64,000 nucleotides of DNA from an uncultured Candidatus Rokubacteria bacterium (GTDB lineage: Bacteria > Methylomirabilota > Methylomirabilia > Rokubacteriales > DASRDR01): positions 128,001 through 192,000 of the forward strand of contig CAVPSB010000025.1 of the NCBI GenBank assembly GCA_963708025.1, in the 5' to 3' direction. Position 1 is the first letter of the stretch. Each line of letters starts with the position of its first letter. Shown here in pieces: positions 1-64,000 of this stretch. The notes below the pieces were generated by a model, which did no database searches, was not told the origin of the DNA, and saw only the letters and a list, made by a program, of their open reading frames with translations. The position numbers were made by a program, and so were the translations under genes.

Positions 1-619
1 TGGCTCCGGGCCCCGGGGTCCCGTCGGCCGGCGGCTCGCGGTAGCCCAGTCCGGCGGCGGCCGCGCTGAGCCCGATCAGCCCCGCCGCGGTCCCGAGGGC
101 GCCGCGCCAGCCGAGGTGCCCGGCCAGGGAGGGCAGGAGCAGGGCGCCGAAGGCTCCGCCCAGCGGGAAGCCGGCCTGCTTGATGCCGACGGCGGTGGCA
201 CGGCTCGCCGCCGGAAACCAGACCAGGACGCCCTTGGTGGACGTCGGGTTGACGGCGCCGTAGCCCACGCCGGCGAGCAGCACCGCCGCGGTCAGGGCGG
301 CATAGTCTGCGGCCAGCATCATGGCCGCGAAGCAGGCGGCCACGATCCCCTGACCGAACAGGAGCGTCCAGCGGACCCCGACCCGGTCCGCGAGCCACCC
401 GGCCGGCAACGACGTGAGGACGCCGCCGACGTAGAACGCCGAGATGAAGGAGCCGGCTTCCTGGCGGGAGAGCCCGAGGTCGGCCCGGATCATCGGGGCC
501 AGGGACGGGAGCCCGAGGGCGCCGACGTTGGTCGCCGTCTGCACGCCCATGATCAGCGCGAGCACCACGAAGCGATAGCGGGGGGGCTCCGAGGCGGGTG
601 GGCCGAGCACGCGTCCCAT
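1..619 (-). CDS. MFS transporter (partial, runs off window start)
   Basis: Manual translation from ATG at 619: MGRVLG...RYRFVVLALIMGVQ...GWLADRVGVR (MFS motif A) with hydrophobic helices; absent from the ORF track. Confidence 0.85.
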   Translation of the reverse strand, partial: MGRVLGPPASEPPRYRFVVLALIMGVQTATNVGALGLPSLAPMIRADLGLSRQEAGSFISAFYVGGVLTSLPAGWLADRVGVRWTLLFGQGIVAACFAAMMLAADYAALTAAVLLAGVGYGAVNPTSTKGVLVWFPAASRATAVGIKQAGFPLGGAFGALLLPSLAGHLGWRGALGTAAGLIGLSAAAAGLGYREPPADGTPGPGA

Positions 620-672
620 CGTAGCATCCACCGTCGGTCAGGACGTGAGCGTGGCGCTGAGAGGGGCACTGG

Positions 673-700
673 TTGACAGCCGGCCCGATGCCGGTAGCAT
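673..700 (+). promoter_or_regulatory. sigma70-like promoter for the leader-cysE unit
   Basis: TTGACA (673-678), 16 nt, TAGCAT (695-700). Confidence 0.6.
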
Positions 701-709
701 GAAGGAACG

Positions 710-802
710 ATGCGACGGCCCTCGACCGACATCGACGTGCGGTGCCGGGACTGCATCTGTCCCCCCTCCCGGCCGGAGGACTGCCAGATCACGAGCGGAT
801 AG
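710..802 (+). CDS. putative Cys-rich leader peptide (30 aa, MRRPSTDIDVRCRDCICPPSRPEDCQITSG)
   Basis: ATG 710 to TAG 802 with 4 Cys codons, between the promoter and a hairpin upstream of cysE. Confidence 0.55.
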   Translation: MRRPSTDIDVRCRDCICPPSRPEDCQITSG

Positions 803-830
803 GGATTCCGGCGCCAGACTCGCGTTCGAC

Positions 831-868
831 GACGCCCGCGACCTCCGGTCGTGGGCGTTCGTGTCTTG
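831..868 (+). terminator. attenuator/terminator-like hairpin before cysE
   Basis: ACGCCCGCGACC-tcc-GGTCGTGGGCGT stem followed by a weak U tract (TCGTGTCTT). Confidence 0.5.
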
Positions 869-879
869 GGGAGGCTCCC

Positions 880-1467
880 ATGCTGGGGACTGCTTTGGAG
901 GACATCCGGGCCGTCAGGCGGAACGACCCCGCGGCCCACGGCTGGCTGGAAGTGCTGCTGTGCCATACGCCGCTCCACGCCATCCTCCTGCACCGGGTGG
1001 CTCACTGGCTCCACGCGCGGCTGCGTCTCCGGGTCCTCGCGCGGTTTCTCTCGGTGCTCAATCGGTTCTGGACGGGCGTCGAGATCCATCCGGCGGCGCG
1101 CATCGGCTCGGGGTTCTTCCTGGATCACGGGACCGGCGTGGTGATCGGCGAGACGGCGGTGGTCGGCGACCACTGCGTGATGTTCCACAACGTGACGCTG
1201 GGCGGGACCGGCAAGTACCACGGCCAGCGTCACCCCATCGTCGGGAGCCACGTCTTCATCGGGACGGGCGCGGTCCTGCTGGGGCCCATCCGGGTGGGCG
1301 ACCACGCCAAGATCGGGGCCAACGCCTTCGTGGTGAACCGCGACGTCCCGCCCCGCTCGACGGTGGTGGGGACGCCGGCCCGGATCGTCAAGCAGGACGG
1401 CCTCCGGGTTAACGCCGAGCTCCCCCGGATGGCCACGCACCCGGGCGCGGTCCCGGTCGAGCTCTAG
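880..1467 (+). CDS. cysE: serine O-acetyltransferase
   Basis: NDPAA..WLEVLL, TGVEIHPAARIG, DHGTGVVIGETAVVG, VTLGGTG...RHP hexapeptide motifs; GGAGG upstream of ATG 880. Confidence 0.92.
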   Translation: MLGTALEDIRAVRRNDPAAHGWLEVLLCHTPLHAILLHRVAHWLHARLRLRVLARFLSVLNRFWTGVEIHPAARIGSGFFLDHGTGVVIGETAVVGDHCVMFHNVTLGGTGKYHGQRHPIVGSHVFIGTGAVLLGPIRVGDHAKIGANAFVVNRDVPPRSTVVGTPARIVKQDGLRVNAELPRMATHPGAVPVEL

Positions 1468-1468
1468 A

Positions 1469-2563
1469 TCAGCTGGGAACGCTCCAGCGCTTCACGGCGT
1501 CGCCGTCCCAGACGAGGCCGAGGCCGGGGCGCGTCGGCAGCCGAACCCGTCCATCCACCAGCGCGAGCTTCTCGGCCAGGAGCGGCTGGGCCCACGGCAT
1601 GTGCTCGAGGTAGTAGGCGGTAGGGCTGGCCGCCATGAGGTGGCAGGACTGCTCCGGGAAGAGGTGGGAGGCGAGCGGCAGCCGCCAGGCGTCGGCCAGC
1701 GCCGCGGTCCGGAGCCAGCCCGTCACGCCGCCGATCCGCTCCAGGTCGGGCATCATCACGTCCACCGCCCGGGCCTCGATCAGCTCGCGGAAGCCGAAGG
1801 GGGCGTAGGCGTTCTCGCCGGTGGCCAGCGGAGTGGCCAGCTCGGCGGCGATCCGCGCCTGGCCGGGAACGTCGTCGTGGGGAATCGGCTCCTCGAACCA
1901 GGTGAGGTCGATTCCGGCGTCCTCCAGCTTGCGCCCCATCCGCAGGGCGTAGTGGACGTCCCAGCCCTGGTTGGCGTCCGCCATCAGGCGGACATCCCGG
2001 CCGATCGCGTCGCGGACCGCCCGGGCGGCAGCCAGGTCGTCGGCCTCGCGGGGACGGCCGAGCCGCATCTTGACGGCGTGGAAGCCGTGGCTCACCAGCT
2101 CCGCCGCCTCGGCGGCCAGCTTGCCGAGGTCGTCGGTCAGCCAGAGCCCCTCGCTGGCGTACGTCTCCACCGGGGCGGCCGAGCCGCCCAGCATCTGCCA
2201 GAGCGGGACGCCGAGGGCCTGGGCCGCGACGTCCCACGCCGCGGTGTCGATCGCCGAGATCGCGAAGACGGCCAGCCCGCGCCGGCCCGCCATCGAGGAG
2301 ACCTGCCAGATCTTGCGGTAGAGCGGCGTAGTCTCGCGCGGGTCCATGCCGCGGACCTGCGCCTCGAGCCCGCGGAGCAGCTCGATCACCGCCCGGCCCC
2401 AGTCCTGCCCGAAGGTGACCAGGTAGGTCTGCCCGGTCAGCCCCTGGTCGGTCTCGAGGTCGACCAGGAGCAGCGTCATCGTCTCGCTCGTCCGGATGCG
2501 GGAGACGATCGGCCGCGCGAGCGGCACGTCGACCAGCGTCGTGCGAATGGCGGTGATCTTCAT
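1469..2563 (-). CDS. mandelate racemase/muconate lactonizing enzyme family protein
   Basis: SAIDTAAWD, KMR, DANQ, WFEEP, TGEN enolase-superfamily motifs. Confidence 0.9.
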   Translation of the reverse strand: MKITAIRTTLVDVPLARPIVSRIRTSETMTLLLVDLETDQGLTGQTYLVTFGQDWGRAVIELLRGLEAQVRGMDPRETTPLYRKIWQVSSMAGRRGLAVFAISAIDTAAWDVAAQALGVPLWQMLGGSAAPVETYASEGLWLTDDLGKLAAEAAELVSHGFHAVKMRLGRPREADDLAAARAVRDAIGRDVRLMADANQGWDVHYALRMGRKLEDAGIDLTWFEEPIPHDDVPGQARIAAELATPLATGENAYAPFGFRELIEARAVDVMMPDLERIGGVTGWLRTAALADAWRLPLASHLFPEQSCHLMAASPTAYYLEHMPWAQPLLAEKLALVDGRVRLPTRPGLGLVWDGDAVKRWSVPS

Positions 2564-2717
2564 CGGGGCCCTCCTGGCACCCATGCTAGCGCGAAACCGG
2601 CCACCGGGCGCGTACCGGCGGGCAGCGGTGGCGGAATCGGCGCGTCCCTGCTACGCTAGCCGACCGAGCGGGGCCCGCGACGCGGCCCGCGAACCCATCC
2701 AACGGAGGAGAGATGTC

Positions 2718-3569
2718 ATGAGCAGCTTCGCCTGGAGTTGACGGATCGTCGTGCTGGCCGTGGGCGCCACCCTCGCCGGCGGGGTCGCCGCGCCGCTGGA
2801 GGCGGCCGGGCTGCTCGACGAGATCAAGAAGCGGAAGGAGATCGTGGTCGCGACGGAGGCGCAGTACCCCCCGTTCGAGTTCGTGGAGGGCGGGAAGATC
2901 GTCGGCTACCACGCCGACCTCCTGGCGCTCGTGATGAAGGACCTGGTCGCCCAGGGCGTCAAGGTCAACCAGCTCGACCTGCCCTTCCAGGGGCTCCTGG
3001 CCGGGCTCCAGGCCAAGAAGTACGACATGATCGCCACCGCCCTCTTCGGGACCGAGGAGCGCGCCAAGCGCTTCGCGTTCACGGTGCCGACCGCGTACGG
3101 GACGACGGGCATCGTCACCCGGGCGAACAACGCCGCCATCGGCAAGCCGGAGGACCTGGCCGGCAAGACCATCGGGGCCCCGCAGGCGACGAAGTACCTG
3201 GACCAGATGAAGGCCTACAGCGAGGAGCTCAAGAAGAAGACGGGGACCGGCATGAAAGAGGTCCGCGAGTACGTCGGCTTCACCGAGATCTACGCCGACA
3301 TCGACAACGGCCGGATCGACGCCGCCCCCAACGGCCTGCCGAACCTGGCCTGGCTCATGAAGCAGCAGCCGGGCAAGTACAAGCTGGCCGGCCAGCTCGG
3401 GGACCGGACCTACTTCGCCTGGGCCTCGCGGGTCGAGGACCGGGACCTGGCCGACTACCTGAGCGCCCAGATCCTCAAGGCGAAGAAGGACGGGACGCTG
3501 AAGGAGCTGCAGATGAAGTGGTTCGGCCTGGTGATGGAGACGCCGGACGTCCCGACCCTGATGAAGTAG
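2718..3569 (+). CDS. polar amino acid ABC transporter substrate-binding protein (in-frame TGA at 2739 in the signal peptide)
   Basis: ATEAQYPPFEF...GLLAGLQAKKYD SBP family 3 pattern; GGAGGAG then ATG 2718, in frame with ORF 2751 but interrupted by TGA 2739-2741. Confidence 0.8.
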
Positions 3570-3590
3570 CGACCGCGCCGGGACCGGCCG

Positions 3591-4259
3591 GTGGGCTTCG
3601 ACCTCCGGGTCGTGATCGAGAGCCTCCCGCTGCTCCTGCGGGGGGCTCTCGTCACCCTGGAGGTCTCGGCGCTCGGGATCGTCCTGGCCGGCCTCATCGC
3701 GCTGCCGGTCGCGCTCGGCCGCCGCTCCCGCTCGCGCGCGCTGCGCGCGCTCACCTTCCTCTATCTCGACGCGGTGCGGGGGACCCCGCTCCTCCTCCAG
3801 CTCTTCGTCATCTTCTACCTACCGCCCCTGGTCGGCCTCGACCTCTCGCCCTTCCAGTCGGGCGTCGTCGCGCTCGGCGTCAACGGCGGCGCCTACGCGG
3901 CGGAGATCCTCCGGGGCGGCCTCCAGGCGCTGCCCCGCGGCCAGGTCGAGTCGGCCCGCTCGCTCGGCATGAGCGGCGCCCAGTGTCTTCGCCGGATCGT
4001 CCTGCCCCAGGTGGTCGTCAACGTGCTGCCGGCGCTCACCAACGAGGCGGCCAGCCTGGTCAAGGCCTCGTCCCTGGTCTCGGTCCTCGCGCTGATCGAG
4101 CTGACCCGGGTCGGCCAGCAGATCGTCGGACGCATCACCCGGCCGACCGAGATCTACGTGACGGTCGCCGCCCTCTACTTCGTCGTGAACGTCGCCATCG
4201 CCTGGGCCTCGGCGACCGCCTGGCGGCGCCTGACGCGTCTACCGGTGACCCGCCGGTGA
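3591..4259 (+). CDS. amino acid ABC transporter permease
   Basis: [32 protein letters not shown] (EAA loop). Confidence 0.92.
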
Positions 4260-4912
4260 CCTTCGACTGGTCCCTGGTCGCCCGCCACTGGCCCGACTTC
4301 CTGCGCGGGGCCGCGCTGACGCTCGCCCTGGCCGTGGCGGCGACGCTGATCGGCCTGACGCTGGGGCTGCTGGCGGCCCTGGCCCGGCTCTCCCCCTGGC
4401 GGGCGCTGGCCGGCGCGGCCCGGGCCTACGTGGAGGTCGTCCGGGGCACGCCGCTCCTCGTCCAGATCTTCTTCGTCTACTCGGTGCTGCCGCTCTACGG
4501 GGTCCGGCTCTCCGCGCTCGCCGCCGGCATCCTCGCGCTGTCGCTCTACACCGGCGCCTTCGCCGCCGAGATCTTCCGGGCCGGGATCACCGCGGTCCAC
4601 CGGGGGCAGGTGGAGGCCGCGCGCTCGCTGGGGATGAGCTACGGGCAGACCCTGCGCCGGATCGTGCTGCCGATCATGGCGGCCATGGTGCTGCCGCCGA
4701 TCACCAGCGAGTTCACCGGCGTCATCAAGTGGTCGTCGCTCCTCTCGGTCATCACCGTGCCCGAGCTGACCTTCGCGGCCCAGCGGGTGATCGGGGAGAG
4801 CTACAGCGTGATCGAGCCGCTCCTGATGGCCGGGCTCCTCTACTGGGCGCTCAACGACCTGATGGTCTACGCCGGGCGGCGGCTCGAGCGGCGGATGACC
4901 CGGTACCTCTGA
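4256..4912 (+). CDS. amino acid ABC transporter permease
   Basis: GTG overlapping the previous stop; [15 protein letters not shown]...[11 protein letters not shown]. Confidence 0.92.
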
Positions 4913-4934
4913 TGGCGCCCGTCGAGCCGCCTTC

Positions 4935-5035
4935 CGCTCCCTCTCCCTTCCAGGGAGAGGGTCGGGGTGAGGGTTCGGCGCCCCCGGCGAAGGCGCCCCC
5001 TCACCCTGTCCCTCTCCCCCGAGGCGGGGGAGCGG
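4935..5035. repeat. palindromic REP-like element (CCCTCTCCC/GGGAGAGGG and CCCTCACCC family)
   Basis: CCCTCTCCCTTCCAGGGAGAGGG...GGGGTGAGGG...CCCTCACCC; similar copy at 16920-17017. Confidence 0.75.
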
Positions 5036-5049
5036 GAACGAGCGAGCCG

Positions 5050-5828
5050 ATGATCCGGATCGCGGGGCTCCGGAAGTCCTTCGGCGCGCTCGAGGTGCTG
5101 AAGGGGATCGACCTGGCCGTGGCCCGCGGCGAGGTCGTCTGCCTGATCGGCCCCAGCGGCTCGGGGAAGAGCACGCTCCTCCGCTGCATCAACTTCCTGG
5201 AGGAGCCGACCGCCGGGCTCGTCCACGTGGACGGCCAGCCGATCGGCTACCGGCGTGGACGCCGCCGGCCGTCGCGTCCGGGACCCGGCCCGGCGGATCA
5301 ACGAGCTGCGGGCGCGCATCGGCATCGTCTTCCAGTCCTACAACCTCTGGCCCCACCGGACCGCGCTCGGCAACGTCATCGAGGCGCTCCTGGTCGTCCG
5401 CCGGCGTCCCCGCGCCGAGGCCGACGCGGATCGGCCTGGCCATGCTCGACCGCGTCGGCCTGCGCGACAAGGCGGACGAGTACCCGTCCCGGCTCTCCGG
5501 CGGCCAGCAGCAGCGGGTCGCCATCGCGCGGGCGCTGGCGATGGAGCCGGAGGTCATGCTCTTCGACGAGGTGACCTCCGCGCTCGACCCCGAGCTGGTC
5601 GGCGAGGTCCTCAAGGTGATGCGCGGCCTCGCCGCCGACGGCATGACGATGGTCGTCGTGACCCACGAGATGGGCTTCGCCCGCGAGGTGGCCGACCGAG
5701 TCGTCTTCATGGACGACGGGGCGATCGTGGAGGAGGGCCCGCCCGACGTGGTGCTGGTCCAGCCACGCAACGACCGGACCCGCCGCTTCCTGGCCCGCAT
5801 CCTGGCCCCCGACGCCCGCGGCTCCTAG
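5050..5828 (+). CDS. amino acid ABC transporter ATP-binding protein (GlnQ-like; apparent frameshifts near 5250 and 5430)
   Basis: Walker [22 protein letters not shown] and [26 protein letters not shown] are split over three frames. Confidence 0.85.
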
Positions 5829-5893
5829 CCCTGATCGGCAATTCCACCACGCTAGGGTGCAGCCCGCTCCGTATGATCGCCGATGGGGGCTAG
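5825..5893. mobile_element. MITE-like element with CTAG ends between convergent stop codons
   Basis: CTAGCCCTGATCGGCAAT ... ATCGCCGATGGGGGCTAG, 15/18 inverted match. Confidence 0.5.
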
Positions 5894-6807
5894 TCTGAGC
5901 GGACGCCCTTGGCAGCCGGGATGCCGGGAAGGGGGCGGTCCCAGTAGGGGAGGCGGTCCACCCGCGGGTGCCAGGTGCCGGCGGCGATCGCCTGCTTCAC
6001 GTGGGCGGCGATCTCCTCCAGGGTGGCGAACCACACCCCGCCCTTGGCCTGCATGTGCTCGATCAGCTCGATGATCGCCTCGCAGCGGGGCATCCGTCCG
6101 GAGACGAAGGGGTGCCAGACCCCGTTCCACAGCCCGCCGTACTTCCAGGCGGCGTCGAACTCGGTGCGGAAGACCTCCATCGCGCGCCGGGGCGAGGCGA
6201 TCGGCAGCATGTAGCCGAAGTCCTTCATGCAGACGTACTGGGACCAGTCGTCCTGCGACATGTCGTGGGGCACCTCGATGAGGGTCGCCCGCCCGTTGCC
6301 GATCACATAGGGAATGTCGTCGCCCTGGAGCGAGGCGTCGTACTCGAAGCCCTCCTCGAGGAGCAAGTCGAGCGTGTTCCGGGAGAAGGCGAAGGACGGC
6401 GCCCGGTAACCGTGGGGTCGGCGGCCGGAGGCCTTGACGATCGCCTCCAGCCCCTGCCGGAGGCAGGCCCGCTCCTCGTCGGCGGAGAGCTGGTTCGACT
6501 TCTCGTGCCAGTAGCCGTGATGCCCCAGCTCGTGGCCGCCGGCCAGGATGGCCTCGACCGCGCGCGGGTAGGTCTCGATGCACCAGCCTGGCACGAAGAA
6601 GGTCTGGCGGAGGCCGTAGCGGGCGAGGATGTCCAGGAGGCGCGGGACCGCCACCTCGACGTCGTAGCGCAGCACCGACGACATCGTCACGCGGTTGTGG
6701 GCGGTGTCGGGGAAGTAGAAGTGGAGCAGGCTCTCGGCGTCCACGTCGAAGGTGAAGGCCGCCGCGCAGCGGGCGCCGTTCGGCCAGGGGATCGGGTTCT
6801 TGATCAC
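5890..6807 (-). CDS. polysaccharide deacetylase family (CE4, PuuE/PgdA-like) protein
   Basis: WPNGARCAAAFTFDVDAES, TFFVPG, GHELGHHGYWHE, GYRAPS, WHPFVSG. Confidence 0.9.
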   Translation of the reverse strand: MIKNPIPWPNGARCAAAFTFDVDAESLLHFYFPDTAHNRVTMSSVLRYDVEVAVPRLLDILARYGLRQTFFVPGWCIETYPRAVEAILAGGHELGHHGYWHEKSNQLSADEERACLRQGLEAIVKASGRRPHGYRAPSFAFSRNTLDLLLEEGFEYDASLQGDDIPYVIGNGRATLIEVPHDMSQDDWSQYVCMKDFGYMLPIASPRRAMEVFRTEFDAAWKYGGLWNGVWHPFVSGRMPRCEAIIELIEHMQAKGGVWFATLEEIAAHVKQAIAAGTWHPRVDRLPYWDRPLPGIPAAKGVRSD

Positions 6808-6956
6808 GGGTGGCTCCTTTTGTCGGCTTCGTCGGCGCTGCCGATCGTATCGCTCCCGCGAGCCCGGGCGCAATCCGGGGCTCGCGCCGGGGGTGGGCCC
6901 GGGTAGAATACGGTCGGGTCGTCGAGCCGTTCCATCCCGTGGAAGGAGGAAGCTCC

Positions 6957-7602
6957 ATGATCGCGATCCCGGACCCGTCGAGCCTCGCCATCTTCGTCGT
7001 GGCCGCGCTTCTGCTGCTCCTCACGCCCGGCCCGGCCGTTCTCTACATCGTGACGCGGAGCATCGACCAGGGTCGCCGGGCGGGGCTGGTCTCCATGCTG
7101 GGGGTGCACGCCGGCACGCTCGTGCACGTCGCGGCGGCGGCGGCCGGCCTGTCGACGCTGCTCGCCGCCTCGGCTACCGCGTTCAGCACCGTGAAGTACC
7201 TGGGCGCGGCCTATCTCGTCTTCCTCGGCATCCGCCGGCTGCTCGACCGCAGTCCCGTGGCCCGGGCCGTGGACGGCCGCTCAGCGTGACCTGCGCCGGG
7301 CATTCGTCGACGGTGTGGTGGTGAACGTGCTCAACCCGAAGACGGCCCTCTTCTTCCTCGCCTTCCTGCCCCAGTTCGTCAACGTGTCCCGGGGCGGCGT
7401 CGGCATGCAGGTCCTCGGGCTGGGGCTGCTCTTCATGCTGCTGGGACTGATCACCGACGGGCTCTACGCGGTCACGGCGGGCACGGCGGCGACCTGGCTC
7501 CAGGGCAATCCACGGCTCCTCACGGGCGGGCGGTGGGTCTCCGGCGGCATGTACGTCGGCCTCGGGCTGGCGGCCGCGCTGGCGAGCAGCCATCGGAAAT
7601 GA
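6957..7602 (+). CDS. LysE/RhtB family exporter (apparent frameshift near 7285)
   Basis: TPGPAVLYIV, KYLGAAYL, then NVLNPKTALFFLAFLPQF in another frame. Confidence 0.85.
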
Positions 7603-7637
7603 CGCCCGCGCCTGGACGGCCCGGAAGGAGGCACTCC

Positions 7638-8657
7638 ATGAGCCTCAAGGACAGCGGGCAGTACTACCACGAGGTGCTCAAGCGCATCCCGCCCCAGGCG
7701 TTGCCCGTCTTCGAGGACGAGGCGATGCAGGAGCGGGTCTGGGGCCGGCGGTGGGGCGTCTACACCGACGTCGGCACCCTGCGGCTCGTCCTGGTCCACC
7801 GGCCGGGCGACGAGATCCGCCTGATGACCGCCGACCGCTACGATCCGACCATCGAGGCGTTGATCGACGACGACGCCCAGTGGTACTGGCGCGGCGACCG
7901 CGCCCCCGACCTCGCGAAGATGCAGCAGGAGCACGACGCGATGGTGGCGGCCCTCCGCCGCGAGGGCGTGGAGGTCGTCCACGTCAACGGGTCGCCGGCC
8001 GACCCGAAGGCGATGTACACGCGCGACAACGGCGTGGTCGTCCGCGGCGGCGTCATCGTCTGCCGGATGGGTCCGGTCGGGACCCGGCCGGGCACCGGGC
8101 GGCGCGGCGAGGAGGCCTACGTCACGCGCGCGCTGGCCGGCCTCGGGATGCCGATCTTGCGGACCATCCACGGGATCGGGCTCTTCGAGGGCGGGAGCTT
8201 CGCCCTCCTGGACGAGACGACCGCGGTGGTCGGGCTCTCCTACCGGCAGAACGAGGAGGCGGCGCGCCAGATCGAGGAGGTGCTGGCGGTGCAGGGGATC
8301 CGGCTGATCCGCGTCCCGCTGGCCGGCCACGCGCTCCACATCGACGGCCAGATCGTGATGGTGGACCACGGCCTGGCGCTGATCAACCTGGAGCGGACGC
8401 CGTACTGGTTCCTGGACACCCTCCGGGAGCTGAAGATCCGCTGGGTCGAGGTGCACCACGCCGACAACCCCCGGGTGGTGAACTGCCTGGCCGTCCGCCC
8501 GGGCAAGGTGCTCCTGGCCATCAACAACGGCGACGGCACCGCCGGGCGCCTCGCCGACCACGGGGTCGAGGTGGTGCCGCTCGACTACGCGGAGTCCCAG
8601 CAAAACGGCGGCGGCATCCACTGCTCCACGCTGCCGCTCATTCGCGACCGCGACTGA
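7638..8657 (+). CDS. amidinotransferase / dimethylarginine dimethylaminohydrolase family protein
   Basis: YTRD, FEGG, LHID and C-terminal GGGIHCST with catalytic Cys; AAGGAGG SD. Confidence 0.88.
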   Translation: MSLKDSGQYYHEVLKRIPPQALPVFEDEAMQERVWGRRWGVYTDVGTLRLVLVHRPGDEIRLMTADRYDPTIEALIDDDAQWYWRGDRAPDLAKMQQEHDAMVAALRREGVEVVHVNGSPADPKAMYTRDNGVVVRGGVIVCRMGPVGTRPGTGRRGEEAYVTRALAGLGMPILRTIHGIGLFEGGSFALLDETTAVVGLSYRQNEEAARQIEEVLAVQGIRLIRVPLAGHALHIDGQIVMVDHGLALINLERTPYWFLDTLRELKIRWVEVHHADNPRVVNCLAVRPGKVLLAINNGDGTAGRLADHGVEVVPLDYAESQQNGGGIHCSTLPLIRDRD

Positions 8658-8739
8658 CCGTCAGACCTTCCGGAGGGGTAGTCAACATGATGCCCTGTTC
8701 TTGGCCGTCGCCCCCCGGGGGGTGTTGTGCGTCGTCGCG

Positions 8740-8850
8740 CCAGACACGAGTTCTTCCCCAATGTGCCGGTGCGTGCTGACCTCAGTGGCAACCGGGCGTT
8801 CTTCGATTGCAGCAAGACTGAGCACGTGCTGAAGTGGAGCCACGACCCAG
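8740..8850 (+). pseudogene. possible remnant C-terminus of an NAD-dependent epimerase/dehydratase
   Basis: EFFPNVPVRADLSGNRAFFDCSKTEHVLKW resembles extended-SDR C-termini; no upstream part is present. Confidence 0.35.
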
Positions 8851-8900
8851 GCTCGACCCCACACCAGATCAGGGCCGCGGTGGGTGAGATCCATCGATTA

Positions 8901-10301
8901 GTGCGTCGGTTCACTCCTCAGTCCGCGCGCAAACTCGTGCGGCGTAGGCTGGAACTGGGTCAGCGACTCTGCCAGGACGTCCATGTCTCGCTGAGTCGGC
9001 TCAACAGGACGGCGTTCGCGGGCGTCTGGTCCAGGGGGCGCCGCTACGAAGGGTCCCCCGGGCTGCGGCTGGACCGGCTCCCCACGATCCTCAGGAACGC
9101 CGAGGCCAGCCTCGCCGACAACATCATGCCGTTCTGGACGCGCAACACCTGGGACGAAGAGGGCGGAGGGTTCATCACCCACCTCGACCGGACAGGTGAA
9201 CGGCTGGGTCCCACTGACAAGCACCTCGTGATGCAAGCGCGAATGATCTGGACCCTGGCCGCGGCGCATCGGCACGGCCTCGCTCATCGGGGCTACCTCG
9301 AGCGGGCCGGCCAGGGCGTGAGGTTCCTGAAGGAGCGGATGTGGGACCCCGAGCACTCCGGTTTCTTCTGGAGAGTCGGGCGCGACGGGCAGCCCGTGGA
9401 CGCGCGCAAGGTCACGTACGGCCACGCATTCGCGATATATGCTCTCGCCGAGTTCGCGATGGCCTCGGGCGATGCGGGTGCTCTTGGCTGGGCCGAGACG
9501 GTGTTCGATGTTCTCTATGAGAAGGCCGATGACGGAGAGCTGGGGGTCAGAGAGGAGTTCGCGCGCGACTGGAGGGTTCCCCCGGGGAATGGTCAGGAAC
9601 GCAAGACCGTGAACACCCATCTGCACCTTCTGGAGGGCCTGACGACCCTCGCAAGAGCGTCCGGGAAAGGCCGGCACGCCACGGCCCTTCGGAGGATTCT
9701 GGAGGTCCTGCTCGTCAAGGGTCTCCACCTCCGGGATCGCTGCGCACTGGATTGTCACTTCGACCGCGCGTGGCGGCTGGGATCGCGCCGCGAGGGCAAG
9801 CTCGTCACCTCCTACGGTCACAACGTCGAGCTCGCGTGGCTGATCCTCGACGCCGTGGACACCCTCGGCGAGCCACGCGCCACGGTCCGCGAGAGCGTCC
9901 TTGGCCTCATCGACCACGCCCTGACGTACGGCTTCGACCGGACGCGCGGAGGTGTGGCGAGGTACGGACCCTCCGCGGGGAGCGCAGTCTGTGCCCTGTA
10001 TCTCGACAAGGAACGGCTCGCGAAGCACTGGTGGGAACAGGCCGAGATGCTTATCGCGACCATCGAGGCGTACCGCTGGACCGGCGACACGAAGTACCTG
10101 ACCGCCTTCGAGAAGCAGTTCGACTGGGTCTGGACCTATCAGACGGACCACGACGGCGGTGACTGGTTTGAAGCCACGACATGGGACGGCCGGCCTCTCA
10201 TTTTGAACAAGGGGCACGAGTGGAAGTGCCCCTACCACTCCGCCCGAGCCCTGATCCGCGTGTCAGAGGCCCTTCGCGCCATGGGCGTCAGGCCGGAGTA
10301 G
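8901..10301 (+). CDS. AGE family epimerase/isomerase (cellobiose 2-epimerase-like); start uncertain
   Basis: MPFW...D.EGGGF, K.LVMQARMIW, YGHAFAIYAL, NTHLHLLE, SYGHNVELAW, WWEQAE, WKCPYHSAR. Confidence 0.88.
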   Translation: MRRFTPQSARKLVRRRLELGQRLCQDVHVSLSRLNRTAFAGVWSRGRRYEGSPGLRLDRLPTILRNAEASLADNIMPFWTRNTWDEEGGGFITHLDRTGERLGPTDKHLVMQARMIWTLAAAHRHGLAHRGYLERAGQGVRFLKERMWDPEHSGFFWRVGRDGQPVDARKVTYGHAFAIYALAEFAMASGDAGALGWAETVFDVLYEKADDGELGVREEFARDWRVPPGNGQERKTVNTHLHLLEGLTTLARASGKGRHATALRRILEVLLVKGLHLRDRCALDCHFDRAWRLGSRREGKLVTSYGHNVELAWLILDAVDTLGEPRATVRESVLGLIDHALTYGFDRTRGGVARYGPSAGSAVCALYLDKERLAKHWWEQAEMLIATIEAYRWTGDTKYLTAFEKQFDWVWTYQTDHDGGDWFEATTWDGRPLILNKGHEWKCPYHSARALIRVSEALRAMGVRPE

Positions 10302-10346
10302 CCTATGCGCTCTTCTCGACGTCGGAGTTCTACAACACGGACCGCC

Positions 10347-10979
10347 TCAGGCGGAGAGGATCCGCTCGCTGACGATGAAGCGCTTGTTGTAGGTGTACGG
10401 CCGCACCTCGGGCCTCCAGCGCCCGATGTCCGAGGTGTCGTTCCAGAGCTTGGACATCGGCAGGTCGGTCCGCTCCACCTCGTAGGCGCAGAGATACCGC
10501 GGCTCCCCGGCGGCGGTGGTCCGGTAGCGCACGGCGTTCACGGAGCCGGGCAGCTTGAGCAGCAGGGGCAGGTGCTCGGTGTCGTAGAGCTCGTTGAAGA
10601 GCGCCTCGCGGTGGGGCTCCACGTCCATCATGACCCAGAACACGCACGGGGTCTTGCCGGTGAGGGCGGCGGCCCCGCCCACCCACTCGTAGACCACGAG
10701 GTGGCGGTTCATGGTGTGCGGGCGCACCGCCGTCGGCCACCGGCCCGCCTCCCCCGCCGCCTTGAAGGCCGGGCTCTGGATCACACCCGGCCCGTCCAGC
10801 TCGTAGGCGGCGAGGTAGCGGGGTTCGGTGGGCGAGGGCTGCCGGTAGCGGCTGGCCCGCCGCACCCCCGCCACCGCGCGGAGGTTCGGGACGTGCTCGC
10901 GGTCGTACACCTCGTTGAAGGTGGCCTCGTGGTCGTGGGCCACGTCCATCCGCACCAGGTAGAGCGCGTGTGCCGCCAT
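10347..10979 (-). CDS. tandem Dabb/EthD-like domain protein
   Basis: Two repeats of MDV...E..FNE.YD.EH.P.L...G...A.RY...EPRYL.AYE. Confidence 0.7.
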   Translation of the reverse strand: MAAHALYLVRMDVAHDHEATFNEVYDREHVPNLRAVAGVRRASRYRQPSPTEPRYLAAYELDGPGVIQSPAFKAAGEAGRWPTAVRPHTMNRHLVVYEWVGGAAALTGKTPCVFWVMMDVEPHREALFNELYDTEHLPLLLKLPGSVNAVRYRTTAAGEPRYLCAYEVERTDLPMSKLWNDTSDIGRWRPEVRPYTYNKRFIVSERILSA

Positions 10980-11096
10980 ACGATCCCTCCCGAGGGCGGC
11001 TGTCCGCGGGCCGCCGTCGGGCGGGATTCTACCCCGGGAGCGCCGCCGCCAGATAGTCGCGGTTCATCCGGGCGATGACGTCTCCTGCACGCCCTC

Positions 11097-12653
11097 TCAG
11101 CCGTAAGGGGTGCGCCAGCGGAAGTGGTAGCGCGGGCCGGGTGTCGGCCCGCCGCAGTCCCCGGAGGCGTGGCCGGCGTGTACCAGGTACAGCTCGTCCT
11201 TGTCGCGACCGATCCGGACCGCGCGCTCGAGCCCGAAGCAGGGCGCCAGGAGGCCGGCGGGGCCGAGCAGCCACCGGTTCTTGCCCTCTCGCAGCCACGC
11301 CGCGGCGCGCGGCACCTCTGCGGGGGTCTCGCGGTAGCCCCAGTGCACCAGCGGGTTCCGAGCATGGAGCCAGTAGCCGTCGCGCCAGCCGACAAGCGCG
11401 AGCTCGGCGTCCGGACCGATCCGGCCGGCCACCCGGGCCATCAGCGCGCGACGCGAGTCACCGCCGGCCTGGAGCCAGGGCTCCGCCAGCACGTACGTCA
11501 GCAAGCCGGCGAGGTAGGCGACGACCGCCAACCGGACGAGGCGGCGCCGGCCCGGGATCCGGATCAGCCGGCGGATCTGCCACAGGACGACGGGCGCCGC
11601 GGCGAGCGCCAGGGCCGGCAGCGCGGGGACGACGTACACCTTCCGCTTGCCGGTGCTCAGGCTGAAGAACAGAACGACGAGCACGATCCACCCGAGCAGC
11701 AGCAGGAGGCGGCCGTCTCCCCGCGCGAGCTTGCGCCACCACCCGGGGACCAGCCAGGGCAGGAGCGCCACGGTCGGCAGCCAGTAGAGCGGGATCACTT
11801 CCACCGCGAAATACCAGAACGGCTCCCGGTGCTGCCACGCGGCGACCAGCCGCTCGCCGGTCTGCCGGAGGAAGAGGTCGCGGAGGTAGGCGGCCAGCGC
11901 CGGGTCGCTCGAGCCGGCCACCCGCACCCCCAGCGGACCGAGCCAGACCAGCGTGGCCGCGACGAGGCAGAGCGGGCCGAGCCACCAGCGGCGGTCACCC
12001 CCCGCCGGGGGGACCAGCCACCGCGCCCGGCGGCGGAGACCGACGGCGTAGGGCACGAACAGGAGCAGGGGCAGGAACCCGACGCCCTTGGTCACGATGC
12101 CCAGCCCCATGGCGGCCCAGGCGACGGCGTACCAGCCCCAGCTGGGGCCGAGCGCGAGGTGGCGGACCAGGCCGTAGAGCCCCAGCGTGGTCCAGAGGAC
12201 GAGCAGGCCGTCGATCTGGCCGTCGCGGAGCACGTCCACCCACTGCCAGGTGGCGAGCAGCAGCAGGCCGGCCGCGAGGCCGACCCGGCGCTGCCAGAGC
12301 CGCGCGCCGAGGTCCTGGACGAGCGCGACCGACACGAGCGCGGCGACCAGCGCCGGGAGCCGGAGCGCCAGCGCCGCCGAGCCGGTGAGCCACGTCCCCA
12401 GGGCCACGAGCCAGAAGAAGAGCGGGGGCTTGTCGGAATACACCTCGCCGGCCCGGTGCGGTATCAGCCACTCGCCCTCCTGGAGCATCTCGAGGGCGAT
12501 CCCGGCGAACCGCTCCTCGTCAACGCCCGAGGGCTCGCGCCACCCGATGCCGGGTCCGATCAGGAGGAGGGTGAGGCCGAGCAGCAGCCAGCGGTCGCGG
12601 GTCGCCGAGCGGCCGCGGGCCCGGCCGAGGTGAGAGAGGGTCGCGATGATCAC
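11097..12653 (-). CDS. ArnT/PMT (GT-C) family glycosyltransferase
   Basis: DEERFAGIALEM, YSDKPPLFFW, GLGIVTKGVG, H.EPFWYF, FFSLSTGKR.VY; GTG start inferred. Confidence 0.88.
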   Translation of the reverse strand: MIIATLSHLGRARGRSATRDRWLLLGLTLLLIGPGIGWREPSGVDEERFAGIALEMLQEGEWLIPHRAGEVYSDKPPLFFWLVALGTWLTGSAALALRLPALVAALVSVALVQDLGARLWQRRVGLAAGLLLLATWQWVDVLRDGQIDGLLVLWTTLGLYGLVRHLALGPSWGWYAVAWAAMGLGIVTKGVGFLPLLLFVPYAVGLRRRARWLVPPAGGDRRWWLGPLCLVAATLVWLGPLGVRVAGSSDPALAAYLRDLFLRQTGERLVAAWQHREPFWYFAVEVIPLYWLPTVALLPWLVPGWWRKLARGDGRLLLLLGWIVLVVLFFSLSTGKRKVYVVPALPALALAAAPVVLWQIRRLIRIPGRRRLVRLAVVAYLAGLLTYVLAEPWLQAGGDSRRALMARVAGRIGPDAELALVGWRDGYWLHARNPLVHWGYRETPAEVPRAAAWLREGKNRWLLGPAGLLAPCFGLERAVRIGRDKDELYLVHAGHASGDCGGPTPGPRYHFRWRTPYG

Positions 12654-12761
12654 CGGACCATGTGCCTCGTCCCGACAGGATAGCAGTCCGCGGGGCCGCC
12701 GGGGCCTTGCGTGGCCCGGGCGGAGGGCATATCGTGCGGGCGACGGCCGAGGTGTCGAGCG

Positions 12762-13481
12762 GTGACAGGGCAAGCGAGCCGGGTCCTTCTCGTCGTGGTC
12801 CCGATCCTGGGGATCGTCGGCTACTACTGCGGCCTCCTGCTGGCACCCCAGCCGTTCCGGCGGTGGTTCCTCTCCGAGCAGGGCGTGATCGAGATCCTCA
12901 CCGCCGTGTTCTTCGGGGCCGCCGGGGTCGTCGGGCTCGCCCTCGCGGCGAGGACCCGGGGGGTGGTCCGGCCCCTGTACCGGGCCTTCTACGTCGGCTT
13001 CGCGCTCGCCGCCCTGTTCGTCGCGTTCGAGGAGATCAGCTGGGGCCAGCACCTGCTCGGCTTCGAGAGCCCGCCCTGGTTCGCCGAGCGGAACGCCCAG
13101 CGCGAGACGAACCTCCACAACCTGTTCGGGCACACGCCGAACCGCAAGCTCCACGACCTGGCGGTCGTCGTCTTCACCACGGGCGGCATCGTGCTGCCGG
13201 CCGTGGCCCGGCTCCGGCCCGCCGCCTACGCGCGGGACCGCTGGGCCCACTATCTGCTGCCGCACGGCGAGCTGGTCGCCCTGGCCGCCCTGGCCGCGCT
13301 GCTCCGGCTCTTCCGCTCGATGCCGCCGTCGCCGATCACCGGCCGGAACCTGGGGCTCGCCGAGCCCATGGAGCTGTACTTCGGCGCCGCGGCCCTGGTC
13401 TATGTGCTGGTCCTGTGGCGTCGCCTGGTGGCGCCCGGCGTCGCCGCGCCGGCCGGCGCCCTCGCCTCCGACCGGCGCTGA
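12762..13481 (+). CDS. conserved hypothetical membrane protein
   Basis: Multiple transmembrane segments; FEEISWGQH..G..P.WF...NAQRETNLHN motif. Confidence 0.7.
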   Translation: MTGQASRVLLVVVPILGIVGYYCGLLLAPQPFRRWFLSEQGVIEILTAVFFGAAGVVGLALAARTRGVVRPLYRAFYVGFALAALFVAFEEISWGQHLLGFESPPWFAERNAQRETNLHNLFGHTPNRKLHDLAVVVFTTGGIVLPAVARLRPAAYARDRWAHYLLPHGELVALAALAALLRLFRSMPPSPITGRNLGLAEPMELYFGAAALVYVLVLWRRLVAPGVAAPAGALASDRR

Positions 13482-13719
13482 CCGCCGCCGCGTCACGCGC
13501 GCGTCGGCCGCGGCGCGCAGCAGAAGTTCGGCCAAGGTTCTGATCAACTCCTGCTGCTGGGGGCGGCCAGCTCGATCCGGAGCTCGGACTCGGCGGGCGG
13601 GAACAGCGGGATTTGGGTGGGGATCGATGGCTTCTACACCGCCGGTGGCATCCACAACTACTTCTGGAAAGCTAGGCCTCTGCGAACCGTCTGAGTTCTG
13701 AAGCCCCTGCGCGCAGGTG

Positions 13720-15219
13720 TTATTTCGCCGGGTGTTCGATAGGCCCAATCAGGCTGTCTTCCAGCTTTTCGTTCTCGAACCCGAGCGCCTCGTCGGCAAT
13801 CCGCTTGAAGTCGCGCGCGAGCTCGATCATGGTCTGGCGGTCCCGGGGATTCTCGATTCCGTCGATCGGCGGCATCGAGTTCTCCTCGAGGACCGTGATG
13901 ATCCGGTTGCGACCGGCCAGGGCCTGGTTGGGGAAGTTGAAGAACTCCAGCATGTTCATCTTGGCCTGGTTTGTCGGCGTATGGCACTCGAAGCACTTGA
14001 ACTGATTGAACCCGAGCGCGAGCTTCCGGTAGGCCGAGTCCAACTCCTTCACGTGCGGGTTCGTCGGGGTGAACAGGGACGAGTAGAGCGTGACCCGCGG
14101 CTCCGCCTGGTCTGCCTCGTGGTTGGCTCCCGGGCTGAACCAGTGCCACTTGTGATCCCACGTCTTGGCCACCTTCGGCCTGGACTTGTCCGCCACGGCC
14201 GAGCGGACGGCCCCCTTGAGCTTGCCCTCCTGGTAGACGAGGATCACCTCGGTCGCGTAGTTGTACGCGTCCCACTTCTTCTCGGAATGCCAGAAGGGAT
14301 AGGGATACTCGCCCGCGTCGAGCTGTCCTCGGAAGTGGGCCGGCATGTGGAGAATGGCCTGATCGCCGATGCGCTCCACGCGGTAGTTCTTGTCGAACAT
14401 GAAGAGAGACAGGTACATCTTGCGGTACACCAGCGGATTGAAGCGATTCGACGCGAAATGCTCCAGGTCGTAGTCTCCAGCGGCTTTTTGTCCTCCCCAG
14501 AGAAACGGCTCCCGCATCCGGGTCTTCAGGATCTCCGACTGCGCCAGCTTCTCGCCGCAGGCGTCGCGCGCCTTGGCGTCCGTTGGGTGCGCCAAGGGGC
14601 ACGCCTCCGCGATGGCCGCCGCGATCTTCTCTGGAATGTCCGGAGAGTCCACCGCTTCGTTCTCGCGCGAGCTTCGTACCGTGTTCAACAACGCGATGCC
14701 GGCCTCGGCCCAGTCCAGGATGGCCTTTCGTTCGTTCTCGGTCAGGCGATGAGTCCAATGAACGAGCGTGTATTCCACCGGCGGCATGCTCCGGTCCAGC
14801 ACGGAGTCGCGGAGCCGCGCAATGAACTCATGGGCTGCGCCGACACGGCCGACGGGGAACCCGCCTGAGAAATCGAACTGCACGCGCCCCCTGCGGATGT
14901 GGTCCTCGATGAACGGCTGGCTCCAATAGCTCAGGATGGGAATGGAGTAGTAGAGCGGGCGCTCGGGCGTCGCGGTGTGGCACGCGGCGCACTTGACGAC
15001 CAGAATCGGCTGAATCTGCGTCTGATAGGTCGTGACGACTGACTCGGGGGTTGGCGGGGACGCGTCCGTGGTTCGGCCCACGTCGGTGAGGACCGCGGAC
15101 GCCTGGACCGCCAATCCCACGAGCAGGATGATTACTCCGCGCAAGAATCCGACTCGCGCGATGGGCGTTCGTCCGCCTGCACCATGGCGGGCTTGCCTTC
15201 GGCCATCCAGCGAGAGCAT
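13720..15219 (-). CDS. diheme c-type cytochrome with N-terminal Haem_bd-like domain; start uncertain
   Basis: CAACH...P.YY...I..GR...F..MPP.EY..VH and a second CFECH...MPP; N-terminal hydrophobic segment. Confidence 0.75.
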   Translation of the reverse strand: MLSLDGRRQARHGAGGRTPIARVGFLRGVIILLVGLAVQASAVLTDVGRTTDASPPTPESVVTTYQTQIQPILVVKCAACHTATPERPLYYSIPILSYWSQPFIEDHIRRGRVQFDFSGGFPVGRVGAAHEFIARLRDSVLDRSMPPVEYTLVHWTHRLTENERKAILDWAEAGIALLNTVRSSRENEAVDSPDIPEKIAAAIAEACPLAHPTDAKARDACGEKLAQSEILKTRMREPFLWGGQKAAGDYDLEHFASNRFNPLVYRKMYLSLFMFDKNYRVERIGDQAILHMPAHFRGQLDAGEYPYPFWHSEKKWDAYNYATEVILVYQEGKLKGAVRSAVADKSRPKVAKTWDHKWHWFSPGANHEADQAEPRVTLYSSLFTPTNPHVKELDSAYRKLALGFNQFKCFECHTPTNQAKMNMLEFFNFPNQALAGRNRIITVLEENSMPPIDGIENPRDRQTMIELARDFKRIADEALGFENEKLEDSLIGPIEHPAK

Positions 15220-15649
15220 CTGCGGCTCCTGTTCAGGGTTTGCGCTTTCGCGAGACGCTCGCGAAGGCGCGACCGAGTGTCAACTTCAAGCTGCTGCCGT
15301 TGATATAGCAACGGCCGTGCCACAAAGAATTATTCCAGCAGTCTCAAGTGGATAGTGGAACAATCGAGGGCCCAGTGATGGTCAGAAATTGCCCGGCGGC
15401 ATCTCTCCGGCAAGTTATCGTCCAGCGGGGATTTTCACGATGAAGGGGCCAGGGGCGGAGGGGCCGACCCGAGCGTCGGGTGCCCGAAGAACTATGGAAG
15501 CTGTCGAACTCGCACGGCGCCGTCAAGTCGCGGTGGAAGAACAGGTAACCACCCTCCGGTGTCCGCCGGGTCGTGCTCCAGCACCAGCCAGCCGATCTCC
15601 TGCCGTCGAAACTCGGCTGGAACCTGAGCGGTATACCGGCTCCCGGAAG

Positions 15650-16891
15650 TCAGGCGGTCGCCTCGTGGGCGGTGAGAGCCAGCACGCGGGTGCAGAGGAA
15701 GATGTCGGCGAGGTACGTGTAGACGTCGTGGTAGTCGGTGTAGCCGCCGAGCGGCCCGTAGATGCAGCAGGGGATCCCGGCCGCCCACAGGTGGGTGGTG
15801 TCGTTCCCGGCGTAGCTGTAGGGGAGGCGCACGCCGAGGTGCTCGGGCTCGTCGCCGCTCACGCGCTTCAGGTTTCGCTTGACCATCTGGACGATGGGCT
15901 CGGTGATTGGTACATCTACCGCCGCCTTGGCCAGCCGGCCGAGGCCGCGCTCGAGGGCCGGCGGGAACTCGATCTCGTAGGCGAACTCGGGGTCCTCGGC
16001 CTTCAGGGCGTCGAGCGTCCGGCGGAGGTCGGCCAGGACCGTCTCGCCGCTCTGGCTCGCGTTGAAGCGGACGTTGACGTAGGCCGAGCAGAAGTCGCTC
16101 ACCGTGTAGGCGCCCCGGAGGTTGTAGCTCCGGCCCCGGCCGCCGATCACCGAGCCCACGTTGAGCCGGGGGAGCCCGGGGAGGTCGGGGTCGTGGGTGC
16201 AGGTGAACCGCATGGCGTTGATCGCCGCGATGGCGCGCATCATCTTGGCGATGGCGTCCGAGCCCTGCTCCTTCCGGCTGATGTGCATGGCCCGGCCGAG
16301 CGTGTGCACCACGACGTCCATCGACCCGGTGTGCTTGGTCAGGATGGTCCGGGCCCCGTAGGGCTCGGCGACCACCGCCACGTCGGTCCGGCCGCCGTGC
16401 TGGATCGCGTGGAGGGTGCCGATCCCGCTGTTCAGCTCGGCCGCCACGCAGGCCAGCACCACGTCGCCGCGGAGCGGCACCCCGGAGCGCTCGAGGGCCA
16501 GGGTGGCCAGGATGATCGCCGTCACCCCGGCCTTCATGTTGTAGATGCCGTGGCCGTAGAGCTTGCCGTCGGCGATCCACGGGGAGAACGGATCGCGGGT
16601 CCAGCCGGTGGCCAGCGGGTCGATGTCGATGTGGCCGTTCAGCATGATCGAGCGGCCACCCCCCGTGCCCCGCAGCCGGGCGACCGCCTGCTTCCGGCCC
16701 GGCTCGATCTCCTGGAGCTCGACCTCCAGGCCCTGGTCGCCCAGGTAGCCTGCCAGCCACTCGGCGCAGGGGGTCTCCTCGGTGGTGAACGAGGGGATCC
16801 GGACGAGGTCCGAGGCCAAGCGGACGATCTCGTCGTCGTCAACCCGGGCCAGGATGGCCCGCTCGGCCTCGGTCAGGCCGGGGTCCCTCAT
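15650..16891 (-). CDS. M20 family peptidase/deacylase (ArgE/DapE-like)
   Basis: LNGHID, DGKLYGHG..NMKAG, VVAEP, GRAMH, YGP.G. Confidence 0.88.
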   Translation of the reverse strand: MRDPGLTEAERAILARVDDDEIVRLASDLVRIPSFTTEETPCAEWLAGYLGDQGLEVELQEIEPGRKQAVARLRGTGGGRSIMLNGHIDIDPLATGWTRDPFSPWIADGKLYGHGIYNMKAGVTAIILATLALERSGVPLRGDVVLACVAAELNSGIGTLHAIQHGGRTDVAVVAEPYGARTILTKHTGSMDVVVHTLGRAMHISRKEQGSDAIAKMMRAIAAINAMRFTCTHDPDLPGLPRLNVGSVIGGRGRSYNLRGAYTVSDFCSAYVNVRFNASQSGETVLADLRRTLDALKAEDPEFAYEIEFPPALERGLGRLAKAAVDVPITEPIVQMVKRNLKRVSGDEPEHLGVRLPYSYAGNDTTHLWAAGIPCCIYGPLGGYTDYHDVYTYLADIFLCTRVLALTAHEATA

Positions 16892-16919
16892 CACGGTCCC
16901 GGGAGTCGCTCCCATTCGG

Positions 16920-17017
16920 CTCCCTCTCCCTTCCAGGGAGAGGGCTGGGGTGAGGGTCCACAGGAGCGCGTGGTCTCCCCCTCACCCTGACCCTCTCCCC
17001 CGGGTGGGGGAGAGGGA
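16920..17017. repeat. palindromic REP-like element (same family as 4935-5035)
   Basis: CTCCCTCTCCCTTCCAGGGAGAGGGCTGGGGTGAGGG...CCCTCACCCTGACCCTCTCCCC...GGGGAGAGGG. Confidence 0.75.
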
Positions 17018-17030
17018 ACAGGCGGTGGAG

Positions 17031-18387
17031 CTAGAACGAGCGGATCAGGCGCTCGACGCGCTCGTCGTGGGCCTGGAACGGGTCCTTGCAGAGGATGGTC
17101 TCGCGCTCCGGGTCGTTCAGCTTCAGGTAGACCCAGTCGAACGCGGTAGTCCTTCCCCTTGAGATTGGCCCGGCGGATGAACTCCCCCCGCAGCCGGGCG
17201 CGGGTGGTCTGGGGCGGGGTGTGCTTGGCCTGCTCGATGGCCTCGTCCGTGGACAGCCGCTCGATCATGTCCTTCTGGACGAGCCGGTAGTAGAGCCCGC
17301 GGTCCGGCCGGATGTCGTGGTACTGGAGATCGATCAGCGAGACCCGCGGGTCCCGCCAGGAGAGCCGGTGCCGGGCCATGTAGTTCTCGATGAGGTCCTT
17401 CTTGATGACCCAGTCGATTTCGCGCCAGCACGACATCGGGTCCGTCTCGAGGCGGTCCAGGAGATCGGTCCAGCGATCGAGGACGTCCCGGGTCACCGAG
17501 TCGGGCTCCTGGTGGTCGTAGTAGTTGCGGGAGGCCTCCAGGTACTCGCGCTGGATCTCCAGCGCGCTCATGGACCGGCCGTCCTTCAGCTTCACGGTCT
17601 CCCGGAGGGTGGGGTCGTGCGAGATGTCGCGGATGGCCTGGACCGGCGACTGCAGGCTGAAGTCCCGGTCGAAGTAGCCGTCCTCGATCATGTCGAGCAC
17701 GATGGCGGTGGTCCCGACCTTCAGGTACGTCGCGATCTCGGACATGTTCGAGTCGCCCACGATGACGTGGAGGCGGCGGTAGCGCTCGGCGTCGGCGTGG
17801 GGCTCGTCCCGCGTGTTGATGATCGAGCGGGAGGACGTGGTGGCGCCGGAGATCTCCTGGCAGATGTGCTGGGCCCGCTGGGACAGGCAGTAGTGGAAGC
17901 CGCGCGGGGTCTGGAGGACCTTGCCGGCTCCCGCGAAGATCTGGCGGGTGACGAAGAACGGGATCAGGGCCTCGGCCAGCCGCTGGAAGGAGACGTCCCG
18001 CGAGACCAGGTAGTTCTCGTGGCAGCCGTACGAGTTCCCGGCCGAGTCGGTGTTGTTCTTGAAGAGGAGGATGTTCCCGGAGATGCCGTCCTCCCGGAGC
18101 CGCTTCTCGGCCTGGTGGAGGAGGTCCTCGACGATCCGCTCCCCGGCCTTGTCGTGGATGCACAGCTCCATGATGTCGTCGCACTCCGGCGTGGCGTACT
18201 CCGGGTGGAAGCCGGTGTCGAGGTACAGGCGGGCGCCGTTCTCCAGGAAGACGTTGGCGTTGCGGGCCCCCGGGATCACCTTCTCGAAGAGGTACCGGGC
18301 GACGTTGTCGGGGGACAGCCGCCGCTGGCCGTTCAGCGTGCAGGTCAGGCCGTACTCGTTCTCCAGGCCCATGATGCGACGCTTCAT
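17031..18387 (-). CDS. pafA: Pup-protein ligase (apparent extra base near 17140)
   Basis: [62 protein letters not shown]; removing one base restores [12 protein letters not shown]...ILCKDPF...[10 protein letters not shown]. Confidence 0.93.
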
Positions 18388-19121
18388 GGCTTCCCCGTGG
18401 GGCGGTCGGCCGCCCCGTCTGTGGGCGCTTCGCCGCGGCCCAGATGCGACCGTAACTCGGCGTCCGTGATCCGCCGGAACTTCCGGCGCTCGCGGTTCCG
18501 GTCCAGCACGGCGATCTCCAGGTCCCGCTCGGTCAGCGTCTTGTTCTGGGTCACGGTCAGGGACCGGACCCCCATCTGGATGGCCTCGGCGACCGGCATG
18601 CCATCACGGTAGTGGTCCTTCAGGAACCGCCGGATCTCGTCGGCCTGCCCGCCCATCGCCGCGTAGTTCAGCTCGTCCTCGATCGTGCCGTCGTAGAGGA
18701 TATGGTACATCTCGTTCTTGCTGCCGTTGCGGGCCTCTCCCACCTCGGCGACGAGCACCTCCACCTCGAAGGGCTTGATGCCCTCGGTGAAGATGTTCCC
18801 CAGCGCCTGGGAGTACGCGTTGGCCAGCGACTTGGCGGTGACGTCCTCCCGGTCGTAGTTGTACCCCTTGATGTCGGCGTGGCGCACCCCGGCGATCCGG
18901 AGGTTCTCGAACTCGTTGTACTTGCCGACGCCGGCGAACGCGATCCGGTCGTAGATCTCCGAGATCTTGTGGAGGAGCGTCGAGGGGTTCTCGGCCAGCA
19001 GCAGGATGCCGTCCTGGTACTCCAGCGCGATCATGGACCGGCCGCGGGCGATGCCCTTGCGGGCATACTCGGCCTTGTCCTTCATCATCTGTTCGGGCGA
19101 GACGTAGTACGGAAGCGGCAT
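18384..19121 (-). CDS. prcA: 20S proteasome subunit alpha
   Basis: [52 protein letters not shown]. Confidence 0.95.
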
Positions 19122-19127
19122 CGGTCC

Positions 19128-19968
19128 CTATCCCTGCGGACTGCGGTTGTTGGCGGCCCGCCGGACGGCGATGACGGTGTCGCAGTGCTCCCGCACCTCG
19201 GGCTCGGGCACTTCCGCGAACCCGGCGGCGGTGATGACCTTCATCGTCGGATAGACGCCGTGGACCGGATCGGGACCCCCGGTCCCGACGTCCTCCTCGG
19301 CGGCGTCGAAGAGCGCCTCGGCCGCCATGCGGAGGGCCTCCTCCCGGGAGCAGCCCGGCCGGTAGACCTTCTTGAGCGTGGTCCGGGCGTCCTTGCCGCC
19401 GGAGCCGGTCGCGTAGTACTCCGTCTCCTCGTAGCGGCCGCCGGTGATGTCGTACTTGAAGATGCGGCCATCGCCCCGCTTGAGGTCGAAGCCGGCGAAG
19501 ATCGGCACCACCACCAGCCCCTGCATGGCGGCCGGCAGGTTCATCCGGATCATCTGGCCGAGCTTGTTCGCCTTCCCTTCCAGCGAGAGCCCGTCTCCCT
19601 CGACCTTCTCGTAGTGCTCCAGCTCGGTCTGGAAGAGCCGGGCCATCTCGATCGACGGCCCCGCCGCCCCCGCGATGGCGATCGCCGAATGGTCGTCCGA
19701 CTTGTAGACCTTCTCGATCCGGCGGTGCGCCACCTGGTAGCCCTCGGTCGCCTGCCGGTCGCCGGCCACGATGACCCCCTCGGCGTACCGGATGGCGAGA
19801 ATGGTCGTCCCGATCGGCACGCCGGGGCGCCCGGGCGCCTCGGCGTGCGCCGACGGCCCTCCGGGCAAGGAGAGGGGCCCCCACGTGCTCCGGTGAGTGC
19901 GCCCGGAGCAGCTCCACGAAGCTCGAGTTCAGGTAGTTACCGAAGAGACCTTGCCACCGCTCGTGCAT
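19128..19968 (-). CDS. prcB: 20S proteasome subunit beta with propeptide (apparent extra base near 19880)
   Basis: Propeptide SSFVELLR from ATG 19968; mature G/TTILAIRY..GVIVAGDR.AT.G, ELEHYEKVEG..LSLEGKAN. Confidence 0.93.
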
Positions 19969-19985
19969 GGGTTCTCCCGGACGCG

Positions 19986-20020
19986 ATTATAGCAGGGAGT
20001 CGCGCAGGCGAGCGACTCCC
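19986..20020 (-). promoter_or_regulatory. extended -10 promoter of prcB with adjacent 9-bp inverted repeat
   Basis: TGCTATAAT on the minus strand (19994-19986); GGGAGTCGC (19995-20003) / GCGACTCCC (20012-20020). Confidence 0.55.
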
Positions 20021-20081
20021 CGGCAGGTCCGTGTGGTGGGTCCTACCTAGTCTAGCCCCTGCGGGCTAGCACGCCAACGAG

Positions 20082-20199
20082 CGGGGCCGAGGAGCGAGCA
20101 GCGCTAGGACGCAGGGAGTCGCCCACCGCAGGCGTATGCCGCATACGCCGAGGATGGGCGACGACCGAGGACGACGCGATGCGAAGCTCATCGGCCCCG
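20082..20199 (-). repeat. REP-like family A element
   Basis: GGGGCCGA...GGCGTATGCGGCATACGCC...GCGACTCCCTGCGTCC...TCGGCCCC; homologous to copies at 24007, 27649, 44000, 53131. Confidence 0.85.
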
Positions 20200-20203
20200 C
20201 GTG

Positions 20204-21700
20204 CTATACCACGCTGGGCTTCGAGATGTTGCGCAGTAGATCGCGGGCTGTCGGAGACTCGTCCAGGAGCTGGCGGACGAAGGCCTCGGTCCCCCGGAGG
20301 GGCTCCAGCATGAAGATCTTCTTCAGGGGGCCTTCCTTCAGGTCGAAGATGACCGAGTCCCAGGACGCCGAGACGATGTCCTCGGAGTACCGCTGGAGGC
20401 ACATGCCCCGGAAGTAGGCCCGGGTGTCCTTGGGGGGATCGTGGATGGCCTTGGTGATCTCGTCGTCGGCGACGATCCGCTCGACCGCGTCGGACTCCTC
20501 GAGCTTGTAGTAGAGGCCCTTGCCAGGCCGGATGTCGTGGTACTGGAGGTCGATCATCGCGACCCGGGCGTCCGTCCAGTCGATGTCGTGCGTCGCCATG
20601 TAGCTCTCGATCAGGTCCTTCTTGATCACCCAGTCCAGCTCCCGCGACAGGGTCATCGGATCCTGCTCCAGCCGGTCCAGGACGTACTCCCACCGCACCA
20701 GGACGTCCTTGGTCACCGTGTCCAGCTCCCGGTCCCGGTAGTAGCGATGGGCCAGCTCGAGGAACTCGCGCTGGAGCCCGACCGCGGTGACGCTGCGCCC
20801 GTCCTTCAGCCGGACCGTGGCCCGGCAGTTCAGGTCGCGGGAGATCGTGCGGAATCCCTGGACGGGGTTGTCCAGGGAGAGGTCGCGGTCGATGAAGTCG
20901 TCCTCCAGCATCGAGAGCACGATGGCCGTGGTGCCCGCCTTCAGATAGGTGGTGAACTCCGACATGTTGGCGTCGCCCACGATGACGTGGAGGCGGCGGT
21001 ACTTCTCGGGGTCGGCGTGGGGCTCGTCGCGGGTGTTGATGATCGGCCGCGAGTGCATCGTCTCCAGCCCGACCTCGGTCTCCAGGAAATCCGCCCGCTG
21101 GGAGATCTGGAACGGCGTGTACTCGAGGTTGTTCTCGGAGCCGACCTTGCCGGCTCCGGTGAAGATCTGCCGCGTCACCAGGAACGGCATCAGGTGCTGG
21201 ACGATCCGCGTGAAGGGGCAGCGCCGGTCCATGAGGTAGTTCTCGTGGGTCCCGTAGCTGTTGCCCTTGTTGTCGGTGTTGTTCTTGTAGATGAGGATCC
21301 GCTGCTCGGGCGGGGAGACCGCCTCCGCCCGGGTCCGCGAGATGTTCAGGATCCGCTCGCCGGCCTTGTCCCAGATGACGAGGTCGCGCGGGTTCGTGCA
21401 CTCCGGCGTGGAGTACTCGGGGTGGGCGTGATCCACGTAGAAGCGCGCCCCGTTGGAGAGGATCAGGTTGATGAGGCGGGACTCCTCCTTCGAGGGCAGC
21501 TCCTTCTCCTCGGCGTACTCGAACCCCCGGGCGTCCCGGAGCGGGCTCTCCGCCTCGTAGTCCCAGCGGATGCGCGCGGTGCGGTACGTCTCGTAGGAGT
21601 TGATGAGGAGGAGGGAGGACAGGATCGGGTTGAAGTCCGGCTGGTTGCGGACGGTGATCCCGTATTCCGTCTCGATTCCCATCACCTTCGGGATGGCCAT
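20204..21700 (-). CDS. dop: Pup deamidase/depupylase
   Basis: KVMGIETEYGI, Dop-loop RWDYE.ESPLRDARGF, NGARFYVDHAHPEYSTPE, YKNNTDNKG.SYGTHENYLM, ASWDSVIFD, MLEPLRGT. Confidence 0.95.
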   Translation of the reverse strand: MAIPKVMGIETEYGITVRNQPDFNPILSSLLLINSYETYRTARIRWDYEAESPLRDARGFEYAEEKELPSKEESRLINLILSNGARFYVDHAHPEYSTPECTNPRDLVIWDKAGERILNISRTRAEAVSPPEQRILIYKNNTDNKGNSYGTHENYLMDRRCPFTRIVQHLMPFLVTRQIFTGAGKVGSENNLEYTPFQISQRADFLETEVGLETMHSRPIINTRDEPHADPEKYRRLHVIVGDANMSEFTTYLKAGTTAIVLSMLEDDFIDRDLSLDNPVQGFRTISRDLNCRATVRLKDGRSVTAVGLQREFLELAHRYYRDRELDTVTKDVLVRWEYVLDRLEQDPMTLSRELDWVIKKDLIESYMATHDIDWTDARVAMIDLQYHDIRPGKGLYYKLEESDAVERIVADDEITKAIHDPPKDTRAYFRGMCLQRYSEDIVSASWDSVIFDLKEGPLKKIFMLEPLRGTEAFVRQLLDESPTARDLLRNISKPSVV

Positions 21701-21763
21701 GCCGCCCTCACCGTCTTGACAGAAAAGGGGTGAGGGCGGCGCTCGGCGCGACCCTCACCCCTT
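21701..21763 (-). promoter_or_regulatory. alternative hairpins (terminator versus SD-sequestering) between arc and dop
   Basis: 21725-21736 pairs with 21752-21763 (12 bp, then a U tract on the mRNA); 21729-21740 pairs with 21701-21712 (12 bp, covering the dop SD). Confidence 0.55.
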
Positions 21764-21766
21764 CGT

Positions 21767-23590
21767 TTACAGGTATTGCCCGGTCGTGACCCGATCCACG
21801 GGCCGGGTCTTCTCTTTGCTCTCGCCCATCAGCGGCTTCACGTACACGATGCGCTCGCCCTTCTTGCCCGCGATCTTGGCCCAGTCGTCCGGGTTGGTGG
21901 TATTGGGCAGGTCCTCGTTCTCCTTGAACTCTTCCCGGACCGCGCTCAAGAGGTCCTCGAGCACGATGCCCTTCTCGCCGGAGCCGATGTACCGCTTGAG
22001 GGCCAGCTTCTTGGCCCGGCGAACCACCGACTCCATCATGGCTCCCGACGCGAAGTCCTTGAAGTACAGGACCTCCTTGTCCCCGTTCGCGTAGGTGACC
22101 TCGAGGAAGCGGTTCTCGTCGGTCAGCGCGTACATCTGCTCCACGGCGGTGTCGATCAGCCGCTTGATGGCCGCCTGGACGTCGCCACCGTGCGGGCGGA
22201 TCTCCTGCTCGTGGATCGGCACGTCGGGCGTCAGGTACTTGGCCAGGATGTCGTCGGCGGCCGACTTGTCGGGCCGGTCGATCTTGATCTTCACGTCGAG
22301 CCGGCCGGGCCGGAGGATGGCCGGGTCGATGAGATCCTGCCGGTTGGAGGCGCCGATCACGATCACGTTCTTCAGGCCCTCGACGCCGTCGATCTCGGCC
22401 AGGAGCTGGGGGACGATCGTGGTCTCGACGTCCGACGAGATCCCCGAGCCGCGGGTGCGGAAGAGCGCGTCCATCTCGTCGAAGAAGACGACGACCGGCA
22501 CGTCCTCGGCGGCCTTCTCCTTGGCCTTCTGGAAGATCTCGCGGATCTTGCGCTCGGTCTCGCCCACGTACTTGTTGAGGAGCTCGGGGCCCTTGATGTT
22601 CATGAAGAAGCCCTTGATCTTCTCGCCGCGCTTCTCCGAGACCTTCTGGGCCAGGTTGTTGGCCACCGCCTTGGCGATCATCGTCTTGCCGCAGCCCGGC
22701 GGCCCGTAGAGGAGCACGCCCTTCGGCGGGGCCAGCTTGTGCTCCTTGTAGTAGTCGGCGTAGAGGTACGGCAGCTCCACCGCGTCGCGGATGGTCTCGA
22801 TCTGATTGCTGAGGCCGCCGATGTCCTCGTAGCTGATGTCCGGCACCTCTTCCAGGGCCAGGTCCTCGACCTCGCTCTTCGGCAGCCGCTCCAGGAGGTA
22901 GCCAGACTTGCCGTCCATGAGGATGTGGTCGCCGACCTTCAGCTTCAGGGTCCGGAGCGGATCGGCGATGATGCCGACCTTCTCCTCGTCGGCGCGGAGC
23001 GTCACCACCGCCCGGCCCTCGTCGAGGACTTCCTTGAGGATGACCACCTCGCCCTGGATCTCGTAGCCCGCCGTCTCGATGACGTTCAGGCCCTCGTTGA
23101 GGACCAGCTCCTGCCCCGGCTTGATCCCCTCCCGCTTGATGGCGGGGTGCAGGTTCACCTTCACCTTGCGGCCGGCGGCCAGGATGTTGATGGTGCCGTC
23201 CTCGTTGAGCGAGAGGAACACGCCGTACGTCGAGGGCGGCGCGCAGAGCTTGTCCACCTCTTCCTTCAGCGAGGTGATCTGCTCGCGGGCCTCGTAGAGC
23301 GCGTTCACCAGCTTCTCGTTCTGGTTGAAGGCCTGGACGAGCTGGCGGTTCGCCTCCCGGAGCTTGTTCTCGAGGATCAGGGATTCCTTGGGCGCCTCGT
23401 CGAGCTTCTTGCGGAGGTGGACCGTCTCGGCTTCCAGCGAGCGGATGTAGGCCTGCAGATCCTGGATCTGGATCTCGTACTCGGTGAGTCGGCGGCGGTA
23501 CGCGGATTCCGACATCGGCAGGAACTTGGACAGGCCCTTCACCCCCTCCGATTCACGGGGTGGACCACCCTTCTTCTCGAACTCTTTCAT
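21767..23590 (-). CDS. arc: proteasome AAA ATPase (ARC/Mpa)
   Basis: N-terminal coiled coil, PPSTYG OB domains, [45 protein letters not shown]-terminal GQYL. Confidence 0.96.
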
Positions 23591-23678
23591 GGCCCCCCAT
23601 TCCTTTCGTGAGCCTCGGCCGGCTCGCTCACGCCGACCCCAACCGCCTCCGCACGAGATCCCGGCGCTGGGTCGAGCA

Positions 23679-23708
23679 AGTATAGGCAGTGGCGAAAAAG
23701 AATGTCAA
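23679..23708 (-). promoter_or_regulatory. sigma70-like promoter of arc
   Basis: Minus strand TTGACA (23708-23703), 18 nt, TATACT (23684-23679). Confidence 0.65.
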
Positions 23709-24006
23709 GTTTGTTGGGTTCATACGGCCCTTTCGACCGTTCTGTTTCGCCCTCGCCACTCCTCTCGACCTGTCACCGGTGCAACGGGGGTGCCAGAAAG
23801 ACGCCCGCATCGTCGCCCGACCACACGCGCTACCTCGCGACTCGCCGCCGACCGGCCGGAATTTCGCACCGGCCATCGCGCAGCTCTTCCGGGCGTGGCC
23901 CCTCCTCCTTACAACCCTCTACGCGCGCCGATGGCTCCCGGGTCGGTGGTCGAGGACGCCATCGCCGCCCGGACAGCCACCCTCTATAATCGGCGCATGA
24001 GGCGTC

Positions 24007-24262
24007 CCGGGCCGAGACCCGTCGCGATTTCCGTCTCGGCCGTGACGCGCTCGGCCTGCGTCGCTCGGACGGCCTTCGGCCTTGGCGGACGGCCTTCGGC
24101 CTGGGGGCGTCCGTCCCGGCCTATGGTCGTCGTTCGGACGGCCTTCGGCCTTTGGGGTCGTTGCCGATCCTCGGCGTACTCGGAGTACGCCTGCGGTCGG
24201 CCACTCCCTGCGTCGTTTCGGACGGCCTTCGGCCTGCGGGGGCTGCTCGGGTCTCGGCCCGG
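24007..24262 (+). repeat. REP-like family A element with four nested GGCCTTCGGCC modules
   Basis: Perfect 15-bp terminal IR CCGGGCCGAGACCCG/CGGGTCTCGGCCCGG; core GGCGTAC-tcgga-GTACGCC. Confidence 0.85.
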
Positions 24263-24307
24263 TACCATGCCAGGACACGCTGTCGTGGCTGACCGGAGGG
24301 CAAACGC

Positions 24308-26053
24308 ATGAGCGGAACAGCCCCGCGCCGGCATCGAGGTCGTCACCCGGTGCGTCGATGGCGGGGCCTCGCCCGCCTGGCGCTCGCGGTCGCCGGCGTC
24401 GCGCTCGGCGCGGCCGTGGTGGCGAGCGCGCCCGCGGAGCCCGCCGGCGAGCTGCGCGTCGGCGTTTCCCGCCTCCCCGAGTCGCTCGATCCGGCGTCGG
24501 GGTCGGGCCCCGGGCTGGTCGTCTTCCGGCAGATGTACCAGGGCCTCGTCGAGGTCGGCGAGCGCGGCGACCTCGAGCCGGGCCTGGCCGTGCAGTGGAC
24601 CGTGTCGCGCGACGGTCTGACCTGGACGTTTCGCCTCCGGCCCGATGTACAGTTCCACAACGGGACGCCGCTGACGGCGGACGTCGTGGTCGCGTCACTG
24701 GGCCGCCATCTGGCCGCCGCCGACGGTGGGGAGCCGGCCGAGGCCTGGCTCCGGCTCTTCCGCGGGAAGAGCGCGGTCGTGCGCGGGGTGCGCCGCGGAG
24801 CCTCGGGAACGGTCGAGATCCAGCTCAACCAGCCCTTCTCGCCCTTGCTCGCGGTGCTCGCCCATCCCGCGCTGGCCATCGCGCTGACGCAAATTGACAA
24901 CCCGGTTCCTTTTCTCGGCACCGGACCCTACCGGCTGGCGGAGCGGAGCCCGGGGCGGCTGGTTCTCCAGGCGGGGGCGGCCGGCGAGGAGGTCCGTCTG
25001 GCGCGGCTGGTCTTCGAAGAGGCCGCCGACGACGCGGCGGGACTGGCGGAGCTCCAGCCCGGGGGTCGCCTGGACGTCCTGTTCCCCCGGGCGGCGCCGG
25101 CGTGGGGCGGCCTCGGACTCCAGGTCGTGACGGCACCAACCCGCCAGCTCGGGCTGCTGGTCCTGAGGAGCCAGGCGGGCCTGCTCGTCCGCAAGCCCGT
25201 CCGGCAGGCCATCGCCCTCGCGCTCGATCCGGCGCTCGTGGGCCCCGCCCTCGGCCGTGCGGCCCGGCCTCACGCCGCCTACCTCCCGCCCGGGGCGTGG
25301 GCGGCCCGCGCGGCTCCGGCGCCGGCCCACGACCCGATCCGGGCCCGGCGCCTCCTGGCCGAGGCGCGGGCCGGGACCCCGACCCTGACCCTGCTGGCAC
25401 CGGAGGCGTCGACGGGGGTCGACACCGCGCGGCTCGCCGAGGCGATCCGGCTCTCGCTCGCGGTCGCGGGAATCACCGTACCGGTCCGCCAGCTGGCGGG
25501 CGAGGCCTACCTGCAGGCGCTGCGCCAGGGCGAGGGTGAGCTGGCGCTCGTGGAGGTGGAGGAGCTCATCGACGATCCCCACTTCGTGCTGCGGCCGCTG
25601 GTCGCCTCCGATGGGGCGATTACGGGCGCGGCGACCAACGTGGCCTTCTACCGGAATGCCCTCGCCGACGGCATGCTGCTGCGCGCGAGTCAGCTCGGCT
25701 TCCGGCCGGAGCGCCTGCGCCTCTACCAGCGTCTGCAGGCCCAGCTGGCCGAGGATCTCCCGTACCTGCCGCTCTACGTCCGGCTCCAGTGGGCAGTGGC
25801 GCGACCCGGGGTGCGCGACCTGCGCCTCGACTCCGGCGGCCGCCACCGCCTCGACCGGGTCTGGATCGAGGCGCCGCCCGAGCCGGCCGCGCCGGCGCCG
25901 GCCGCATCGGCGCCGCCTGCGCCGGCGCCGGTCGCGCCGGTGCCACCATTGGTCGCACCCCTGCCACCACCAGTCGCGCCGCTGCCACCACCAGTCGCGC
26001 CGCTGCCACCGCCGGTCGCACCCGCGCCGGCCCCGCCCGAAGGGAGTCCATGA
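24308..26053 (+). CDS. ABC peptide/nickel transporter substrate-binding protein (family 5) with Pro-rich tail
   Basis: SLDPA, PGLA..WTVSRDGLTWTFRLRPDVQFHNGTPLTADVV, GTGPY. Confidence 0.88.
   Translation: MSGTAPRRHRGRHPVRRWRGLARLALAVAGVALGAAVVASAPAEPAGELRVGVSRLPESLDPASGSGPGLVVFRQMYQGLVEVGERGDLEPGLAVQWTVSRDGLTWTFRLRPDVQFHNGTPLTADVVVASLGRHLAAADGGEPAEAWLRLFRGKSAVVRGVRRGASGTVEIQLNQPFSPLLAVLAHPALAIALTQIDNPVPFLGTGPYRLAERSPGRLVLQAGAAGEEVRLARLVFEEAADDAAGLAELQPGGRLDVLFPRAAPAWGGLGLQVVTAPTRQLGLLVLRSQAGLLVRKPVRQAIALALDPALVGPALGRAARPHAAYLPPGAWAARAAPAPAHDPIRARRLLAEARAGTPTLTLLAPEASTGVDTARLAEAIRLSLAVAGITVPVRQLAGEAYLQALRQGEGELALVEVEELIDDPHFVLRPLVASDGAITGAATNVAFYRNALADGMLLRASQLGFRPERLRLYQRLQAQLAEDLPYLPLYVRLQWAVARPGVRDLRLDSGGRHRLDRVWIEAPPEPAAPAPAASAPPAPAPVAPVPPLVAPLPPPVAPLPPPVAPLPPPVAPAPAPPEGSP
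25950..26025 (+). repeat. 21-bp coding tandem repeat (PVAPLPP, about 3.5 copies)
   Basis: CCAGTCGCGCCGCTGCCACCA repeated at the C-terminus of the binding protein. Confidence 0.75.
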
Positions 26054-27648
26054 TGTCCACGGGGATCGCCCGCGTCATCGCCGGCCTCGTCGTGTGCCTC
26101 GCGCTGGTCGCCACCACCGGGCCGGCCCAGGGGCAGAAGCGTGGGGGCGGCTACCGCGCCGTGCTCGGCGCCGATCCCCCGACGCTCGATCCCGCCCAGG
26201 CCACCGACACGACGTCGTCGGCCGTTCTCCGCCAGCTCTTCGACGGCCTGGTCGAGCTGGACGAGTCGATGCAGCCGGTCCCGGCGATCGCCGAGCGGTG
26301 GACGATCTCCCCGGACCAGCGCGTGTACACGTTCACGCTGCGCCGGGGCGTCCGGTTCCACCACGGCCGCGAGGTCAAGGCGGCCGACTTCAAGTACTCG
26401 CTCGAGCGCGCCGCCCGCGGCAAGAAGCCGTGGGTCGTCGAGAAGCTGGCCGGCGCCGCCGAGGTGATCAAGGGACCGGCCACCGACATCCGCGGCATCC
26501 GGGTGGTCAACGACTCCACCCTGGAGCTGACGCTGGAGCGGCCGTTCGCGCCCTTCCTCAGCCTGATGGCGTACGACGCCGCGTTCGTCGTGCCCCGGGA
26601 GGAGGCGGAGCGGCTCGGCCCCGAGTTCGGATCGAAGCCGGTCGGCACCGGCGCCTTCCGCTTCGTCTCCTGGCGGCACGACGACCAGGTCGTGGTGGAG
26701 GCGTTCCGGGACCACTTCCGCGGGGCGCCCTACCTCGACCGGATCGTCTACCGGGTGATCAACGACGACACCACGCGATTCCAGGAGTACCGAACCGGCG
26801 GGCTCGACCACGTTGACGTTCCGTCCGGCCAGTTCCGGGCGACGCAGAAGGATCCGGTGCTCTCCCGGGAGCTGTCCGTTTATCCGATGCTCGGCACCTA
26901 CGCGCTCCGCTTCACGATGACCCAGCCTCCGCTCAAGGGCAACCGGAAGCTGCGCCAGGCGCTGAACCACGCGGTCGACAAGGAGGCCATCGCCAACGTC
27001 ATCATGGAGGGCAGCGTGGTCCCGGCCCGCGGCGTGCTGCCACCCGGCATGCCGGGCCACAACCCGGAGCTGGCGGGCTACCCGCACGACAAGCAGAAGG
27101 CGCGCCGGCTCCTCGCCGAGGCCGGCTATCCCGACGGCAAGGGCTTGCCGCCGATCACGCTCCACTACAACACGAGCCCGCTCCACCGGCGGATCGTGGA
27201 GCTGGTCCAGGCCCAGCTTCGCGAGTACGGGGTCCCCCTCCAGCTCGCGAGCCTCGACTGGGCCGCGTACATCAAGCTCGTGGACGATGGCGGCACCCAG
27301 TGGCACCGCATGGGCTGGCTGGCCGACTACCCGGACCCGGAGAACTTCCTCACCGTCCTCTTTCACACCCGGAACATCGGGCCGCCGGGCAACAGCTCCC
27401 ACTACTCGAACCCCGAGGTCGACAAGCTCTTCGACGAGGCCGACCGCCTGCCAGCGGGACCGGCGCGGCTGGCCAAGTACCGCGAGGCCGAGAAGCTGGT
27501 CGTCGAGGACGCGCCGTGGGTCTTCGTCTACTGGTACACGAGCCGGCTCCTGCAGAAGCCCTACGTCCGAGGGCTCGAGCGCTCGCCCATGTCGAGCGCG
27601 CCGGAGATGCACATGGCGCCCATGCGCAAGGTCTGGCTGGACCGATAG
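26050..27648 (+). CDS. ABC peptide transporter substrate-binding protein (DppA/OppA-like)
   Basis: DPPTLDPA, YTFTLRRGVRFHHG, PVGTGAF, GWLADYPDPENF. Confidence 0.92.
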   Translation: MMSTGIARVIAGLVVCLALVATTGPAQGQKRGGGYRAVLGADPPTLDPAQATDTTSSAVLRQLFDGLVELDESMQPVPAIAERWTISPDQRVYTFTLRRGVRFHHGREVKAADFKYSLERAARGKKPWVVEKLAGAAEVIKGPATDIRGIRVVNDSTLELTLERPFAPFLSLMAYDAAFVVPREEAERLGPEFGSKPVGTGAFRFVSWRHDDQVVVEAFRDHFRGAPYLDRIVYRVINDDTTRFQEYRTGGLDHVDVPSGQFRATQKDPVLSRELSVYPMLGTYALRFTMTQPPLKGNRKLRQALNHAVDKEAIANVIMEGSVVPARGVLPPGMPGHNPELAGYPHDKQKARRLLAEAGYPDGKGLPPITLHYNTSPLHRRIVELVQAQLREYGVPLQLASLDWAAYIKLVDDGGTQWHRMGWLADYPDPENFLTVLFHTRNIGPPGNSSHYSNPEVDKLFDEADRLPAGPARLAKYREAEKLVVEDAPWVFVYWYTSRLLQKPYVRGLERSPMSSAPEMHMAPMRKVWLDR

Positions 27649-27828
27649 CCGGCGGGGCCGATGAGCGTCGCGACGTTCATCTCGGTCGGGACGCGCTCGG
27701 CCTGCGGCCTCGCGGCCGTCCCGACCTATGGTCGTCCTCGGTCGTCCCCGATCCTCGGCGTACTCGGAGTACGCCTGCGGTCGGCGACTCCCTGCGTCCT
27801 AGCGCTGCTCGCTCCTCGGCCCCGCCGG
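27649..27828 (+). repeat. REP-like family A element
   Basis: 13-bp terminal IR CCGGCGGGGCCGA/TCGGCCCCGCCGG; core GGCGTAC-tcgga-GTACGCC. Confidence 0.85.
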
Positions 27829-27969
27829 GAGATCTGACCCACGTGCCATGACCCTGGGCGCTTCAAGGCTCGAATCATGCGGACGTGTGGGCCACATGCG
27901 GGGGCGGGGTCTGCCGACAGGACCCGCGTCGCCATGACGGCTTCATGACTGGATCAGGCTACTAGGGCC

Positions 27970-28893
27970 GTGCTCGGGGTGATCGCGCGGCGGCTGGTGG
28001 CGTTGGTCCCGGTCCTGTTCGGGATCTCGCTGCTCGTCTTCGTCCTGACCGCGATCTCGCTGGGGGATCCGGTGCGGGCGGCGATGGGCCAGCGGGGCGA
28101 GCCGGCCGTCATCGCCCGGATCCGCCAGGACTACGGGCTCGACGAGCCGATCTGGGTCCAGTACGGCCGCTGGATGGGGCGGCTCCTCCGCGGGGACCTC
28201 GGCCGCTCGTATCATCAGCAGCGGGCCGTGACCGAGATCGTGGCCGAGCGCCTGCCGGCGACGCTCCGGCTGGCGCTGGCCGCCACCGCCATCGCCGTGG
28301 TGCTGGGCCTGGCGGCCGGGACGCTGGCGGCCGTGCGCCACGGGGGCGCGACCGACCTCTTCCTGATGACCGGGGCCGTGCTCGGGATCTCCACGCCGGT
28401 CTTCTGGCTCGGCCTGATGCTCATCCTGGTGTTCGCGGTCTGGCTCGGCTGGCTGCCCGTCTCCGGGTACGGCGACGGGAGCTGGCGCCACCTGGTCCTG
28501 CCGGCCCTGGCCCTGGGCGCCCTCCACACCGGGGTGATCGCCCGGATGGCGCGGGCCAGCCTGCTGGAGGTCATCCGCGAGGACTACGTGCGAGCCGCGC
28601 GTGCCAAGGGCCTCCCGGAGACCGTCGTGCTCGTGAAGCACGCCTTCCGCAACGCGCTGCTCCCGGTGATCACCGTGACCGGCATCGGGCTCGCGGACCT
28701 CCTGGTCGGCGCCCCCCTCACCGAGACGGTCTTCGCCTGGCCCGGTCTCGGCCGGATGCTCATCACCGCGGTCGGGCAGCGGGACCTGCCGGTGGTCATG
28801 GGCGCGGTCCTGCTCTTCGCCGTCGTCTACGTCGTCGGCAACCTGCTGGTGGAACTCGCCCATGCGGCGGCGGATCCGCGCATTCACGTCTAG
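27970..28893 (+). CDS. peptide ABC transporter permease (DppB/OppB-like)
   Basis: GLDEPIWVQY, GDLGRSY, EDYVRAARAKGL, ETVFAWPGLG. Confidence 0.93.
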   Translation: MLGVIARRLVALVPVLFGISLLVFVLTAISLGDPVRAAMGQRGEPAVIARIRQDYGLDEPIWVQYGRWMGRLLRGDLGRSYHQQRAVTEIVAERLPATLRLALAATAIAVVLGLAAGTLAAVRHGGATDLFLMTGAVLGISTPVFWLGLMLILVFAVWLGWLPVSGYGDGSWRHLVLPALALGALHTGVIARMARASLLEVIREDYVRAARAKGLPETVVLVKHAFRNALLPVITVTGIGLADLLVGAPLTETVFAWPGLGRMLITAVGQRDLPVVMGAVLLFAVVYVVGNLLVELAHAAADPRIHV

Positions 28894-28978
28894 TGCCGTT
28901 CCAACTGGAGGATTACGGCAAGTCCGTGCTTCAAGGATTGCTTGCCCATCTTGGCTCACGTAGTTGGAACGGCACTAG
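28890..28978. mobile_element. MITE with perfect 17-bp terminal inverted repeats and CTAG at both ends
   Basis: CTAGTGCCGTTCCAACT (28890-28906) / AGTTGGAACGGCACTAG (28962-28978); lower-GC interior. Confidence 0.8.
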
Positions 28979-29798
28979 CTCGCGGACCCTGGCGGCCGGG
29001 GCCTTGCTGGTCGGCGCCTTCGCCGGCGGAGCGGTGCTGGCCCCGGCCCTCGCCCCGTTCGATCCCTACTCGGTGCCGGACCGCCTGGAGACGGCCAGCC
29101 TCCGGCCGCCCGGCGCGCCGTTTCCCCTGGGCACCGATCTGCTGGGGCGGGACCTCTTCTCCCGCATCCTCTACGGCGGCCGCGTCTCGCTGCTGGTGGG
29201 CGTCGGGGCCGAGCTGGCCGCCGCCCTGCTCGGCACCCTGGTGGGCCTGCTCGCCGGGTACCACGGCGGGCGCCTGGATGCCGTCCTCATGCGGGTGACC
29301 GACGTGGTCATGGCGTTCCCGTCGCTCGTTCTGGGCATCGGGATCATCGCCGTCTTCCAGGCCCCCGGCCTGGACAAGGTGATCCTGGTGCTCGTGCTCC
29401 TCGGCTGGACCACCATCGCGCGCGTCGTTCGCGGCGAGGTGCGGGCCCTCCGGGAGCGCGAGTTCATGCTGGCCGCCCGGGCCCTGGGGGTCCACGACGC
29501 CGCCCTCGTCCGGCGTCACCTCCTGCCGAACCTGATGGCCCCGCTGCTCGTCGCCGCGACGGTGGGGGTCGCGGGCAACATCGTCGCCGAGGCCGGGCTC
29601 TCCTTCCTGGGCCTGGGCGCCCAGCCCCCGACCATCTCCTGGGGCGGGATGCTCGCCGAGGGCCACGCGTTCCTCACCACCTCGCCCTGGGTCGCCGTCT
29701 TCCCGGGGCTGGCCCTCGTGCTGGCGGTGCTGGGCGTCAATCTCCTGGGCGACGGCCTCCGCGACGTCCTCGATCCCCGGCTGCGCGGCCGCCGCTGA
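28893..29798 (+). CDS. peptide ABC transporter permease (DppC/OppC-like); N-terminus MITE-derived
   Basis: PLGTDLLGRDLFSRILYGGRVSL, EAGLSFLGLG, NLLGDGLRDVLDPR. Confidence 0.92.
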   Translation: MPFQLEDYGKSVLQGLLAHLGSRSWNGTSSRTLAAGALLVGAFAGGAVLAPALAPFDPYSVPDRLETASLRPPGAPFPLGTDLLGRDLFSRILYGGRVSLLVGVGAELAAALLGTLVGLLAGYHGGRLDAVLMRVTDVVMAFPSLVLGIGIIAVFQAPGLDKVILVLVLLGWTTIARVVRGEVRALREREFMLAARALGVHDAALVRRHLLPNLMAPLLVAATVGVAGNIVAEAGLSFLGLGAQPPTISWGGMLAEGHAFLTTSPWVAVFPGLALVLAVLGVNLLGDGLRDVLDPRLRGRR

Positions 29799-29878
29799 CC
29801 CTCGGAAGGGCCGCCGAGGCCCCTAGTCGCCTTTACTTCGGCGCGGCCGGGCGGGTAGAATATGGCGTCCTCCGACAG

Positions 29879-30877
29879 GTGAAGGGGGTCGCGCGCGTGC
29901 CCACGGTCGGCGAGACCGTCGCCGAGATGGTCCAGTACGTGTTCCCTCAGTACGCGGGCGCGCCCGGGCAGATCTACGGCGGCCGGATGATGGAGTGGAT
30001 CGCCACCGCCGGGACGCTGGCCGCGTCGCGCGTCGCCCGGGGGCCGGTCGCCCTCGGCGCGATGGACGACATCGACTTCCTCCACCCCGTCAAGGTCGGA
30101 GAGATCGCCATCCTGCGGGCGCGGGTGGAGTGGATCGGGCGGACCTCGCTGGAGGTCGGCGTCCGCGTCTACTCCGAGCGGCCGGAGACCGGCGAGCGTC
30201 ACCTGACGCTCTCGTCGCATCTGGCGTTCGTGGCGATCGACGAGGCGGTGCACCCGCGGCCGATCGGGGCGCGGATCGAGCCGGCCGACGAGCGGGAGCG
30301 TGCGGTCGTCGAGGCGGCCCAGGCGCGGCGCGAAGCGCGGCGGGCGCGACTCGCGCTGCGGGCCGAGCGCGCGGGCGAGGTGCGGGACGAGACCGAGGGG
30401 TTTCGCTGGCGGTTCGAGGAGAGCCGCTTCGTGTTTCCCGAGGACGCGCTGCACGGCTCGCTGATGTTCGCCGGGAAGCTCCTGTTGATCGTTGACGCGG
30501 CGGCGGGGGTCCTGGCGGTGCGGTACGCGCGCGCGCCGCTGGCGACGGCGTCCATGGACGCGCTGGAGTTCTACACGCCGATCCGGGTCGGAGACATCGT
30601 GACGTTGCACGGCGCGCTGAACCGGGTCGGGAATCGCTCGATGGAGATCGGCCTGAAAGTGCTGGCGGAGGCACCGTTCACCGGGGAGGTGCGGCACACG
30701 TGCACGGCCTACCTCACGTTCGTGAAGCTGCGGGGGGCCGGGAACGGGCTGCCGCCCTTGACCGCGGAGACCCCGGTCGAGCAACGGTACCGGGACGCCG
30801 CCGACAAACGACACGCCGCGCGGCTCGAGCGCGTGCGACGGCTGCAGGCGGGCCTCGCGACCGAGGCCGCGTGGTGA
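29879..30877 (+). CDS. double hotdog acyl-CoA thioesterase
   Basis: Two hotdog domains (IYGGRMMEWI...IDFLHPVKVG; MFAGKLL...LEFYTPIRVGD). Confidence 0.88.
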   Translation: MKGVARVPTVGETVAEMVQYVFPQYAGAPGQIYGGRMMEWIATAGTLAASRVARGPVALGAMDDIDFLHPVKVGEIAILRARVEWIGRTSLEVGVRVYSERPETGERHLTLSSHLAFVAIDEAVHPRPIGARIEPADERERAVVEAAQARREARRARLALRAERAGEVRDETEGFRWRFEESRFVFPEDALHGSLMFAGKLLLIVDAAAGVLAVRYARAPLATASMDALEFYTPIRVGDIVTLHGALNRVGNRSMEIGLKVLAEAPFTGEVRHTCTAYLTFVKLRGAGNGLPPLTAETPVEQRYRDAADKRHAARLERVRRLQAGLATEAAW

Positions 30878-30894
30878 GCGGGGGGAGGTGACCG

Positions 30895-31647
30895 ATGTCC
30901 GGCCATTCGAAGTGGTCGCAGATCAAGCGGAAGAAGGCGAAGAACGACCAGCAGCGCGGTAAGCTGTTCTCGAAGCTGATTCGCGAGGTCACGACGGCGG
31001 CGCGGGTCGGCGGCGGGGATCCCAAGGGCAATGTGCGGCTCAAGGCCGCGATCGAGGAAGCCAAGGCCGTCAACATGCCGGCCGACACGCTGAAGCGCGC
31101 GGTCCAGAAGGGGACGGGCGAGCTCCCCGGGGAGACCTACGAGGAAGTGACCTACGAGGGCTACGGGCCGGCCGGCGTGGCGATGATGGTGAAGGTGCTG
31201 ACCGACAACAAGAACCGCACGGCGCCGGAGATCCGCCACGGCTTCACCAAGTTCGGCGGGAACCTGGGAGAGGTCGGCTCGGTCGGCTGGATGTTCGAGC
31301 GCAAGGGCCTGATCCTCGTGGAGGCGAGCCGGGTGGGCGAGGACGACCTCTTCACCCTCGCGCTCGAGGGCGGCGCCACCGACATGCGCCGGGCCGACAA
31401 CCTCTTCGAGATCTCGACCGAGCCGGCCCAGCTCGAGAGCGTGCGCCGGGCGCTGGAGGAGAAGGGGGTTCCGATCCAGTCGGCCGAGGTGACCTACGTG
31501 CCGCAGTCGACGATCCGGCTGGATGGCAAGGAAGCCCAGCAGGTGCTCCGCCTGGTCGAGGGGCTCGAAGAGCTGGACGACGTGCAGAAGGTGTACGCGA
31601 ACTTCGACATCCCGGACGAGGTGCTGGAGACGCTGGGCGCGGCGTGA
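30895..31647 (+). CDS. yebC: YebC/PmpR family protein
   Basis: MSGHSKWSQIKRKK, YEGYGPAG, TDNKNRT, LEELDDVQ.VY.N. Confidence 0.96.
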   Translation: MSGHSKWSQIKRKKAKNDQQRGKLFSKLIREVTTAARVGGGDPKGNVRLKAAIEEAKAVNMPADTLKRAVQKGTGELPGETYEEVTYEGYGPAGVAMMVKVLTDNKNRTAPEIRHGFTKFGGNLGEVGSVGWMFERKGLILVEASRVGEDDLFTLALEGGATDMRRADNLFEISTEPAQLESVRRALEEKGVPIQSAEVTYVPQSTIRLDGKEAQQVLRLVEGLEELDDVQKVYANFDIPDEVLETLGAA

Positions 31648-31679
31648 GCAGTTCTCGATCGGGGGAGGGGGGCCGGGGC

Positions 31680-31812
31680 TGAGAGCGTGTGAAGGAATGG
31701 GACCTCCGACTCCCCCCTCCCCCCGGCCAAAGGCCGAAGGCCGTCCACCGGTGGGGGAGGGGGGCCAAAGGCCGAAGGCCTTCGACGGATCGGGTGGGCG
31801 GGAGGTCCCGAA
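31680..31812 (+). repeat. family B palindromic repeat ending in GGGAGGTCCCGAA
   Basis: TGAGAGCGTGTGAA...GGGACCTCC...C-rich/G-rich arms...GGGAGGTCCCGAA; copies precede ruvB, DUF2905, csaA and queA. Confidence 0.85.
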
Positions 31813-32301
31813 CTGAGGGCGGCCGGCTTCGATCCCGGGCTGGCGGAAACGGGGTTCGCGGTGCTGGCGGGGGGCCGCGGGGGCCCGGCCGTCCTCGGGA
31901 CCGGCGTCCTCCGGACTCACGCCGCCGACCCGCTCGATCTTCGGCTCGAGCAGCTCTTCGAGGGCATCCACGGGGTCCTCGCCGCCTTCGTGCCGGATTT
32001 CCTGGTCGTCGAGGACGTCTTCAGCGCCCCCCGGGTGCCGCGCACGGCCATCCTGATGGGGCACGCGCGCGCGGTCATCTGTCTGGCCGGCCGCCAGCGG
32101 AAGCTGGCGCTCCTCAGCGTCACCCCGGCCGAGGTCAAGCGGGCGGTGACGGCGTCGGGGGCGGCGTCGAAGGACCAGGTCGCGCGGGCGATGCAGGCGC
32201 TTCTGCGGCTCCCGGTCGCGCCGCGCCCGAGCCACGTGGCGGACGCCCTGGCGCTCGCCTTCACGGGGCTCTCGCGCGCCCGCGGCCTGGGCCGGCGATG
32301 A
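31813..32301 (+). CDS. ruvC: crossover junction endodeoxyribonuclease RuvC (apparent CTG start)
   Basis: (L)RAAGFDPGL..TGF, VEDVF, MGHAR, EVKRAVT.SG.ASKDQV, ADALALA; the ORF-track start (31861) omits the catalytic Asp. Confidence 0.9.
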   Translation: MRAAGFDPGLAETGFAVLAGGRGGPAVLGTGVLRTHAADPLDLRLEQLFEGIHGVLAAFVPDFLVVEDVFSAPRVPRTAILMGHARAVICLAGRQRKLALLSVTPAEVKRAVTASGAASKDQVARAMQALLRLPVAPRPSHVADALALAFTGLSRARGLGRR

Positions 32302-32945
32302 TCGCGTCCCTGCGCGGGCGCCTGCGCCGGCGCCTGGAGGATCGCGTCGTCGTCGAGTCGGGAGGGGTGGGGTACGAGGTGGTGCTGCCGCCCGTGGTGT
32401 CGAAGGGCCTGGCCGACGCGGTGGTGGGGGACGGGGAGGAGGCCACCCTGCTGGCCCTCGTCATCTACTACCACGCGACCCGAGACCAGCCGCGGCCGGT
32501 GCTCATCGGGTTCACCGGGGAGCTGGAGCGGGAGTTCTTCGAGCGGTTGATCACGGTGAAGGACGTGGGACCGCTGGTGGCGGCGCGGGCGCTCGTCGCG
32601 CCGGTGCCCGACATCGCCGACGCCATCGTGCGGAAGGACGAGCGGTTCCTGCGCCGGCTGCCGGGGATCGGGCCCCAGAAGTGCCGGAACATCATCGCCC
32701 AGCTCGAGGGGAAAGTGGCCAAGTACGCGCTGATGCCGCAGCCGGAGGCGCCGCCGGCGCCGGTGACCGCGCCGATCGAGGACGAGGTCCGGACCGTGGT
32801 CCGGGAGGTCCTGGTGCGCCAGCTCGGCCTCCGGAGCGGCGAGGCCGAGCTGGCGATCCGCGAGGCCCTGGCCCGACGGCCGGACATCGACAGCCCGGAG
32901 GCGTTGTTCGAGGAGATCTACCGGGCCCGCCGAGGGACCCCGTGA
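32298..32945 (+). CDS. ruvA: Holliday junction branch migration protein RuvA
   Basis: MIASLRG, GGVGYEV, LIGF....REFFE.LITV..VGP, LPGIG HhH; lies between ruvC and ruvB. Confidence 0.88.
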
Positions 32946-32954
32946 GTCGCCCCC

Positions 32955-33096
32955 GGACGTGCGAAGCGGCTGGCTCCTTCGGCCGTCTCTCCGACCCCCC
33001 CCTCCCCCCGGCCAAAGGCCGAAGGCCGTCCACCGGTGGGGGAGGCGGGTTGGGGGGGTAGGTGGGAGGTCACGAAGTGGGCGGGAGGTCCCGAAA
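32955..33096 (+). repeat. family B palindromic repeat
   Basis: C-rich/G-rich arms, GGCCGAAGGCC module, duplicated GGGAGGTC(A/C)CGAA end. Confidence 0.8.
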
Positions 33097-34122
33097 ATCA
33101 GCCAGGAAGAGCCCTCGCTGCTGAGCCGGCTCCCGCTGGCCGACGAGGTCCAGTTCGAGCGGGCCCTCCGGCCCCAGCGGCTCGACGAGTACATCGGCCA
33201 GCGGGACGCGGTGGAGAGCCTCCGGGTGTCGGTCGAGGCGGCCCGGCAGCGGGGCGAGAGCCTGGACCACGTCCTGCTCTACGGGCCGCCGGGCCTGGGG
33301 AAGACCACCCTCGCCTACATCCTCTCCCACGAGATGGGGAGCGAGATCAAGACCACCTCGGGGCCGGCCCTCGAGCGCGGCGACGACCTCATGGGGATCG
33401 TCACCAGCCTGGAGCCGGGTGACGTGCTCTTCATCGACGAGATCCACCGCCTCCCGCGGCCGGTCGAGGAGCTGCTCTACCCGGCGATGGAGGACTTCGA
33501 GGTCAACTTCGTGGTCGAGAAAGGGATGCACGCCCGCACCATGCGGATCCCGCTCAAGCCGTTCACGCTGGTCGGGGCCACGACGCGGCCGGGCATGCTC
33601 AGCTCCCCTCTCCGCGAGCGCTTCGGCATCTTCCATCACCTGGACTTCTACACCGACGAGGAGCTGGCCCGCATCGTCGTCCGCTCGGCCGGCATCCTTG
33701 CGGTCACGGTGGAAGGCGAGGGCGCGCTCGAGATCGCCCGGCGCGCCCGCGGCACGCCGCGCATCGCCAACCGTCTGCTGCGCCGGGTCCGCGACTTCGC
33801 CCAGGTCCGGGGCGACGGGCGCATCAGCCACGCAACTGCCGACGCCGCCCTGACCATGGAGGGGGTGGACGCGCGGGGGCTCGACCGGCTGGACCGCCGG
33901 TTCGTCCAGGCGATCATCGAGCACTACGGCGGGGGTCCGGTGGGGCTGGAGGCGATCGCCGCGACCATCAACGACGAGGCCGAGACCCTGGCCGAGATGG
34001 TGGAGCCGTATCTGCTCAAGATCGGCTTCGTGGTGCGCGGGCCGAGCGGCCGGAAGGCGACGCCGGCCGCGTACCAGCATCTCGGCTATCGCACCGAGGG
34101 TCCGTTACAGCTGTCCTTGTGA
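33097..34122 (+). CDS. ruvB: Holliday junction DNA helicase RuvB (apparent ATC start)
   Basis: [60 protein letters not shown]. Confidence 0.95.
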
Positions 34123-34561
34123 GCACGTGTGAATATCGGCGAGCCTCCGGCTCCCCCCCTCCGGCCACAGGCCGAAGGCCGTCGCGCGGCCGGGGAGGGG
34201 GGCCAAAGGCCGAAGGCCGTCCAAGGATCAGGTGGGCGGGAGGTCCCGAAAGGTGGATTCATGACGGAGATGGGAAAGCTGCTCAGCTGTCGCTGTGAGC
34301 ACGTGTGAGGTATCGGTGAGCCTCCGGCTCCCCCTCCCCCCCGGTGGGTGGGGGAGGGGGGCTGGGGGGGTGGGCGGGAGGTCCCGAAAGGTGGATTCAT
34401 GACGGAGATGGGAAAGCTGCTCAGCTGTCGCTGTGAGCACGTGTGAGGTATCGGTGAGCCTCCGGCTCCCCCTCCCCCCCGGTGGGTGGGGGAGGGGGGC
34501 TGGGGGGGTGGGCGGGAGGTCCCGAAAGGTGGATTCATGACGGAGATGGGAAAGCTGCTCA
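34120..34561 (+). repeat. three family B copies within a 138-bp tandem amplification
   Basis: ATGACGGAGATGGGAAAGCTGCTCA at 34261, 34399 and 34537 (period 138). Confidence 0.9.
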
Positions 34562-34764
34562 TCGGGGCCGGCGTGGCGCTGATCGTCATCGGCGGCCTGC
34601 TGGTGCTGTCGGGGTCCATGGGCGACAAGGTGCCGGCGGTCGGCCGGTTGCCGGGCGACATCCACATCCAGCGCGGCAACTGGTCCTTCTACTTCCCGCT
34701 GACGACCTCGATCCTGGTCAGCGTGATCTTGACGCTGCTGTTCACCCTCTGGTCCCGCCGATGA
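34537..34764 (+). CDS. DUF2905 family membrane protein
   Basis: MGKLLI..G, GRLPGDIHI.RGNW.FYFPLTTSILVS. Confidence 0.9.
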   Translation: MTEMGKLLIGAGVALIVIGGLLVLSGSMGDKVPAVGRLPGDIHIQRGNWSFYFPLTTSILVSVILTLLFTLWSRR

Positions 34765-35926
34765 GGGCCCGGGCCCGGACCGTTGCACGGCCCTTGCCGC
34801 GCTCGCGCTGCTCGTCGGGCTCGGCGTCGCCCCGGCTCGCGCGGCGGAGCCGATCCGCGTCCAGGTGGGGGACGGGCTCCGGGCCGTGGAAGTGGCCGCC
34901 CCGGATCTGGTCACCGTGCTCGACGCCGGGACCCGGCGCGCGCTCTTCGGCATCCCCGGCGGGCGCCCGATCCGCCTGGTGGCGACGGCCGGCGGCGGCA
35001 TGGAAGCGACGTGGGGGGCGGGGGGCGCCGTCGAGCGGCGGCGTCTGGTCATGCCCGGGGTCCGGCTCGAGAGCCGGCGCGTCGGGCTCCGTGTGGGGGC
35101 CCGCGACTTCGGCGGGGCCCTCGAGGTCTGGCGGAACGACGGGCTCCTGCTCGTCAACGAGCTGCCTCTCGAGGAGTACATCGCCGGGACGGTGCGGGCC
35201 GAGGCGCCGGAGCGCTGGCCCGCCGAGTCACTGCGGGCGCTGGCGGTCGTCGCCCGGACCTTCGCCGTGTTCCATCAGCAGAAGAACGCCGGCCGGCCGT
35301 ACCACCTGGTGGCCGGGAACCAGCATCAGAACTTCGCGGGGCGGATCGCGGAGGACTCGCCGGCCTGGGACGCCGTGCGAGCGACGGCGGGCCAGGTCCT
35401 GACCTGGCAGGGCGCCATCTTCCCCGCCTTCTACCACTCGGACTCCGGCGGCTACACCGAGCCGCCCCAGTCGATCTTCTCGGGAGGGGGCATCCCGCCG
35501 CTGCCGGGGGTCCGCGACGGGTTCTCGACCGATTCGCCGAACTACTCCTGGGCCGCGACGCTGCCGCTCTCCGTCGTCGCCGACCGCCTGCGCCAGGGCG
35601 GCGTCGAGGTCGGGGACGTCCGCGGGTTCACCGTCCTCGAGCGGAGCGTGTCGTTGCGGGTCCTGCGCCTGGCGGTGGAGCACACGCGGGGGACGGCGAC
35701 GCTCAAGGGGACCGACTTCCGGCGCCTGGTCGGGTACGATGTGCTGAAGAGCACGCTGTTCGTCGCCATGGTGGTGGACGGCGCGGCTCGGTTCGAGGGG
35801 CGGGGGTGGGGGCACGGCGCCGGGCTGTCCCAGTTCGGGGCCAAGGGGATGGCCGAGCGGGGCTATGCCTACCCGCAGATCCTGGCCCACTTCTACCCGG
35901 GCACCGCGTTGAGCACGCTGAAGTGA
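34761..35926 (+). CDS. SpoIID/LytB domain protein (apparent frameshift near 34775)
   Basis: VNELPLEEYIAG, LRALAVVARTFA, FYHSDSGG.TE, GRGWGHGAGLSQFGA, IL.HFYPG. Confidence 0.88.
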
Positions 35927-36006
35927 ATGACTTGTCGCCTCCGACTCCCCCCTCCCCCCCGGTGGGTGGGGGAGGGGGGTTGGGGGGGTAGGCGGGAGGT
36001 TCCGAT
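35923..36006 (+). repeat. family B palindromic repeat
   Basis: CCTCCGACTCCCCCCTCCCCCCCGGTGGGTGGGGGAGGGGGG...GCGGGAGGTTCCGAT. Confidence 0.85.
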
Positions 36007-36336
36007 CTGATCGCCTGGGAGGACTTCGAGAAGGTGGACATGCGCGTCGGTGTCGTCGTCCGGGCCGAGCCGTTCCCGGAGGCGCGGAAGCCGGCCTACA
36101 AGCTCTGGATCGACTTCGGCCCCCTCGGCCAGAAGCAGTCGAGCGCGCAGATCACCGACCACTACCGGGCGGAGGATCTCGTCGGCCGCCCGGTGGTGTG
36201 CGTGCTGAACTTCGCGCCCAAGCGGATCGGCCCCTTCGTATCCGAGGTGCTCGTGCTCGGCGCCTACACGAACGGCCGGGAGGTGATCCTGCTGCGCCCG
36301 GACCAGGACGTGGAGCGGGGGAGCCGGATTGGCTGA
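36007..36336 (+). CDS. csaA: tRNA-binding/export chaperone CsaA (apparent CTG start)
   Basis: (L)IAWEDFEKVDMRVG, FPEARKPAYKL.IDFG, SSAQIT, NF.PKRIG.F.SEVLVLG. Confidence 0.9.
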   Translation: MIAWEDFEKVDMRVGVVVRAEPFPEARKPAYKLWIDFGPLGQKQSSAQITDHYRAEDLVGRPVVCVLNFAPKRIGPFVSEVLVLGAYTNGREVILLRPDQDVERGSRIG

Positions 36337-36339
36337 GAT

Positions 36340-36638
36340 CCACTTCGGGGGGGTCTCGGAAGACCCCCCCGATTCCCCCCGCTCGGAGGCCGCGACTGTT
36401 GGACGGCCTTCGGCCTTTGGGCCGCGGCTCGAAGTGGAACGCCAGGGCCGTGTGGCCAGAGCCAAAGGGCGAGAGACGCCGTTGGGTGGGGAGTGGAAGC
36501 CGTCCGAGATGGGTTCACGGACTCTGAGAGCGTGTGAAGGATCCCGGTCCTCCGACTCCCCCCTCCCCTCCGGTGGGTGGGGGAGGGGGGCCAAAGGCCG
36601 AAGGCCGTCGAAGGATCGGGTGGGCGGGAGGTCCCGAA
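36340..36638 (+). repeat. composite repeat region: GC hairpin, GGCCTTCGGCC module and family B copy (36525-36638)
   Basis: CGGGGGGGTCT..AGACCCCCCCG hairpin; TGAGAGCGTGTGAAGG...GGGAGGTCCCGAA. Confidence 0.8.
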
Positions 36639-37682
36639 CTGGCGCTCACGCTGGACCGGTTCGACTACGAGCTGCCGGCCGACCGGATCGCTCAGGAGCC
36701 GGCGGAGCCGCGGGACAGCTCCCGGCTCCTGGTCCTCGATCGGCGGGCCGGTGCGCTCCGCGACGCGCACGTCCGCGACCTCGGCGCCCTCCTCCGTCCC
36801 GACGACTGCCTCGTGCTCAACGACACCCGGGTGGTGCCGGCGCGGCTCCTCGGGTGGATCGAGGGATCGGGGCGGGAGGCCGAGCTGCTGCTCGTGCGGG
36901 AGCTGGACGGGGGCGAGTGGGAAGCCCTGGTGCGACCGGCCCGCCACTGCCCGGTGGGCACCGTCCTCGTCGTCGCCGACGGCGCCGCCCGCGCGGTCGT
37001 GCTCGGCCTCGGCCCCCTCGGGCAGCGGCGCGTCCGGCTGGAGACCTCCGGCGGGGTGCCCGACCTCCTGGCCCGACACGGCCTGCCCCCGCTCCCGCCC
37101 TACATCCGCCGCTACCGGAAGCCGGGCGGCGAGGACTGGGCCCGCTACCAGACCGTCTACGCCGAGCGGGACGGGGCAGTGGCCGCGCCGACGGCCGGGT
37201 TGCACTTCACCCCCGAGCTACTGGCGACCCTGGCCGGCGGGGGCGTCGAGCTCCGCCGGGTGACGCTCCACGTCGGCCCGGGCACCTTCCGCCCGGTCCG
37301 CGTCGCGCGGCTGAGCGAGCACCGGATGGAGGCGGAATCCTACGTGGTGCCGGCGTCGACCGCCGACGCGGTGGCCCGGGCCCGGGCCGAGGGCCGCCGC
37401 GTCGTCGCCGTGGGGACCACGACGGTGCGCGCGCTGGAGACCGCGGCCGGCCCCGACGGGACGGTGGCGGCGGGCGCCGGCTGGACCGAGCTGACGATCC
37501 TGCCGGGTCACCGGTTCCGGGCGGTGGACGCCCTCCTCACCAACTTCCACCTCCCGCGCTCCTCGCTGCTCCTGCTCGTCTCGGCGCTGGCCGGGCGCGA
37601 GCGGATCCTCGCCGCCTACCACCACGCCATCGATTCCGGCTACCGGTTCTACTCGTACGGCGACGCCATGCTGATCCTCTGA
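36639..37682 (+). CDS. queA: S-adenosylmethionine:tRNA ribosyltransferase-isomerase (CTG 36639, or repeat-internal GTG 36534)
   Basis: FDYELP..RIAQ.P, NDTRVVPARL, PLPPYI, YQTVYA, AAPTAGLHF, TNFHLP.SSL, YRFYSYGDAM. Confidence 0.95.
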   Translation: MALTLDRFDYELPADRIAQEPAEPRDSSRLLVLDRRAGALRDAHVRDLGALLRPDDCLVLNDTRVVPARLLGWIEGSGREAELLLVRELDGGEWEALVRPARHCPVGTVLVVADGAARAVVLGLGPLGQRRVRLETSGGVPDLLARHGLPPLPPYIRRYRKPGGEDWARYQTVYAERDGAVAAPTAGLHFTPELLATLAGGGVELRRVTLHVGPGTFRPVRVARLSEHRMEAESYVVPASTADAVARARAEGRRVVAVGTTTVRALETAAGPDGTVAAGAGWTELTILPGHRFRAVDALLTNFHLPRSSLLLLVSALAGRERILAAYHHAIDSGYRFYSYGDAMLIL

Positions 37683-38848
37683 TGAGCTTCGAGCTCTCGG
37701 CACAGGACGGCGCGGCGCGGCGGGGCCGACTCACCACCCCGCACGGGGTGGTCGAGACGCCGGCGTTCATGCCGGTCGGCACCCTGGGCGTGGTCAAGAG
37801 CCTGACGCCCGCCGATCTCCGGGAGGTCGGCGCCCAGATCGTCCTCGCCAACACCTACCACCTCTTCCTCCGCCCCGGCGCCGCGCTCGTGCGCGAGCTG
37901 GGGGGGCTCCATCGCTTCATGGCCTGGGACGGCCCGATCCTGACCGACTCCGGTGGCTACCAGGTGTGGAGCCTGGCGGCGCTCCGCACGATCGGCGAGG
38001 AGGGGGTCCGCTTCCGCTCGCACCTCGACGGGGGGGCCGAGCACCTGCTCACGCCCGAGCTGGCCGTCTCCGTCCAGCACGACCTGGGCGCCGACGTCCT
38101 GCACCCCCTCGACGAGTGCCTGCCGCATTCGGCGACCCGGGCCGAGACGGAGGTCTCGCTCGCGCGCACCCTCCGCTGGGCCCGGCGGGCGAAGACGGCG
38201 CACGCCGACGGCGCCCGACCAGGCCAGGCGTGCTTCGGCATCGTGCAGGGCGGGATGTACGGGGACCTCCGGCGGGCGGCGGCCGAGGCGACGTGCGCGA
38301 TCGGCTTCGACGGCTACGCCCTCGGCGGCTTCGCCGTCGGCGAGCCCCGGGGTCTCATGGTCGAGCTGGTGGGGGAGACCGCGGCGGCGCTGCCGCCGAG
38401 CCGGCCCCGTTACCTGATGGGCGTGGGCCGACCGGACGACCTGGTGGAGGCGGTGGCGGCGGGGGTCGACCTGTTCGACTGCGTCCTGCCGACGCGGCAT
38501 GCCCGCACCGGTCAGCTCTTCACCCGGCACGGCCTGCTGACCATCAAGCACGCCGCCCACGCTCGCGACGGGCAGCCGCTCGACCCCGCGTGCCCCTGCC
38601 AGACGTGCCGGCACTTCTCCCGGGCGTACCTCCGGCACCTGTTCCTGGCGCGGGAGCTGACCGTCTACCGGCTCCACACGCTCCACAACCTGACCTTCTA
38701 CCTCGGTCTCATGGCCGAGATGCGTGCCGCCATCGCGGCCGGGACGTTCGAGCGCCTGCGCCGCCGGATTCTCGATGTCTATGGCTCGGCCGAGGCCGAG
38801 CCTGTCACCGTGCCGGCCGAGGCGCCGGTGCAGGAGGACCGGACGTGA
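37682..38848 (+). CDS. tgt: tRNA-guanine transglycosylase
   Basis: TPAFMPVGT, NTYHL, LTDSGGYQV, GIVQGG, RYLMGVG, FDCVLPTR, CPCQTC. Confidence 0.96.
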   Translation: MSFELSAQDGAARRGRLTTPHGVVETPAFMPVGTLGVVKSLTPADLREVGAQIVLANTYHLFLRPGAALVRELGGLHRFMAWDGPILTDSGGYQVWSLAALRTIGEEGVRFRSHLDGGAEHLLTPELAVSVQHDLGADVLHPLDECLPHSATRAETEVSLARTLRWARRAKTAHADGARPGQACFGIVQGGMYGDLRRAAAEATCAIGFDGYALGGFAVGEPRGLMVELVGETAAALPPSRPRYLMGVGRPDDLVEAVAAGVDLFDCVLPTRHARTGQLFTRHGLLTIKHAAHARDGQPLDPACPCQTCRHFSRAYLRHLFLARELTVYRLHTLHNLTFYLGLMAEMRAAIAAGTFERLRRRILDVYGSAEAEPVTVPAEAPVQEDRT

Positions 38849-39183
38849 TCGACCTCGCTTACGCCATGGCCCCGTCCCCGGGGGGCGGCAGCGGCCCGGG
38901 GGCCATCATGATCCAGCTCATCCCGATGGTCCTTATCTTCGCCATCTTCTTCTTCCTCCTGATCCGCCCGCAGCAGCGGGAGCGCAAGCGGCGGGAGGAG
39001 ATGCTGGCAAGTATCAAGAAGGGCGACCGGGTGGTCACCAGCGGCGGGCTGATCGGGACGGTCGTCGGACTCAACGAGCAGACGGTCACTCTGCGGATCG
39101 CGGACACCGTACGCGTGGAGTGCCTGCGGAGCGCGGTGACCGGGCCCCACGGGGCGGCCCGGGGCGAGCAGGAATCGGCCTGA
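38845..39183 (+). CDS. yajC: preprotein translocase subunit YajC
   Basis: FFFLLIRPQQ, KGDRVVTSGGLIG; tgt-yajC-secD-secF synteny. Confidence 0.93.
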   Translation: MIDLAYAMAPSPGGGSGPGAIMIQLIPMVLIFAIFFFLLIRPQQRERKRREEMLASIKKGDRVVTSGGLIGTVVGLNEQTVTLRIADTVRVECLRSAVTGPHGAARGEQESA

Positions 39184-39201
39184 GGCCGGGAGAAACGGAG
39201 C

Positions 39202-40774
39202 ATGCCGCGACATCTGTGGCTTCGCATCGCCGTGGTGGTGGCCGTCATCGTCGCCGCCGCGTGGTATCTCTACCCCCCGCGGAAGACGATCAACCTGGGG
39301 CTCGACCTCCAGGGTGGGATCCACCTCGTCCTCGGGGTCGAGGTTGACAAGGCGCTGGCCGGCGCCGTCGAGCGGACGGCGGCCGACCTCCGGGCCGCGC
39401 TCGACAAGAAGGGGATCGGCGCCCAGGTCACGGCCCCGGTCCCGCCCCCGGTCACGCCCCCGGGCGCCTACACCATCCTGGTGACGCTCACCTCGCCCGA
39501 GGCGGCCAAGGACGCGCAGCCCGTGTTCAACGAGTTCACGGGCCTCGCGGTCCGGACGCTGGACGCGGCGGCCGGGCGCTTCGAGCTGACGCTCACCGAG
39601 CGGCGAATCGCCGAGCTGCGTGACAGCTACGTCCGGACCGCGCTGGAGACCATCCGGAACCGCATCGACCAGTTCGGGGTGGCCGAGCCCGACGATCCAG
39701 CGCCAGGGGGAGAACCGCATCCTGGTCCAGCTCCCCGGCATCCAGGATCCGGCCCGGGCCAAGGCCCTGATCGGGAAGACCGCGGTGCTCGAGTTCAAGC
39801 TGCTCGACGAGCAGGCCGACCTCGAGAAGGCCGTCAAGGAAGGGCCACCCCCCGGTGACGACGTGCTGTACGGGCGGCACGTCGACCGTCAGACGAAGGC
39901 GGAGACGAAGGTGCCCTACGTCGTCCGCAAGCGGACGCTGCTGACCGGCGACACCATCCAGAACGCCGAGGTCCGGATCGGCGACTCCGGCGAGCCCTAC
40001 GTGTCGATCACCTTCAACAGCGAAGGGGCGCGGCGCTTCGCCGAGGCCACCGACCAGAACGTCGGCAAGCGCCTGGCCATCGTGCTCGACGGCAACGTCC
40101 ACTCGGCGCCGGTCATCCGCGAGCGCATCCCCTCCGGGCAGGCCCAGATCACCGGCGGCTTCACGCCCGAGGAGGCGCGGGATCTCGCCATCGTCCTCCG
40201 CGCCGGCGCGCTGCCCGCCCCGGTGCAGATCCTGGAGGAGCGGACCGTGGGCCCGTCCCTTGGCACCGACTCGATCCGCAAGGGCATCATCTCGACCCTG
40301 GCCGGCGCGCTGGCGGTCGTGCTGTTCATGATCATCTACTACCGGCTGTCGGGGCTGGTGGCGGACCTGGCGCTCATCCTCAACCTCGTCATCCTCCTGG
40401 CCTGCATGGCCGCCTTCCACGCCACCCTGACCCTCCCCGGCATCGCCGGGATCGTGCTGACGATCGGCATGGCGGTCGACACCAACATCCTGATCTTCGA
40501 GCGCATCCGGGAGGAGTTCCGGCTCGGCAAATCGGTCCGGGCGGCCATCGACGCGGGGTTCAAGCGCGCCTTCACCACGGTCATCGACACTCACGTGACC
40601 GTCGTCGTGTCGGCGGTCATCCTCTACCAGTTCGGGACCGGCCCCGTGAAGGGCTTCGCGGTCTCGCTCATGATCGGCATCCTGGCGAGCCTCTTCACCG
40701 CGGTGTTCTTCACCCGGCTCGTCTTCGACCTCATCTACATGGGCCGCCGGCGCCTCCAGACGCTGAGCATCTGA
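39202..40774 (+). CDS. secD: protein translocase subunit SecD (apparent extra base near 39688)
   Basis: NLGLDLQGG, RNRIDQFGVAEP, then in the next frame IQRQGENRILVQLPG, LRAGALPAP, GMAVD.NILIFERIREE. Confidence 0.93.
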
Positions 40775-40781
40775 GGCCACC

Positions 40782-41729
40782 ATGCTCCAGATCTTCGTCA
40801 GTCCGAAGTACGACTTCATCAGCAAGCGCCGCTGGGCCTACCTGCTTTCGGCCCTGGTCACGCTGGCCGGGCTGGGCCACATCGCCTACAAGGGCGGGCT
40901 CCAGAAGGGGATCGACTTCGCCGGCGGCACCCTGATCCAAGTGCGGTTCCAGCAGGCCACGACCGTCGACGACGTCCGGAAGGCGCTGGACCGGGTCCGG
41001 CTCGGGGAGGGTGTGATCCAGGAGTTCGGCGATCGCCAGGAGTACCTGATCCGCGTCCCGGCGGGGGGTGGCGGACTGGAGGAGGTCTCCAAGCGGGTGG
41101 AGAGCGGGCTGCGCGAGGCCGGCCTGCCCGGCTTCGAGGTCCGGCGCCTGGAGTTCGTCGGCCCCCAGGTGGGGAAGGACCTCCAGTGGCAGGCGGTCCA
41201 GGCCGTGCTGTGGGGCATGGTGGGCATCCTGGCCTACACGGCCTTCCGCTTCGACTTCAAGGGCGGGGTGGCGGCCATCATCGCGCTGATCCACGACGTC
41301 CTGGTCGCCCTGTCCGGCATCTCGCTCACCAACCGGGAGATGTCGCTCCCGGTCCTGGCGGCGCTCTTGACCATCGTCGGCTACTCGATCAACGACACCA
41401 TCGTCGTCTTCGACCGGATCCGGGAGCACCGGAGCCGCGGAGCCCGCAAGGGCGAGACGCTGGCCGACGTCATCAACACCGCGCTCAACCAGACGCTGTC
41501 CCGGACCATCCTCACCTCGCTCACCGTGTTCCTGGTGGTGGCGATCCTCTACGTGTTCGGTGGCGAGGTGCTCCGGGACTTCGCCTTCGCGCTGCTGATC
41601 GGCGTGGTGACCGGCACCTACTCGTCGATCTTCGTGGCCGCCCCCCTCATCGTGGACTGGGAGGCCTGGGTCCAGGCCCGCCAGCGGCACGGCAAGAAGG
41701 CCGTCGCCAAGGCGGGCGCCGGCCGGTAG
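40782..41729 (+). CDS. secF: protein translocase subunit SecF
   Basis: GIDFAGG, VGPQVG, GYSINDTIVVFDRIRE, TLSRTILTS, GTYSSIF. Confidence 0.95.
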   Translation: MLQIFVSPKYDFISKRRWAYLLSALVTLAGLGHIAYKGGLQKGIDFAGGTLIQVRFQQATTVDDVRKALDRVRLGEGVIQEFGDRQEYLIRVPAGGGGLEEVSKRVESGLREAGLPGFEVRRLEFVGPQVGKDLQWQAVQAVLWGMVGILAYTAFRFDFKGGVAAIIALIHDVLVALSGISLTNREMSLPVLAALLTIVGYSINDTIVVFDRIREHRSRGARKGETLADVINTALNQTLSRTILTSLTVFLVVAILYVFGGEVLRDFAFALLIGVVTGTYSSIFVAAPLIVDWEAWVQARQRHGKKAVAKAGAGR

Positions 41730-41854
41730 GCCACCGAGAATCTCCGACCGAGTCGTCCCCGGGGCCTCTGGTCTCGAACGGGACGCGTCCGCGTGCCTCA
41801 GAAACCGGCTCCCCCGGGCGACCGGGAGGCGATACACTAGAAGGCTACACCGCC

Positions 41855-44002
41855 ATGCGGACGCTCGGCGAGCTGCTCTCGGAGATCCCCCGCTACCAGC
41901 CCGGGGCCGACCTGGACCTGGTCCGGCGGGCCTACGCGTTCTCCGAGGAGGTCCACGACGGCCAGCGTCGGATGTCCGGCGAGCCCTACCACGTCCACCC
42001 CCTGGAGGTCGCCGGCCTCCTGGTGGACTTCAAGATGGACGTCACCACGGTCACCGCCGGCCTCCTCCACGACGTCCTCGAGGACACCGCCACCAGCAAG
42101 GACATCCTGGCCGAGCGCTTCGGCGCCGACATCGCCGAGCTGGTGGATGGCGTGACCAAGATCGGCAAGCTCGCGTTCGCCAGCCGCGAGGAGCGCCAGG
42201 CGGAGAACTTCCGCAAGATGCTGGTCGCGATGGCCCGGGACATCCGGGTCCTCATGATCAAGCTGGCCGACCGGCTCCACAACATGCGCACGCTCGAGTA
42301 CCTGCCGAGCGACAAGCGGCGCAAGATCGCCCAGGAGACCCTCGACATCTACGCGCCGCTCGCCCACCGGCTCGGCATGGCCAAGGTCAAGGGCGAGCTG
42401 GAGGACCTCGCGCTGAGGGTGCTTCACCCCGAGGCGTATGACGATCTCCAGCGGCGCGTGGCCAAGCGGCGGCTCGAGCGCGAAGCCGAGATCAACCAGG
42501 TCATCGCGATCCTGTCGAAGAAGCTCGGCGAGGTGGGCATCCAGGCCCAGATCACCGGGCGGCCCAAGCACTTCTTCTCGATCTTCAAGAAGATGCAGCA
42601 GGGCCGGGAGTTCGACGAGATCTACGACCTGACCGCCGTCCGGCTCCTGGCCCCGACGGTCCGCGACTGCTACGGCGCGCTGGGCGTCGTCCACTCCCTC
42701 TGGAAGCCGGTCCCCGGGCGGTTCAAGGACTTCATCGCGATCCCGAAGTCCAACATGTACCAGTCGCTCCATACCACCGTGATCGGCCCCAAGGGCGACC
42801 CGATCGAGATCCAGATCCGGACGCCCGAGATGCACCGGATCGCCGATGAGGGGATCGCGGCCCACTGGCTCTACAAGGAGAAGCGCGGCAAGGACGGCTT
42901 CGACCAGGCCTTCGTCTGGCTGCGCCAGCTCCTCGAGTGGCAGCAGGAGATGAAGGACCCCCGGGAGTTCATGGAGACCGTCAAGGTCGACCTGTTCCCG
43001 GACGAGGTCTACGTCTTCACGCCCAAGGGCGACGTGAAGGCGCTCCCCGAGGGCTCTACCCCGATCGACTTCGCCTACGCGATCCACACCGAGGTGGGCA
43101 ACCACTGCGTCGGCGCCCGGGTGAACGGCAAGCTGGTGCCGCTCCGGCAGCCGCTCCGCCAGGGCGACATCGTGGAGGTCGTGACCTCCCCGACCCAGAA
43201 GCCGTCCCGCGACTGGCTGAAGGTCGTCCGCTCGACCCGGGCCCGCTCGAAGGTCAAGCAGTGGCTCCGGACCGAGGAGCGGGCGCGCTCGGTGATGATG
43301 GGGCGGGAGCTGCTCGAGCGCGAGGCCAAGAAGCACCGGCTGGCCCCGACCACGCTGCTGGAGTCCGCCGAGATGGCGAAGCTGGCGGTGGAGCACGGCT
43401 ACTCGACCGTCGACGATCTCCTGGCCGGGCTCGGTTACGGCAAGACGTCGGTCCAGACCGTGATCGCGCGCTTCCTCCCGGCCGAGACCCAGGCCGAGAC
43501 GAAGCCCGAGCCGGCGCGACCCACGAAGGCGCTGGCCCGGTCCCGCGGGGAGTCCGGCATCACGCTCAAGGGCGTGAACGACGTCCTGGCCCGCTTCGCG
43601 AAGTGCTGCACGCCGGTGCCCGGCGACCCGATCGTCGGCTTCATCACGCGGGGCCGGGGCATCACCGTCCACACCCGGGACTGCCCGAACCTGGCGGCGG
43701 GCGCGGTGGAAACCGAGCGCACCGTCGAGGTCGAGTGGGACATCGCCGAGAAGCTCCCGCTACCGGTCAAGATCGCCGTGTTCATCGGCCGCGACCGGCC
43801 CGGCCTGCTCGCCGAGATCTCGACCGCCATCTCCTCCCGGCAGGTCAACATCGTCAAGGCGGAGGTGACGGTCACCGAGGATCGGAAGGGCATCAACCAC
43901 TTCACGGTGGAGGTGGCCGACCTCGATCAGCTCCAGGGCGTGATGGGGGCGATCGGCGCGATCAAGGACGTGATAGGCGTCGAACGAGTCCGTGGTCTGT
44001 AG
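41855..44002 (+). CDS. rel: bifunctional (p)ppGpp synthetase/hydrolase (long RSH)
   Basis: H.GQ.R.SGEPY, LLHDVLEDT, KLADRLHNMRT, GRPKH, YQSLHTT, EIQIRT, TGS, AKCC.PVPGD and ACT domains. Confidence 0.95.
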   Translation: MRTLGELLSEIPRYQPGADLDLVRRAYAFSEEVHDGQRRMSGEPYHVHPLEVAGLLVDFKMDVTTVTAGLLHDVLEDTATSKDILAERFGADIAELVDGVTKIGKLAFASREERQAENFRKMLVAMARDIRVLMIKLADRLHNMRTLEYLPSDKRRKIAQETLDIYAPLAHRLGMAKVKGELEDLALRVLHPEAYDDLQRRVAKRRLEREAEINQVIAILSKKLGEVGIQAQITGRPKHFFSIFKKMQQGREFDEIYDLTAVRLLAPTVRDCYGALGVVHSLWKPVPGRFKDFIAIPKSNMYQSLHTTVIGPKGDPIEIQIRTPEMHRIADEGIAAHWLYKEKRGKDGFDQAFVWLRQLLEWQQEMKDPREFMETVKVDLFPDEVYVFTPKGDVKALPEGSTPIDFAYAIHTEVGNHCVGARVNGKLVPLRQPLRQGDIVEVVTSPTQKPSRDWLKVVRSTRARSKVKQWLRTEERARSVMMGRELLEREAKKHRLAPTTLLESAEMAKLAVEHGYSTVDDLLAGLGYGKTSVQTVIARFLPAETQAETKPEPARPTKALARSRGESGITLKGVNDVLARFAKCCTPVPGDPIVGFITRGRGITVHTRDCPNLAAGAVETERTVEVEWDIAEKLPLPVKIAVFIGRDRPGLLAEISTAISSRQVNIVKAEVTVTEDRKGINHFTVEVADLDQLQGVMGAIGAIKDVIGVERVRGL

Positions 44003-44124
44003 CCGGGCCGATGACCGTCGCATCCCGTCGTCCTCGGGCGGCGCCCATCCTCGGCGTACCAGGGCGTACGCCTCCGGTGGGCGCCGCCCTGCGTCCTAGG
44101 GCTGCTCGGTCCTCGACCCGGCTA
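44000..44124 (+). repeat. REP-like family A element
   Basis: TAGCCGGGCCGA...GGCGTAC-cagggc-GTACGCC...CCCTGCGTCCTAG...TCGACCCGGCTA. Confidence 0.8.
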
Positions 44125-44161
44125 TCCACATTCACGACATAGCTGAGACGCACGCCCTCCG

Positions 44162-45019
44162 ATGATGCGGGACGTGGTGACGGTGGCCCCCGGCGTGCGG
44201 ATCCATTACCGGAGGCTCGGGAGCGGCCCCGGGATGGTCCTCCTGCACGGGTTCCCCGAGACGGGGCACATGTGGCGGAAGGTCATGCAGGCCCTCGCCG
44301 ATCGGTTCACCGTCGTCGCCCCCGATCTCCGCGGCTACGGCGACTCCGATCGCCCGGCCGGCGGCTACGACAAGCGGACGATGGCCGCCGACGTCGCCGA
44401 GCTGATCCGCGTCCTCGGGCTGGCGCCGGTCATGCTGGTCGGCCACGATCGGGGCGCCAGGGTCGCCCATCGCTTCGCGCTCGACCACCCGGACCTGCTC
44501 ACCCGGCTGGTCCTCCTCGACATCGCGCCCACCTACGACGTCTTCGCCCAGCTCGACCAGCAGCGGGTGCGGCGCATCTGGCACTGGCTCTTCCACCAGG
44601 TCCCGGACCTGCCGGAGGCGCTGACCGCGGGCCGCGAGGACATCTACCTCCGCCACTTCTACCGGGCCCTGGCGTACAACCCGGCCGCGATCGAGGAGGA
44701 GGCCATCCAGGAGTACGTGCGCTGCTTCCGCCAGCCCGGCGCCATGCGGGCGGCCTTCGAGGACTATCGGGCGGGGGGGTCCGTCGACCTCGAGCACGAC
44801 GCCGGCGACCGCCAGCGCAAGGTGGCCGCGCCGACGCTCGTTCTCTGGGGCCAGAGCCGCACGTCCCAGGCGGCCGACATGCTCGGCGCCTGGCAGGCGC
44901 GGTGCGAGCGCGTCGAGGGCTTCCCCGTCCCCGACTGCGGCCACTTCATCCCGGAAGAGCAGCCGTCGGTGGTCGTCCGCGCCGTCCTCCGGTTCGCCGC
45001 CGAGGGGGCGGCGGCGTGA
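44162..45019 (+). CDS. alpha/beta hydrolase, haloacetate/fluoroacetate dehalogenase-like
   Basis: LLHGFPET, DLRGYG, GHDRGARV, WHWLF, EDYRA, CGHFIPEE. Confidence 0.85.
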   Translation: MMRDVVTVAPGVRIHYRRLGSGPGMVLLHGFPETGHMWRKVMQALADRFTVVAPDLRGYGDSDRPAGGYDKRTMAADVAELIRVLGLAPVMLVGHDRGARVAHRFALDHPDLLTRLVLLDIAPTYDVFAQLDQQRVRRIWHWLFHQVPDLPEALTAGREDIYLRHFYRALAYNPAAIEEEAIQEYVRCFRQPGAMRAAFEDYRAGGSVDLEHDAGDRQRKVAAPTLVLWGQSRTSQAADMLGAWQARCERVEGFPVPDCGHFIPEEQPSVVVRAVLRFAAEGAAA

Positions 45020-45035
45020 ACAGGGGGAGCCGGGC

Positions 45036-45416
45036 GTGAAGCTGACGCGGCGGCAGTTCGAGGCGCTGGTGGATCGGGCCGTCACCCGCCTGCCGCGACG
45101 CTTCCGGGAGAAGCTCGAGAACATCGCCGTGGTGGTCGAGGACTGGGCGGACGAGGCGACGCTGGCCGAGATGGAGATCGAGCCGCCCGACACCCTCTAC
45201 GGGCTCTACCGCGGCACCGACCTGACCCGCCGGGATTCGTTCTACGGGGGCGTGCTGCCCGACGTGGTCACCATCTACCAGGGGCCCATCCAGGAGGACT
45301 GCGACTCGATCGAGGAGATGGAAGCCCTGGTCGTGGACACCGTCGTGCACGAGATCGGCCACTACTTCGGTCTCGACGACGACCGCCTCGAGGAGCTGGA
45401 GTCCGACCAACCCTAA
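45036..45416 (+). CDS. minimal zincin metallopeptidase (DUF1025-like)
   Basis: LYGLYRG, LPD..TIYQGP, TVVHEIGHYFG. Confidence 0.9.
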   Translation: MKLTRRQFEALVDRAVTRLPRRFREKLENIAVVVEDWADEATLAEMEIEPPDTLYGLYRGTDLTRRDSFYGGVLPDVVTIYQGPIQEDCDSIEEMEALVVDTVVHEIGHYFGLDDDRLEELESDQP

Positions 45417-45417
45417 G

Positions 45418-45525
45418 GCCTGCCGCGAAATAACTGTCCCAGGTCATCGGTCGGGCTGCTCAATGATTCCCTCCCACGCCGGCAGGAAACCGAAGGAGAT
45501 CTGGTCCACTTATTTCGCCGCAGGC
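45418..45525. mobile_element. MITE-like element between convergent genes
   Basis: GCCTGCCGCGAAATAA / TTATTTCGCCGCAGGC (15/16 IR), flanked by CTAAG at 45413-45417 and 45525-45529. Confidence 0.7.
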
Positions 45526-47201
45526 TAAGTCCCGAGCGGACGCGGCGTCTCGCCGGCCAGATCGACCAGCCACCGCCGGAGCCGGCGGTGACCCCGCAGG
45601 CGGCGCAGGTACCCGGCTTCGTCGGTTCCGCCCTTCGCCCGGATCGCCTCCAGCAGCGCGCGGCGCTCGCGCGGCCGCCAGGTCTCGAGGTCGGGGATCA
45701 GCGCCAGCACCAGGGCCAGCCGCTCGAGGGCGAGCCGCTCCGGCGGCGGCCACGCCCGCCAGCCGCCCGCGCCCAGCGCCCGTGCCACCCGCGCCGCCAG
45801 GCCGGCCGGACTCGCGTGGCGCCCGGCCGCCGCGGCCGCGGCCCGAAGCCCGAGCCGCCGCACGTCGAGCGCCGTCGCCTGGCCAGGGGCCAGCGTGGCG
45901 ATCATGCCGGCCTCGGCGAGCTGCGCCAGCGTCGCCCGTGGTGAGCGGTAGCCGGGCTCGGCGCGGATCCGCCGCCGCTCGCTCACCGCGAGGCGCGCGA
46001 TGTCCGGCCGTTCCGAGCGGAAGCCGAGCTTGTCGTAGAACCAGAAGGCCCCCGAGTCCAGCGCCTCGTCGTTCTGATAGCCGATCTGGTACCGGCTCAG
46101 CGAGACGACCCGGACGCCGAGGTGCTGGCCGAGGAACGCGAGGAGCCGGACGAAGATGAAGGCCGACTCGCCCTGACGGAAGGTCTCGAAGACGTTGTAG
46201 GCCAGCTCCACGCGCTCGAAGAGGAGCGAGGCGTCGCCATAGCCGACCGGCAGGCCGTTCTTGAGAACCAGGTACCCGTAGTGAGCCCGCAGCGGGAGCC
46301 GGTGTGCCGGCCGCAGGCCGAACCAGGCGATCTGGACGCCGCGCCCGAGATCCGCCACGCGCACGTCGGCCGGCTCGGCGAAGTTGAAGGCGTGGACCTC
46401 GCGGTAACGGACGAGGACCGCCGCCCGGGCGGCGTCGAGGAGCGCCGTCGCCTCGTCCCGTCCGGCCTGGCGGACCGCGACCGGCGCGCCCGGGAGCCAC
46501 CGCCGGAGCCGCCCGCGCACCCGCCGGAGCGGGCCGCGGTGGAAGAAGATCCGCGGCGCCGGCAGCCGGAGCCGCGTGCGCGAGGCGGGGCCGTCGCCGA
46601 GCCGCCAGCGCGTCCGCACGGCCATCGCGTCGTACGCCGCCTGCCGCGCGCCGGCGTCGGGGCCACCCGCGAGGCCGCCCAGGATCGCGGCGAGGTCGCT
46701 GCCCGGGCCCGGCCCCCGGACCGCGGCGAGCCACTCGCGGTAGGGCACGCCCACCTCCACCAGCGCCTCCTCGGCCGCCAGCCCGGAGAGCCAGGGCAGG
46801 AGCGTGCCCACCGCCGTCTCGGTCTCGGCATCCTGCCAGTCCAGCTCGACGGCGTCGGGAAAGCGCGTGGCGAGCCACCGGGCTGCCGCGTACGACAGCG
46901 GACAGTAGAGGGTGGTGCCGGCCATCCCGGTCTCGTCGAGCCGCTCGGGGTGGCCAAGGGCCGCGACGCGGGCGGGGATCGCCGCGAGCGCCTCCTCCAC
47001 CGCGCCGAGCGTCCCGGGCCCGTCCGGGTACGCCCGGAGGAAGCACAGGGCCTCGTGGTAGCGGAGCAGCAGGTCGGGCTCCCGGATCCGGCCACGGGCC
47101 AGCGCGGCTAGCAGCTCGCGCCGGGTCGCACGCTCCGCCGGGCCGAAGCCATTCTTGGTGCGCTCCAGGAGCGCGACCAGCTCGTCGATCCGGGCCGGCA
47201 A
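45525..47201 (-). CDS. hypothetical protein with GNAT-like C-terminal motif; start uncertain (frame open to 47351)
   Basis: Long ORF with coding-like composition; EALDSGAFWFYDKLGFR resembles the GNAT A..FY.KLGF motif. Confidence 0.65.
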   Translation of the reverse strand: MPARIDELVALLERTKNGFGPAERATRRELLAALARGRIREPDLLLRYHEALCFLRAYPDGPGTLGAVEEALAAIPARVAALGHPERLDETGMAGTTLYCPLSYAAARWLATRFPDAVELDWQDAETETAVGTLLPWLSGLAAEEALVEVGVPYREWLAAVRGPGPGSDLAAILGGLAGGPDAGARQAAYDAMAVRTRWRLGDGPASRTRLRLPAPRIFFHRGPLRRVRGRLRRWLPGAPVAVRQAGRDEATALLDAARAAVLVRYREVHAFNFAEPADVRVADLGRGVQIAWFGLRPAHRLPLRAHYGYLVLKNGLPVGYGDASLLFERVELAYNVFETFRQGESAFIFVRLLAFLGQHLGVRVVSLSRYQIGYQNDEALDSGAFWFYDKLGFRSERPDIARLAVSERRRIRAEPGYRSPRATLAQLAEAGMIATLAPGQATALDVRRLGLRAAAAAAGRHASPAGLAARVARALGAGGWRAWPPPERLALERLALVLALIPDLETWRPRERRALLEAIRAKGGTDEAGYLRRLRGHRRLRRWLVDLAGETPRPLGT

Positions 47202-47335
47202 CGGGGGCTTCGGCGGACCCGCTCGCCAGTGCCGGAGCCGGGCCCCGGGGAGGCCGCGGCCGTTAACGCGACGCCGTTTCCGCGACGACGGTTTGACCTG
47301 CGACAACCGTCGTCCCAATCCGGAACGTTTTTTAC

Positions 47336-47400
47336 TTGACACGAGTTTCACTTGCCTCTAGTGTTTCAGCGACTGCTGAAAATGACGGAACAAGTGAAAC
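47336..47400 (+). promoter_or_regulatory. sigma70 promoter with nested inverted repeats (probable autoregulatory operator)
   Basis: TTGACA 47336-47341, 17 nt, TAGTGT 47359-47364; GTTTCACTTG (47345)/CAAGTGAAAC (47391) and inner TTTCAGC-gact-GCTGAAA. Confidence 0.7.
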
Positions 47401-47401
47401 C

Positions 47402-48448
47402 ATGGTCCGTATCAATGAAATCAAGAAGGACGCGGCCCACCGCTTGCGAGAGCTCTTTCCCCGTGCTCAGGATTGGCAGGAGCTTATGGACTCCCGTGTC
47501 GGGGAACAGACGGTCGATCTGCTCGTCCGGTTCCGGATGGGAGCGGAGGTCAAGACGCTGATCTGCGAGGCGCGCCCGGTGGGGCAGCCCCGGTACATCC
47601 GGGAGATGCTGACGCGCCTGCGAGGGCTCCGGGAGCAGGTGCCCGGCGCCTATCCCGTGACCGTGGCGCCGTACATCAGCCCGCAGTCGGCGGCGCTCGT
47701 CCGCCAGAACGGCTGTGGCTACCTGGACCTGTCCGGGAACTGCTACCTGGCCTTCGACAACGTGCTGATCGAGAAGGAGGGCAAGCCGAACGTCCGCCCG
47801 AGCAACCGCCCCCTCAAGACGCTCTTCGCGCCCCGGGCGACGCGCATCGTGCGCGCGCTGCTCGTGGACCGCGACCGGAGCTGGCGGCTCGAGGAGCTGG
47901 GCCGGGCCGCCCAGGTGAGCCTCGGCCACGCGCACAACGTGGTCAAGCGGCTCGAGGACCTCGAGTGGGTGGAGCGAAGCTCGGCCGGCCGGTTCCGGCT
48001 GCAGAAGCCCGGGGAATTGCTCGAGGCCTGGCGCGACGAGTACACCTATCGCGCCAACGGGATGGCCGCCTTCGTGGCGCCGGTGGGCGACAAGCGGCGG
48101 ATCATGGAGAGCCTGGCGCGCCAGGCGGAGGCGCTGGGGTTTCCCTACGCGTTCAGCCTGCACGCCGGGGTCTCCCTCGTCGGACCCCAGGTGCGGGTCC
48201 CCACCGTCCACTGCTACGTCGGCGGCGACCCCGAGGCCATGGCGCGCGCCCTGGGACTCCAGCCCGTGGAAGGCGAGGGGACGGTCTATCTCATGACTCC
48301 GTACGATCAGGGCGTGTTCTTCGCGCCGGTCGTGAAGAGCGGCCTCCGGGTCGTCAGCCTGCCCCAGCTCTACGTGGACCTCTACCACTACGAGCGCCGG
48401 GGCCGGGAGCAGGCCGACAAGCTGCGCCGGGACGCGCTGGGCTTCTAG
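47402..48448 (+). CDS. AbiEi (AbiEi_2/DUF2186-like) type IV antitoxin family regulator
   Basis: APYISP...GYLDLSGNCYL, LFAPRATRIVRALL, wHTH (LEELGRAAQVSLGHAHNVVKRL), ELLEAW, VVSLPQLYVDL....RG.EQA. Confidence 0.8.
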   Translation: MVRINEIKKDAAHRLRELFPRAQDWQELMDSRVGEQTVDLLVRFRMGAEVKTLICEARPVGQPRYIREMLTRLRGLREQVPGAYPVTVAPYISPQSAALVRQNGCGYLDLSGNCYLAFDNVLIEKEGKPNVRPSNRPLKTLFAPRATRIVRALLVDRDRSWRLEELGRAAQVSLGHAHNVVKRLEDLEWVERSSAGRFRLQKPGELLEAWRDEYTYRANGMAAFVAPVGDKRRIMESLARQAEALGFPYAFSLHAGVSLVGPQVRVPTVHCYVGGDPEAMARALGLQPVEGEGTVYLMTPYDQGVFFAPVVKSGLRVVSLPQLYVDLYHYERRGREQADKLRRDALGF

Positions 48449-48524
48449 GGGATCTGATCGGCCCCGCGCCGGCGTGCGCGAATCGGGGCGCGCGCGGCGG
48501 GGCCCGGGAAGGGGGTGAGAACTG

Positions 48525-48560
48525 ATGGCGACCAAGAAGAAGGCCAAGAAGAAGAAGTAG
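48525..48560 (+). CDS. Lys-rich micro-ORF 1 (MATKKKAKKKK)
   Basis: SD AAGGGGGTGA, then ATG...TAG. Confidence 0.7.
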   Translation: MATKKKAKKKK

Positions 48561-48635
48561 AGCCGTGCGACGGCGGAGCGGCCAGCCCGGCCGGCTCCGT
48601 CACTCCGATTCCACGGGAGGGAGGTGAGAGACAGA

Positions 48636-48671
48636 GTGGCGAAGAAGAAGGCGGCGAAGAAGAAGAAGTAG
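48636..48671 (+). CDS. Lys-rich micro-ORF 2 (MAKKKAAKKKK)
   Basis: SD AGGGAGGTGA, then GTG...TAG; followed by a 12-bp hairpin. Confidence 0.7.
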   Translation: MAKKKAAKKKK

Positions 48672-48746
48672 CCCGGTGTTACGGCGGGGAGGGGGTACAG
48701 CCCCTCCCCGCCTCCCCGGTGCTCCCGAAGGGAGGTGAGAGACAGA

Positions 48747-48785
48747 GTGGCGAAGAAGAAGGCCGCGAAGAAGAAGAAGAAGTAG
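48747..48785 (+). CDS. Lys-rich micro-ORF 3 (MAKKKAAKKKKK)
   Basis: SD AGGGAGGTGA, then GTG...TAG; synonymous GCG/GCC difference from copy 2. Confidence 0.7.
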   Translation: MAKKKAAKKKKK

Positions 48786-48841
48786 TGTGGGATCGGGCCG
48801 GGGGCGACTCGAACCCCCGCCCGGCACTTACTCCCGAGATT

Positions 48842-48878
48842 CGGCCGCCGAGGACGGTTGCCACCTCCTCGGCGGCCG
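48842..48878. terminator. 13-bp stem hairpin between the micro-ORF array and convergent rpmB
   Basis: CGGCCGCCGAGGA / TCCTCGGCGGCCG; no clear U tract. Confidence 0.5.
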
Positions 48879-48944
48879 GTCGTTTCGGGCCCCTGACCGT
48901 CGCGATCTCCATGTCGGCCGTGGCCCGGTCGTTTTTCGGTCCGG

Positions 48945-49136
48945 TCACACCGCCTTGGCGACCTTGCCGGAGCGCAAGCAGCGGGTGCACACCCGGACCC
49001 GGCGGGTCCGGCCGTTCACGACCGCCCGGACGTTTGCCAGGTTCGGCAGCCATCGCCGCCTGGAGACGTTGTGAGCGTGGCTGATCTGGTTACCGACCAC
49101 GGGGCCCTTGCCGCAGTAATCGCAGCGCTGCGCCAT
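48945..49136 (-). CDS. rpmB: 50S ribosomal protein L28 (Zn-binding type)
   Basis: MAQRCDYCGKGPVVGNQISHAHNVSRRRWLPNL...VCTRCLRSGKV. Confidence 0.97.
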   Translation of the reverse strand: MAQRCDYCGKGPVVGNQISHAHNVSRRRWLPNLANVRAVVNGRTRRVRVCTRCLRSGKVAKAV

Positions 49137-49172
49137 GCGCGACTCCTCAAAAGAAATGACGCCCCTTCTGCC

Positions 49173-49816
49173 GCGGGGCGACGCACTTCTATACCACGCT
49201 GGGAGCCGCGAAACAAGCGGGGATTTCGCGGCCAGCCCGCAACCCGGCGTCCTGGCGCGGCTTTTCGATGCGGATCGGCGAATCGCCCGCCTCAGGGGAA
49301 CCCCGGATGCCTGCGGCGAGGGGGGAGTGGGCCGATGGAACGGCGTGTGGCCGGACTGGTCACCAGCCGCAGGATGTGTTACCAACAGGCGTGCCGGTGA
49401 CGGAGCTGCTGGAGTGAACGGACAGCCAGACGAGTCGAAGCTGGACGTCGTGCGGGCCTACCTGAGCCGGGCATTTCCCGGGCACGACCAGCTCGACCAC
49501 CTGAGCCTTCGCCGCCGTGGGGTCCTCTTCCAGATCCTGAGCCGTGGGCGGCTCGTGCATCGGCTCGTCGTGCCCGAGACGTTCCTGGCGGACCACCCGG
49601 CATCGGAGATCGCAGAGCTGCTCGAGGCCCACCACATCGCGACCGTCCTCGGCCAGGCGGCCTGGCGCATCGTGGTCCTGGCGGACGACGGTCCCAGCAT
49701 CCAGGAAGAACCGACGTAGCGGCTCCGGCGCGGTGTTCGAGCACCGTCCAGTCGGTGCCGGCCGACCCCTCGGGATGACGATGGGGCTTGCTGCGGGGCG
49801 ACGCACTTCTATACCA
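49173..49816. repeat. 24-bp direct repeats (49173-49196 and 49793-49816) flanking a small ORF
   Basis: GCGGGGCGACGCACTTCTATACCA occurs twice. Confidence 0.85.
49414..49719 (+). CDS. hypothetical protein (101 aa)
   Basis: GTG start, globular-looking translation, coding-like codon usage. Confidence 0.6.
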   Translation: MNGQPDESKLDVVRAYLSRAFPGHDQLDHLSLRRRGVLFQILSRGRLVHRLVVPETFLADHPASEIAELLEAHHIATVLGQAAWRIVVLADDGPSIQEEPT

Positions 49817-49826
49817 TGAACGCGCG

Positions 49827-51992
49827 GTGACACAAGCCCGCCCGCCTGGCCGGTCCCCCGAAGTCCTCGCGGCGCCGGCCTCCCCGAGCGCCCCCCCCGC
49901 GATCCGGGACAGCGAGGGCGGACTCGGCATGGCGCTCCAGTACCTGAAGGGCGTCGGCCCCCAGCGGGCCCGCCTCCTCGAGCGGATCGGGCTGCGCACC
50001 GTCGGTGACGCCCTGGACCGGTTCCCCCGCCGCTACGAGGACCGCCGCGAGGTGGTGCCGTTCCGGAAGCTCCGGGTCGGGGAGGCCCAGCCGACCGGTG
50101 GGACGGTCGTGGGCGTCTCGGCCCCGCCCCGCGGCCGGTCGCGCGTCCCCCTGACGGTCCTCTTCCGGGACCAGTCCGGCTTCTTCTCGGGTCTCTGGTT
50201 CAACCAGCCGTACCTGGCGCAGCTCTTCAAGCGCGGCCAGCGCGTGTTCCTCTACGGCAAGGTCGTCCCGGGCCGCGGCCGGGGCCCGCTCCAGATGCAG
50301 AACGCGGAGTTCGAGATCGTGGAGGACGACGAAGAGGCCTCCCTTCACATGGGGCGCATCGTGCCGGTCTACGGCCTCACCGAGGGGCTCACCCAGCGGC
50401 CGATGCGGAGCCTGCTCCACCGGATCGTCGAGCGTCACGCGCGGGAGGTCACCGACGCGCTGCCGGAGGCGCTGCGCCGGCACCGCGATCTCCTGCCGGC
50501 CGCCGAGGCATACCGGGCCATCCACTTCCCGGACGCGCTGGAGGCGGCCGAGGCCGCGCGCCGTCGCTTCGTCTTCGAGGACTTCCTCCTGCTCCAGGTC
50601 GGGCTCGCCATCCGGCGCCGTCGGGAGGCCGCCCGGCCCGGCCACACCATCGCGCCGCCGGGCCGGCTGGTGGCGCGCCTCCTGGAAGGCCTCCCGTTCA
50701 CGCTGACGGCCGCCCAGCGGCGCGTGTGGGAGGAGATCCGGGCGGACCTCGCGCGGCCGACGCCGATGAACCGCCTGCTGCAGGGCGACGTCGGCTCCGG
50801 GAAGACCGTCGTGGCGGTCATGGCGCTGCTGACCGCCGTCGAGGCGGGGTTCCAGGGCGTCCTCATGGCGCCGACCGAGATCCTGGCCGAGCAGCATTTC
50901 GGCACCGTGCAGCGCCTCGTCGAGCCGCTCGGCCTGCCGCTGGCGCTGCTCAGCTCCGGCCAGAAGGGCAAGGCGCGCGAGGCGGCGCTGGCCGCCGTGG
51001 CCAGCGGGGCCGCGCCGCTCGTGGTCGGCACCCATGCCCTCATCCAGGACGCGGTCCTCTTCCACCGGCTCGGCCTGGCCGTCGTCGACGAGCAGCACCG
51101 CTTCGGCGTCCTTCAGCGGGCGACGCTGCGGGCGAAGGGCCGGCACCCCGACGTGCTGGTCATGACCGCGACGCCGATCCCCCGCACGCTCGCCCTCACG
51201 CTCTACGGGGACCTCGACGTCTCCGTGCTCGACGAGCTGCCGCCGGGCCGCCAGCGCATCACCACGGCCTGGCGCTCCGAGGCCAAGCGGCGGGAGATCT
51301 ACGACTTCATCCGGAAGGAGCTGGAGCAGGGCCGCCAGGCCTACGTCGTCTATCCGCTGGTGGAGGAGACGGAAGCATCCGACCTGAAGGCGGCGACGGC
51401 GATGGCCGACCGCCTCGCCCGGGAAGTGTTCCCCGACCGCCGGGTGGGCCTGATCCACGGCCGCCTGCCCTTCGACGTCAAGGACACCGTCATGCGCGCG
51501 TTCAAGGCCGGCGAGCTCGACGTGCTGGTCGCCACCACCGTGATCGAGGTCGGCATCGACGTGGCGAACGCCAGCGTCATGCTGATCGAGCACGCCGAGC
51601 GCTTCGGCCTCGCCCAGCTCCACCAGCTCCGCGGGCGGGTCGGGCGGGGCCCCGCCCGCTCCTACTGCATCCTGCTCGCCTCGGGGCTCCTCTCGGACGA
51701 GGCGCAGCGGCGGCTCCAGGCGATGTGCGAGACGCAGGACGGCTTCCGCATCGCCGAGGCCGACCTGGAGATCCGCGGCCCGGGCGAGTTCTTCGGAACC
51801 CGCCAGGCGGGGCTGCCCGAGTTCCGGGCGGCGAACCTGCTGACCGACGCCCGCCTGCTCGAGGAGGCCCGCCAGGACGCGCTCGCCCTCGTCGAGCGCG
51901 ATCCCGGCCTGCGCCTTCCGGAGCACCACGCCCTCCGTGACGCGCTGGTCAGCCGCTGGCGCGAGAAGCTCGACCTGGCCTCGGTGGGCTAA
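49827..51992 (+). CDS. recG: ATP-dependent DNA helicase RecG (start uncertain)
   Basis: LKGVGP, MNRLLQGDVGSGKT, MAPTEILAEQH, DEQHRFG, MTATPIPRTL, QLHQLRGRVGRG. Confidence 0.96.
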   Translation: MTQARPPGRSPEVLAAPASPSAPPAIRDSEGGLGMALQYLKGVGPQRARLLERIGLRTVGDALDRFPRRYEDRREVVPFRKLRVGEAQPTGGTVVGVSAPPRGRSRVPLTVLFRDQSGFFSGLWFNQPYLAQLFKRGQRVFLYGKVVPGRGRGPLQMQNAEFEIVEDDEEASLHMGRIVPVYGLTEGLTQRPMRSLLHRIVERHAREVTDALPEALRRHRDLLPAAEAYRAIHFPDALEAAEAARRRFVFEDFLLLQVGLAIRRRREAARPGHTIAPPGRLVARLLEGLPFTLTAAQRRVWEEIRADLARPTPMNRLLQGDVGSGKTVVAVMALLTAVEAGFQGVLMAPTEILAEQHFGTVQRLVEPLGLPLALLSSGQKGKAREAALAAVASGAAPLVVGTHALIQDAVLFHRLGLAVVDEQHRFGVLQRATLRAKGRHPDVLVMTATPIPRTLALTLYGDLDVSVLDELPPGRQRITTAWRSEAKRREIYDFIRKELEQGRQAYVVYPLVEETEASDLKAATAMADRLAREVFPDRRVGLIHGRLPFDVKDTVMRAFKAGELDVLVATTVIEVGIDVANASVMLIEHAERFGLAQLHQLRGRVGRGPARSYCILLASGLLSDEAQRRLQAMCETQDGFRIAEADLEIRGPGEFFGTRQAGLPEFRAANLLTDARLLEEARQDALALVERDPGLRLPEHHALRDALVSRWREKLDLASVG

Positions 51993-51993
51993 C

Positions 51994-52551
51994 ATGCGGG
52001 TCATCGGAGGCCAGGATCGGGGCCGGCGCCTGCGGTCACCCCGGGGCTCGCGGACGCGGCCGACGGCGGACCGGATGCGCGTCACGCTCTTCGACATCCT
52101 GGGGCCGGCGATCGACGGCATGCGGGTGCTCGACCTGTTCGCCGGGACCGGCGCGGTCGGGATCGAGGCGCTCTCCCGCGGCGCCGGGCGCGCGGTCTTC
52201 GTCGAGCGCGACCGCGATGCGCTGCGCGCGCTCCGCGCCAACCTGGCCGCCTTGCGCCTCGGGCGCGAGCAGGCCCGCGTGGTGGCGGGCGATGCCCTCG
52301 CCATCCTGCCGGCGCTCCCGGCCAGCGAGCTCGCCTTCGACCTGGTCTTCCTCGATCCGCCGTACGCGGGGGGACTGGCCGCCCGCGCGCTGGCCGCGCT
52401 CGCCGGGAGCCCGCTCCTGCGACCGGGGACGCGCGTCGTCGTGCAGCACTCGGCCCGGGCGCCGCTCCCGGTGCCGCCGGGACTCCGGGTGCCGCGCCCG
52501 GCGCGCGCTTTCGGCGATACCGCCTTGACTTTCCTGGAGGCGGAAGGGTAG
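51994..52551 (+). CDS. rsmD: 16S rRNA m2G966 methyltransferase
   Basis: MRVIGG..RGR.L, TRPT.DR, LDLFAGTG..GIEALSRG, FLDPPY. Confidence 0.93.
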   Translation: MRVIGGQDRGRRLRSPRGSRTRPTADRMRVTLFDILGPAIDGMRVLDLFAGTGAVGIEALSRGAGRAVFVERDRDALRALRANLAALRLGREQARVVAGDALAILPALPASELAFDLVFLDPPYAGGLAARALAALAGSPLLRPGTRVVVQHSARAPLPVPPGLRVPRPARAFGDTALTFLEAEG

Positions 52552-52641
52552 ACTCCGGGCGGTTCGAGGCCCGCGTGGCAGATCACGAGCACCCGGAAGA
52601 CGGCCCCGTCCTCCACGTCCCCGCCTGAGAGCGCCGAAAGC

Positions 52642-53127
52642 GTGGCGACCCGCGCGGTCTATCCGGGGTCTTTCGACCCGCTCACCAACGGGCACCTGGA
52701 CCTCATCGAGCGCAGCCTCCGGATCTTCGACGAGCTGATCGTCGCCGTGGTCACCAACCCGGCCAAGACGGCGCTGTTCACCGACCCCGAGCGGGTGGAG
52801 ATGATCCGGGAGGCGACGCGCAGCCTCCGGCACATCGAGATCATGGTCTTCGAGGGGCTGCTGGTGGACTTCGTGACGAAGGTCGGCGCCCGCGCGATCA
52901 TCCGGGGGCTCCGGGCCGTCTCGGACTTCGAGTACGAGTTCCAGATGGCCCTCATGAACCGGAAGCTCCGCGAGGAGGTCGAGACGGTCTTCCTGATGCC
53001 GCACGAGGCCTACTCCTACATCTCCTCGCGCCTGATCAAGGAGGTCGCCGGGTACGGCGGCTCCGTCACCGGCCTGGTGCCGCCGGGGGTGGAGAAGCGG
53101 CTGGCCACCAAGTTCCCCCGCCGCTAG
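52642..53127 (+). CDS. coaD: pantetheine-phosphate adenylyltransferase
   Basis: YPGSFDPLTNGHLD, IRGLRAVSDFEYE, ISS.LIKEVA. Confidence 0.96.
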   Translation: MATRAVYPGSFDPLTNGHLDLIERSLRIFDELIVAVVTNPAKTALFTDPERVEMIREATRSLRHIEIMVFEGLLVDFVTKVGARAIIRGLRAVSDFEYEFQMALMNRKLREEVETVFLMPHEAYSYISSRLIKEVAGYGGSVTGLVPPGVEKRLATKFPRR

Positions 53128-53130
53128 CGC

Positions 53131-53270
53131 GCGCCGTGCCGATACCCGTCGCATCGCGTCGTTGTTCGGCGGCCTCGGGGGGTCGTCGCCGATCCTCGGC
53201 GTACTCGGAGTACGCCTGCGGTCGGCGACTCCCTGCGTCCGTAGCGGCTGCTCGGGTCTCGGCCCGGCGC
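53131..53270 (+). repeat. REP-like family A element
   Basis: GCGCCGTGCCGA...GGCGTAC-tcgga-GTACGCC...GCGACTCCCTGCGTCC...TCGGCCCGGCGC. Confidence 0.85.
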
Positions 53271-53316
53271 AGGGGGCGGTAATGCGACCGATGTTCGTCG
53301 GGAAGAAAGCGGTGGC

Positions 53317-54504
53317 GTGCTGAGTGAGCGTGCGCGGCGCCTGGCGCCGTCTCCCACCCTCGCCATCACCGCCCGGGCGCGCGCCCTGCGCGCGCAGGGC
53401 GTCAACGTGATCTCGTTCGGCGCCGGGGAGCCGGACTTCGACACGCCCGAGCGGGTGAAGGCGGCGGCCGTCCGGGCCATCGCCGAGGGGCAGACCAAGT
53501 ACACCGACACCCCCGGGATCCCCGAGCTGCGGGCCGCCGTGTGCGCGAAGCTCAAGCGCGACAACGGCCTGGACTACGAGCCGGCCGACGTCATCGTGTC
53601 CGTCGGCGCCAAGCACTCCCTCTACAACATCTGCTCCGTGCTGGTTGGCCCCGGCGACGAGGTGCTGATTCCCGCGCCCTACTGGGTCAGCTACACCGAG
53701 CAGGTGCGGCTCTGCGAGGGGACGCCGGTGCCGGTGCCGACCGACGAGGCCCGCGGCTTCCAGCTCGACCTCGCCGCCCTCCGCTCGGCGGTCACGCCCC
53801 GCACGAAGCTCCTGATCCTCAACACGCCCAACAACCCGACCGGCGCCGTCTTCCCGCGGGAGGACCTCCAGGCGGTGGCCACCCTCGCCCTGGAGCGCGG
53901 CTTCCGGGTGGTGGCCGACGAGTGCTACGACGCCCTCTCCTACGAGGGGCGCGTCCCGTCGATCGCGGCCCTCGGCCCCGAGATCAAGGCCCGCACCCTG
54001 GTCGTCAACACGTGCTCCAAGGCGTACGCGATGACCGGCTGGCGGATCGGCTACGCGGCGGGGCCGCGCGAGATCGTCCGCGCGATGGCCGACTTCCAGA
54101 GCCAGTGCACGTCGAACCCCGCGTCGATGGCCCAGTGGGGCGCCGTCGAGGCGCTGACCGGTCCCCAGGACGACGTGGCGAAGATGGCCGGGGAGTTCGA
54201 CCGGCGGCGGCGGGCGATCGTCGAGGGCCTGAACCGGATCCCCGGCGTCCGCTGCCGGATGCCCCAGGGCGCGTTCTACGCGTTCCCCGACGTCTCGGGG
54301 CTCTTCGGCCAGCGATGGCGTGACCGGCCGCTCGCCAGTTCGGGCGACGTCACGGCCTGCTGGCTGGACGAGGCGCGGGTCGCCGTGGTGCCCGGCGCCG
54401 ACTTCGGCTCCGACCGCCACGTCCGGCTGTCGTACGCGTGCGGCATCGAGACGATCCGCGAGGGCCTGCGCCGGATCGAGGCGGTGTGCTCCGGCCTCTT
54501 CTAG
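53317..54504 (+). CDS. class I/II PLP aminotransferase (aspartate aminotransferase-like)
   Basis: GEPDFDTP, PYWVSY, NTPNNPTG, DECY, SKAYAMTGWRIGY. Confidence 0.92.
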   Translation: MLSERARRLAPSPTLAITARARALRAQGVNVISFGAGEPDFDTPERVKAAAVRAIAEGQTKYTDTPGIPELRAAVCAKLKRDNGLDYEPADVIVSVGAKHSLYNICSVLVGPGDEVLIPAPYWVSYTEQVRLCEGTPVPVPTDEARGFQLDLAALRSAVTPRTKLLILNTPNNPTGAVFPREDLQAVATLALERGFRVVADECYDALSYEGRVPSIAALGPEIKARTLVVNTCSKAYAMTGWRIGYAAGPREIVRAMADFQSQCTSNPASMAQWGAVEALTGPQDDVAKMAGEFDRRRRAIVEGLNRIPGVRCRMPQGAFYAFPDVSGLFGQRWRDRPLASSGDVTACWLDEARVAVVPGADFGSDRHVRLSYACGIETIREGLRRIEAVCSGLF

Positions 54505-54505
54505 G

Positions 54506-55522
54506 ATGACCGACCCGAGCTGGGAAGCCGCGGTGGCCCGGGCGGCCGACGCCCGAGTGATGCTCGTGATGGGCGAGACCGATGCCGGCAAGACGAGCTT
54601 CACGACGTTCCTGGCCGGGGCCCTCCTGGAGCGGGGCGCCTCGGTGGGCGTCGTCGATGCGGACCTCGGGCAGTCCGACATCGGTCCCCCCACCACGGTG
54701 GGCCTCGGCCGCCTGCGGCTCCCGGTCGAGCGGCTCGAGGACGCGGAGGTCGTGGGGCTCTACTTCGTCGGCGCCACGTCGCCCCAGGGCCACCTGCTGC
54801 CGACCGTCGCCGGGACGCGGGCCATGGTCCAGAAGGCGCTGCGGCTCGGGTTCGACCGCGTCATCGTCGATACCTCGGGCCTCGTCCAGGGCGAGCTGGG
54901 CCGCCTGCTGAAGCAGCACAAGATCGACCTGGTCGAGCCCGACCTGGTCCTGGTCCTCCAGCGGAGCGGCGAGTGCGAGCACATCCTCCGCCCCTACGCC
55001 GCCGGCGACCGGCCGACCGTCCTGCGGCTCGCCCCCGCCGCGGCCGGCCGGCGGCGCTCGCAGGAAGAGCGCCGCCAGCACCGCGAGCGGAGCCTGCAGG
55101 CCTACCTCGCCGGCAGCCGGGCGGTCTCGCTCGACCTCGGCCGCGTGATCCTCCGCCAGCCCGCGCTCTACGTCGGCCAGCCCCTGCCGCCCCGGCAGGT
55201 GGAGGACCTGGCGGTCGTGCTCGACGACATGGTGCTGTGGGCGGAGCGGCGGGGAAACGAGCTGGTCGTGGTCACGCCCGATCCCCTCAAGGAGCCGCAG
55301 GTCCGCCAGATCCAGAAGCGCCACGAGGATCTCGGGCTCGCCAACTACTCGCTCGACGACTTCCAGGGCGTGCTGGCGGGTCTCGACGACGCCCGGCGGG
55401 AGACCCTGGGGCTGGGCGTCGTCCGGTCGATCGACTTCGCCAAGCAGACGATGGTGGTCGAGACGCCGGTGCCGGAGACGGAGATCGCCGCGGTGCGGCT
55501 CGGCCGCCACAAGCTCCGCTGA
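54506..55522 (+). CDS. Clp1-family polynucleotide 5'-hydroxyl kinase
   Basis: GETDAGKT P-loop, DADLGQSDIGPP, DTSG, R.S.EERR..RE lid. Confidence 0.82.
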   Translation: MTDPSWEAAVARAADARVMLVMGETDAGKTSFTTFLAGALLERGASVGVVDADLGQSDIGPPTTVGLGRLRLPVERLEDAEVVGLYFVGATSPQGHLLPTVAGTRAMVQKALRLGFDRVIVDTSGLVQGELGRLLKQHKIDLVEPDLVLVLQRSGECEHILRPYAAGDRPTVLRLAPAAAGRRRSQEERRQHRERSLQAYLAGSRAVSLDLGRVILRQPALYVGQPLPPRQVEDLAVVLDDMVLWAERRGNELVVVTPDPLKEPQVRQIQKRHEDLGLANYSLDDFQGVLAGLDDARRETLGLGVVRSIDFAKQTMVVETPVPETEIAAVRLGRHKLR

Positions 55523-55530
55523 CGCGGAGG

Positions 55531-58500
55531 CTACTCGACGGCGTACAGCGTGACCTGCGCCCTGTCGGCGTGGCGGGAGAGCACGGCGAGTCGATCGCCC
55601 GCGAGGGCCAGCTCGTGCGGCCGGTCGGATCCCGGCGGGAGCGGCAGCCGCCGGATCCGGGGCGCCGACAGGTCGACGAGCACCGCCTCGGTGCCGATCC
55701 AGGCCGCCAGGCGGCCGCCGGCGAGCACGGGGCCGCTGAGGGAGCCCGGGATCCAGCCGATGCAGTGCCGGTCGCCGCTCTCCGGATCGATCCGCCACAG
55801 CCAGGTGCGCGGGCCGTCCCACGACAGGCAGACGAAGCCGGTGCCGGCCGGCGTGGGGCCGAGACACTGGACGTCGAGCTCCGAGGTCAGGAGGTGCCGG
55901 CTGCCTCCCGGAGCGAGCAGCCAGACGTCCGAGCGCGGGTGGAACGCCGGTGACACGATCCACTGGACCAGCTGCGCCAGCCGCCCGAGCCGCCGGAGCG
56001 GAAGCCGCGGAGTTTCCGTGTAGCTCGCGTCCAGCGCCAGGGCGGCGCCGGGGGCGGTGATGTACAGGAGATCCTCGGGATCGACCCGGTCGGGCAGGGG
56101 CAGCCGGGTCTCCCCGACCACGTGGCCGCCGCCCGTTCCCGTGATCAGCACGAGCTCCGCAGGCTCGAAGGAGAGTGCCAGGGCCTGCCACGCGCCGGTG
56201 GCCGGGTCGATCGCGAGGTCGCGGGTGTCGATCGAGGGGAGGGGACGGCGCCAGACCGGGATCCGCGGGTCGTCCGCGTTCACCAGCTGGAGCTCCCGTC
56301 CGCCATCGGAGCCGGCCAGAGCCAGCAGGCGGTCGTCGGAGAGGAAGCGGATGGCCGCCCCCTCGATCTCGCGAGAGCCGCCGGAGAACGCCCCCACCCG
56401 GTTGGCCGGGACTCGCCTCCCGAGCGGTCCGGTCAAGCCCACGACCGTGTAGCGGGTCCCGGAGGGCGAGAGACGGAGGCGCCTCGCGCTCACGCCGAGC
56501 GGCGTCCGGCCGAGAAGCCGCAGCGAGCCCCCGGTCTCGTCGAGTCGCGCGGCGGTGCCGAGGAAAGGGTCCCGTCCGAAGCGGTCGAGGAACCAGTGGG
56601 ACCCGAGCCCCACCGGCAGGACGGCGAGGAGCGCCAGCCCCGCGGCCACCGCGCGGGCGCGGGCCCGCGGCCGGGTGGCGAGCATGGCGGCCAGGCCGAG
56701 CAGGGCCACGGTAAAGGCCGGCGGTCCCATCGCGGCCTGGTGAAGGCGCACGGCGCCGCCTCCCGCCGCCGCCGTCGCGAGCAGGGGCAGCGCGGTGACC
56801 AGGGCGATCAGCCCGAGGCCGATGCCGGCCGCCCACTCTCCGGCGCGGCTCCGCTCGCCACCCCGGATCCGTGCCAGAGCGAGGGCCAGGGCCAGCCCGC
56901 CCGTGATCGCGGCGGCCGCCGGCGATGCGCCGAGCGGCATGGCGTACCACGTCGCCCAGGGTCCGAGGAGCGCCGCCAGCGCCGCGGCGAGGGTCACCGC
57001 GCCGTAGGCGGCGAGCGGGGCCGGCCCCGGTCGGACGAGCAGCACGCTGCCGAGCACCAGCGCGGCCAGGGCATTCGACGCCCCGTACCCGAAGCAGAGG
57101 CCGAGCAGCGTCAGGGCGACGAGGAGCGCCGGGTGGTGGACGAGACCGACGGGGGCGCGCCCGAGCTGCCCGTCGACCGCGTCGAGCACCGACTGGACGG
57201 TGCCGACGTCCTCGGGACGGAGCGGCACCGACCAGGTCGCGCCGGACCGGCTGCTGCCGGTGAGGGAGGCCGAGCCGGTGATCCCGACCTGCACGCGCAG
57301 ATCGGTGAGCTCGCCGTACGGCACGGTCTCGGTCGCCGGCCGGGCGCCCAGGATCGCCGGATCGGCAGGGGTCCCGGCCGGGATCCCGCTGACGCGCTGG
57401 AGCCGGTTGGCGTGGAGGACGAGGAACCGGCCGGGCTTTCGCGAGGCGAACGCGCGGGGCAGCTCGAGCGCCGCCGCGGGCGCGCCGGCCGCGTCCCGGA
57501 TGGCCTGGAGGCGACGCGCGAGGCTCGGATGCGAGAGCGTTCGCTCGGCGGCGATGGCCCAGCGACGCGGCAGCCGGGCGAGCCGGTGGAGCTTCACGAG
57601 CGCCCGGCCCACGGCGTCCGAGTCGCCGCACAGCTCCACCGCCCGGCGGTCGCTCCAGCTCTCGTGGGCCTTGTGGGCGGCGGCCCTGAGGAAGAACGCC
57701 CCGAACACGGCCACCCCCCAGCCGAGCCCGATGAGGGACGCCGAATCGGGGAGTCTCGCCTGCAGCAGCGGAACCCCGGGAACCCCGGCGAGGATCGCCA
57801 GCCAGGTGGCCCCGCGCAACCGGGCGAGCCGCCTGCGGTCGTAGTGCTCGAGATGCGCGACCTCGTGCGCGAAGATCGCCGCGACCTCGTCGGGCTGCAA
57901 CAGCTCGAGCAGCGGGTCGGTGATCAGCACCGCGGACCCGCGGCTGGACGCGAGCGCGAAGGCGTTGGCGAGCCGGCCGCCGGGTGTCCCCGCCCGGTAG
58001 AGGAGCGGCGGGGCGATGCGCGAGCGGGCGAGGATCGCCGCGAACCGGGGCGCGAGATCGGCCCGGTCGAGCGGCGTCGCGCCCAGCAGCCACAGTAAGA
58101 CGGCCGAGTAGCGCGCCTCCCAGGCGAGCAGCAGCGCGGCGAGGCCGACGATCGCCGGCCAGCGGGCCGGCCCCTCCGCGGGCACGTAGCTCGGGGCGCA
58201 CGCGAGGAGCAGCCAGAAGCCGAGGAGTCCGAGCGCGAGCCGCACGGTGTGGGCGACGTACGCGGGAAAGCGCCACGTCTCCCCGTAGAGCGTCCGGCGC
58301 ATGGGGAACCCGCCGGCGAGGAGGGCGAGGAGCATCAGGCCGTACGCCCACAGCACCCAGGGCGTCACCAGGATGCCCTCGGCGACCATGACCACAGCCG
58401 CGACCAGCGTGAGGCGAGACCGGTGCTCGGTCAGGCGCTCCGGCAGGGCGGCGTCGTCCCCGAGGCGGACGAGCGCGCGGCCCCACCACCAGGCCAGCAG

Positions 58501-58545
58501 GCCCGGCAGCAGCGTGAGGAGTGCCGCCGTCACGCCCTGCCACAT
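55531..58545 (-). CDS. M48 (Ste24/HtpX) metalloprotease with long C-terminal extension
   Basis: ANAFA, FAHEVAH, E...DR, LSHPSL.RR; extra transmembrane block and soluble C-terminus; about 1004 aa. Confidence 0.8.
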   Translation of the reverse strand: MWQGVTAALLTLLPGLLAWWWGRALVRLGDDAALPERLTEHRSRLTLVAAVVMVAEGILVTPWVLWAYGLMLLALLAGGFPMRRTLYGETWRFPAYVAHTVRLALGLLGFWLLLACAPSYVPAEGPARWPAIVGLAALLLAWEARYSAVLLWLLGATPLDRADLAPRFAAILARSRIAPPLLYRAGTPGGRLANAFALASSRGSAVLITDPLLELLQPDEVAAIFAHEVAHLEHYDRRRLARLRGATWLAILAGVPGVPLLQARLPDSASLIGLGWGVAVFGAFFLRAAAHKAHESWSDRRAVELCGDSDAVGRALVKLHRLARLPRRWAIAAERTLSHPSLARRLQAIRDAAGAPAAALELPRAFASRKPGRFLVLHANRLQRVSGIPAGTPADPAILGARPATETVPYGELTDLRVQVGITGSASLTGSSRSGATWSVPLRPEDVGTVQSVLDAVDGQLGRAPVGLVHHPALLVALTLLGLCFGYGASNALAALVLGSVLLVRPGPAPLAAYGAVTLAAALAALLGPWATWYAMPLGASPAAAAITGGLALALALARIRGGERSRAGEWAAGIGLGLIALVTALPLLATAAAGGGAVRLHQAAMGPPAFTVALLGLAAMLATRPRARARAVAAGLALLAVLPVGLGSHWFLDRFGRDPFLGTAARLDETGGSLRLLGRTPLGVSARRLRLSPSGTRYTVVGLTGPLGRRVPANRVGAFSGGSREIEGAAIRFLSDDRLLALAGSDGGRELQLVNADDPRIPVWRRPLPSIDTRDLAIDPATGAWQALALSFEPAELVLITGTGGGHVVGETRLPLPDRVDPEDLLYITAPGAALALDASYTETPRLPLRRLGRLAQLVQWIVSPAFHPRSDVWLLAPGGSRHLLTSELDVQCLGPTPAGTGFVCLSWDGPRTWLWRIDPESGDRHCIGWIPGSLSGPVLAGGRLAAWIGTEAVLVDLSAPRIRRLPLPPGSDRPHELALAGDRLAVLSRHADRAQVTLYAVE

Positions 58546-58599
58546 GGTGGCCGGTAGAATCGCACGCGGGGCTTTCGTGGACTGAGTAAAATCGCGGGG

Positions 58600-59514
58600 G
58601 TGAGCAAGCTTCTGTCTCTCGCCGAGGCGGTGCGCCGGCACGTCCCGGATGGGAGCGCCGTCGCGCTGGGCACGGCGCTCGAGTGCCTGATCCCCTTCGC
58701 CGCCGCCCACGAGCTGATCCGCCAGCGCCGCCGCGACCTCACGCTGGTCGGCCCCATCTCCGACGTCTGCTTCGACCAGCTCATCGCGGCCGGCTGCGCC
58801 CGCCGGGTGGTGGCGGCCTGGGTGGGCAACGTCCAGCACGGCTCGGGGTACGGCTTCCGCCGGGCGCTGGAGCAGGGGATCCCGCACCCGCTCGAGATGG
58901 AGGACCACTCGAACTTCACCATCGCGCTGGCGCTGGAGGCCGCCGCGCTCGGCGTGCCGTACCTCCCCACCCGGACGCTCCTCGGCTCGGACGTCCTGGC
59001 CCGGAACCCGCGGCTCCTCCCGGCCGCGTGCCCGTTCACCGGCGACCCGCTCGTGCTGGTGCCCGCGCTCGCGCCCGACGTCGCCATCCTCCACGTGCAG
59101 CGGGCCGACGCCGACGGCAGCTGCCACGCCTGGGGTCCGACCGGCGTGAGCGCGGCGGCCGCCAAGGCCAGCCGGGCCGTGATCGTGGTGTGCGAGGAGC
59201 TGGTCGATCCCGAGGTGATCCGGAGCGATCCGAACCGGCTGCTGGTCCCGGGCTTCCGGGTCACCGCCGTCGTGCACCTGCCGGGCGGCGCGCATCCCTC
59301 GCCGGTCCAGGGTCATTACCACCGGGACCACGCCGTCTACGCCGACTACCACCAGCGCTCGGCCACCGCCGAGGCCGCGGAGGCGTGGCTCCGGGAGTGG
59401 GTGCTCGACCTGCCGGATCACGCGGCGTACCTCGCCAAGCTCGGGCGCGAGCGCCTGGACGGGCTCCGGCCGAAGGCGCGTCGCCTCGCGGCGCCGGTGG
59501 ACTATGGCACCTGA
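58600..59514 (+). CDS. CoA transferase subunit A (glutaconate CoA-transferase-like)
   Basis: LIPFAAAHELIRQ, PDVAILHVQRAD..G, GAHPS..QG.Y.RD. Confidence 0.9.
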   Translation: MSKLLSLAEAVRRHVPDGSAVALGTALECLIPFAAAHELIRQRRRDLTLVGPISDVCFDQLIAAGCARRVVAAWVGNVQHGSGYGFRRALEQGIPHPLEMEDHSNFTIALALEAAALGVPYLPTRTLLGSDVLARNPRLLPAACPFTGDPLVLVPALAPDVAILHVQRADADGSCHAWGPTGVSAAAAKASRAVIVVCEELVDPEVIRSDPNRLLVPGFRVTAVVHLPGGAHPSPVQGHYHRDHAVYADYHQRSATAEAAEAWLREWVLDLPDHAAYLAKLGRERLDGLRPKARRLAAPVDYGT

Positions 59515-60274
59515 CCACACCGCCGGCGAGCTGATGGTCGCGGCCGCCGCCCGGGAGATCCGGGACGGCGAGGTCGTCTTCGTCGGCATGCGGCTCCCGC
59601 TGCTGGCCTTCTGCCTCGCGCGGGCGACCCACGCGCCGAGGGCGGTGGGGCTCTTCGAGAACGGCGTCGTCCGCGACAGCCCGGCCCTGGAGTTCCTCGT
59701 CACGATGTCCGACGGCCCCAACGTCACCGGCGCCCTCTGGTGCACCGAGATGCGGGAGATCATGGGGCTGCTCCAGGCGGGCCGGGTGGACCTCGGGTTC
59801 ATCGGCGGCGCCCAGGTCGATCGCCACGGCAACCTGAACACCACCTGGGTCGGGGCGCCGGGTCGCGCGACGCGCCTGCCCGGCTCGGGGGGTGGGGGCG
59901 ACATCGCCTCGCTCGCGCGCCGCCACGTCGTCATCATGGCCCACGAGCGGCGGCGGTTCGTCGAGCGCGTGGACTACGTCACCTCGCCCGGCTTCGGCGA
60001 CGGGGGCGACTGGCGCCGGCGCGTCGGGCTCCCGGGCGGCGGCCCGTCGGCGGTCATCACGACCCTCGGCCTCTTCCGTTTCGACGCGATGACGCGCGAG
60101 ATGGTCCTCGTCAGCGTCCACCCGGGGGTGACGGTGGCCGACGTGCGGGCCCAGACCGGCTGGCCCCTCGCGACCGCGCCAACCGTGGCCGAGACGCCGC
60201 CGCCGACGGCGGAGGAGCTGGCCGTGATCCGCCGCTTCGACCCCGAGGGGTTCTGGACCGGTGGCCGGGGCTGA
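59504..60274 (+). CDS. CoA transferase subunit B
   Basis: VFVGM.LP, FENG, GFIGGAQVDRHGNLN, RLPGSGG, VD.VTSPG. Confidence 0.9.
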   Translation: MAPDHTAGELMVAAAAREIRDGEVVFVGMRLPLLAFCLARATHAPRAVGLFENGVVRDSPALEFLVTMSDGPNVTGALWCTEMREIMGLLQAGRVDLGFIGGAQVDRHGNLNTTWVGAPGRATRLPGSGGGGDIASLARRHVVIMAHERRRFVERVDYVTSPGFGDGGDWRRRVGLPGGGPSAVITTLGLFRFDAMTREMVLVSVHPGVTVADVRAQTGWPLATAPTVAETPPPTAEELAVIRRFDPEGFWTGGRG

Positions 60275-60280
60275 CGAGGG

Positions 60281-61765
60281 CTACAGCGAGTTGGCGAACA
60301 TCGTCCGGTAGTGGCGGTACCAGTCCGACTGGAAGCGCTCCTCCGGGTCCAGGCGGCGCTTGAGCCGCAGGAACTCCACGAACCGCGGGTGGGCCGCCTC
60401 CACCTGGCGCCGCGTGGCCCACCGGTGATAGGTCAGGTAGTAGCTCCCGCCATAGCGCAGGCCGTGATCGATCAGCCCCCGGAAGGCGTCGGCGGCCCGG
60501 GCCAGGCCGTCCGGCGTGTGGACCACGTGGAGGTTGAAGATCACGCACGCCCATGGCTCGCGTGCCCACGCCAGCAGGGTCTGGTCGTCCCGCTCGATGA
60601 GCCGGATGGTGCCGTAGATGATCTCGACCGGGCTCGTCCGGAAGTCCTCGCGCACGTCGGCCAGGAAGCGGACGAGGGCCGCGCGGGGGACGTAGATCTC
60701 GGTGATCATCTCGGTCGCGCGCGCGGTCGCGCCGAGCCGGCGATCCAGCGCCTCGTGGTAGTTGTCCAGGTAGACGCTCATCTGGTGGGTGTCCGACCAG
60801 TAGAGCTGCCCGGTCGTCGACAGGTAGTACCCGGCGTACTCGCGAAACGCCCGCGTCTTGTCGGCGTGGGAGAGGTAGAGGAGCCGGTTCCAGTCCTCGA
60901 CGCCGAGCTCCTTCTGCGCCTCGGGCATCGGGGCGGCGTCGTCCACCGGGCGATAGCACGAGAAGACGCCGCGGCGGAGGAAGTCCTCGGAGCGGGCGTC
61001 GGTCGCGTACTGGAAGTCGCCGTAGACGAAGCCGTCGGCGATCCGCTGTTCGACGGCCGGCAGCAGCCGATCCAGCTCGATCACTTCCACGACCCGCTGG
61101 ATCTTCCGGCGGGGACTCAGGCGCAGCGTGACCGAGGTGATGACCCCGAAGAGGCCGTAGCCGCCGATCGCCAGCCGGAACAGCTCCGCGTTCTCCTGGC
61201 GGCTGCAGCGCCGGGGCGTCCCCGCGGCATCGACCAGGACGAAGGACTCCACGTCGGCCACGATCGGCGGAAAGCGGAGGCCCCGCCCGTGGACGTTGGC
61301 GGCCAGCGCGCCGCCGATGGTGAGCCGGTCCGCCCCGGTCTGCTTCTGGACGATGCCCCACGGCCGCGGGTGGCCCCGCTGGGCGGCGACCAGGTACTCC
61401 ACCAGCTCCGGCCACTCGATCCCGGCCTCGACCTCGACGCGGCCCCGCTCGGGATCGAAGGCCAGCACCCGGCGCAAGCCCGTCGTGTCGAGGCACACGG
61501 TGCCCGTGCCGAACTGCTGGCCGCCCATCGCGTGCCGCCCGCCGGCGATGCTCAAGGCGGCGCCCCGGGCCCGGGCCTCCCGGACGGCGGCCTGGACGGC
61601 GTCGAGCGAGTCCACGCGCACCAGGCGCGCCACCGCCGTCCGGCTGAGCTGGGCGTGGATGTCGTTGACCCAGACCTGGTCGGGTGGGGCGGCCGGCCGG
61701 GCGCAGGCCGAGGTCCAGCCGGCCAGCGCCGCGCCACCGGCCAGGAAGCGCCGTCGGGTCAGCAT
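60281..61765 (-). CDS. Tat-exported FAD-binding oxidoreductase
   Basis: MLTRRRFL twin-Arg signal, GGRHAMGGQ, TIGGAL..NVHG, IGGYGLFGVI, DPEERFQS. Confidence 0.85.
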   Translation of the reverse strand: MLTRRRFLAGGAALAGWTSACARPAAPPDQVWVNDIHAQLSRTAVARLVRVDSLDAVQAAVREARARGAALSIAGGRHAMGGQQFGTGTVCLDTTGLRRVLAFDPERGRVEVEAGIEWPELVEYLVAAQRGHPRPWGIVQKQTGADRLTIGGALAANVHGRGLRFPPIVADVESFVLVDAAGTPRRCSRQENAELFRLAIGGYGLFGVITSVTLRLSPRRKIQRVVEVIELDRLLPAVEQRIADGFVYGDFQYATDARSEDFLRRGVFSCYRPVDDAAPMPEAQKELGVEDWNRLLYLSHADKTRAFREYAGYYLSTTGQLYWSDTHQMSVYLDNYHEALDRRLGATARATEMITEIYVPRAALVRFLADVREDFRTSPVEIIYGTIRLIERDDQTLLAWAREPWACVIFNLHVVHTPDGLARAADAFRGLIDHGLRYGGSYYLTYHRWATRRQVEAAHPRFVEFLRLKRRLDPEERFQSDWYRHYRTMFANSL

Positions 61766-62415
61766 CGTTCCTCCCGGACGCCGCGCGTCGCCACGAGCCA
61801 CCGGGCGCCCAGGAACAGGAGGAAGAGCGCGCCCGCCTGGATCACGTGGTACACGGCGTTGTGATTGAAGTAGACGGGATGGAGCCCGAGCCGCGCGCTC
61901 TGGATCGCCGCGGCCAGGAACGTCGCCCCGAGCCCGAGCGCCGCCGCCAGCAGCGGTCGGGCCCCCGTGCGCCGGTAGGCGAGGAGGAGGACCACGAGGA
62001 GGAACGCCGCCGCCGGCAGGTAGCTCGCCACCACGACGGCGAACGTCCGGACACCGCCGGCCACCAGCAGGACGTAGGCGGCGAACGCGAGCAGCGCGGC
62101 GCGCTCGATCCACCGGGCCGCCGTCGCGGGGAACTGGATGCGGGCGCCGACCGCCCAGGCCGCCAGGGTGGTCACGCCGGCCACCAGGAGCGTCATCACC
62201 CAGAGGAGGCGGCCCCCGGCCGACGCGGAGTCGGGAAAGAACCCGTGGACCGTCCCGCCGATCAGCGCCGCGGCGGCGGCCGAGCCGAAGAACAGCACGA
62301 GCCGCCGGCGAAGCGGCTCCCCCGCCTGGCCGCGGCGGGCCAGGAGATACGAGAACGCCGCGCACTCCACGGTCAGGCCGTAGTCGGTCAGCGTGACGTC
62401 GGGCTCGCCGATCAT
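61759..62415 (-). CDS. membrane protein (DUF6962-like)
   Basis: EPDVTLTDY, GGTVHGFF, FNHNAVYHVIQ; several transmembrane helices. Confidence 0.7.
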   Translation of the reverse strand: MIGEPDVTLTDYGLTVECAAFSYLLARRGQAGEPLRRRLVLFFGSAAAAALIGGTVHGFFPDSASAGGRLLWVMTLLVAGVTTLAAWAVGARIQFPATAARWIERAALLAFAAYVLLVAGGVRTFAVVVASYLPAAAFLLVVLLLAYRRTGARPLLAAALGLGATFLAAAIQSARLGLHPVYFNHNAVYHVIQAGALFLLFLGARWLVATRGVREERC

Positions 62416-62837
62416 CGGGACCGCGTGTGGTAGTGGGCCAGGGTGAGGCAGCACGCCGCCAGGACCCAGTGGAAGACGATGGGAATGGTCCCGGTGCCGA
62501 GCCAGCGCCGCTCGGGGTGGAGCGCCATGGTGACGGCATACCGGACCAGCATGACGGTGGCGTAGAGGGCGCCGAACCAGCCGAGCGCCCGGCCGACGCG
62601 AGGGCGCCGGATCACGAAGGCACCGCGACCCCGCGCGAGGTCGGCGGCGATCCAGCCGAGGAGCCCGAGGATCCCGAGCTGGGCGGGGAGGAGGAGCGGG
62701 TAGGGCACGAGCCCCGAGTACCACTCGGCCATCGGCGGCAGGAACCCGACCCCGCCGAACGCCACCAGGGCCTGACCGAGCACCCGGAGGAAGAACAGCC
62801 CGGCCAGCCCCCCCAGCACGGCGGCGTACGCGCGCAC
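62412..62837 (-). CDS. hypothetical membrane protein
   Basis: About four hydrophobic segments; overlaps the next gene start by ATGA. Confidence 0.7.
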   Translation of the reverse strand: MRAYAAVLGGLAGLFFLRVLGQALVAFGGVGFLPPMAEWYSGLVPYPLLLPAQLGILGLLGWIAADLARGRGAFVIRRPRVGRALGWFGALYATVMLVRYAVTMALHPERRWLGTGTIPIVFHWVLAACCLTLAHYHTRSR

Positions 62838-63079
62838 GGCGGCATTCTAGGGGGAGGGGGCTGCCGGCCCCTCGGAAAAAGGCGCCCCGGGGCCCGTGCT
62901 GTTCCGGGTCGATCCGATTTGCTAGAATCGCCGCGCGTGGCAAGGACGCCATGGTCCATGCATCCCGGTCCGCCAGCGTGACGGGGGTCCTCCCCACCCG
63001 GGCCTCTCCGCCTCGGGACCGAGCCGGCCGAGCCGGGGGAGTCCGCCGCTCCGAAGCGCAGAAAGCGAGGCGATCGACC

Positions 63080-64000
63080 ATGCCGAGCCGATCTCGTCGA
63101 AACCTCTGGTGGCTGCTCCTGATCGCCGGGCTCCTGTGGGTGGGCTGGGCGGGCGCGGTCCCGGCCGCGGCCCAGCCGGCGACCGAGCTGCGCGTCGCGT
63201 GGTGGGGGTCGCAGGACCGGCACAATCGCACGATCAAGGCCATCGAGCTCTTCCAGAAGAAGTACCCGCACATCAAGGTGACCTACGAGTTCGCCGGCTG
63301 GGGTGACTACTGGACGAAGATGACCACCCAGGCGGCCGGCCGCAACCTCCCCGACGTCATGCAGCAGGACTACGCCTACATCACGGAGTGGTCGTCCCGC
63401 GGGCTGCTGGCGCCCCTCGACGACTACGTGAAGAGCGGGGCCATCGACACCCGTGAGGTGGCCGACGCCCTGCTGAAGGGCGGCGTGGTCAACGGCAAGC
63501 TGGTGGCCGTCAACCTCGGGTCCAACTCCCAGTGCTGGGCGCTCGACGTGGACGCCTTCCGGAAGGCGGGCGTGGAGCTGCCGCCGCCGAACTGGACGTG
63601 GGCGGACTTCGAGCGGATCGCCAACGCCCTGCACGAGAAGCTGGGCATCTGGGGCATGGGCTCGGGCATCTGGAACGAGCAGATCTGGGGCTCGCTCTAC
63701 TTCTCGGGGGGATCGTGGCGGTACAGCCCCGACGGGACGCGGATCGGCTACGCGGACGACAAGCCCCTGGTGGACTACCTCACCATGCTGCTGCGGCTCC
63801 AGAAGGCCAATGCCCTGGTCCCGCGGGCGGACGAGCTGGCGAGCCACAGCCAGGAGACCAGCGTCGAGCTGACCCCGCTGGTCACCCGCAAGGCGGCGAT
63901 GGCGTACTTCTGGAGCAACCAGCTGGTCGCGGTCTGGAAGGCGGCCGGCGGTGACGAGCGCAACCTCACGCTGATGCCGCTCCCCCGGGTGGTCGGAGGC
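63080..64000 (+). CDS. carbohydrate ABC transporter substrate-binding protein (partial)
   Basis: Manual translation: signal peptide, LRVAWWGSQDRH, WGDYWTKMTTQAAG.NLPDVMQQD; runs off the window end. Confidence 0.88.
   Translation, partial: MPSRSRRNLWWLLLIAGLLWVGWAGAVPAAAQPATELRVAWWGSQDRHNRTIKAIELFQKKYPHIKVTYEFAGWGDYWTKMTTQAAGRNLPDVMQQDYAYITEWSSRGLLAPLDDYVKSGAIDTREVADALLKGGVVNGKLVAVNLGSNSQCWALDVDAFRKAGVELPPPNWTWADFERIANALHEKLGIWGMGSGIWNEQIWGSLYFSGGSWRYSPDGTRIGYADDKPLVDYLTMLLRLQKANALVPRADELASHSQETSVELTPLVTRKAAMAYFWSNQLVAVWKAAGGDERNLTLMPLPRVVGG

Follow-up and report, generated by a model that had tools for sequence, protein, structure and literature searches.

A mobile repeat inserted at TGA and the putative CTG start codons of the ruvC–queA region in a soil Rokubacteria genome

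In the window (the whole stretch of 64,000 nucleotides that was analysed), four genes of the ruvC–queA region lack ATG or GTG at the first codon expected from homology: CTG stands at 31813 (ruvC), 36007 (csaA) and 36639 (queA), and ATC at 33097 (ruvB). The first-pass annotation had reported these codons and had placed copies of a repeat, family B, before ruvC, ruvB, DUF2905, csaA and queA. Codons, copies and their coordinates were all verified in the sequence (Table 1), with N-terminal registers that fit the NCBIfam profiles; each codon comes after GGGAGGT(C/T)CCGA(A/T), the three CTGs lying 6 nt and the ATC 7 nt behind its GGAGGT. The locus raises the question of what this repeat is, how such codons came to stand where start codons are expected and whether they are used. 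In our view, family B is a TGA-targeting, non-autonomous element, and the CTG starts, with the Shine–Dalgarno sequence (SD) that it imports, are probably still used at a reduced level.

Table 1. Repeat copies and genes of the ruvC–queA region (positions in the window).
Feature	Position	Strand	Details
Family B, long type, 131 nt	31683..31813	+	Flanks: TGA 31680-31682 and TGA 31814-31816
ruvC, 162 codons from CTG 31813	31813..32301	+	NCBIfam residues 4-155 = profile 4-154 of 161
Family B, atypical left end (boundary approximate), right end ...CCCGAAAATC	32946..33096	+	Between ruvA stop 32943-32945 and ruvB ATC
ruvB, 341 codons from ATC 33097	33097..34122	+	NCBIfam residues 17-332 = profile 12-327 of 330
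Array of three family B copies	34124..34528	+	405 nt skipped by contigs in three other runs
DUF2905, canonical ATG 34537, 17 nt after element GGGAGG	34537..34764	+	PF11146, E 2e-24
Family B, short type, 81 nt	35927..36007	+	Flanks: TGA 35924-35926 (spoIID stop) and TGA 36008-36010
csaA, 109 codons from CTG 36007	36007..36336	+	NCBIfam residues 2-108 = profile 4-111 of 112
Composite insertion, 311 nt	36338..36648	+	Family A G/C hairpin, reversed GGCC-module repeat, family B copy ~36527-36639
queA, 347 codons from CTG 36639	36639..37682	+	NCBIfam residues 4-347 = profile 2-343 of 346

Family B elements measure about 80-150 nt and occur in a metagenome-assembled Rokubacteria/Methylomirabilota genome from soil. 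The consensus runs from GAGCGTGTGAAGGAATGGGTCCTCCGRCTCCCCCC through a C/G hairpin and, optionally, GGCCAAAGGCCGAAGGCC modules to GGGCGGGAGGTCCCGAAC, and the right terminus is GGGAGGTCCCGAA-C. The inverted arms GGGTCCTCCG.../...GGGAGGTCCC are subterminal, beginning 16 nt in on the left and 4 nt in on the right; the outermost bases, GAGCG... and ...CGAAC, do not complement each other, and the very termini form no inverted repeat. There are 273 exact and 601 fuzzy right ends genome-wide, and CTGA directly follows 80 of the exact ones. The 191 copies with paired ends, dispersed, similar, short and non-coding, measure 50-227 nt with modes at 87-93, 108-115, 130-134 and 147-151 nt; tandem copies also occur, such as the six 100-nt copies on contig C2. 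The right-end sequence GGGAGGTCCCGAACTGA occurs 66 times in this genome, as against 0 for its backwards control, well in excess of chance, and in none of the 150 other genomes of the order, so that only this one among 151 carries it. The right end followed by CTGA is also seen in independent data, namely four short-read metagenome contigs (L217, L224, L237 and L244), two of which (L224 and L244) have G-TGA at the left flank and C-TGA at the right. Rfam covariance models gave no matches at E <= 0.1 between positions 31000 and 37000 of the window.

That the copies are mobile inserts, as had been proposed, is borne out by empty-site alleles in contigs from other soil metagenome runs. At ruvC these contigs join 31678 to 31813 in four of four runs, skipping 134 nt, and CTGAG fits either side; at csaA they join 35923 to 36008 in three runs, skipping 84 nt, and TGA fits either side. 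These 5 and 3 letters common to both sides bear out a target-site duplication. Contigs in three runs join 34123 to 34529 before DUF2905 (X6 has 10 other letters between the joined flanks); in the assembly the last two copies of this array form an exact 138-nt tandem duplication (34231-34644), which also repeats the first DUF2905 codons. At queA, contigs in two runs join 36337 to 36649, X1 having 7 other letters between, while X1 and X2 contigs also begin inside the element at 36612 and continue into queA with 1 and 3 differences, respectively. Contigs from other runs cover both flanks of the ruvB copy (X6, 31813-33011; X7, 33042-33228), and this element is consequently present there too. Family B is genuine and non-autonomous and has moved recently, and its inserts are strain-polymorphic.

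The flanks of the 191 paired copies reveal the target. TGA is found on the left in 127, on the right in 94 and on both sides in 74; in these 74 the base before the left TGA is C in 53, G in 15, A in five and T in one, while the right TGA is followed by G in 51, C in 13, A in seven and T in three. Family B integrates at TGA, preferably in C-TGA-G, and duplicates those 3 bp. The first-pass annotation had taken stop/start overlaps for the target, but overlaps make up about the same fraction of insertions as of TGA stops (23 of 150 versus 647 of 3617, p = 0.46). In 78 of the 127 copies with a left TGA, this triplet serves as the stop codon of a co-oriented gene. TGA is the predominant stop codon in this genome, and an insertion there spares the upstream gene; surviving copies therefore lie mostly just after a co-oriented stop.

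A 3-bp duplication within C-TNA-G, the pattern found for family B, is the signature of IS5/PIF-Harbinger-type DDE transposases as outlined in PMC4482050. The assembly yielded no autonomous relative that shares the family B ends. Of three left-to-right intervals spanning 0.5-6 kb, the two that were inspected hold ordinary genes. None of the five DDE_Tnp_1 loci of the genome has element ends adjoining the transposase; a loose right-end match (<=3 mismatches) lies at the far end of L247, with none at the other four. Profile searches with PF13340, PF13359 and PF01797 gave no matches.

The target explains how a start can turn into CTG. Where the TGA closes an ATGA or GTGA start context, the initial A or G of the start is left beside the upstream TGA. 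Because the element ends in GGGAGGTCCCGAA-C, the downstream copy then reads C-TGA and the start is turned into CTG, 7 nt after the GGAGG of the element. This spacing is within the usual working range, and the earlier proposal that the repeat brings its own SD is supported: a consensus SD stands at a fixed 7-nt distance before the codon that replaces the start. At csaA, C 36007, the last base of the element, takes the place of the G of the ancestral GTG. The empty allele, GTGATCGCC, reads G-TGA-TCGCC and so restores the GTGA overlap that had been expected on removal of the insert; the relatives L112, L122 and L102 have an ATGA overlap between spoIID and csaA, with ATG as the csaA start in the first two.

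A GTGA overlap had likewise been expected between yebC and ruvC, but the empty allele keeps a 31-nt spacer and already reads CTGAGG. C 31813 ends the element and also begins the ruvC CTG, but the empty site is CTGAG, so this CTG predates the insertion and was not made by it. The aligned ruvC start codon at 19 relative loci is GTG in two, TTG in two, CTG in three and CCN in 12. For ruvB, the aligned start in relatives is ATG or GTG, with AGC as the next codon, and the ruvA-ruvB junction reads acGTGAGC in L030 and L035; judged from these sequences, a GTGA overlap is the likely ancestor. At queA the composite insertion parts the ancestral start, TTG 36329, from the gene body. The empty allele reads TTG GCT GAG GCC CCC GCG CTG GAC... 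in frame, its TTG overlapping the end of csaA, and relatives share this TTG GCT start, which there too overlaps the stop of csaA.

Genome-wide, CTG falls in the downstream coding frame at 58 of 122 CTGA ends; for the other ends the figure is 67 of 479 (Fisher p = 4e-14). A co-oriented gene lies downstream of 150 right ends, and at 82 of these a start, canonical in 59 and CTG in 23, stands at ribosome-binding-site distance. Approximately eight genes of varied function, including ABC ATPase and permease subunits located within operons, would lose a conserved N-terminus unless CTG is used. Starting at the next canonical codon would truncate OppC_N (+67), ABC_tran (+19), ADH_N/QOR (+14), Hydant_A_N (+28), GAP1-N1 (+35), ruvC (+16) and csaA (+9), and in these cases no canonical codon lies in frame further upstream. 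The ruvC open reading frame from its canonical GTG 31861 encodes 146 residues and lacks the first 16, including the conserved FDPG. Ancestral starts at the CTG position are seen elsewhere: for HyuA, the nearest relative (L253) has ATG ATC GAG where CTG stands, and the quinone oxidoreductase has ATG at the CTG position in 11 of 11 relatives and in a second, 99 % identical copy on contig C40.

Under our preferred reading, the downstream genes would still be initiated at CUG (AUC for ruvB) by means of the imported strong SD, probably at a much reduced level, which would make these alleles tolerated hypomorphs rather than a regulatory device. It is unlikely, in our estimate, that they fail to be translated to a useful level. 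The insertions would then be recent and slightly harmful, knocking down or knocking out dispensable genes such as ruvC, csaA and queA as they ride along with a burst of the element, and the right-end SD would be no more than the G-rich arm of a hairpin. Such an account would fit the empty alleles in other samples, the restriction of the right end to one genome of 151 and an SD that is often base-paired. It would also fit a weak excess of in-frame genes behind right ends that do not end in C and yield ATG, TTG or GTG (20 of 36 versus 33 of 93, p = 0.047), which hints that CTG is selected against; and since the contigs spanning the csaA locus (X2, X6 and X7) carry the empty allele, the CTG allele there may be a minor, mildly deleterious variant. 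In Escherichia coli, four near-cognate codons can initiate, and two of these, CUG and AUC, do so at only 1-2 % of AUG (bioRxiv 10.1101/063800). Against non-translation, the domains are full-length and uninterrupted in every affected gene, and at least eight genes of varied function were hit, operon ABC subunits among them. Insertions that hit starts occur at the frequency expected from the share of overlapping stops, without depletion relative to opportunity, which speaks for tolerance, and the SD spacing is a usual one.

A second alternative, which we consider very improbable, is translation from canonical GTG or ATG codons in or 5' of the element, giving N-terminal extensions, with homopolymer errors in the assembly hiding closed frames. 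In-frame GTGs reported earlier at 32959 (ruvB, where 46 residues read through the element would be added) and 36534 (queA) were confirmed, queA has another at 36573, and 24 of 51 CTG cases have a canonical in-frame start inside the element. Each element contains several C or G runs of 6-8, and copy lengths spread over 87-93 nt. The remaining 27 of 51 cases, however, have no canonical in-frame start before the upstream stop, and in 17 a TAG lies six codons 5' of the CTG. The upstream in-frame stops that had been noted for ruvC and csaA are present: TGA 31690-31692 lies 123 nt 5' of 31813, with no in-frame ATG, GTG or TTG between it and GTG 31861, and TAG 35989-35991 lies 18 nt (six codons) 5' of the csaA CTG, the next canonical start being a GTG at codon 10. 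No single frame is favoured among the copy lengths (88 nt, 18 copies; 89 nt, 20; 90 nt, 23), the right end and the junctions recur in short-read contigs, and outside the repeats few indels are listed between assembly and contigs (33461-33462, 34779-34792 and 36752). The extensions would moreover be G/P-rich peptides with no preceding SD.

We give scarcely any credence to a third alternative, in which a short reading frame of the element begins near the upstream stop and is closed by the TGA within CTGA, and the ribosome that terminates there starts again at the overlapping CTG. Mycobacterial MIRUs are described in just this way, with coupling by an internal ORF and a -4 overlap (Supply et al., 1997, as related in a 2025 J Bacteriol review, PMC12548453), and in the ruvC copy the frame of ATG 31697 does end at TGA 31814-31816, overlapping the CTG. 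Nevertheless, among 54 copies with TGA on both sides and an ATG, the frame is open and in register in only 18, which is chance level (p = 1.0); 20 further double-TGA copies contain no internal ATG, and the element ATG directly abuts AAGGA, leaving no usable SD spacing. The first-pass annotation's coupling through the hairpin thus finds no backing in frame conservation. An obligatory pairing of the SD with the left arm is not supported either, the left arm being the minimum-free-energy partner in 34 of 74 copies. In 26 of 74 the minimum-free-energy fold pairs the SD completely, and the mean unpaired probability of the SD is 0.33.

It is conceivable, if somewhat doubtful, that family B is adapted to operon life and that dozens of genes in this Rokubacteria lineage are expressed from SD-driven CUG starts. 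Homing to the TGA of a stop would leave the upstream gene untouched, and the consensus ribosome-binding site that travels with the element, exactly 7 nt from its end, would allow the downstream cistron to be re-initiated even at CUG. If this is correct, the filled and empty alleles would be natural pairs in which to measure how well near-cognate codons initiate and how evolution repairs them (CTG to TTG, ATG or GTG).

Several known systems resemble family B in part. REP/REPIN-RAYT and IS200/IS605-derived elements are extragenic palindromes after stops with a sequence-specific target. They share with family B subterminal hairpins at unequal distances from the two ends, but no Y1 (PF01797) transposase or RAYT was found in this genome (0 matches at 99.7 % completeness; the control matched in six of 14 genomes), and family B has TGA on both sides, an arrangement indistinguishable from an element ending in its own CTGA. 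Correia, RUP, BOX and ERIC are bacterial MITEs; like them, family B is small, non-coding, high-copy, hairpin-forming and strain-polymorphic, with a short target duplication and no transposase of its own, whereas its outermost termini are not inverted repeats and its target is a stop-codon trinucleotide. The text of a general review (PMC10969869) does not mention the stop codon, start codon, Shine–Dalgarno sequence or ribosome binding. The PHIS/IS5-type element NuwaII, as outlined in PMC4482050, makes a 3-bp TNA duplication within C...G, comparable to the C before (53 of 74) and G after (51 of 74) in family B, but is eukaryotic and autonomous, while the inverted arms of family B lie inside its termini and no linked transposase was found.

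The closest analogue, judged by description, is the mycobacterial MIRU. As outlined in the J Bacteriol review (PMC12548453), MIRUs are short repeats between operon genes at stop/start junctions, co-oriented with the flanking genes, readily duplicated in tandem and thought to spare expression of the downstream gene; the 78 of 127 family B copies directly behind a co-oriented stop occupy such a position. Family B differs in its host phylum and in an internal ORF that is not frame-conserved, and it carries a consensus SD and alters the start codon itself to CTG.

The assembly that contains the window comprises 8.17 Mb in 49 contigs with 71 % G+C, and its closest relatives are MAGs labelled Candidatus Rokubacteria or Methylomirabilota. 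Every coordinate of the first-pass annotation proved correct when the sequence was rechecked, and the right end of the family B repeat, GGGAGGT(C/T)CCGA, was found before all five genes for which it had been reported (ruvC, ruvB, the DUF2905 gene, csaA and queA). The first codons assigned by homology were confirmed, as were the in-frame stops upstream of two of them. Pfam and NCBIfam registers agree with the claim that the conserved N-termini of RuvC and CsaA need the CTG, there being no upstream in-frame canonical start; as gene-called, ruvC starts at GTG 31861 and lacks its conserved N-terminus.

Genes of the yebC-queA series and their expected first codons (window coordinates)
Gene	Position	Expected first codon	Remark
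yebC	30895-31647		First gene of the listed series
ruvC		CTG 31813	In-frame stop 31690 upstream
ruvA	32298-32945
ruvB		ATC 33097	In-frame GTG 32959 also present
DUF2905 gene	34537-34764
SpoIID/LytB-domain gene	Between DUF2905 and csaA
csaA		CTG 36007	In-frame stop 35989 upstream
queA		CTG 36639

The exact right-end motif occurs 273 times in the genome; 80 of these ends are followed by bases that complete CTGA. With mismatches allowed, we found 601 right ends and 266 left ends, giving 191 paired copies. The short type, about 90 nt in length, has the consensus GAGCGTGTGAAGGAATGGGTCCTCCGRCTCCCCCC-T-CCCCCC-GGTGGGT-GGGGGAGGGGGG-YT-GGGGGGG-T-GGGCGGGAGGTCCCGAAC, and the longer types contain one to three GGCCAAAGGCCGAAGGCC modules. 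Of the paired copies, 127 have TGA on the left, 94 on the right and 74 on both sides; outside these double flanks the preceding base is C in 53/74 and the following base G in 51/74, which indicates that the target is C-TGA-G. Copies with G-TGA or A-TGA on the left still have C-TGA on the right, and the terminal C is therefore part of the element. Family B targets TGA and duplicates it. Its Shine-Dalgarno sequence (SD) lies at a fixed spacing from the element end, which bears out the proposal that the element carries its own SD before the start that it replaces. The region matched no Rfam entry, and the assembly itself offered no clean empty paralogous site, all 45 spanning matches lying in tandem arrays or other repeats.

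Empty sites were sought in contigs from four soil-metagenome runs, from four studies, placed on 31500-36800. At ruvC, one contig in each of the four runs joins 31678 to 31813, skipping 134 nt, with five letters (CTGAG) that fit both sides. At csaA, 35923 joins 36008 in three runs, with 84 nt skipped and the three letters TGA fitting both sides. Upstream of DUF2905, 34123 joins 34529 in three runs (405 nt skipped; ten other letters intervene in the contig from run X6), and at queA 36337 joins 36649 in two (311 nt skipped; seven other letters in the contig from run X1). The filled queA junction also occurs elsewhere, as contigs from X1 and X2 begin inside the element at 36612 and enter queA with one and three differences, respectively. 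Family B is mobile, and the coexisting alleles point to recent movement. In the same contigs, the 5' end of the SpoIID/LytB-domain gene (34779-34792) has in-frame-looking deletions of 3, 3 and 4-5 nt relative to the window in 4/4 runs, which are probably strain differences in the signal region.

The origin of a CTG start can be followed at csaA. The empty allele reads ...CTGAA-G-TGA-TCGCCTGG, in which GTG ATC GCC TGG is the csaA start overlapping the spoIID stop, in agreement with the claim that removal of the insert restores a GTGA overlap here. Relatives have ATGA at this start (L112 and L122) or two codons upstream (L102). Insertion with duplication of TGA left G-TGA on the upstream side, keeping the spoIID stop intact, and placed the element's C and the second TGA downstream, turning the csaA GTG into CTG. 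The CTG thus consists of the terminal C of the element and the duplicated TGA.

The ruvC codon has a different history. An identical restoration of GTGA had been proposed at yebC-ruvC, but this fails: the empty allele retains the 31-nt spacer and already reads GGGG-CTGAG-GGCGGCC. The codon aligned to CTG 31813 is also CTG in relatives L003, L005 and L017, with an ATG in frame 9-11 codons upstream in the latter two; it is GTG or TTG in four relatives and CCN in twelve loci of genus g5, where L011, inspected by eye, has an in-frame ATG 11 codons upstream. Our assembly has ATC 31658 where relatives have ATG and no canonical start in frame back to ATG 31523; a GGAGG lies 10 nt before CTG 31679 (31640-31681, upstream of the insert). 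As the CTG is already present in the empty allele and 31658 is ATC, the ruvC of this lineage was already without a close canonical start when the insertion happened, provided that other strains share 31640-31678.

The soil-metagenome contigs showed no empty allele at ruvB. Relatives L030 and L035 have the overlap acGTGAGC and many others a GTG AGC start, and our assembly retains GTGAG at the ruvA stop, reading ...GAAAATC-AGC CAG at ruvB. The element has a right end of another subtype, its junction does not show a clean duplication of TGA, and ATC 33097 and the in-frame GTG 32959 cannot be told apart as starts. The ancestral queA start is TTG 36329, in overlap with the csaA stop, an arrangement shared by relatives (L129 was checked by eye); the empty allele continues in frame as TTG GCT GAG GCC CCC GCG CTG GAC, and the 311-nt composite insertion now separates this TTG from the queA body.

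Across the genome, the CTG frame is the best downstream coding frame behind 58 of the 122 right ends followed by TGA (the other forward frames in 13 and 20, the opposite strand in 31), compared with 67/479 right ends without TGA (Fisher p 4e-14). A table of the CTG cases with 60 or more open codons has 51 entries. For many of them, such as UbiD, a glycosyltransferase and a response regulator, the CTG is dispensable, a canonical start following 1-8 codons later. Seven genes would lose a conserved N-terminus without it and have no upstream in-frame canonical start by Pfam and NCBIfam registers: those for an OppC-type permease, an ABC ATPase, a quinone oxidoreductase, a hydantoinase/oxoprolinase and a GAP1-N1 protein, ruvC and csaA. 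A gene resembling that for mandelate racemase is probably an eighth case. The aligned codon of the quinone oxidoreductase is ATG in 11/11 relative loci, and the nearest relative of the hydantoinase reads ATG ATC GAG. The use of CTG starts in general, independent of the element, was considered and rejected: the 65 element-free CTGA overlaps without a near canonical start have the appearance of normal spacers, the genes starting 6-25 codons further on. Right ends reading ATG, TTG or GTG are in frame with the gene slightly more often (20/36) than CTG ends (33/93; p 0.047), a pattern that fits with subsequent repair of the start.

The quinone-oxidoreductase gene pair occurs twice in the assembly with 99 % protein identity (C13:386538-388587 and C40:11509-13596), and the family B copies between the two genes of each pair differ, giving a CTG start on contig C13 and an ATG start on C40, where the copy ends ...GGGAGGCG-ATG-AAG. 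This reflects either duplication or the co-binning of two strains, the contamination estimate being 8.2 %.

With respect to operons, in 78/127 copies an upstream gene of the same orientation ends in the left TGA, and a co-oriented gene follows 150 of the 273 exact right ends. Of these 150 ends, 59 have a canonical start 4-16 nt beyond GGGAGG and 23 have an in-frame CTG as the sole near start. Stop/start overlaps had been suggested as the target, but we found neither preference nor avoidance, as the proportion of start-hitting insertions (23/150) matches that of TGA stops overlapping an ATG, GTG or TTG start (647/3617; p 0.46). This argues that such insertions are tolerated. At 624 confident overlapping native starts, GGAGG is found upstream in 15 % and a 4-mer in 24 %; native overlapped genes are thus less reliant on an SD, and an insert that breaks an overlap plausibly needs to bring one.

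Translational coupling through a short ORF within the hairpin had also been suggested. The ORF is in register in only 18/54 copies (p 1.0) and we rejected it, although homopolymer errors could blur this count; indels between the assembly and short-read contigs outside the repeats are few among those listed. RNAalifold on 85 short copies returned only helix fragments, because homopolymer runs align badly, and single-copy folds gave z-scores of -0.45 to -2.2, which are uninformative in G+C-rich sequence. The proposed pairing of the left arm with the SD held for the ruvC and first DUF2905 copies and failed for those of csaA, queA and ruvB, where it is not the MFE fold. The SD is fully paired in 26/74 MFE folds (mean unpaired probability 0.33). 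Occlusion is common, yet the partner is the left arm in just 34/74 copies and downstream sequence in 31, and a conserved anti-SD device was rejected. We infer that initiation occurs at CUG or AUC behind family B. In E. coli, according to a preprint (bioRxiv 10.1101/063800), near-cognate initiation at these codons reaches 1-2 % of that at AUG, and the likeliest level here would be reduced but non-zero. In RNA runs X18-X20, less than 0.1 of the sampled words were present. Overall, the observation in the first-pass annotation is confirmed and its interpretation partly supported.

Further repeats lie nearby. Three 138-nt units, of which the first two are exact and the third has 64 % similarity, occupy 34231-34644, each containing a short family B copy, the first eight codons of DUF2905 and a ruvB-tail-like GTGAGCACGTGTGA; they create two extra 15-codon ORFs ahead of the real DUF2905 gene, and the whole 405-nt block is missing from contigs of three other runs. 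Family A, a G7/C7 hairpin (TTCGGGGGGGTCTCGGAAGACCCCCCCGA), is found at many loci and at 36338-36380, directly after the csaA stop. Family A-like sequence (CTGAGATCTTCGGGGGG...) stands behind many family B right ends and before about 30 copies with the right end ...CCCGAA(G/A)ATC-TCAG, adjoining an opposite-strand TGA. The module GGCCAAAGGCCGAAGGCCGTC occurs nested in family B, solo and reversed (31725-31745, 31763-31783 and, reversed, 36399-36423), with a close variant upstream of csaA at L115 in a genus-g5 relative without family B (G010); it may be an older, separate repeat. Contig C2 carries six tandem 100-nt family B copies (216027-216640), each ending ...CCCGA-ATGACGGGCAAGG, and after them a seventh in frame with an ATG-starting gene.

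The exact 17-mer of right end plus TGA has 66 copies in the assembly and gave no match in 150 other genomes of the order. A collection of 185,579 species gave 16 single chance matches, none inside an element. Metagenomes gave 33 matches, with a clear element in four (L217, L224, L237 and L244) and a further match, L236, interrupted by the contig end. As many MAGs are short-read assemblies broken at repeats, the lack of a match does not amount to absence. Roughly 15 studies contain the region.

The terminal C and the duplicated TGA provide a mechanical route by which a transposable element can rewrite many start codons, and one and the same element also replaces the ribosome-binding site. Such conversion accounts for dozens of truncated or mis-started gene calls in MAGs of this kind. 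If the CUG starts work, the filled and empty alleles coexisting in soils are a natural population-level experiment, in which near-cognate initiation and the limiting of polar operon damage by mobile DNA could be studied directly.

Neither an autonomous partner of family B nor a Y1 transposase was found in the assembly. A C-TNA-G target with a 3-bp duplication is typical of IS5/PIF-Harbinger-type transposases (PMC4482050); family B shares both features, with no partner transposase found. The literature searched, which covers few of the subscription journals, contained no description of a repeat that brings an SD or turns starts into CTG. The nearest known counterpart is the MIRU, on which the idea that mobile DNA minimises polar damage in operons has mainly rested until now. 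As a 2025 review describes them (PMC12548453), MIRUs insert at start codons and carry an internal ORF coupled at -4. Family B occupies the same niche and shares the habit of tandem duplication, but differs in that it targets TGA, brings an SD in place of a conserved coupling ORF and converts starts to CTG.

Follow-up and report, generated by a model that had tools for sequence, protein, structure and literature searches.

The DNA analysed here, a 64,000-nt stretch (the window), carries directly behind a gene for an AbiEi-type DNA-binding protein three tandem micro-genes for lysine-rich peptides. On the evidence of sequence conservation, these belong to a family of genes of 10–24 codons that extends across the order Rokubacteriales. 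Our preferred reading, held with modest confidence, is that they are real, translated micro-genes for polycations, co-transcribed with an exapted AbiEi-type regulator.

Under this reading, the product would be a short polycation consisting of nearly all Lys, Ala, Arg, Gly and Thr, and the tandem micro-genes would form the distal cistrons of an operon transcribed from a conserved strong promoter (47328-47364), each with a near-perfect SD of its own. At the head of the operon would stand the exapted DNA-binding protein of AbiEi_2 type, probably acting as an autoregulator of this promoter, and GC hairpins between and after the cistrons would probably stabilise or end the transcript. A further, solo copy stands apart from the operon, equipped with a consensus promoter and a terminator. 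The peptides may then act as abundant polycations on nucleic acids, be it in the nucleoid, on RNA or at the ribosome, with the tandem copies providing a regulated supply and the solo copy a constitutive one.

Anatomy of the locus

The source genome is that of a Rokubacterium (Methylomirabilota; 8.17 Mb, 71.2 % GC), and the window lies within its contig C25. The locus comprises the following features, in window coordinates:

47328..47364, + strand: promoter-like site of the operon, with a T-tract, TTGACA (47336-47341), a 17-nt spacer containing TTTCA, and TAGTGT (47359-47364)
47402..48448, + strand: AbiEi_2-type regulator gene, 348 aa, assigned from PF09952, an AlphaFold model, fold matches and conservation
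48510..48560, + strand: micro-gene 1, with SD AGGGGGTGA (48510-48518), ATG at 48525, product MATKKKAKKKK and TAG (48558-48560)
48574..48599, + strand: GC-rich hairpin 3' of micro-gene 1, from the sequence and an inverted-repeat search, with counterparts in relatives of family f1
48620..48671, + strand: micro-gene 2, with SD GGAGGTGA (48620-48627), GTG at 48636, product MAKKKAAKKKK and TAG (48669-48671)
48683..48712, + strand: perfect 12-bp hairpin with loop GTACAG, 3' of micro-gene 2
48731..48785, + strand: micro-gene 3, with SD GGGAGGTGA (48731-48739), GTG at 48747, product MAKKKAAKKKKK and TAG (48783-48785)
48789..48828, + strand: conserved hairpin 3' of the last micro-gene, at the same place in nearly all relatives
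48842..48878, no strand assigned: perfect 13-bp inverted repeat in the gap between the array and convergent rpmB, followed by GTCGTTT; probably a two-way terminator
48915..48941, + strand: terminator-like hairpin and T-run, just ahead of the rpmB stop codon
48945..49136, − strand: rpmB (ribosomal protein L28; PF00830, 83.8 bits), convergent, bounding the array and syntenic in relatives

Nothing but micro-ORFs lies between the regulator gene and convergent rpmB. A first-pass annotation had described three micro-ORFs here, each with a strong SD and a GC hairpin, and the sequence, coordinates and products all proved to be as claimed. It had also drawn attention to an exact 111-nt spacing of the starts (48525, 48636 and 48747). 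That spacing is true of this locus but is not conserved, the start-to-start distance being 69-150 nt in relatives, and it thus reflects a recent tandem duplication in this lineage and no conserved ruler. At a 111-nt offset, identity between units is 0.62, 0.68 and 0.53, and direct comparison bore out the 35-nt stretch of full identity between units 2 and 3 (48618-48652 and 48729-48763), after which they diverge by a synonymous GCG/GCC difference. An assembly artefact, raised earlier as a worry about the triplication, is unlikely, since assemblies L022 and L023 also contain three copies and RNA-library contigs join ORF1 to ORF2 (X16) and spacer 2 to ORF3 and its hairpin (X18).

The Lys-richness of the array is far beyond chance. 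A six-frame scan of the whole 8.17-Mb genome detected at least 7 Lys in 11 residues at only five places, namely the three array ORFs, a copy at C19:322347-322382 and one unrelated small frame, and six-frame translation revealed no Lys-rich protein of greater length in the source genome. Every Lys codon in the array is AAG, as had been pointed out, but this is unremarkable given that AAG accounts for 96.0 % of Lys codons in the genome (3585 long ORFs). Because the AAG-only usage is the codon bias of the genome, a CreT-like trap for a rare tRNA, previously suggested for the array, is unlikely. No tRNA or tmRNA was detected in 40000-56000, and the T-arm-like look of 48800-48825, considered as a candidate, is merely the hairpin.

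Promoters, transcripts and a free-standing copy

The promoter-like site lies 37 nt from the regulator ATG, and a second GTTTCA is found 3' of its -10 element; these GTTTCA/TTTCA motifs are possible operator half-sites. A promoter with the same layout, i.e., TTTCA in the spacer and TTTC just past the -10, was present in all 60 loci examined (L021-L080), at 34-49 nt from the start and mostly at 37 or 49 nt. These TTTCA motifs, conserved within and just past the promoter at all 60 loci, are candidate repeats for negative autoregulation. Further downstream, the first micro-ORF mostly follows the regulator stop after a gap of 24-34 nt, and none of 80 loci displayed a -35/-10-like motif in the 300 nt upstream of ORF1. 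Given the short gap, the lack of an internal promoter motif and the conserved promoter upstream, we read the array as the distal portion of an operon that begins with the regulator.

Contigs from four metatranscriptome libraries are in weak agreement with such an operon, being assembled sequences that carry no strand, ends or levels and that may include DNA carry-over. The regulator 3' end is bridged into ORF1 by contigs from X15 (48053-48557, 11 differences) and X17 (48133-48560, 7 differences), ORF1 is bridged to ORF2 by X16 (48514-48668, 1 difference) and X17 (48532-48639, 2 differences), and spacer 2, ORF3 and the hairpin after it are covered by X18 (48701-48842, 6 differences). Summed depths at the AAG runs (up to 262) mix in Lys-rich sequences from other organisms, and were left out. 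Across the region, positions 48843-48870 are almost bare of RNA-library contigs.

The fourth copy in the source genome (MAKKKAAKKKK, C19:322347-322382) is a free-standing unit with no AbiEi gene. In 17 loci from two families, solo copies have a conserved promoter consisting of a T-rich element, CTTGACA, 17 nt and a TAGCAT-like hexamer. The leader behind it measures 60-75 nt and leads to a strong SD and the ORF, and the unit closes with a GC hairpin and T-run. Five further assemblies each encode both tandem and solo micro-genes. The strong-promoter pattern occurs at only 9 sites in the genome, two of them at micro-gene units, while others precede cold-shock-like and thrS-like genes.

Conservation and distribution of the micro-genes

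A strict DNA pattern for the micro-ORFs was matched in 30 of 41 relatives' genomes (20/20 in family f1 and 7/17 in family f2), with no match in a reversed control. The search downstream of related AbiEi_2 genes that the first-pass annotation had proposed was performed with a looser, translation-based scan on 80 loci fetched using the regulator protein as query, and all 80 contained 1-3 Lys-rich micro-ORFs directly 3' of the regulator on the same strand. Two copies were found in 70 of these loci, three in 2 and one in 8, some of the latter being cut at contig ends or possibly having lost a second copy to the filter. Micro-ORFs were likewise present in 30/30 loci of a second set, which largely represents the same species as the 80. 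These relatives are kin, so that no count is a set of independent events, and both the strict-pattern (41 genomes) and regulator-survey tallies include the unpublished genomes G038, G069, G080 and G119, on which alone no claim is based. The gene order regulator, micro-ORFs, rpmB, recG is kept across the order; since the whole block is syntenic, their being neighbours is not in itself proof that regulator and peptides are functionally linked. Outside of Rokubacteriales, the strict pattern was found in 0/5 genomes of the class.

Across 154 copies, micro-ORFs start with ATG (133) or GTG (21) and stop with TAG (89), TAA (64) or, once, TGA, whereas long ORFs in the source genome use TGA (63 %), TAG (32 %) and TAA (4 %). 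Their products are 10-24 residues long, varying by whole codons, with variation at Ala wobble positions; the first copy in family f2 is usually 22-24 residues, e.g., MPKRKKAVKKGGKKKATKKGKRK.

One special case of the preferred reading is that the peptide represents a very small, lineage-specific ribosome-bound protein, equivalent to the tiny basic ribosomal proteins found in other phyla. Synteny with rpmB, strong SDs, several gene copies, consensus promoters of a genome-rare kind, and a stop usage typical of highly expressed genes, in which TAA is enriched about tenfold, would all be consistent with this idea. Yet rpmB is convergent and not co-transcribed with the array, no Lys-rich ORF was detected within about 1.5 kb of rpmB in five non-Rokubacteriales loci (0/5), and the variation in length and sequence (10-24 aa) is above what is usual for a ribosomal protein. 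Bacterial bS21 and bL36 are also both encoded in the source genome, and no family match emerged for the four 23-/24-residue variants, either in NCBIfam, where the 10-13-residue forms fall below the 20-residue scan minimum, or in Pfam at E-values up to 10, a comparison in which such short, low-complexity sequences do not get a fair test. A ribosomal location of the peptide is conceivable, but we consider a dedicated ribosomal protein unlikely. The idea that the genome might lack a small ribosomal protein or a route to polyamines, which would have been a clue to function, was also rejected: with spermidine-synthase-family, bS21 and bL36 genes all present in the source genome, there is no obvious gap for the peptides to fill.

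The AbiEi-type regulator and the toxin slot

The regulator's similarity to known families is marginal at the sequence level, with a PF09952 (AbiEi_2) match over residues 199-342 that scores 22 bits where the cut-off is 21, a weak MarR-type helix-turn-helix match, and no match in NCBIfam. An AlphaFold model (41 sequences, pLDDT 90.2) predicts three domains, namely a PD-(D/E)XK-like fold at residues about 3-127 (AF1548, Z 11.3; NucS, Foldseek E 6.8e-5), a winged helix at about 135-213 (Z about 9), and a nucleotidyltransferase-like fold at about 228-348 (ANT(2''), Z 10.5; MenT1, Z 10.4). The latter, C-terminal domain also matches the S. agalactiae AbiEi structure 6y8q (Z 8.5, rmsd 2.8, 103 aligned). 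In addition, the regulator has paralogues at 34-41 % identity in Rokubacteriales and other orders, two of which score 44.2 and 34.5 bits against PF09952. Because of this homology to clear members and the C-terminal fold match, we take the upstream gene to be a true AbiEi_2 homologue despite its marginal score, as the first-pass annotation had read it.

These paralogues also indicate what the micro-genes may have replaced. Within a few bases of each paralogue, the next ORF encodes 250-305 residues. Among eight such partners, three reach the PF08843 (AbiEii) cut-off, a fourth narrowly misses it, and another has an NTP_transf_8 match below cut-off; a GGW motif is found in 8/8 and D-x-D in 5 (within the 70 residues inspected). 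Here, no such gene follows the regulator, and all PF08843 matches in the source genome are on other contigs. Conversely, Lys-rich micro-ORFs were found in 0/17 loci of regulator paralogues or distant homologues. With the paralogues trailed by AbiEii-like nucleotidyltransferase genes, the micro-genes occupy the toxin slot of AbiE pairs, in line with the earlier suggestion that they stand where an AbiEii gene would be expected.

The regulator does not resemble part of a mobile module. The protein was detected in 156/201 genomes of the phylum and is near-universal in Rokubacteriales, with one orthologue at ≥53 % identity; it is single-copy, present in 16/16 genomes of family f1 and 121/125 of family f2, and syntenic with rpmB and recG in 16/16 tandem loci. 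It is also basic (pI about 9.5), 31 orthologues having net charges of +6 to +13 and pI 9.1-9.7.

Two readings would tie the regulator and peptides more closely together. The C-terminal domain of AbiEi is described as binding the electropositive face of its toxin (10.64898/2026.01.19.700257). In the first reading, which we regard as improbable, the locus is an AbiE operon domesticated into a core chromosomal system, in which the former antitoxin, a DNA-binding protein, senses and regulates an encoded oligolysine supply, the peptide being both cargo and regulator ligand. The AbiEi-type C-terminal domain, built for an electropositive partner, would dock on oligolysine, itself a ribosomally made, polyamine-like polycation that would condense or protect nucleic acids or tune ribosomes. 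If true, this would place an 11-residue peptide among the smallest functional gene products known and define a new partner class for AbiEi-family proteins.

The second reading is a toxin-antitoxin or defence module, in which oligolysine or its translation would be a minimal toxin replacing AbiEii, controlled or neutralised by the AbiEi-like protein. The micro-ORFs hold the exact slot of the paralogues' AbiEii-like genes, the conserved promoter has the repeated TTTCA that an autorepressor would be expected to have, the C-terminal domain matches an AbiEi of known structure (6y8q, Z 8.5), and oligolysine is extremely electropositive, the toxin face on which AbiEi is described as docking being electropositive too (10.64898/2026.01.19.700257). 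However, a core, single-copy and syntenic gene is unlike the patchy distribution of mobile toxin-antitoxin modules, and the solo micro-gene is conserved in 17 loci with its own strong promoter and no AbiEi gene. The regulator is moreover itself basic (pI 9.1-9.7 in 31 orthologues), and the codon used is the common one for Lys. We therefore find a toxin role quite doubtful.

Selection on the peptide

That the micro-genes are real and translated, the core of the preferred reading, is argued for mainly by how their copies evolve. In a tally of 102 distinct ORF sequences, leaving out the initial Met, the peptides consist of K (874), A (268), R (92), G (69) and T (39), with a minority of V (15), P (10), S (7) and H (1), and not a single Asp, Glu, Asn or Gln. 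A change from AAG to GAG is a single transition that keeps the purine run, yet GAG never occurs in the micro-ORFs. Conversely, 59 of the 92 Arg codons are CGN, at least two changes away from AAG and breaking the purine run, while AGR makes up 36 % of micro-ORF Arg codons vs about 6 % genome-wide, which is what single-step changes would produce. All 154 copies retain a start codon, the SD spacing and an in-frame stop. Taken together, these patterns point firmly to peptide-level selection for a short, purely cationic product, and on this basis the micro-ORFs are very likely translated. The first-pass annotation had left the output of the locus as either peptides or processed RNA; of these two, the peptides are best supported by the conservation and codon evidence.

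The hairpins are conserved in a different manner between families, as seen from per-sequence folds. In family f1, the inter-ORF hairpin has a conserved GTGCAG-type loop and variable stems, whereas spacers in family f2 are short and unstructured. A stable hairpin follows the last ORF in nearly every locus: in family f2 its sequence is invariant, with rare variants that keep pairing, and in family f1 the stems are quite different with pairing kept, including the one at 48789-48828. RNAalifold returned no consensus structure from a MAFFT alignment of this post-array hairpin (31 sequences), because MAFFT set the stems of the two families out of register. The hairpins between and after cistrons are probably transcript-end and stabilising structures, although the sequence invariance in family f2 is unaccounted for by our preferred reading.

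This invariance would fit an alternative in which RNA is the product, with (AAG)n and hairpins forming a protein-binding or sponge RNA and the frames being incidental or serving for ribosome loading. Hfq-like or CsrA-like proteins would be candidate targets for such an RNA, and each unit does repeat a single-stranded purine run and a hairpin, the hairpins being conserved. Nevertheless, such an RNA would leave the complete retention of starts, SD spacing and stops to be explained, as well as the CGN codons that interrupt the purine run and the absence of purine-rich GAG, and the f2 spacers between its two ORFs have no hairpin at all. A permissive Rfam search of 46000-51000 yielded only four chance-level matches (gathering scores of 50-100), the best reaching 20.3 bits where its family's gathering score is 60. 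An RNA-only function hence fits the codon evidence and gene contexts poorly, and we consider it very unlikely. The same poor fit applies to Lys-sensing leader peptides (attenuators) controlling a downstream gene, which we dismiss as highly improbable: while the ORFs are rich in Lys codons with a hairpin behind each, and in f1 an EamA-type transporter gene is found downstream of the solo copy, the array is followed by convergent rpmB alone, as already noted in the first-pass annotation, the solo copy's hairpin and T-run resemble a plain terminator, and the gene that comes after this copy changes from family to family (EamA-type in f1, convergent nrdR in L001 and L160, others in L002 and L159), so that the copy is not a leader for it.

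Significance

Full-text searches of the literature covered here returned no description of oligolysine micro-genes. Genes of 10–13 codons are invisible to gene callers, and hundreds of genomes from soil and groundwater have consequently been left without annotation of a family that spans the order, has three or four copies in each genome and shows very strong expression signals. Should the peptides be made, they would rank with the smallest gene products conserved in bacteria, and would amount to an encoded polycation with regulable dosage. The locus also illustrates a possible fate of a toxin-antitoxin operon after toxin loss, in which the gene of the antitoxin is retained in the core genome and a new cistron fills the lost toxin's place behind it.

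Comparison with known systems

The nearest known kinds are small basic nucleic-acid-binding proteins for the peptides and orphaned antitoxin regulators for the upstream gene. Other systems share parts of the design. CreT-type RNA toxins consist of an SD, a mini-ORF of rare codons and a stem-loop, and the units described here similarly have an SD, a start, a few identical codons, a stop and a hairpin. Here, however, the codon is the commonest one for Lys (96 %), leaving no rare tRNA to trap, and it is the peptide that is under selection. Very small basic ribosomal proteins include bS22, bL37, bTHX and eL41. As with bL36 and bS21, the micro-genes encode tiny, very basic products with strong expression signals, at a locus linked to a ribosomal protein gene, but the peptides are shorter, of lower complexity and without family match.

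AbiE operons (AbiEi/AbiEii) have been classed as type IV toxin-antitoxin systems (PMC3985639) and reclassified as type VII (10.64898/2026.01.19.700257), and the AbiE papers covered here describe only nucleotidyltransferase partners. The likeness lies in a first gene of the AbiEi_2 family, with a winged helix and AbiEi-type C-terminal domain, and in the operonic layout, the next cistron following closely and the conserved promoter containing repeated motifs; genuine AbiEi-AbiEii pairs, whose antitoxins are 34-41 % identical, exist in the same phylum. Unlike these, the locus has 1-3 oligolysine micro-genes instead of a nucleotidyltransferase toxin (80/80 loci), the regulator has an extra N-terminal PD-(D/E)XK-like domain, and its gene is passed on vertically within the core genome of an order.

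Bacterial nucleoid proteins include Lys/Ala-rich histone H1-like proteins and tails, such as chlamydial Hc2 (PF07382), AlgP and similar. Whereas these are either tails or proteins longer than 100 residues, the peptides here are free-standing and only 10-24 residues long. Their composition is nonetheless alike, i.e., K and A with some G, T, P and R and no acidic residues, and the behaviour expected of them as nucleic-acid-binding polycations would thus be similar as well.

Genomic surroundings of the regulator gene

Upstream of the gene for the AbiEi_2-type regulator, the window holds a long reading frame:

45525-47351 (-): 608-residue ORF, flanked by the Zincin_1 gene (45036-45416) and the regulator gene

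This ORF had no match to any Pfam or NCBIfam family. At L016, the only relative whose fetched locus spans the junction, about 120 nt separate the end of the zincin gene from the regulator gene, and because this gap is so short, the 608-residue ORF looks like an insertion in the lineage of the source genome. Closer to the regulator gene, two TTTCA motifs spaced about 21 nt from each other lie at 47342-47372, one within the promoter spacer and the other directly past the -10 element. The two motifs are kept in all 60 loci examined (60/60), and they represent candidate operator half-sites for the regulator.

The micro-ORFs and related sequences

Stop codon usage in the Lys-rich micro-ORFs that follow the regulator gene is skewed across the 80 relatives' loci L021-L100, with TGA nearly absent (1/154) and TAA about ten times as frequent as in the genome background. 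Possible reasons for this bias are high expression, an effect of the termination context that follows Lys-Lys, and the avoidance of GTGA-like SD mimics. In family f2 of the Rokubacteriales relatives (L038-L100), a hairpin of almost invariant sequence lies 10-25 nt past the last micro-ORF within diverging flanks. The hairpin has a G-rich, SD-like 5' arm and a CCTCCCACC-like 3' arm, and GGSACTCAT often comes next.

Besides the micro-ORFs, including the solo copy elsewhere in the genome, a whole-genome six-frame scan for at least 7 Lys in 11 residues yielded a single further site, a small Lys-rich frame (MQKEKKKKPKQEKPKPEKK) located outside the window at 274705-274764 of the same contig. Since this frame also contains Glu and Pro, it is, judged by its residues, a different kind of sequence from the micro-ORFs.

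Rokubacteria-type loci were also present on contigs of assemblies bearing other titles (L041, L048, L049, L052, L055, L083, L088, and L099), namely Nitrosocosmicus, Deferrimicrobiaceae, Acidoferrum, Binatia, Limnocylindria, Eisenbacteria, and Hyphomicrobiaceae. The micro-gene pattern occurred on at least one other contig in four of the five oddly titled assemblies checked, and the pattern match was a single one in two of the five (those of L052 and L099). The titles of these assemblies, rather than single stray contigs, may be at fault.

Domain folds of the regulator

Residues 1-128 of the regulator (window 47402-47785) adopt a PD-(D/E)XK nuclease fold, with matches to AF1548 (Z 11.3), NucS, and MspJI. 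Across 41 sequences, Asp39 is invariant and there is no conservation of the (D/E)-x-K motif; this N-terminal domain may serve in DNA binding or oligomerisation rather than in cutting.

The C-terminal AbiEi_2 “antitoxin” domain (residues 228-348; gene at 47402-48448) has a nucleotidyltransferase-like fold, matching ANT(2'') (Z 10.5), MenT1 (Z 10.4), and AbiEi (Z 8.5), so that MenT1 and ANT(2'') resemble it no less than AbiEi does. This domain looks like an inactive relative of the toxin fold, since the strand that holds D-x-D in nucleotidyltransferases instead carries the conserved His270 and Tyr272 in the regulator.
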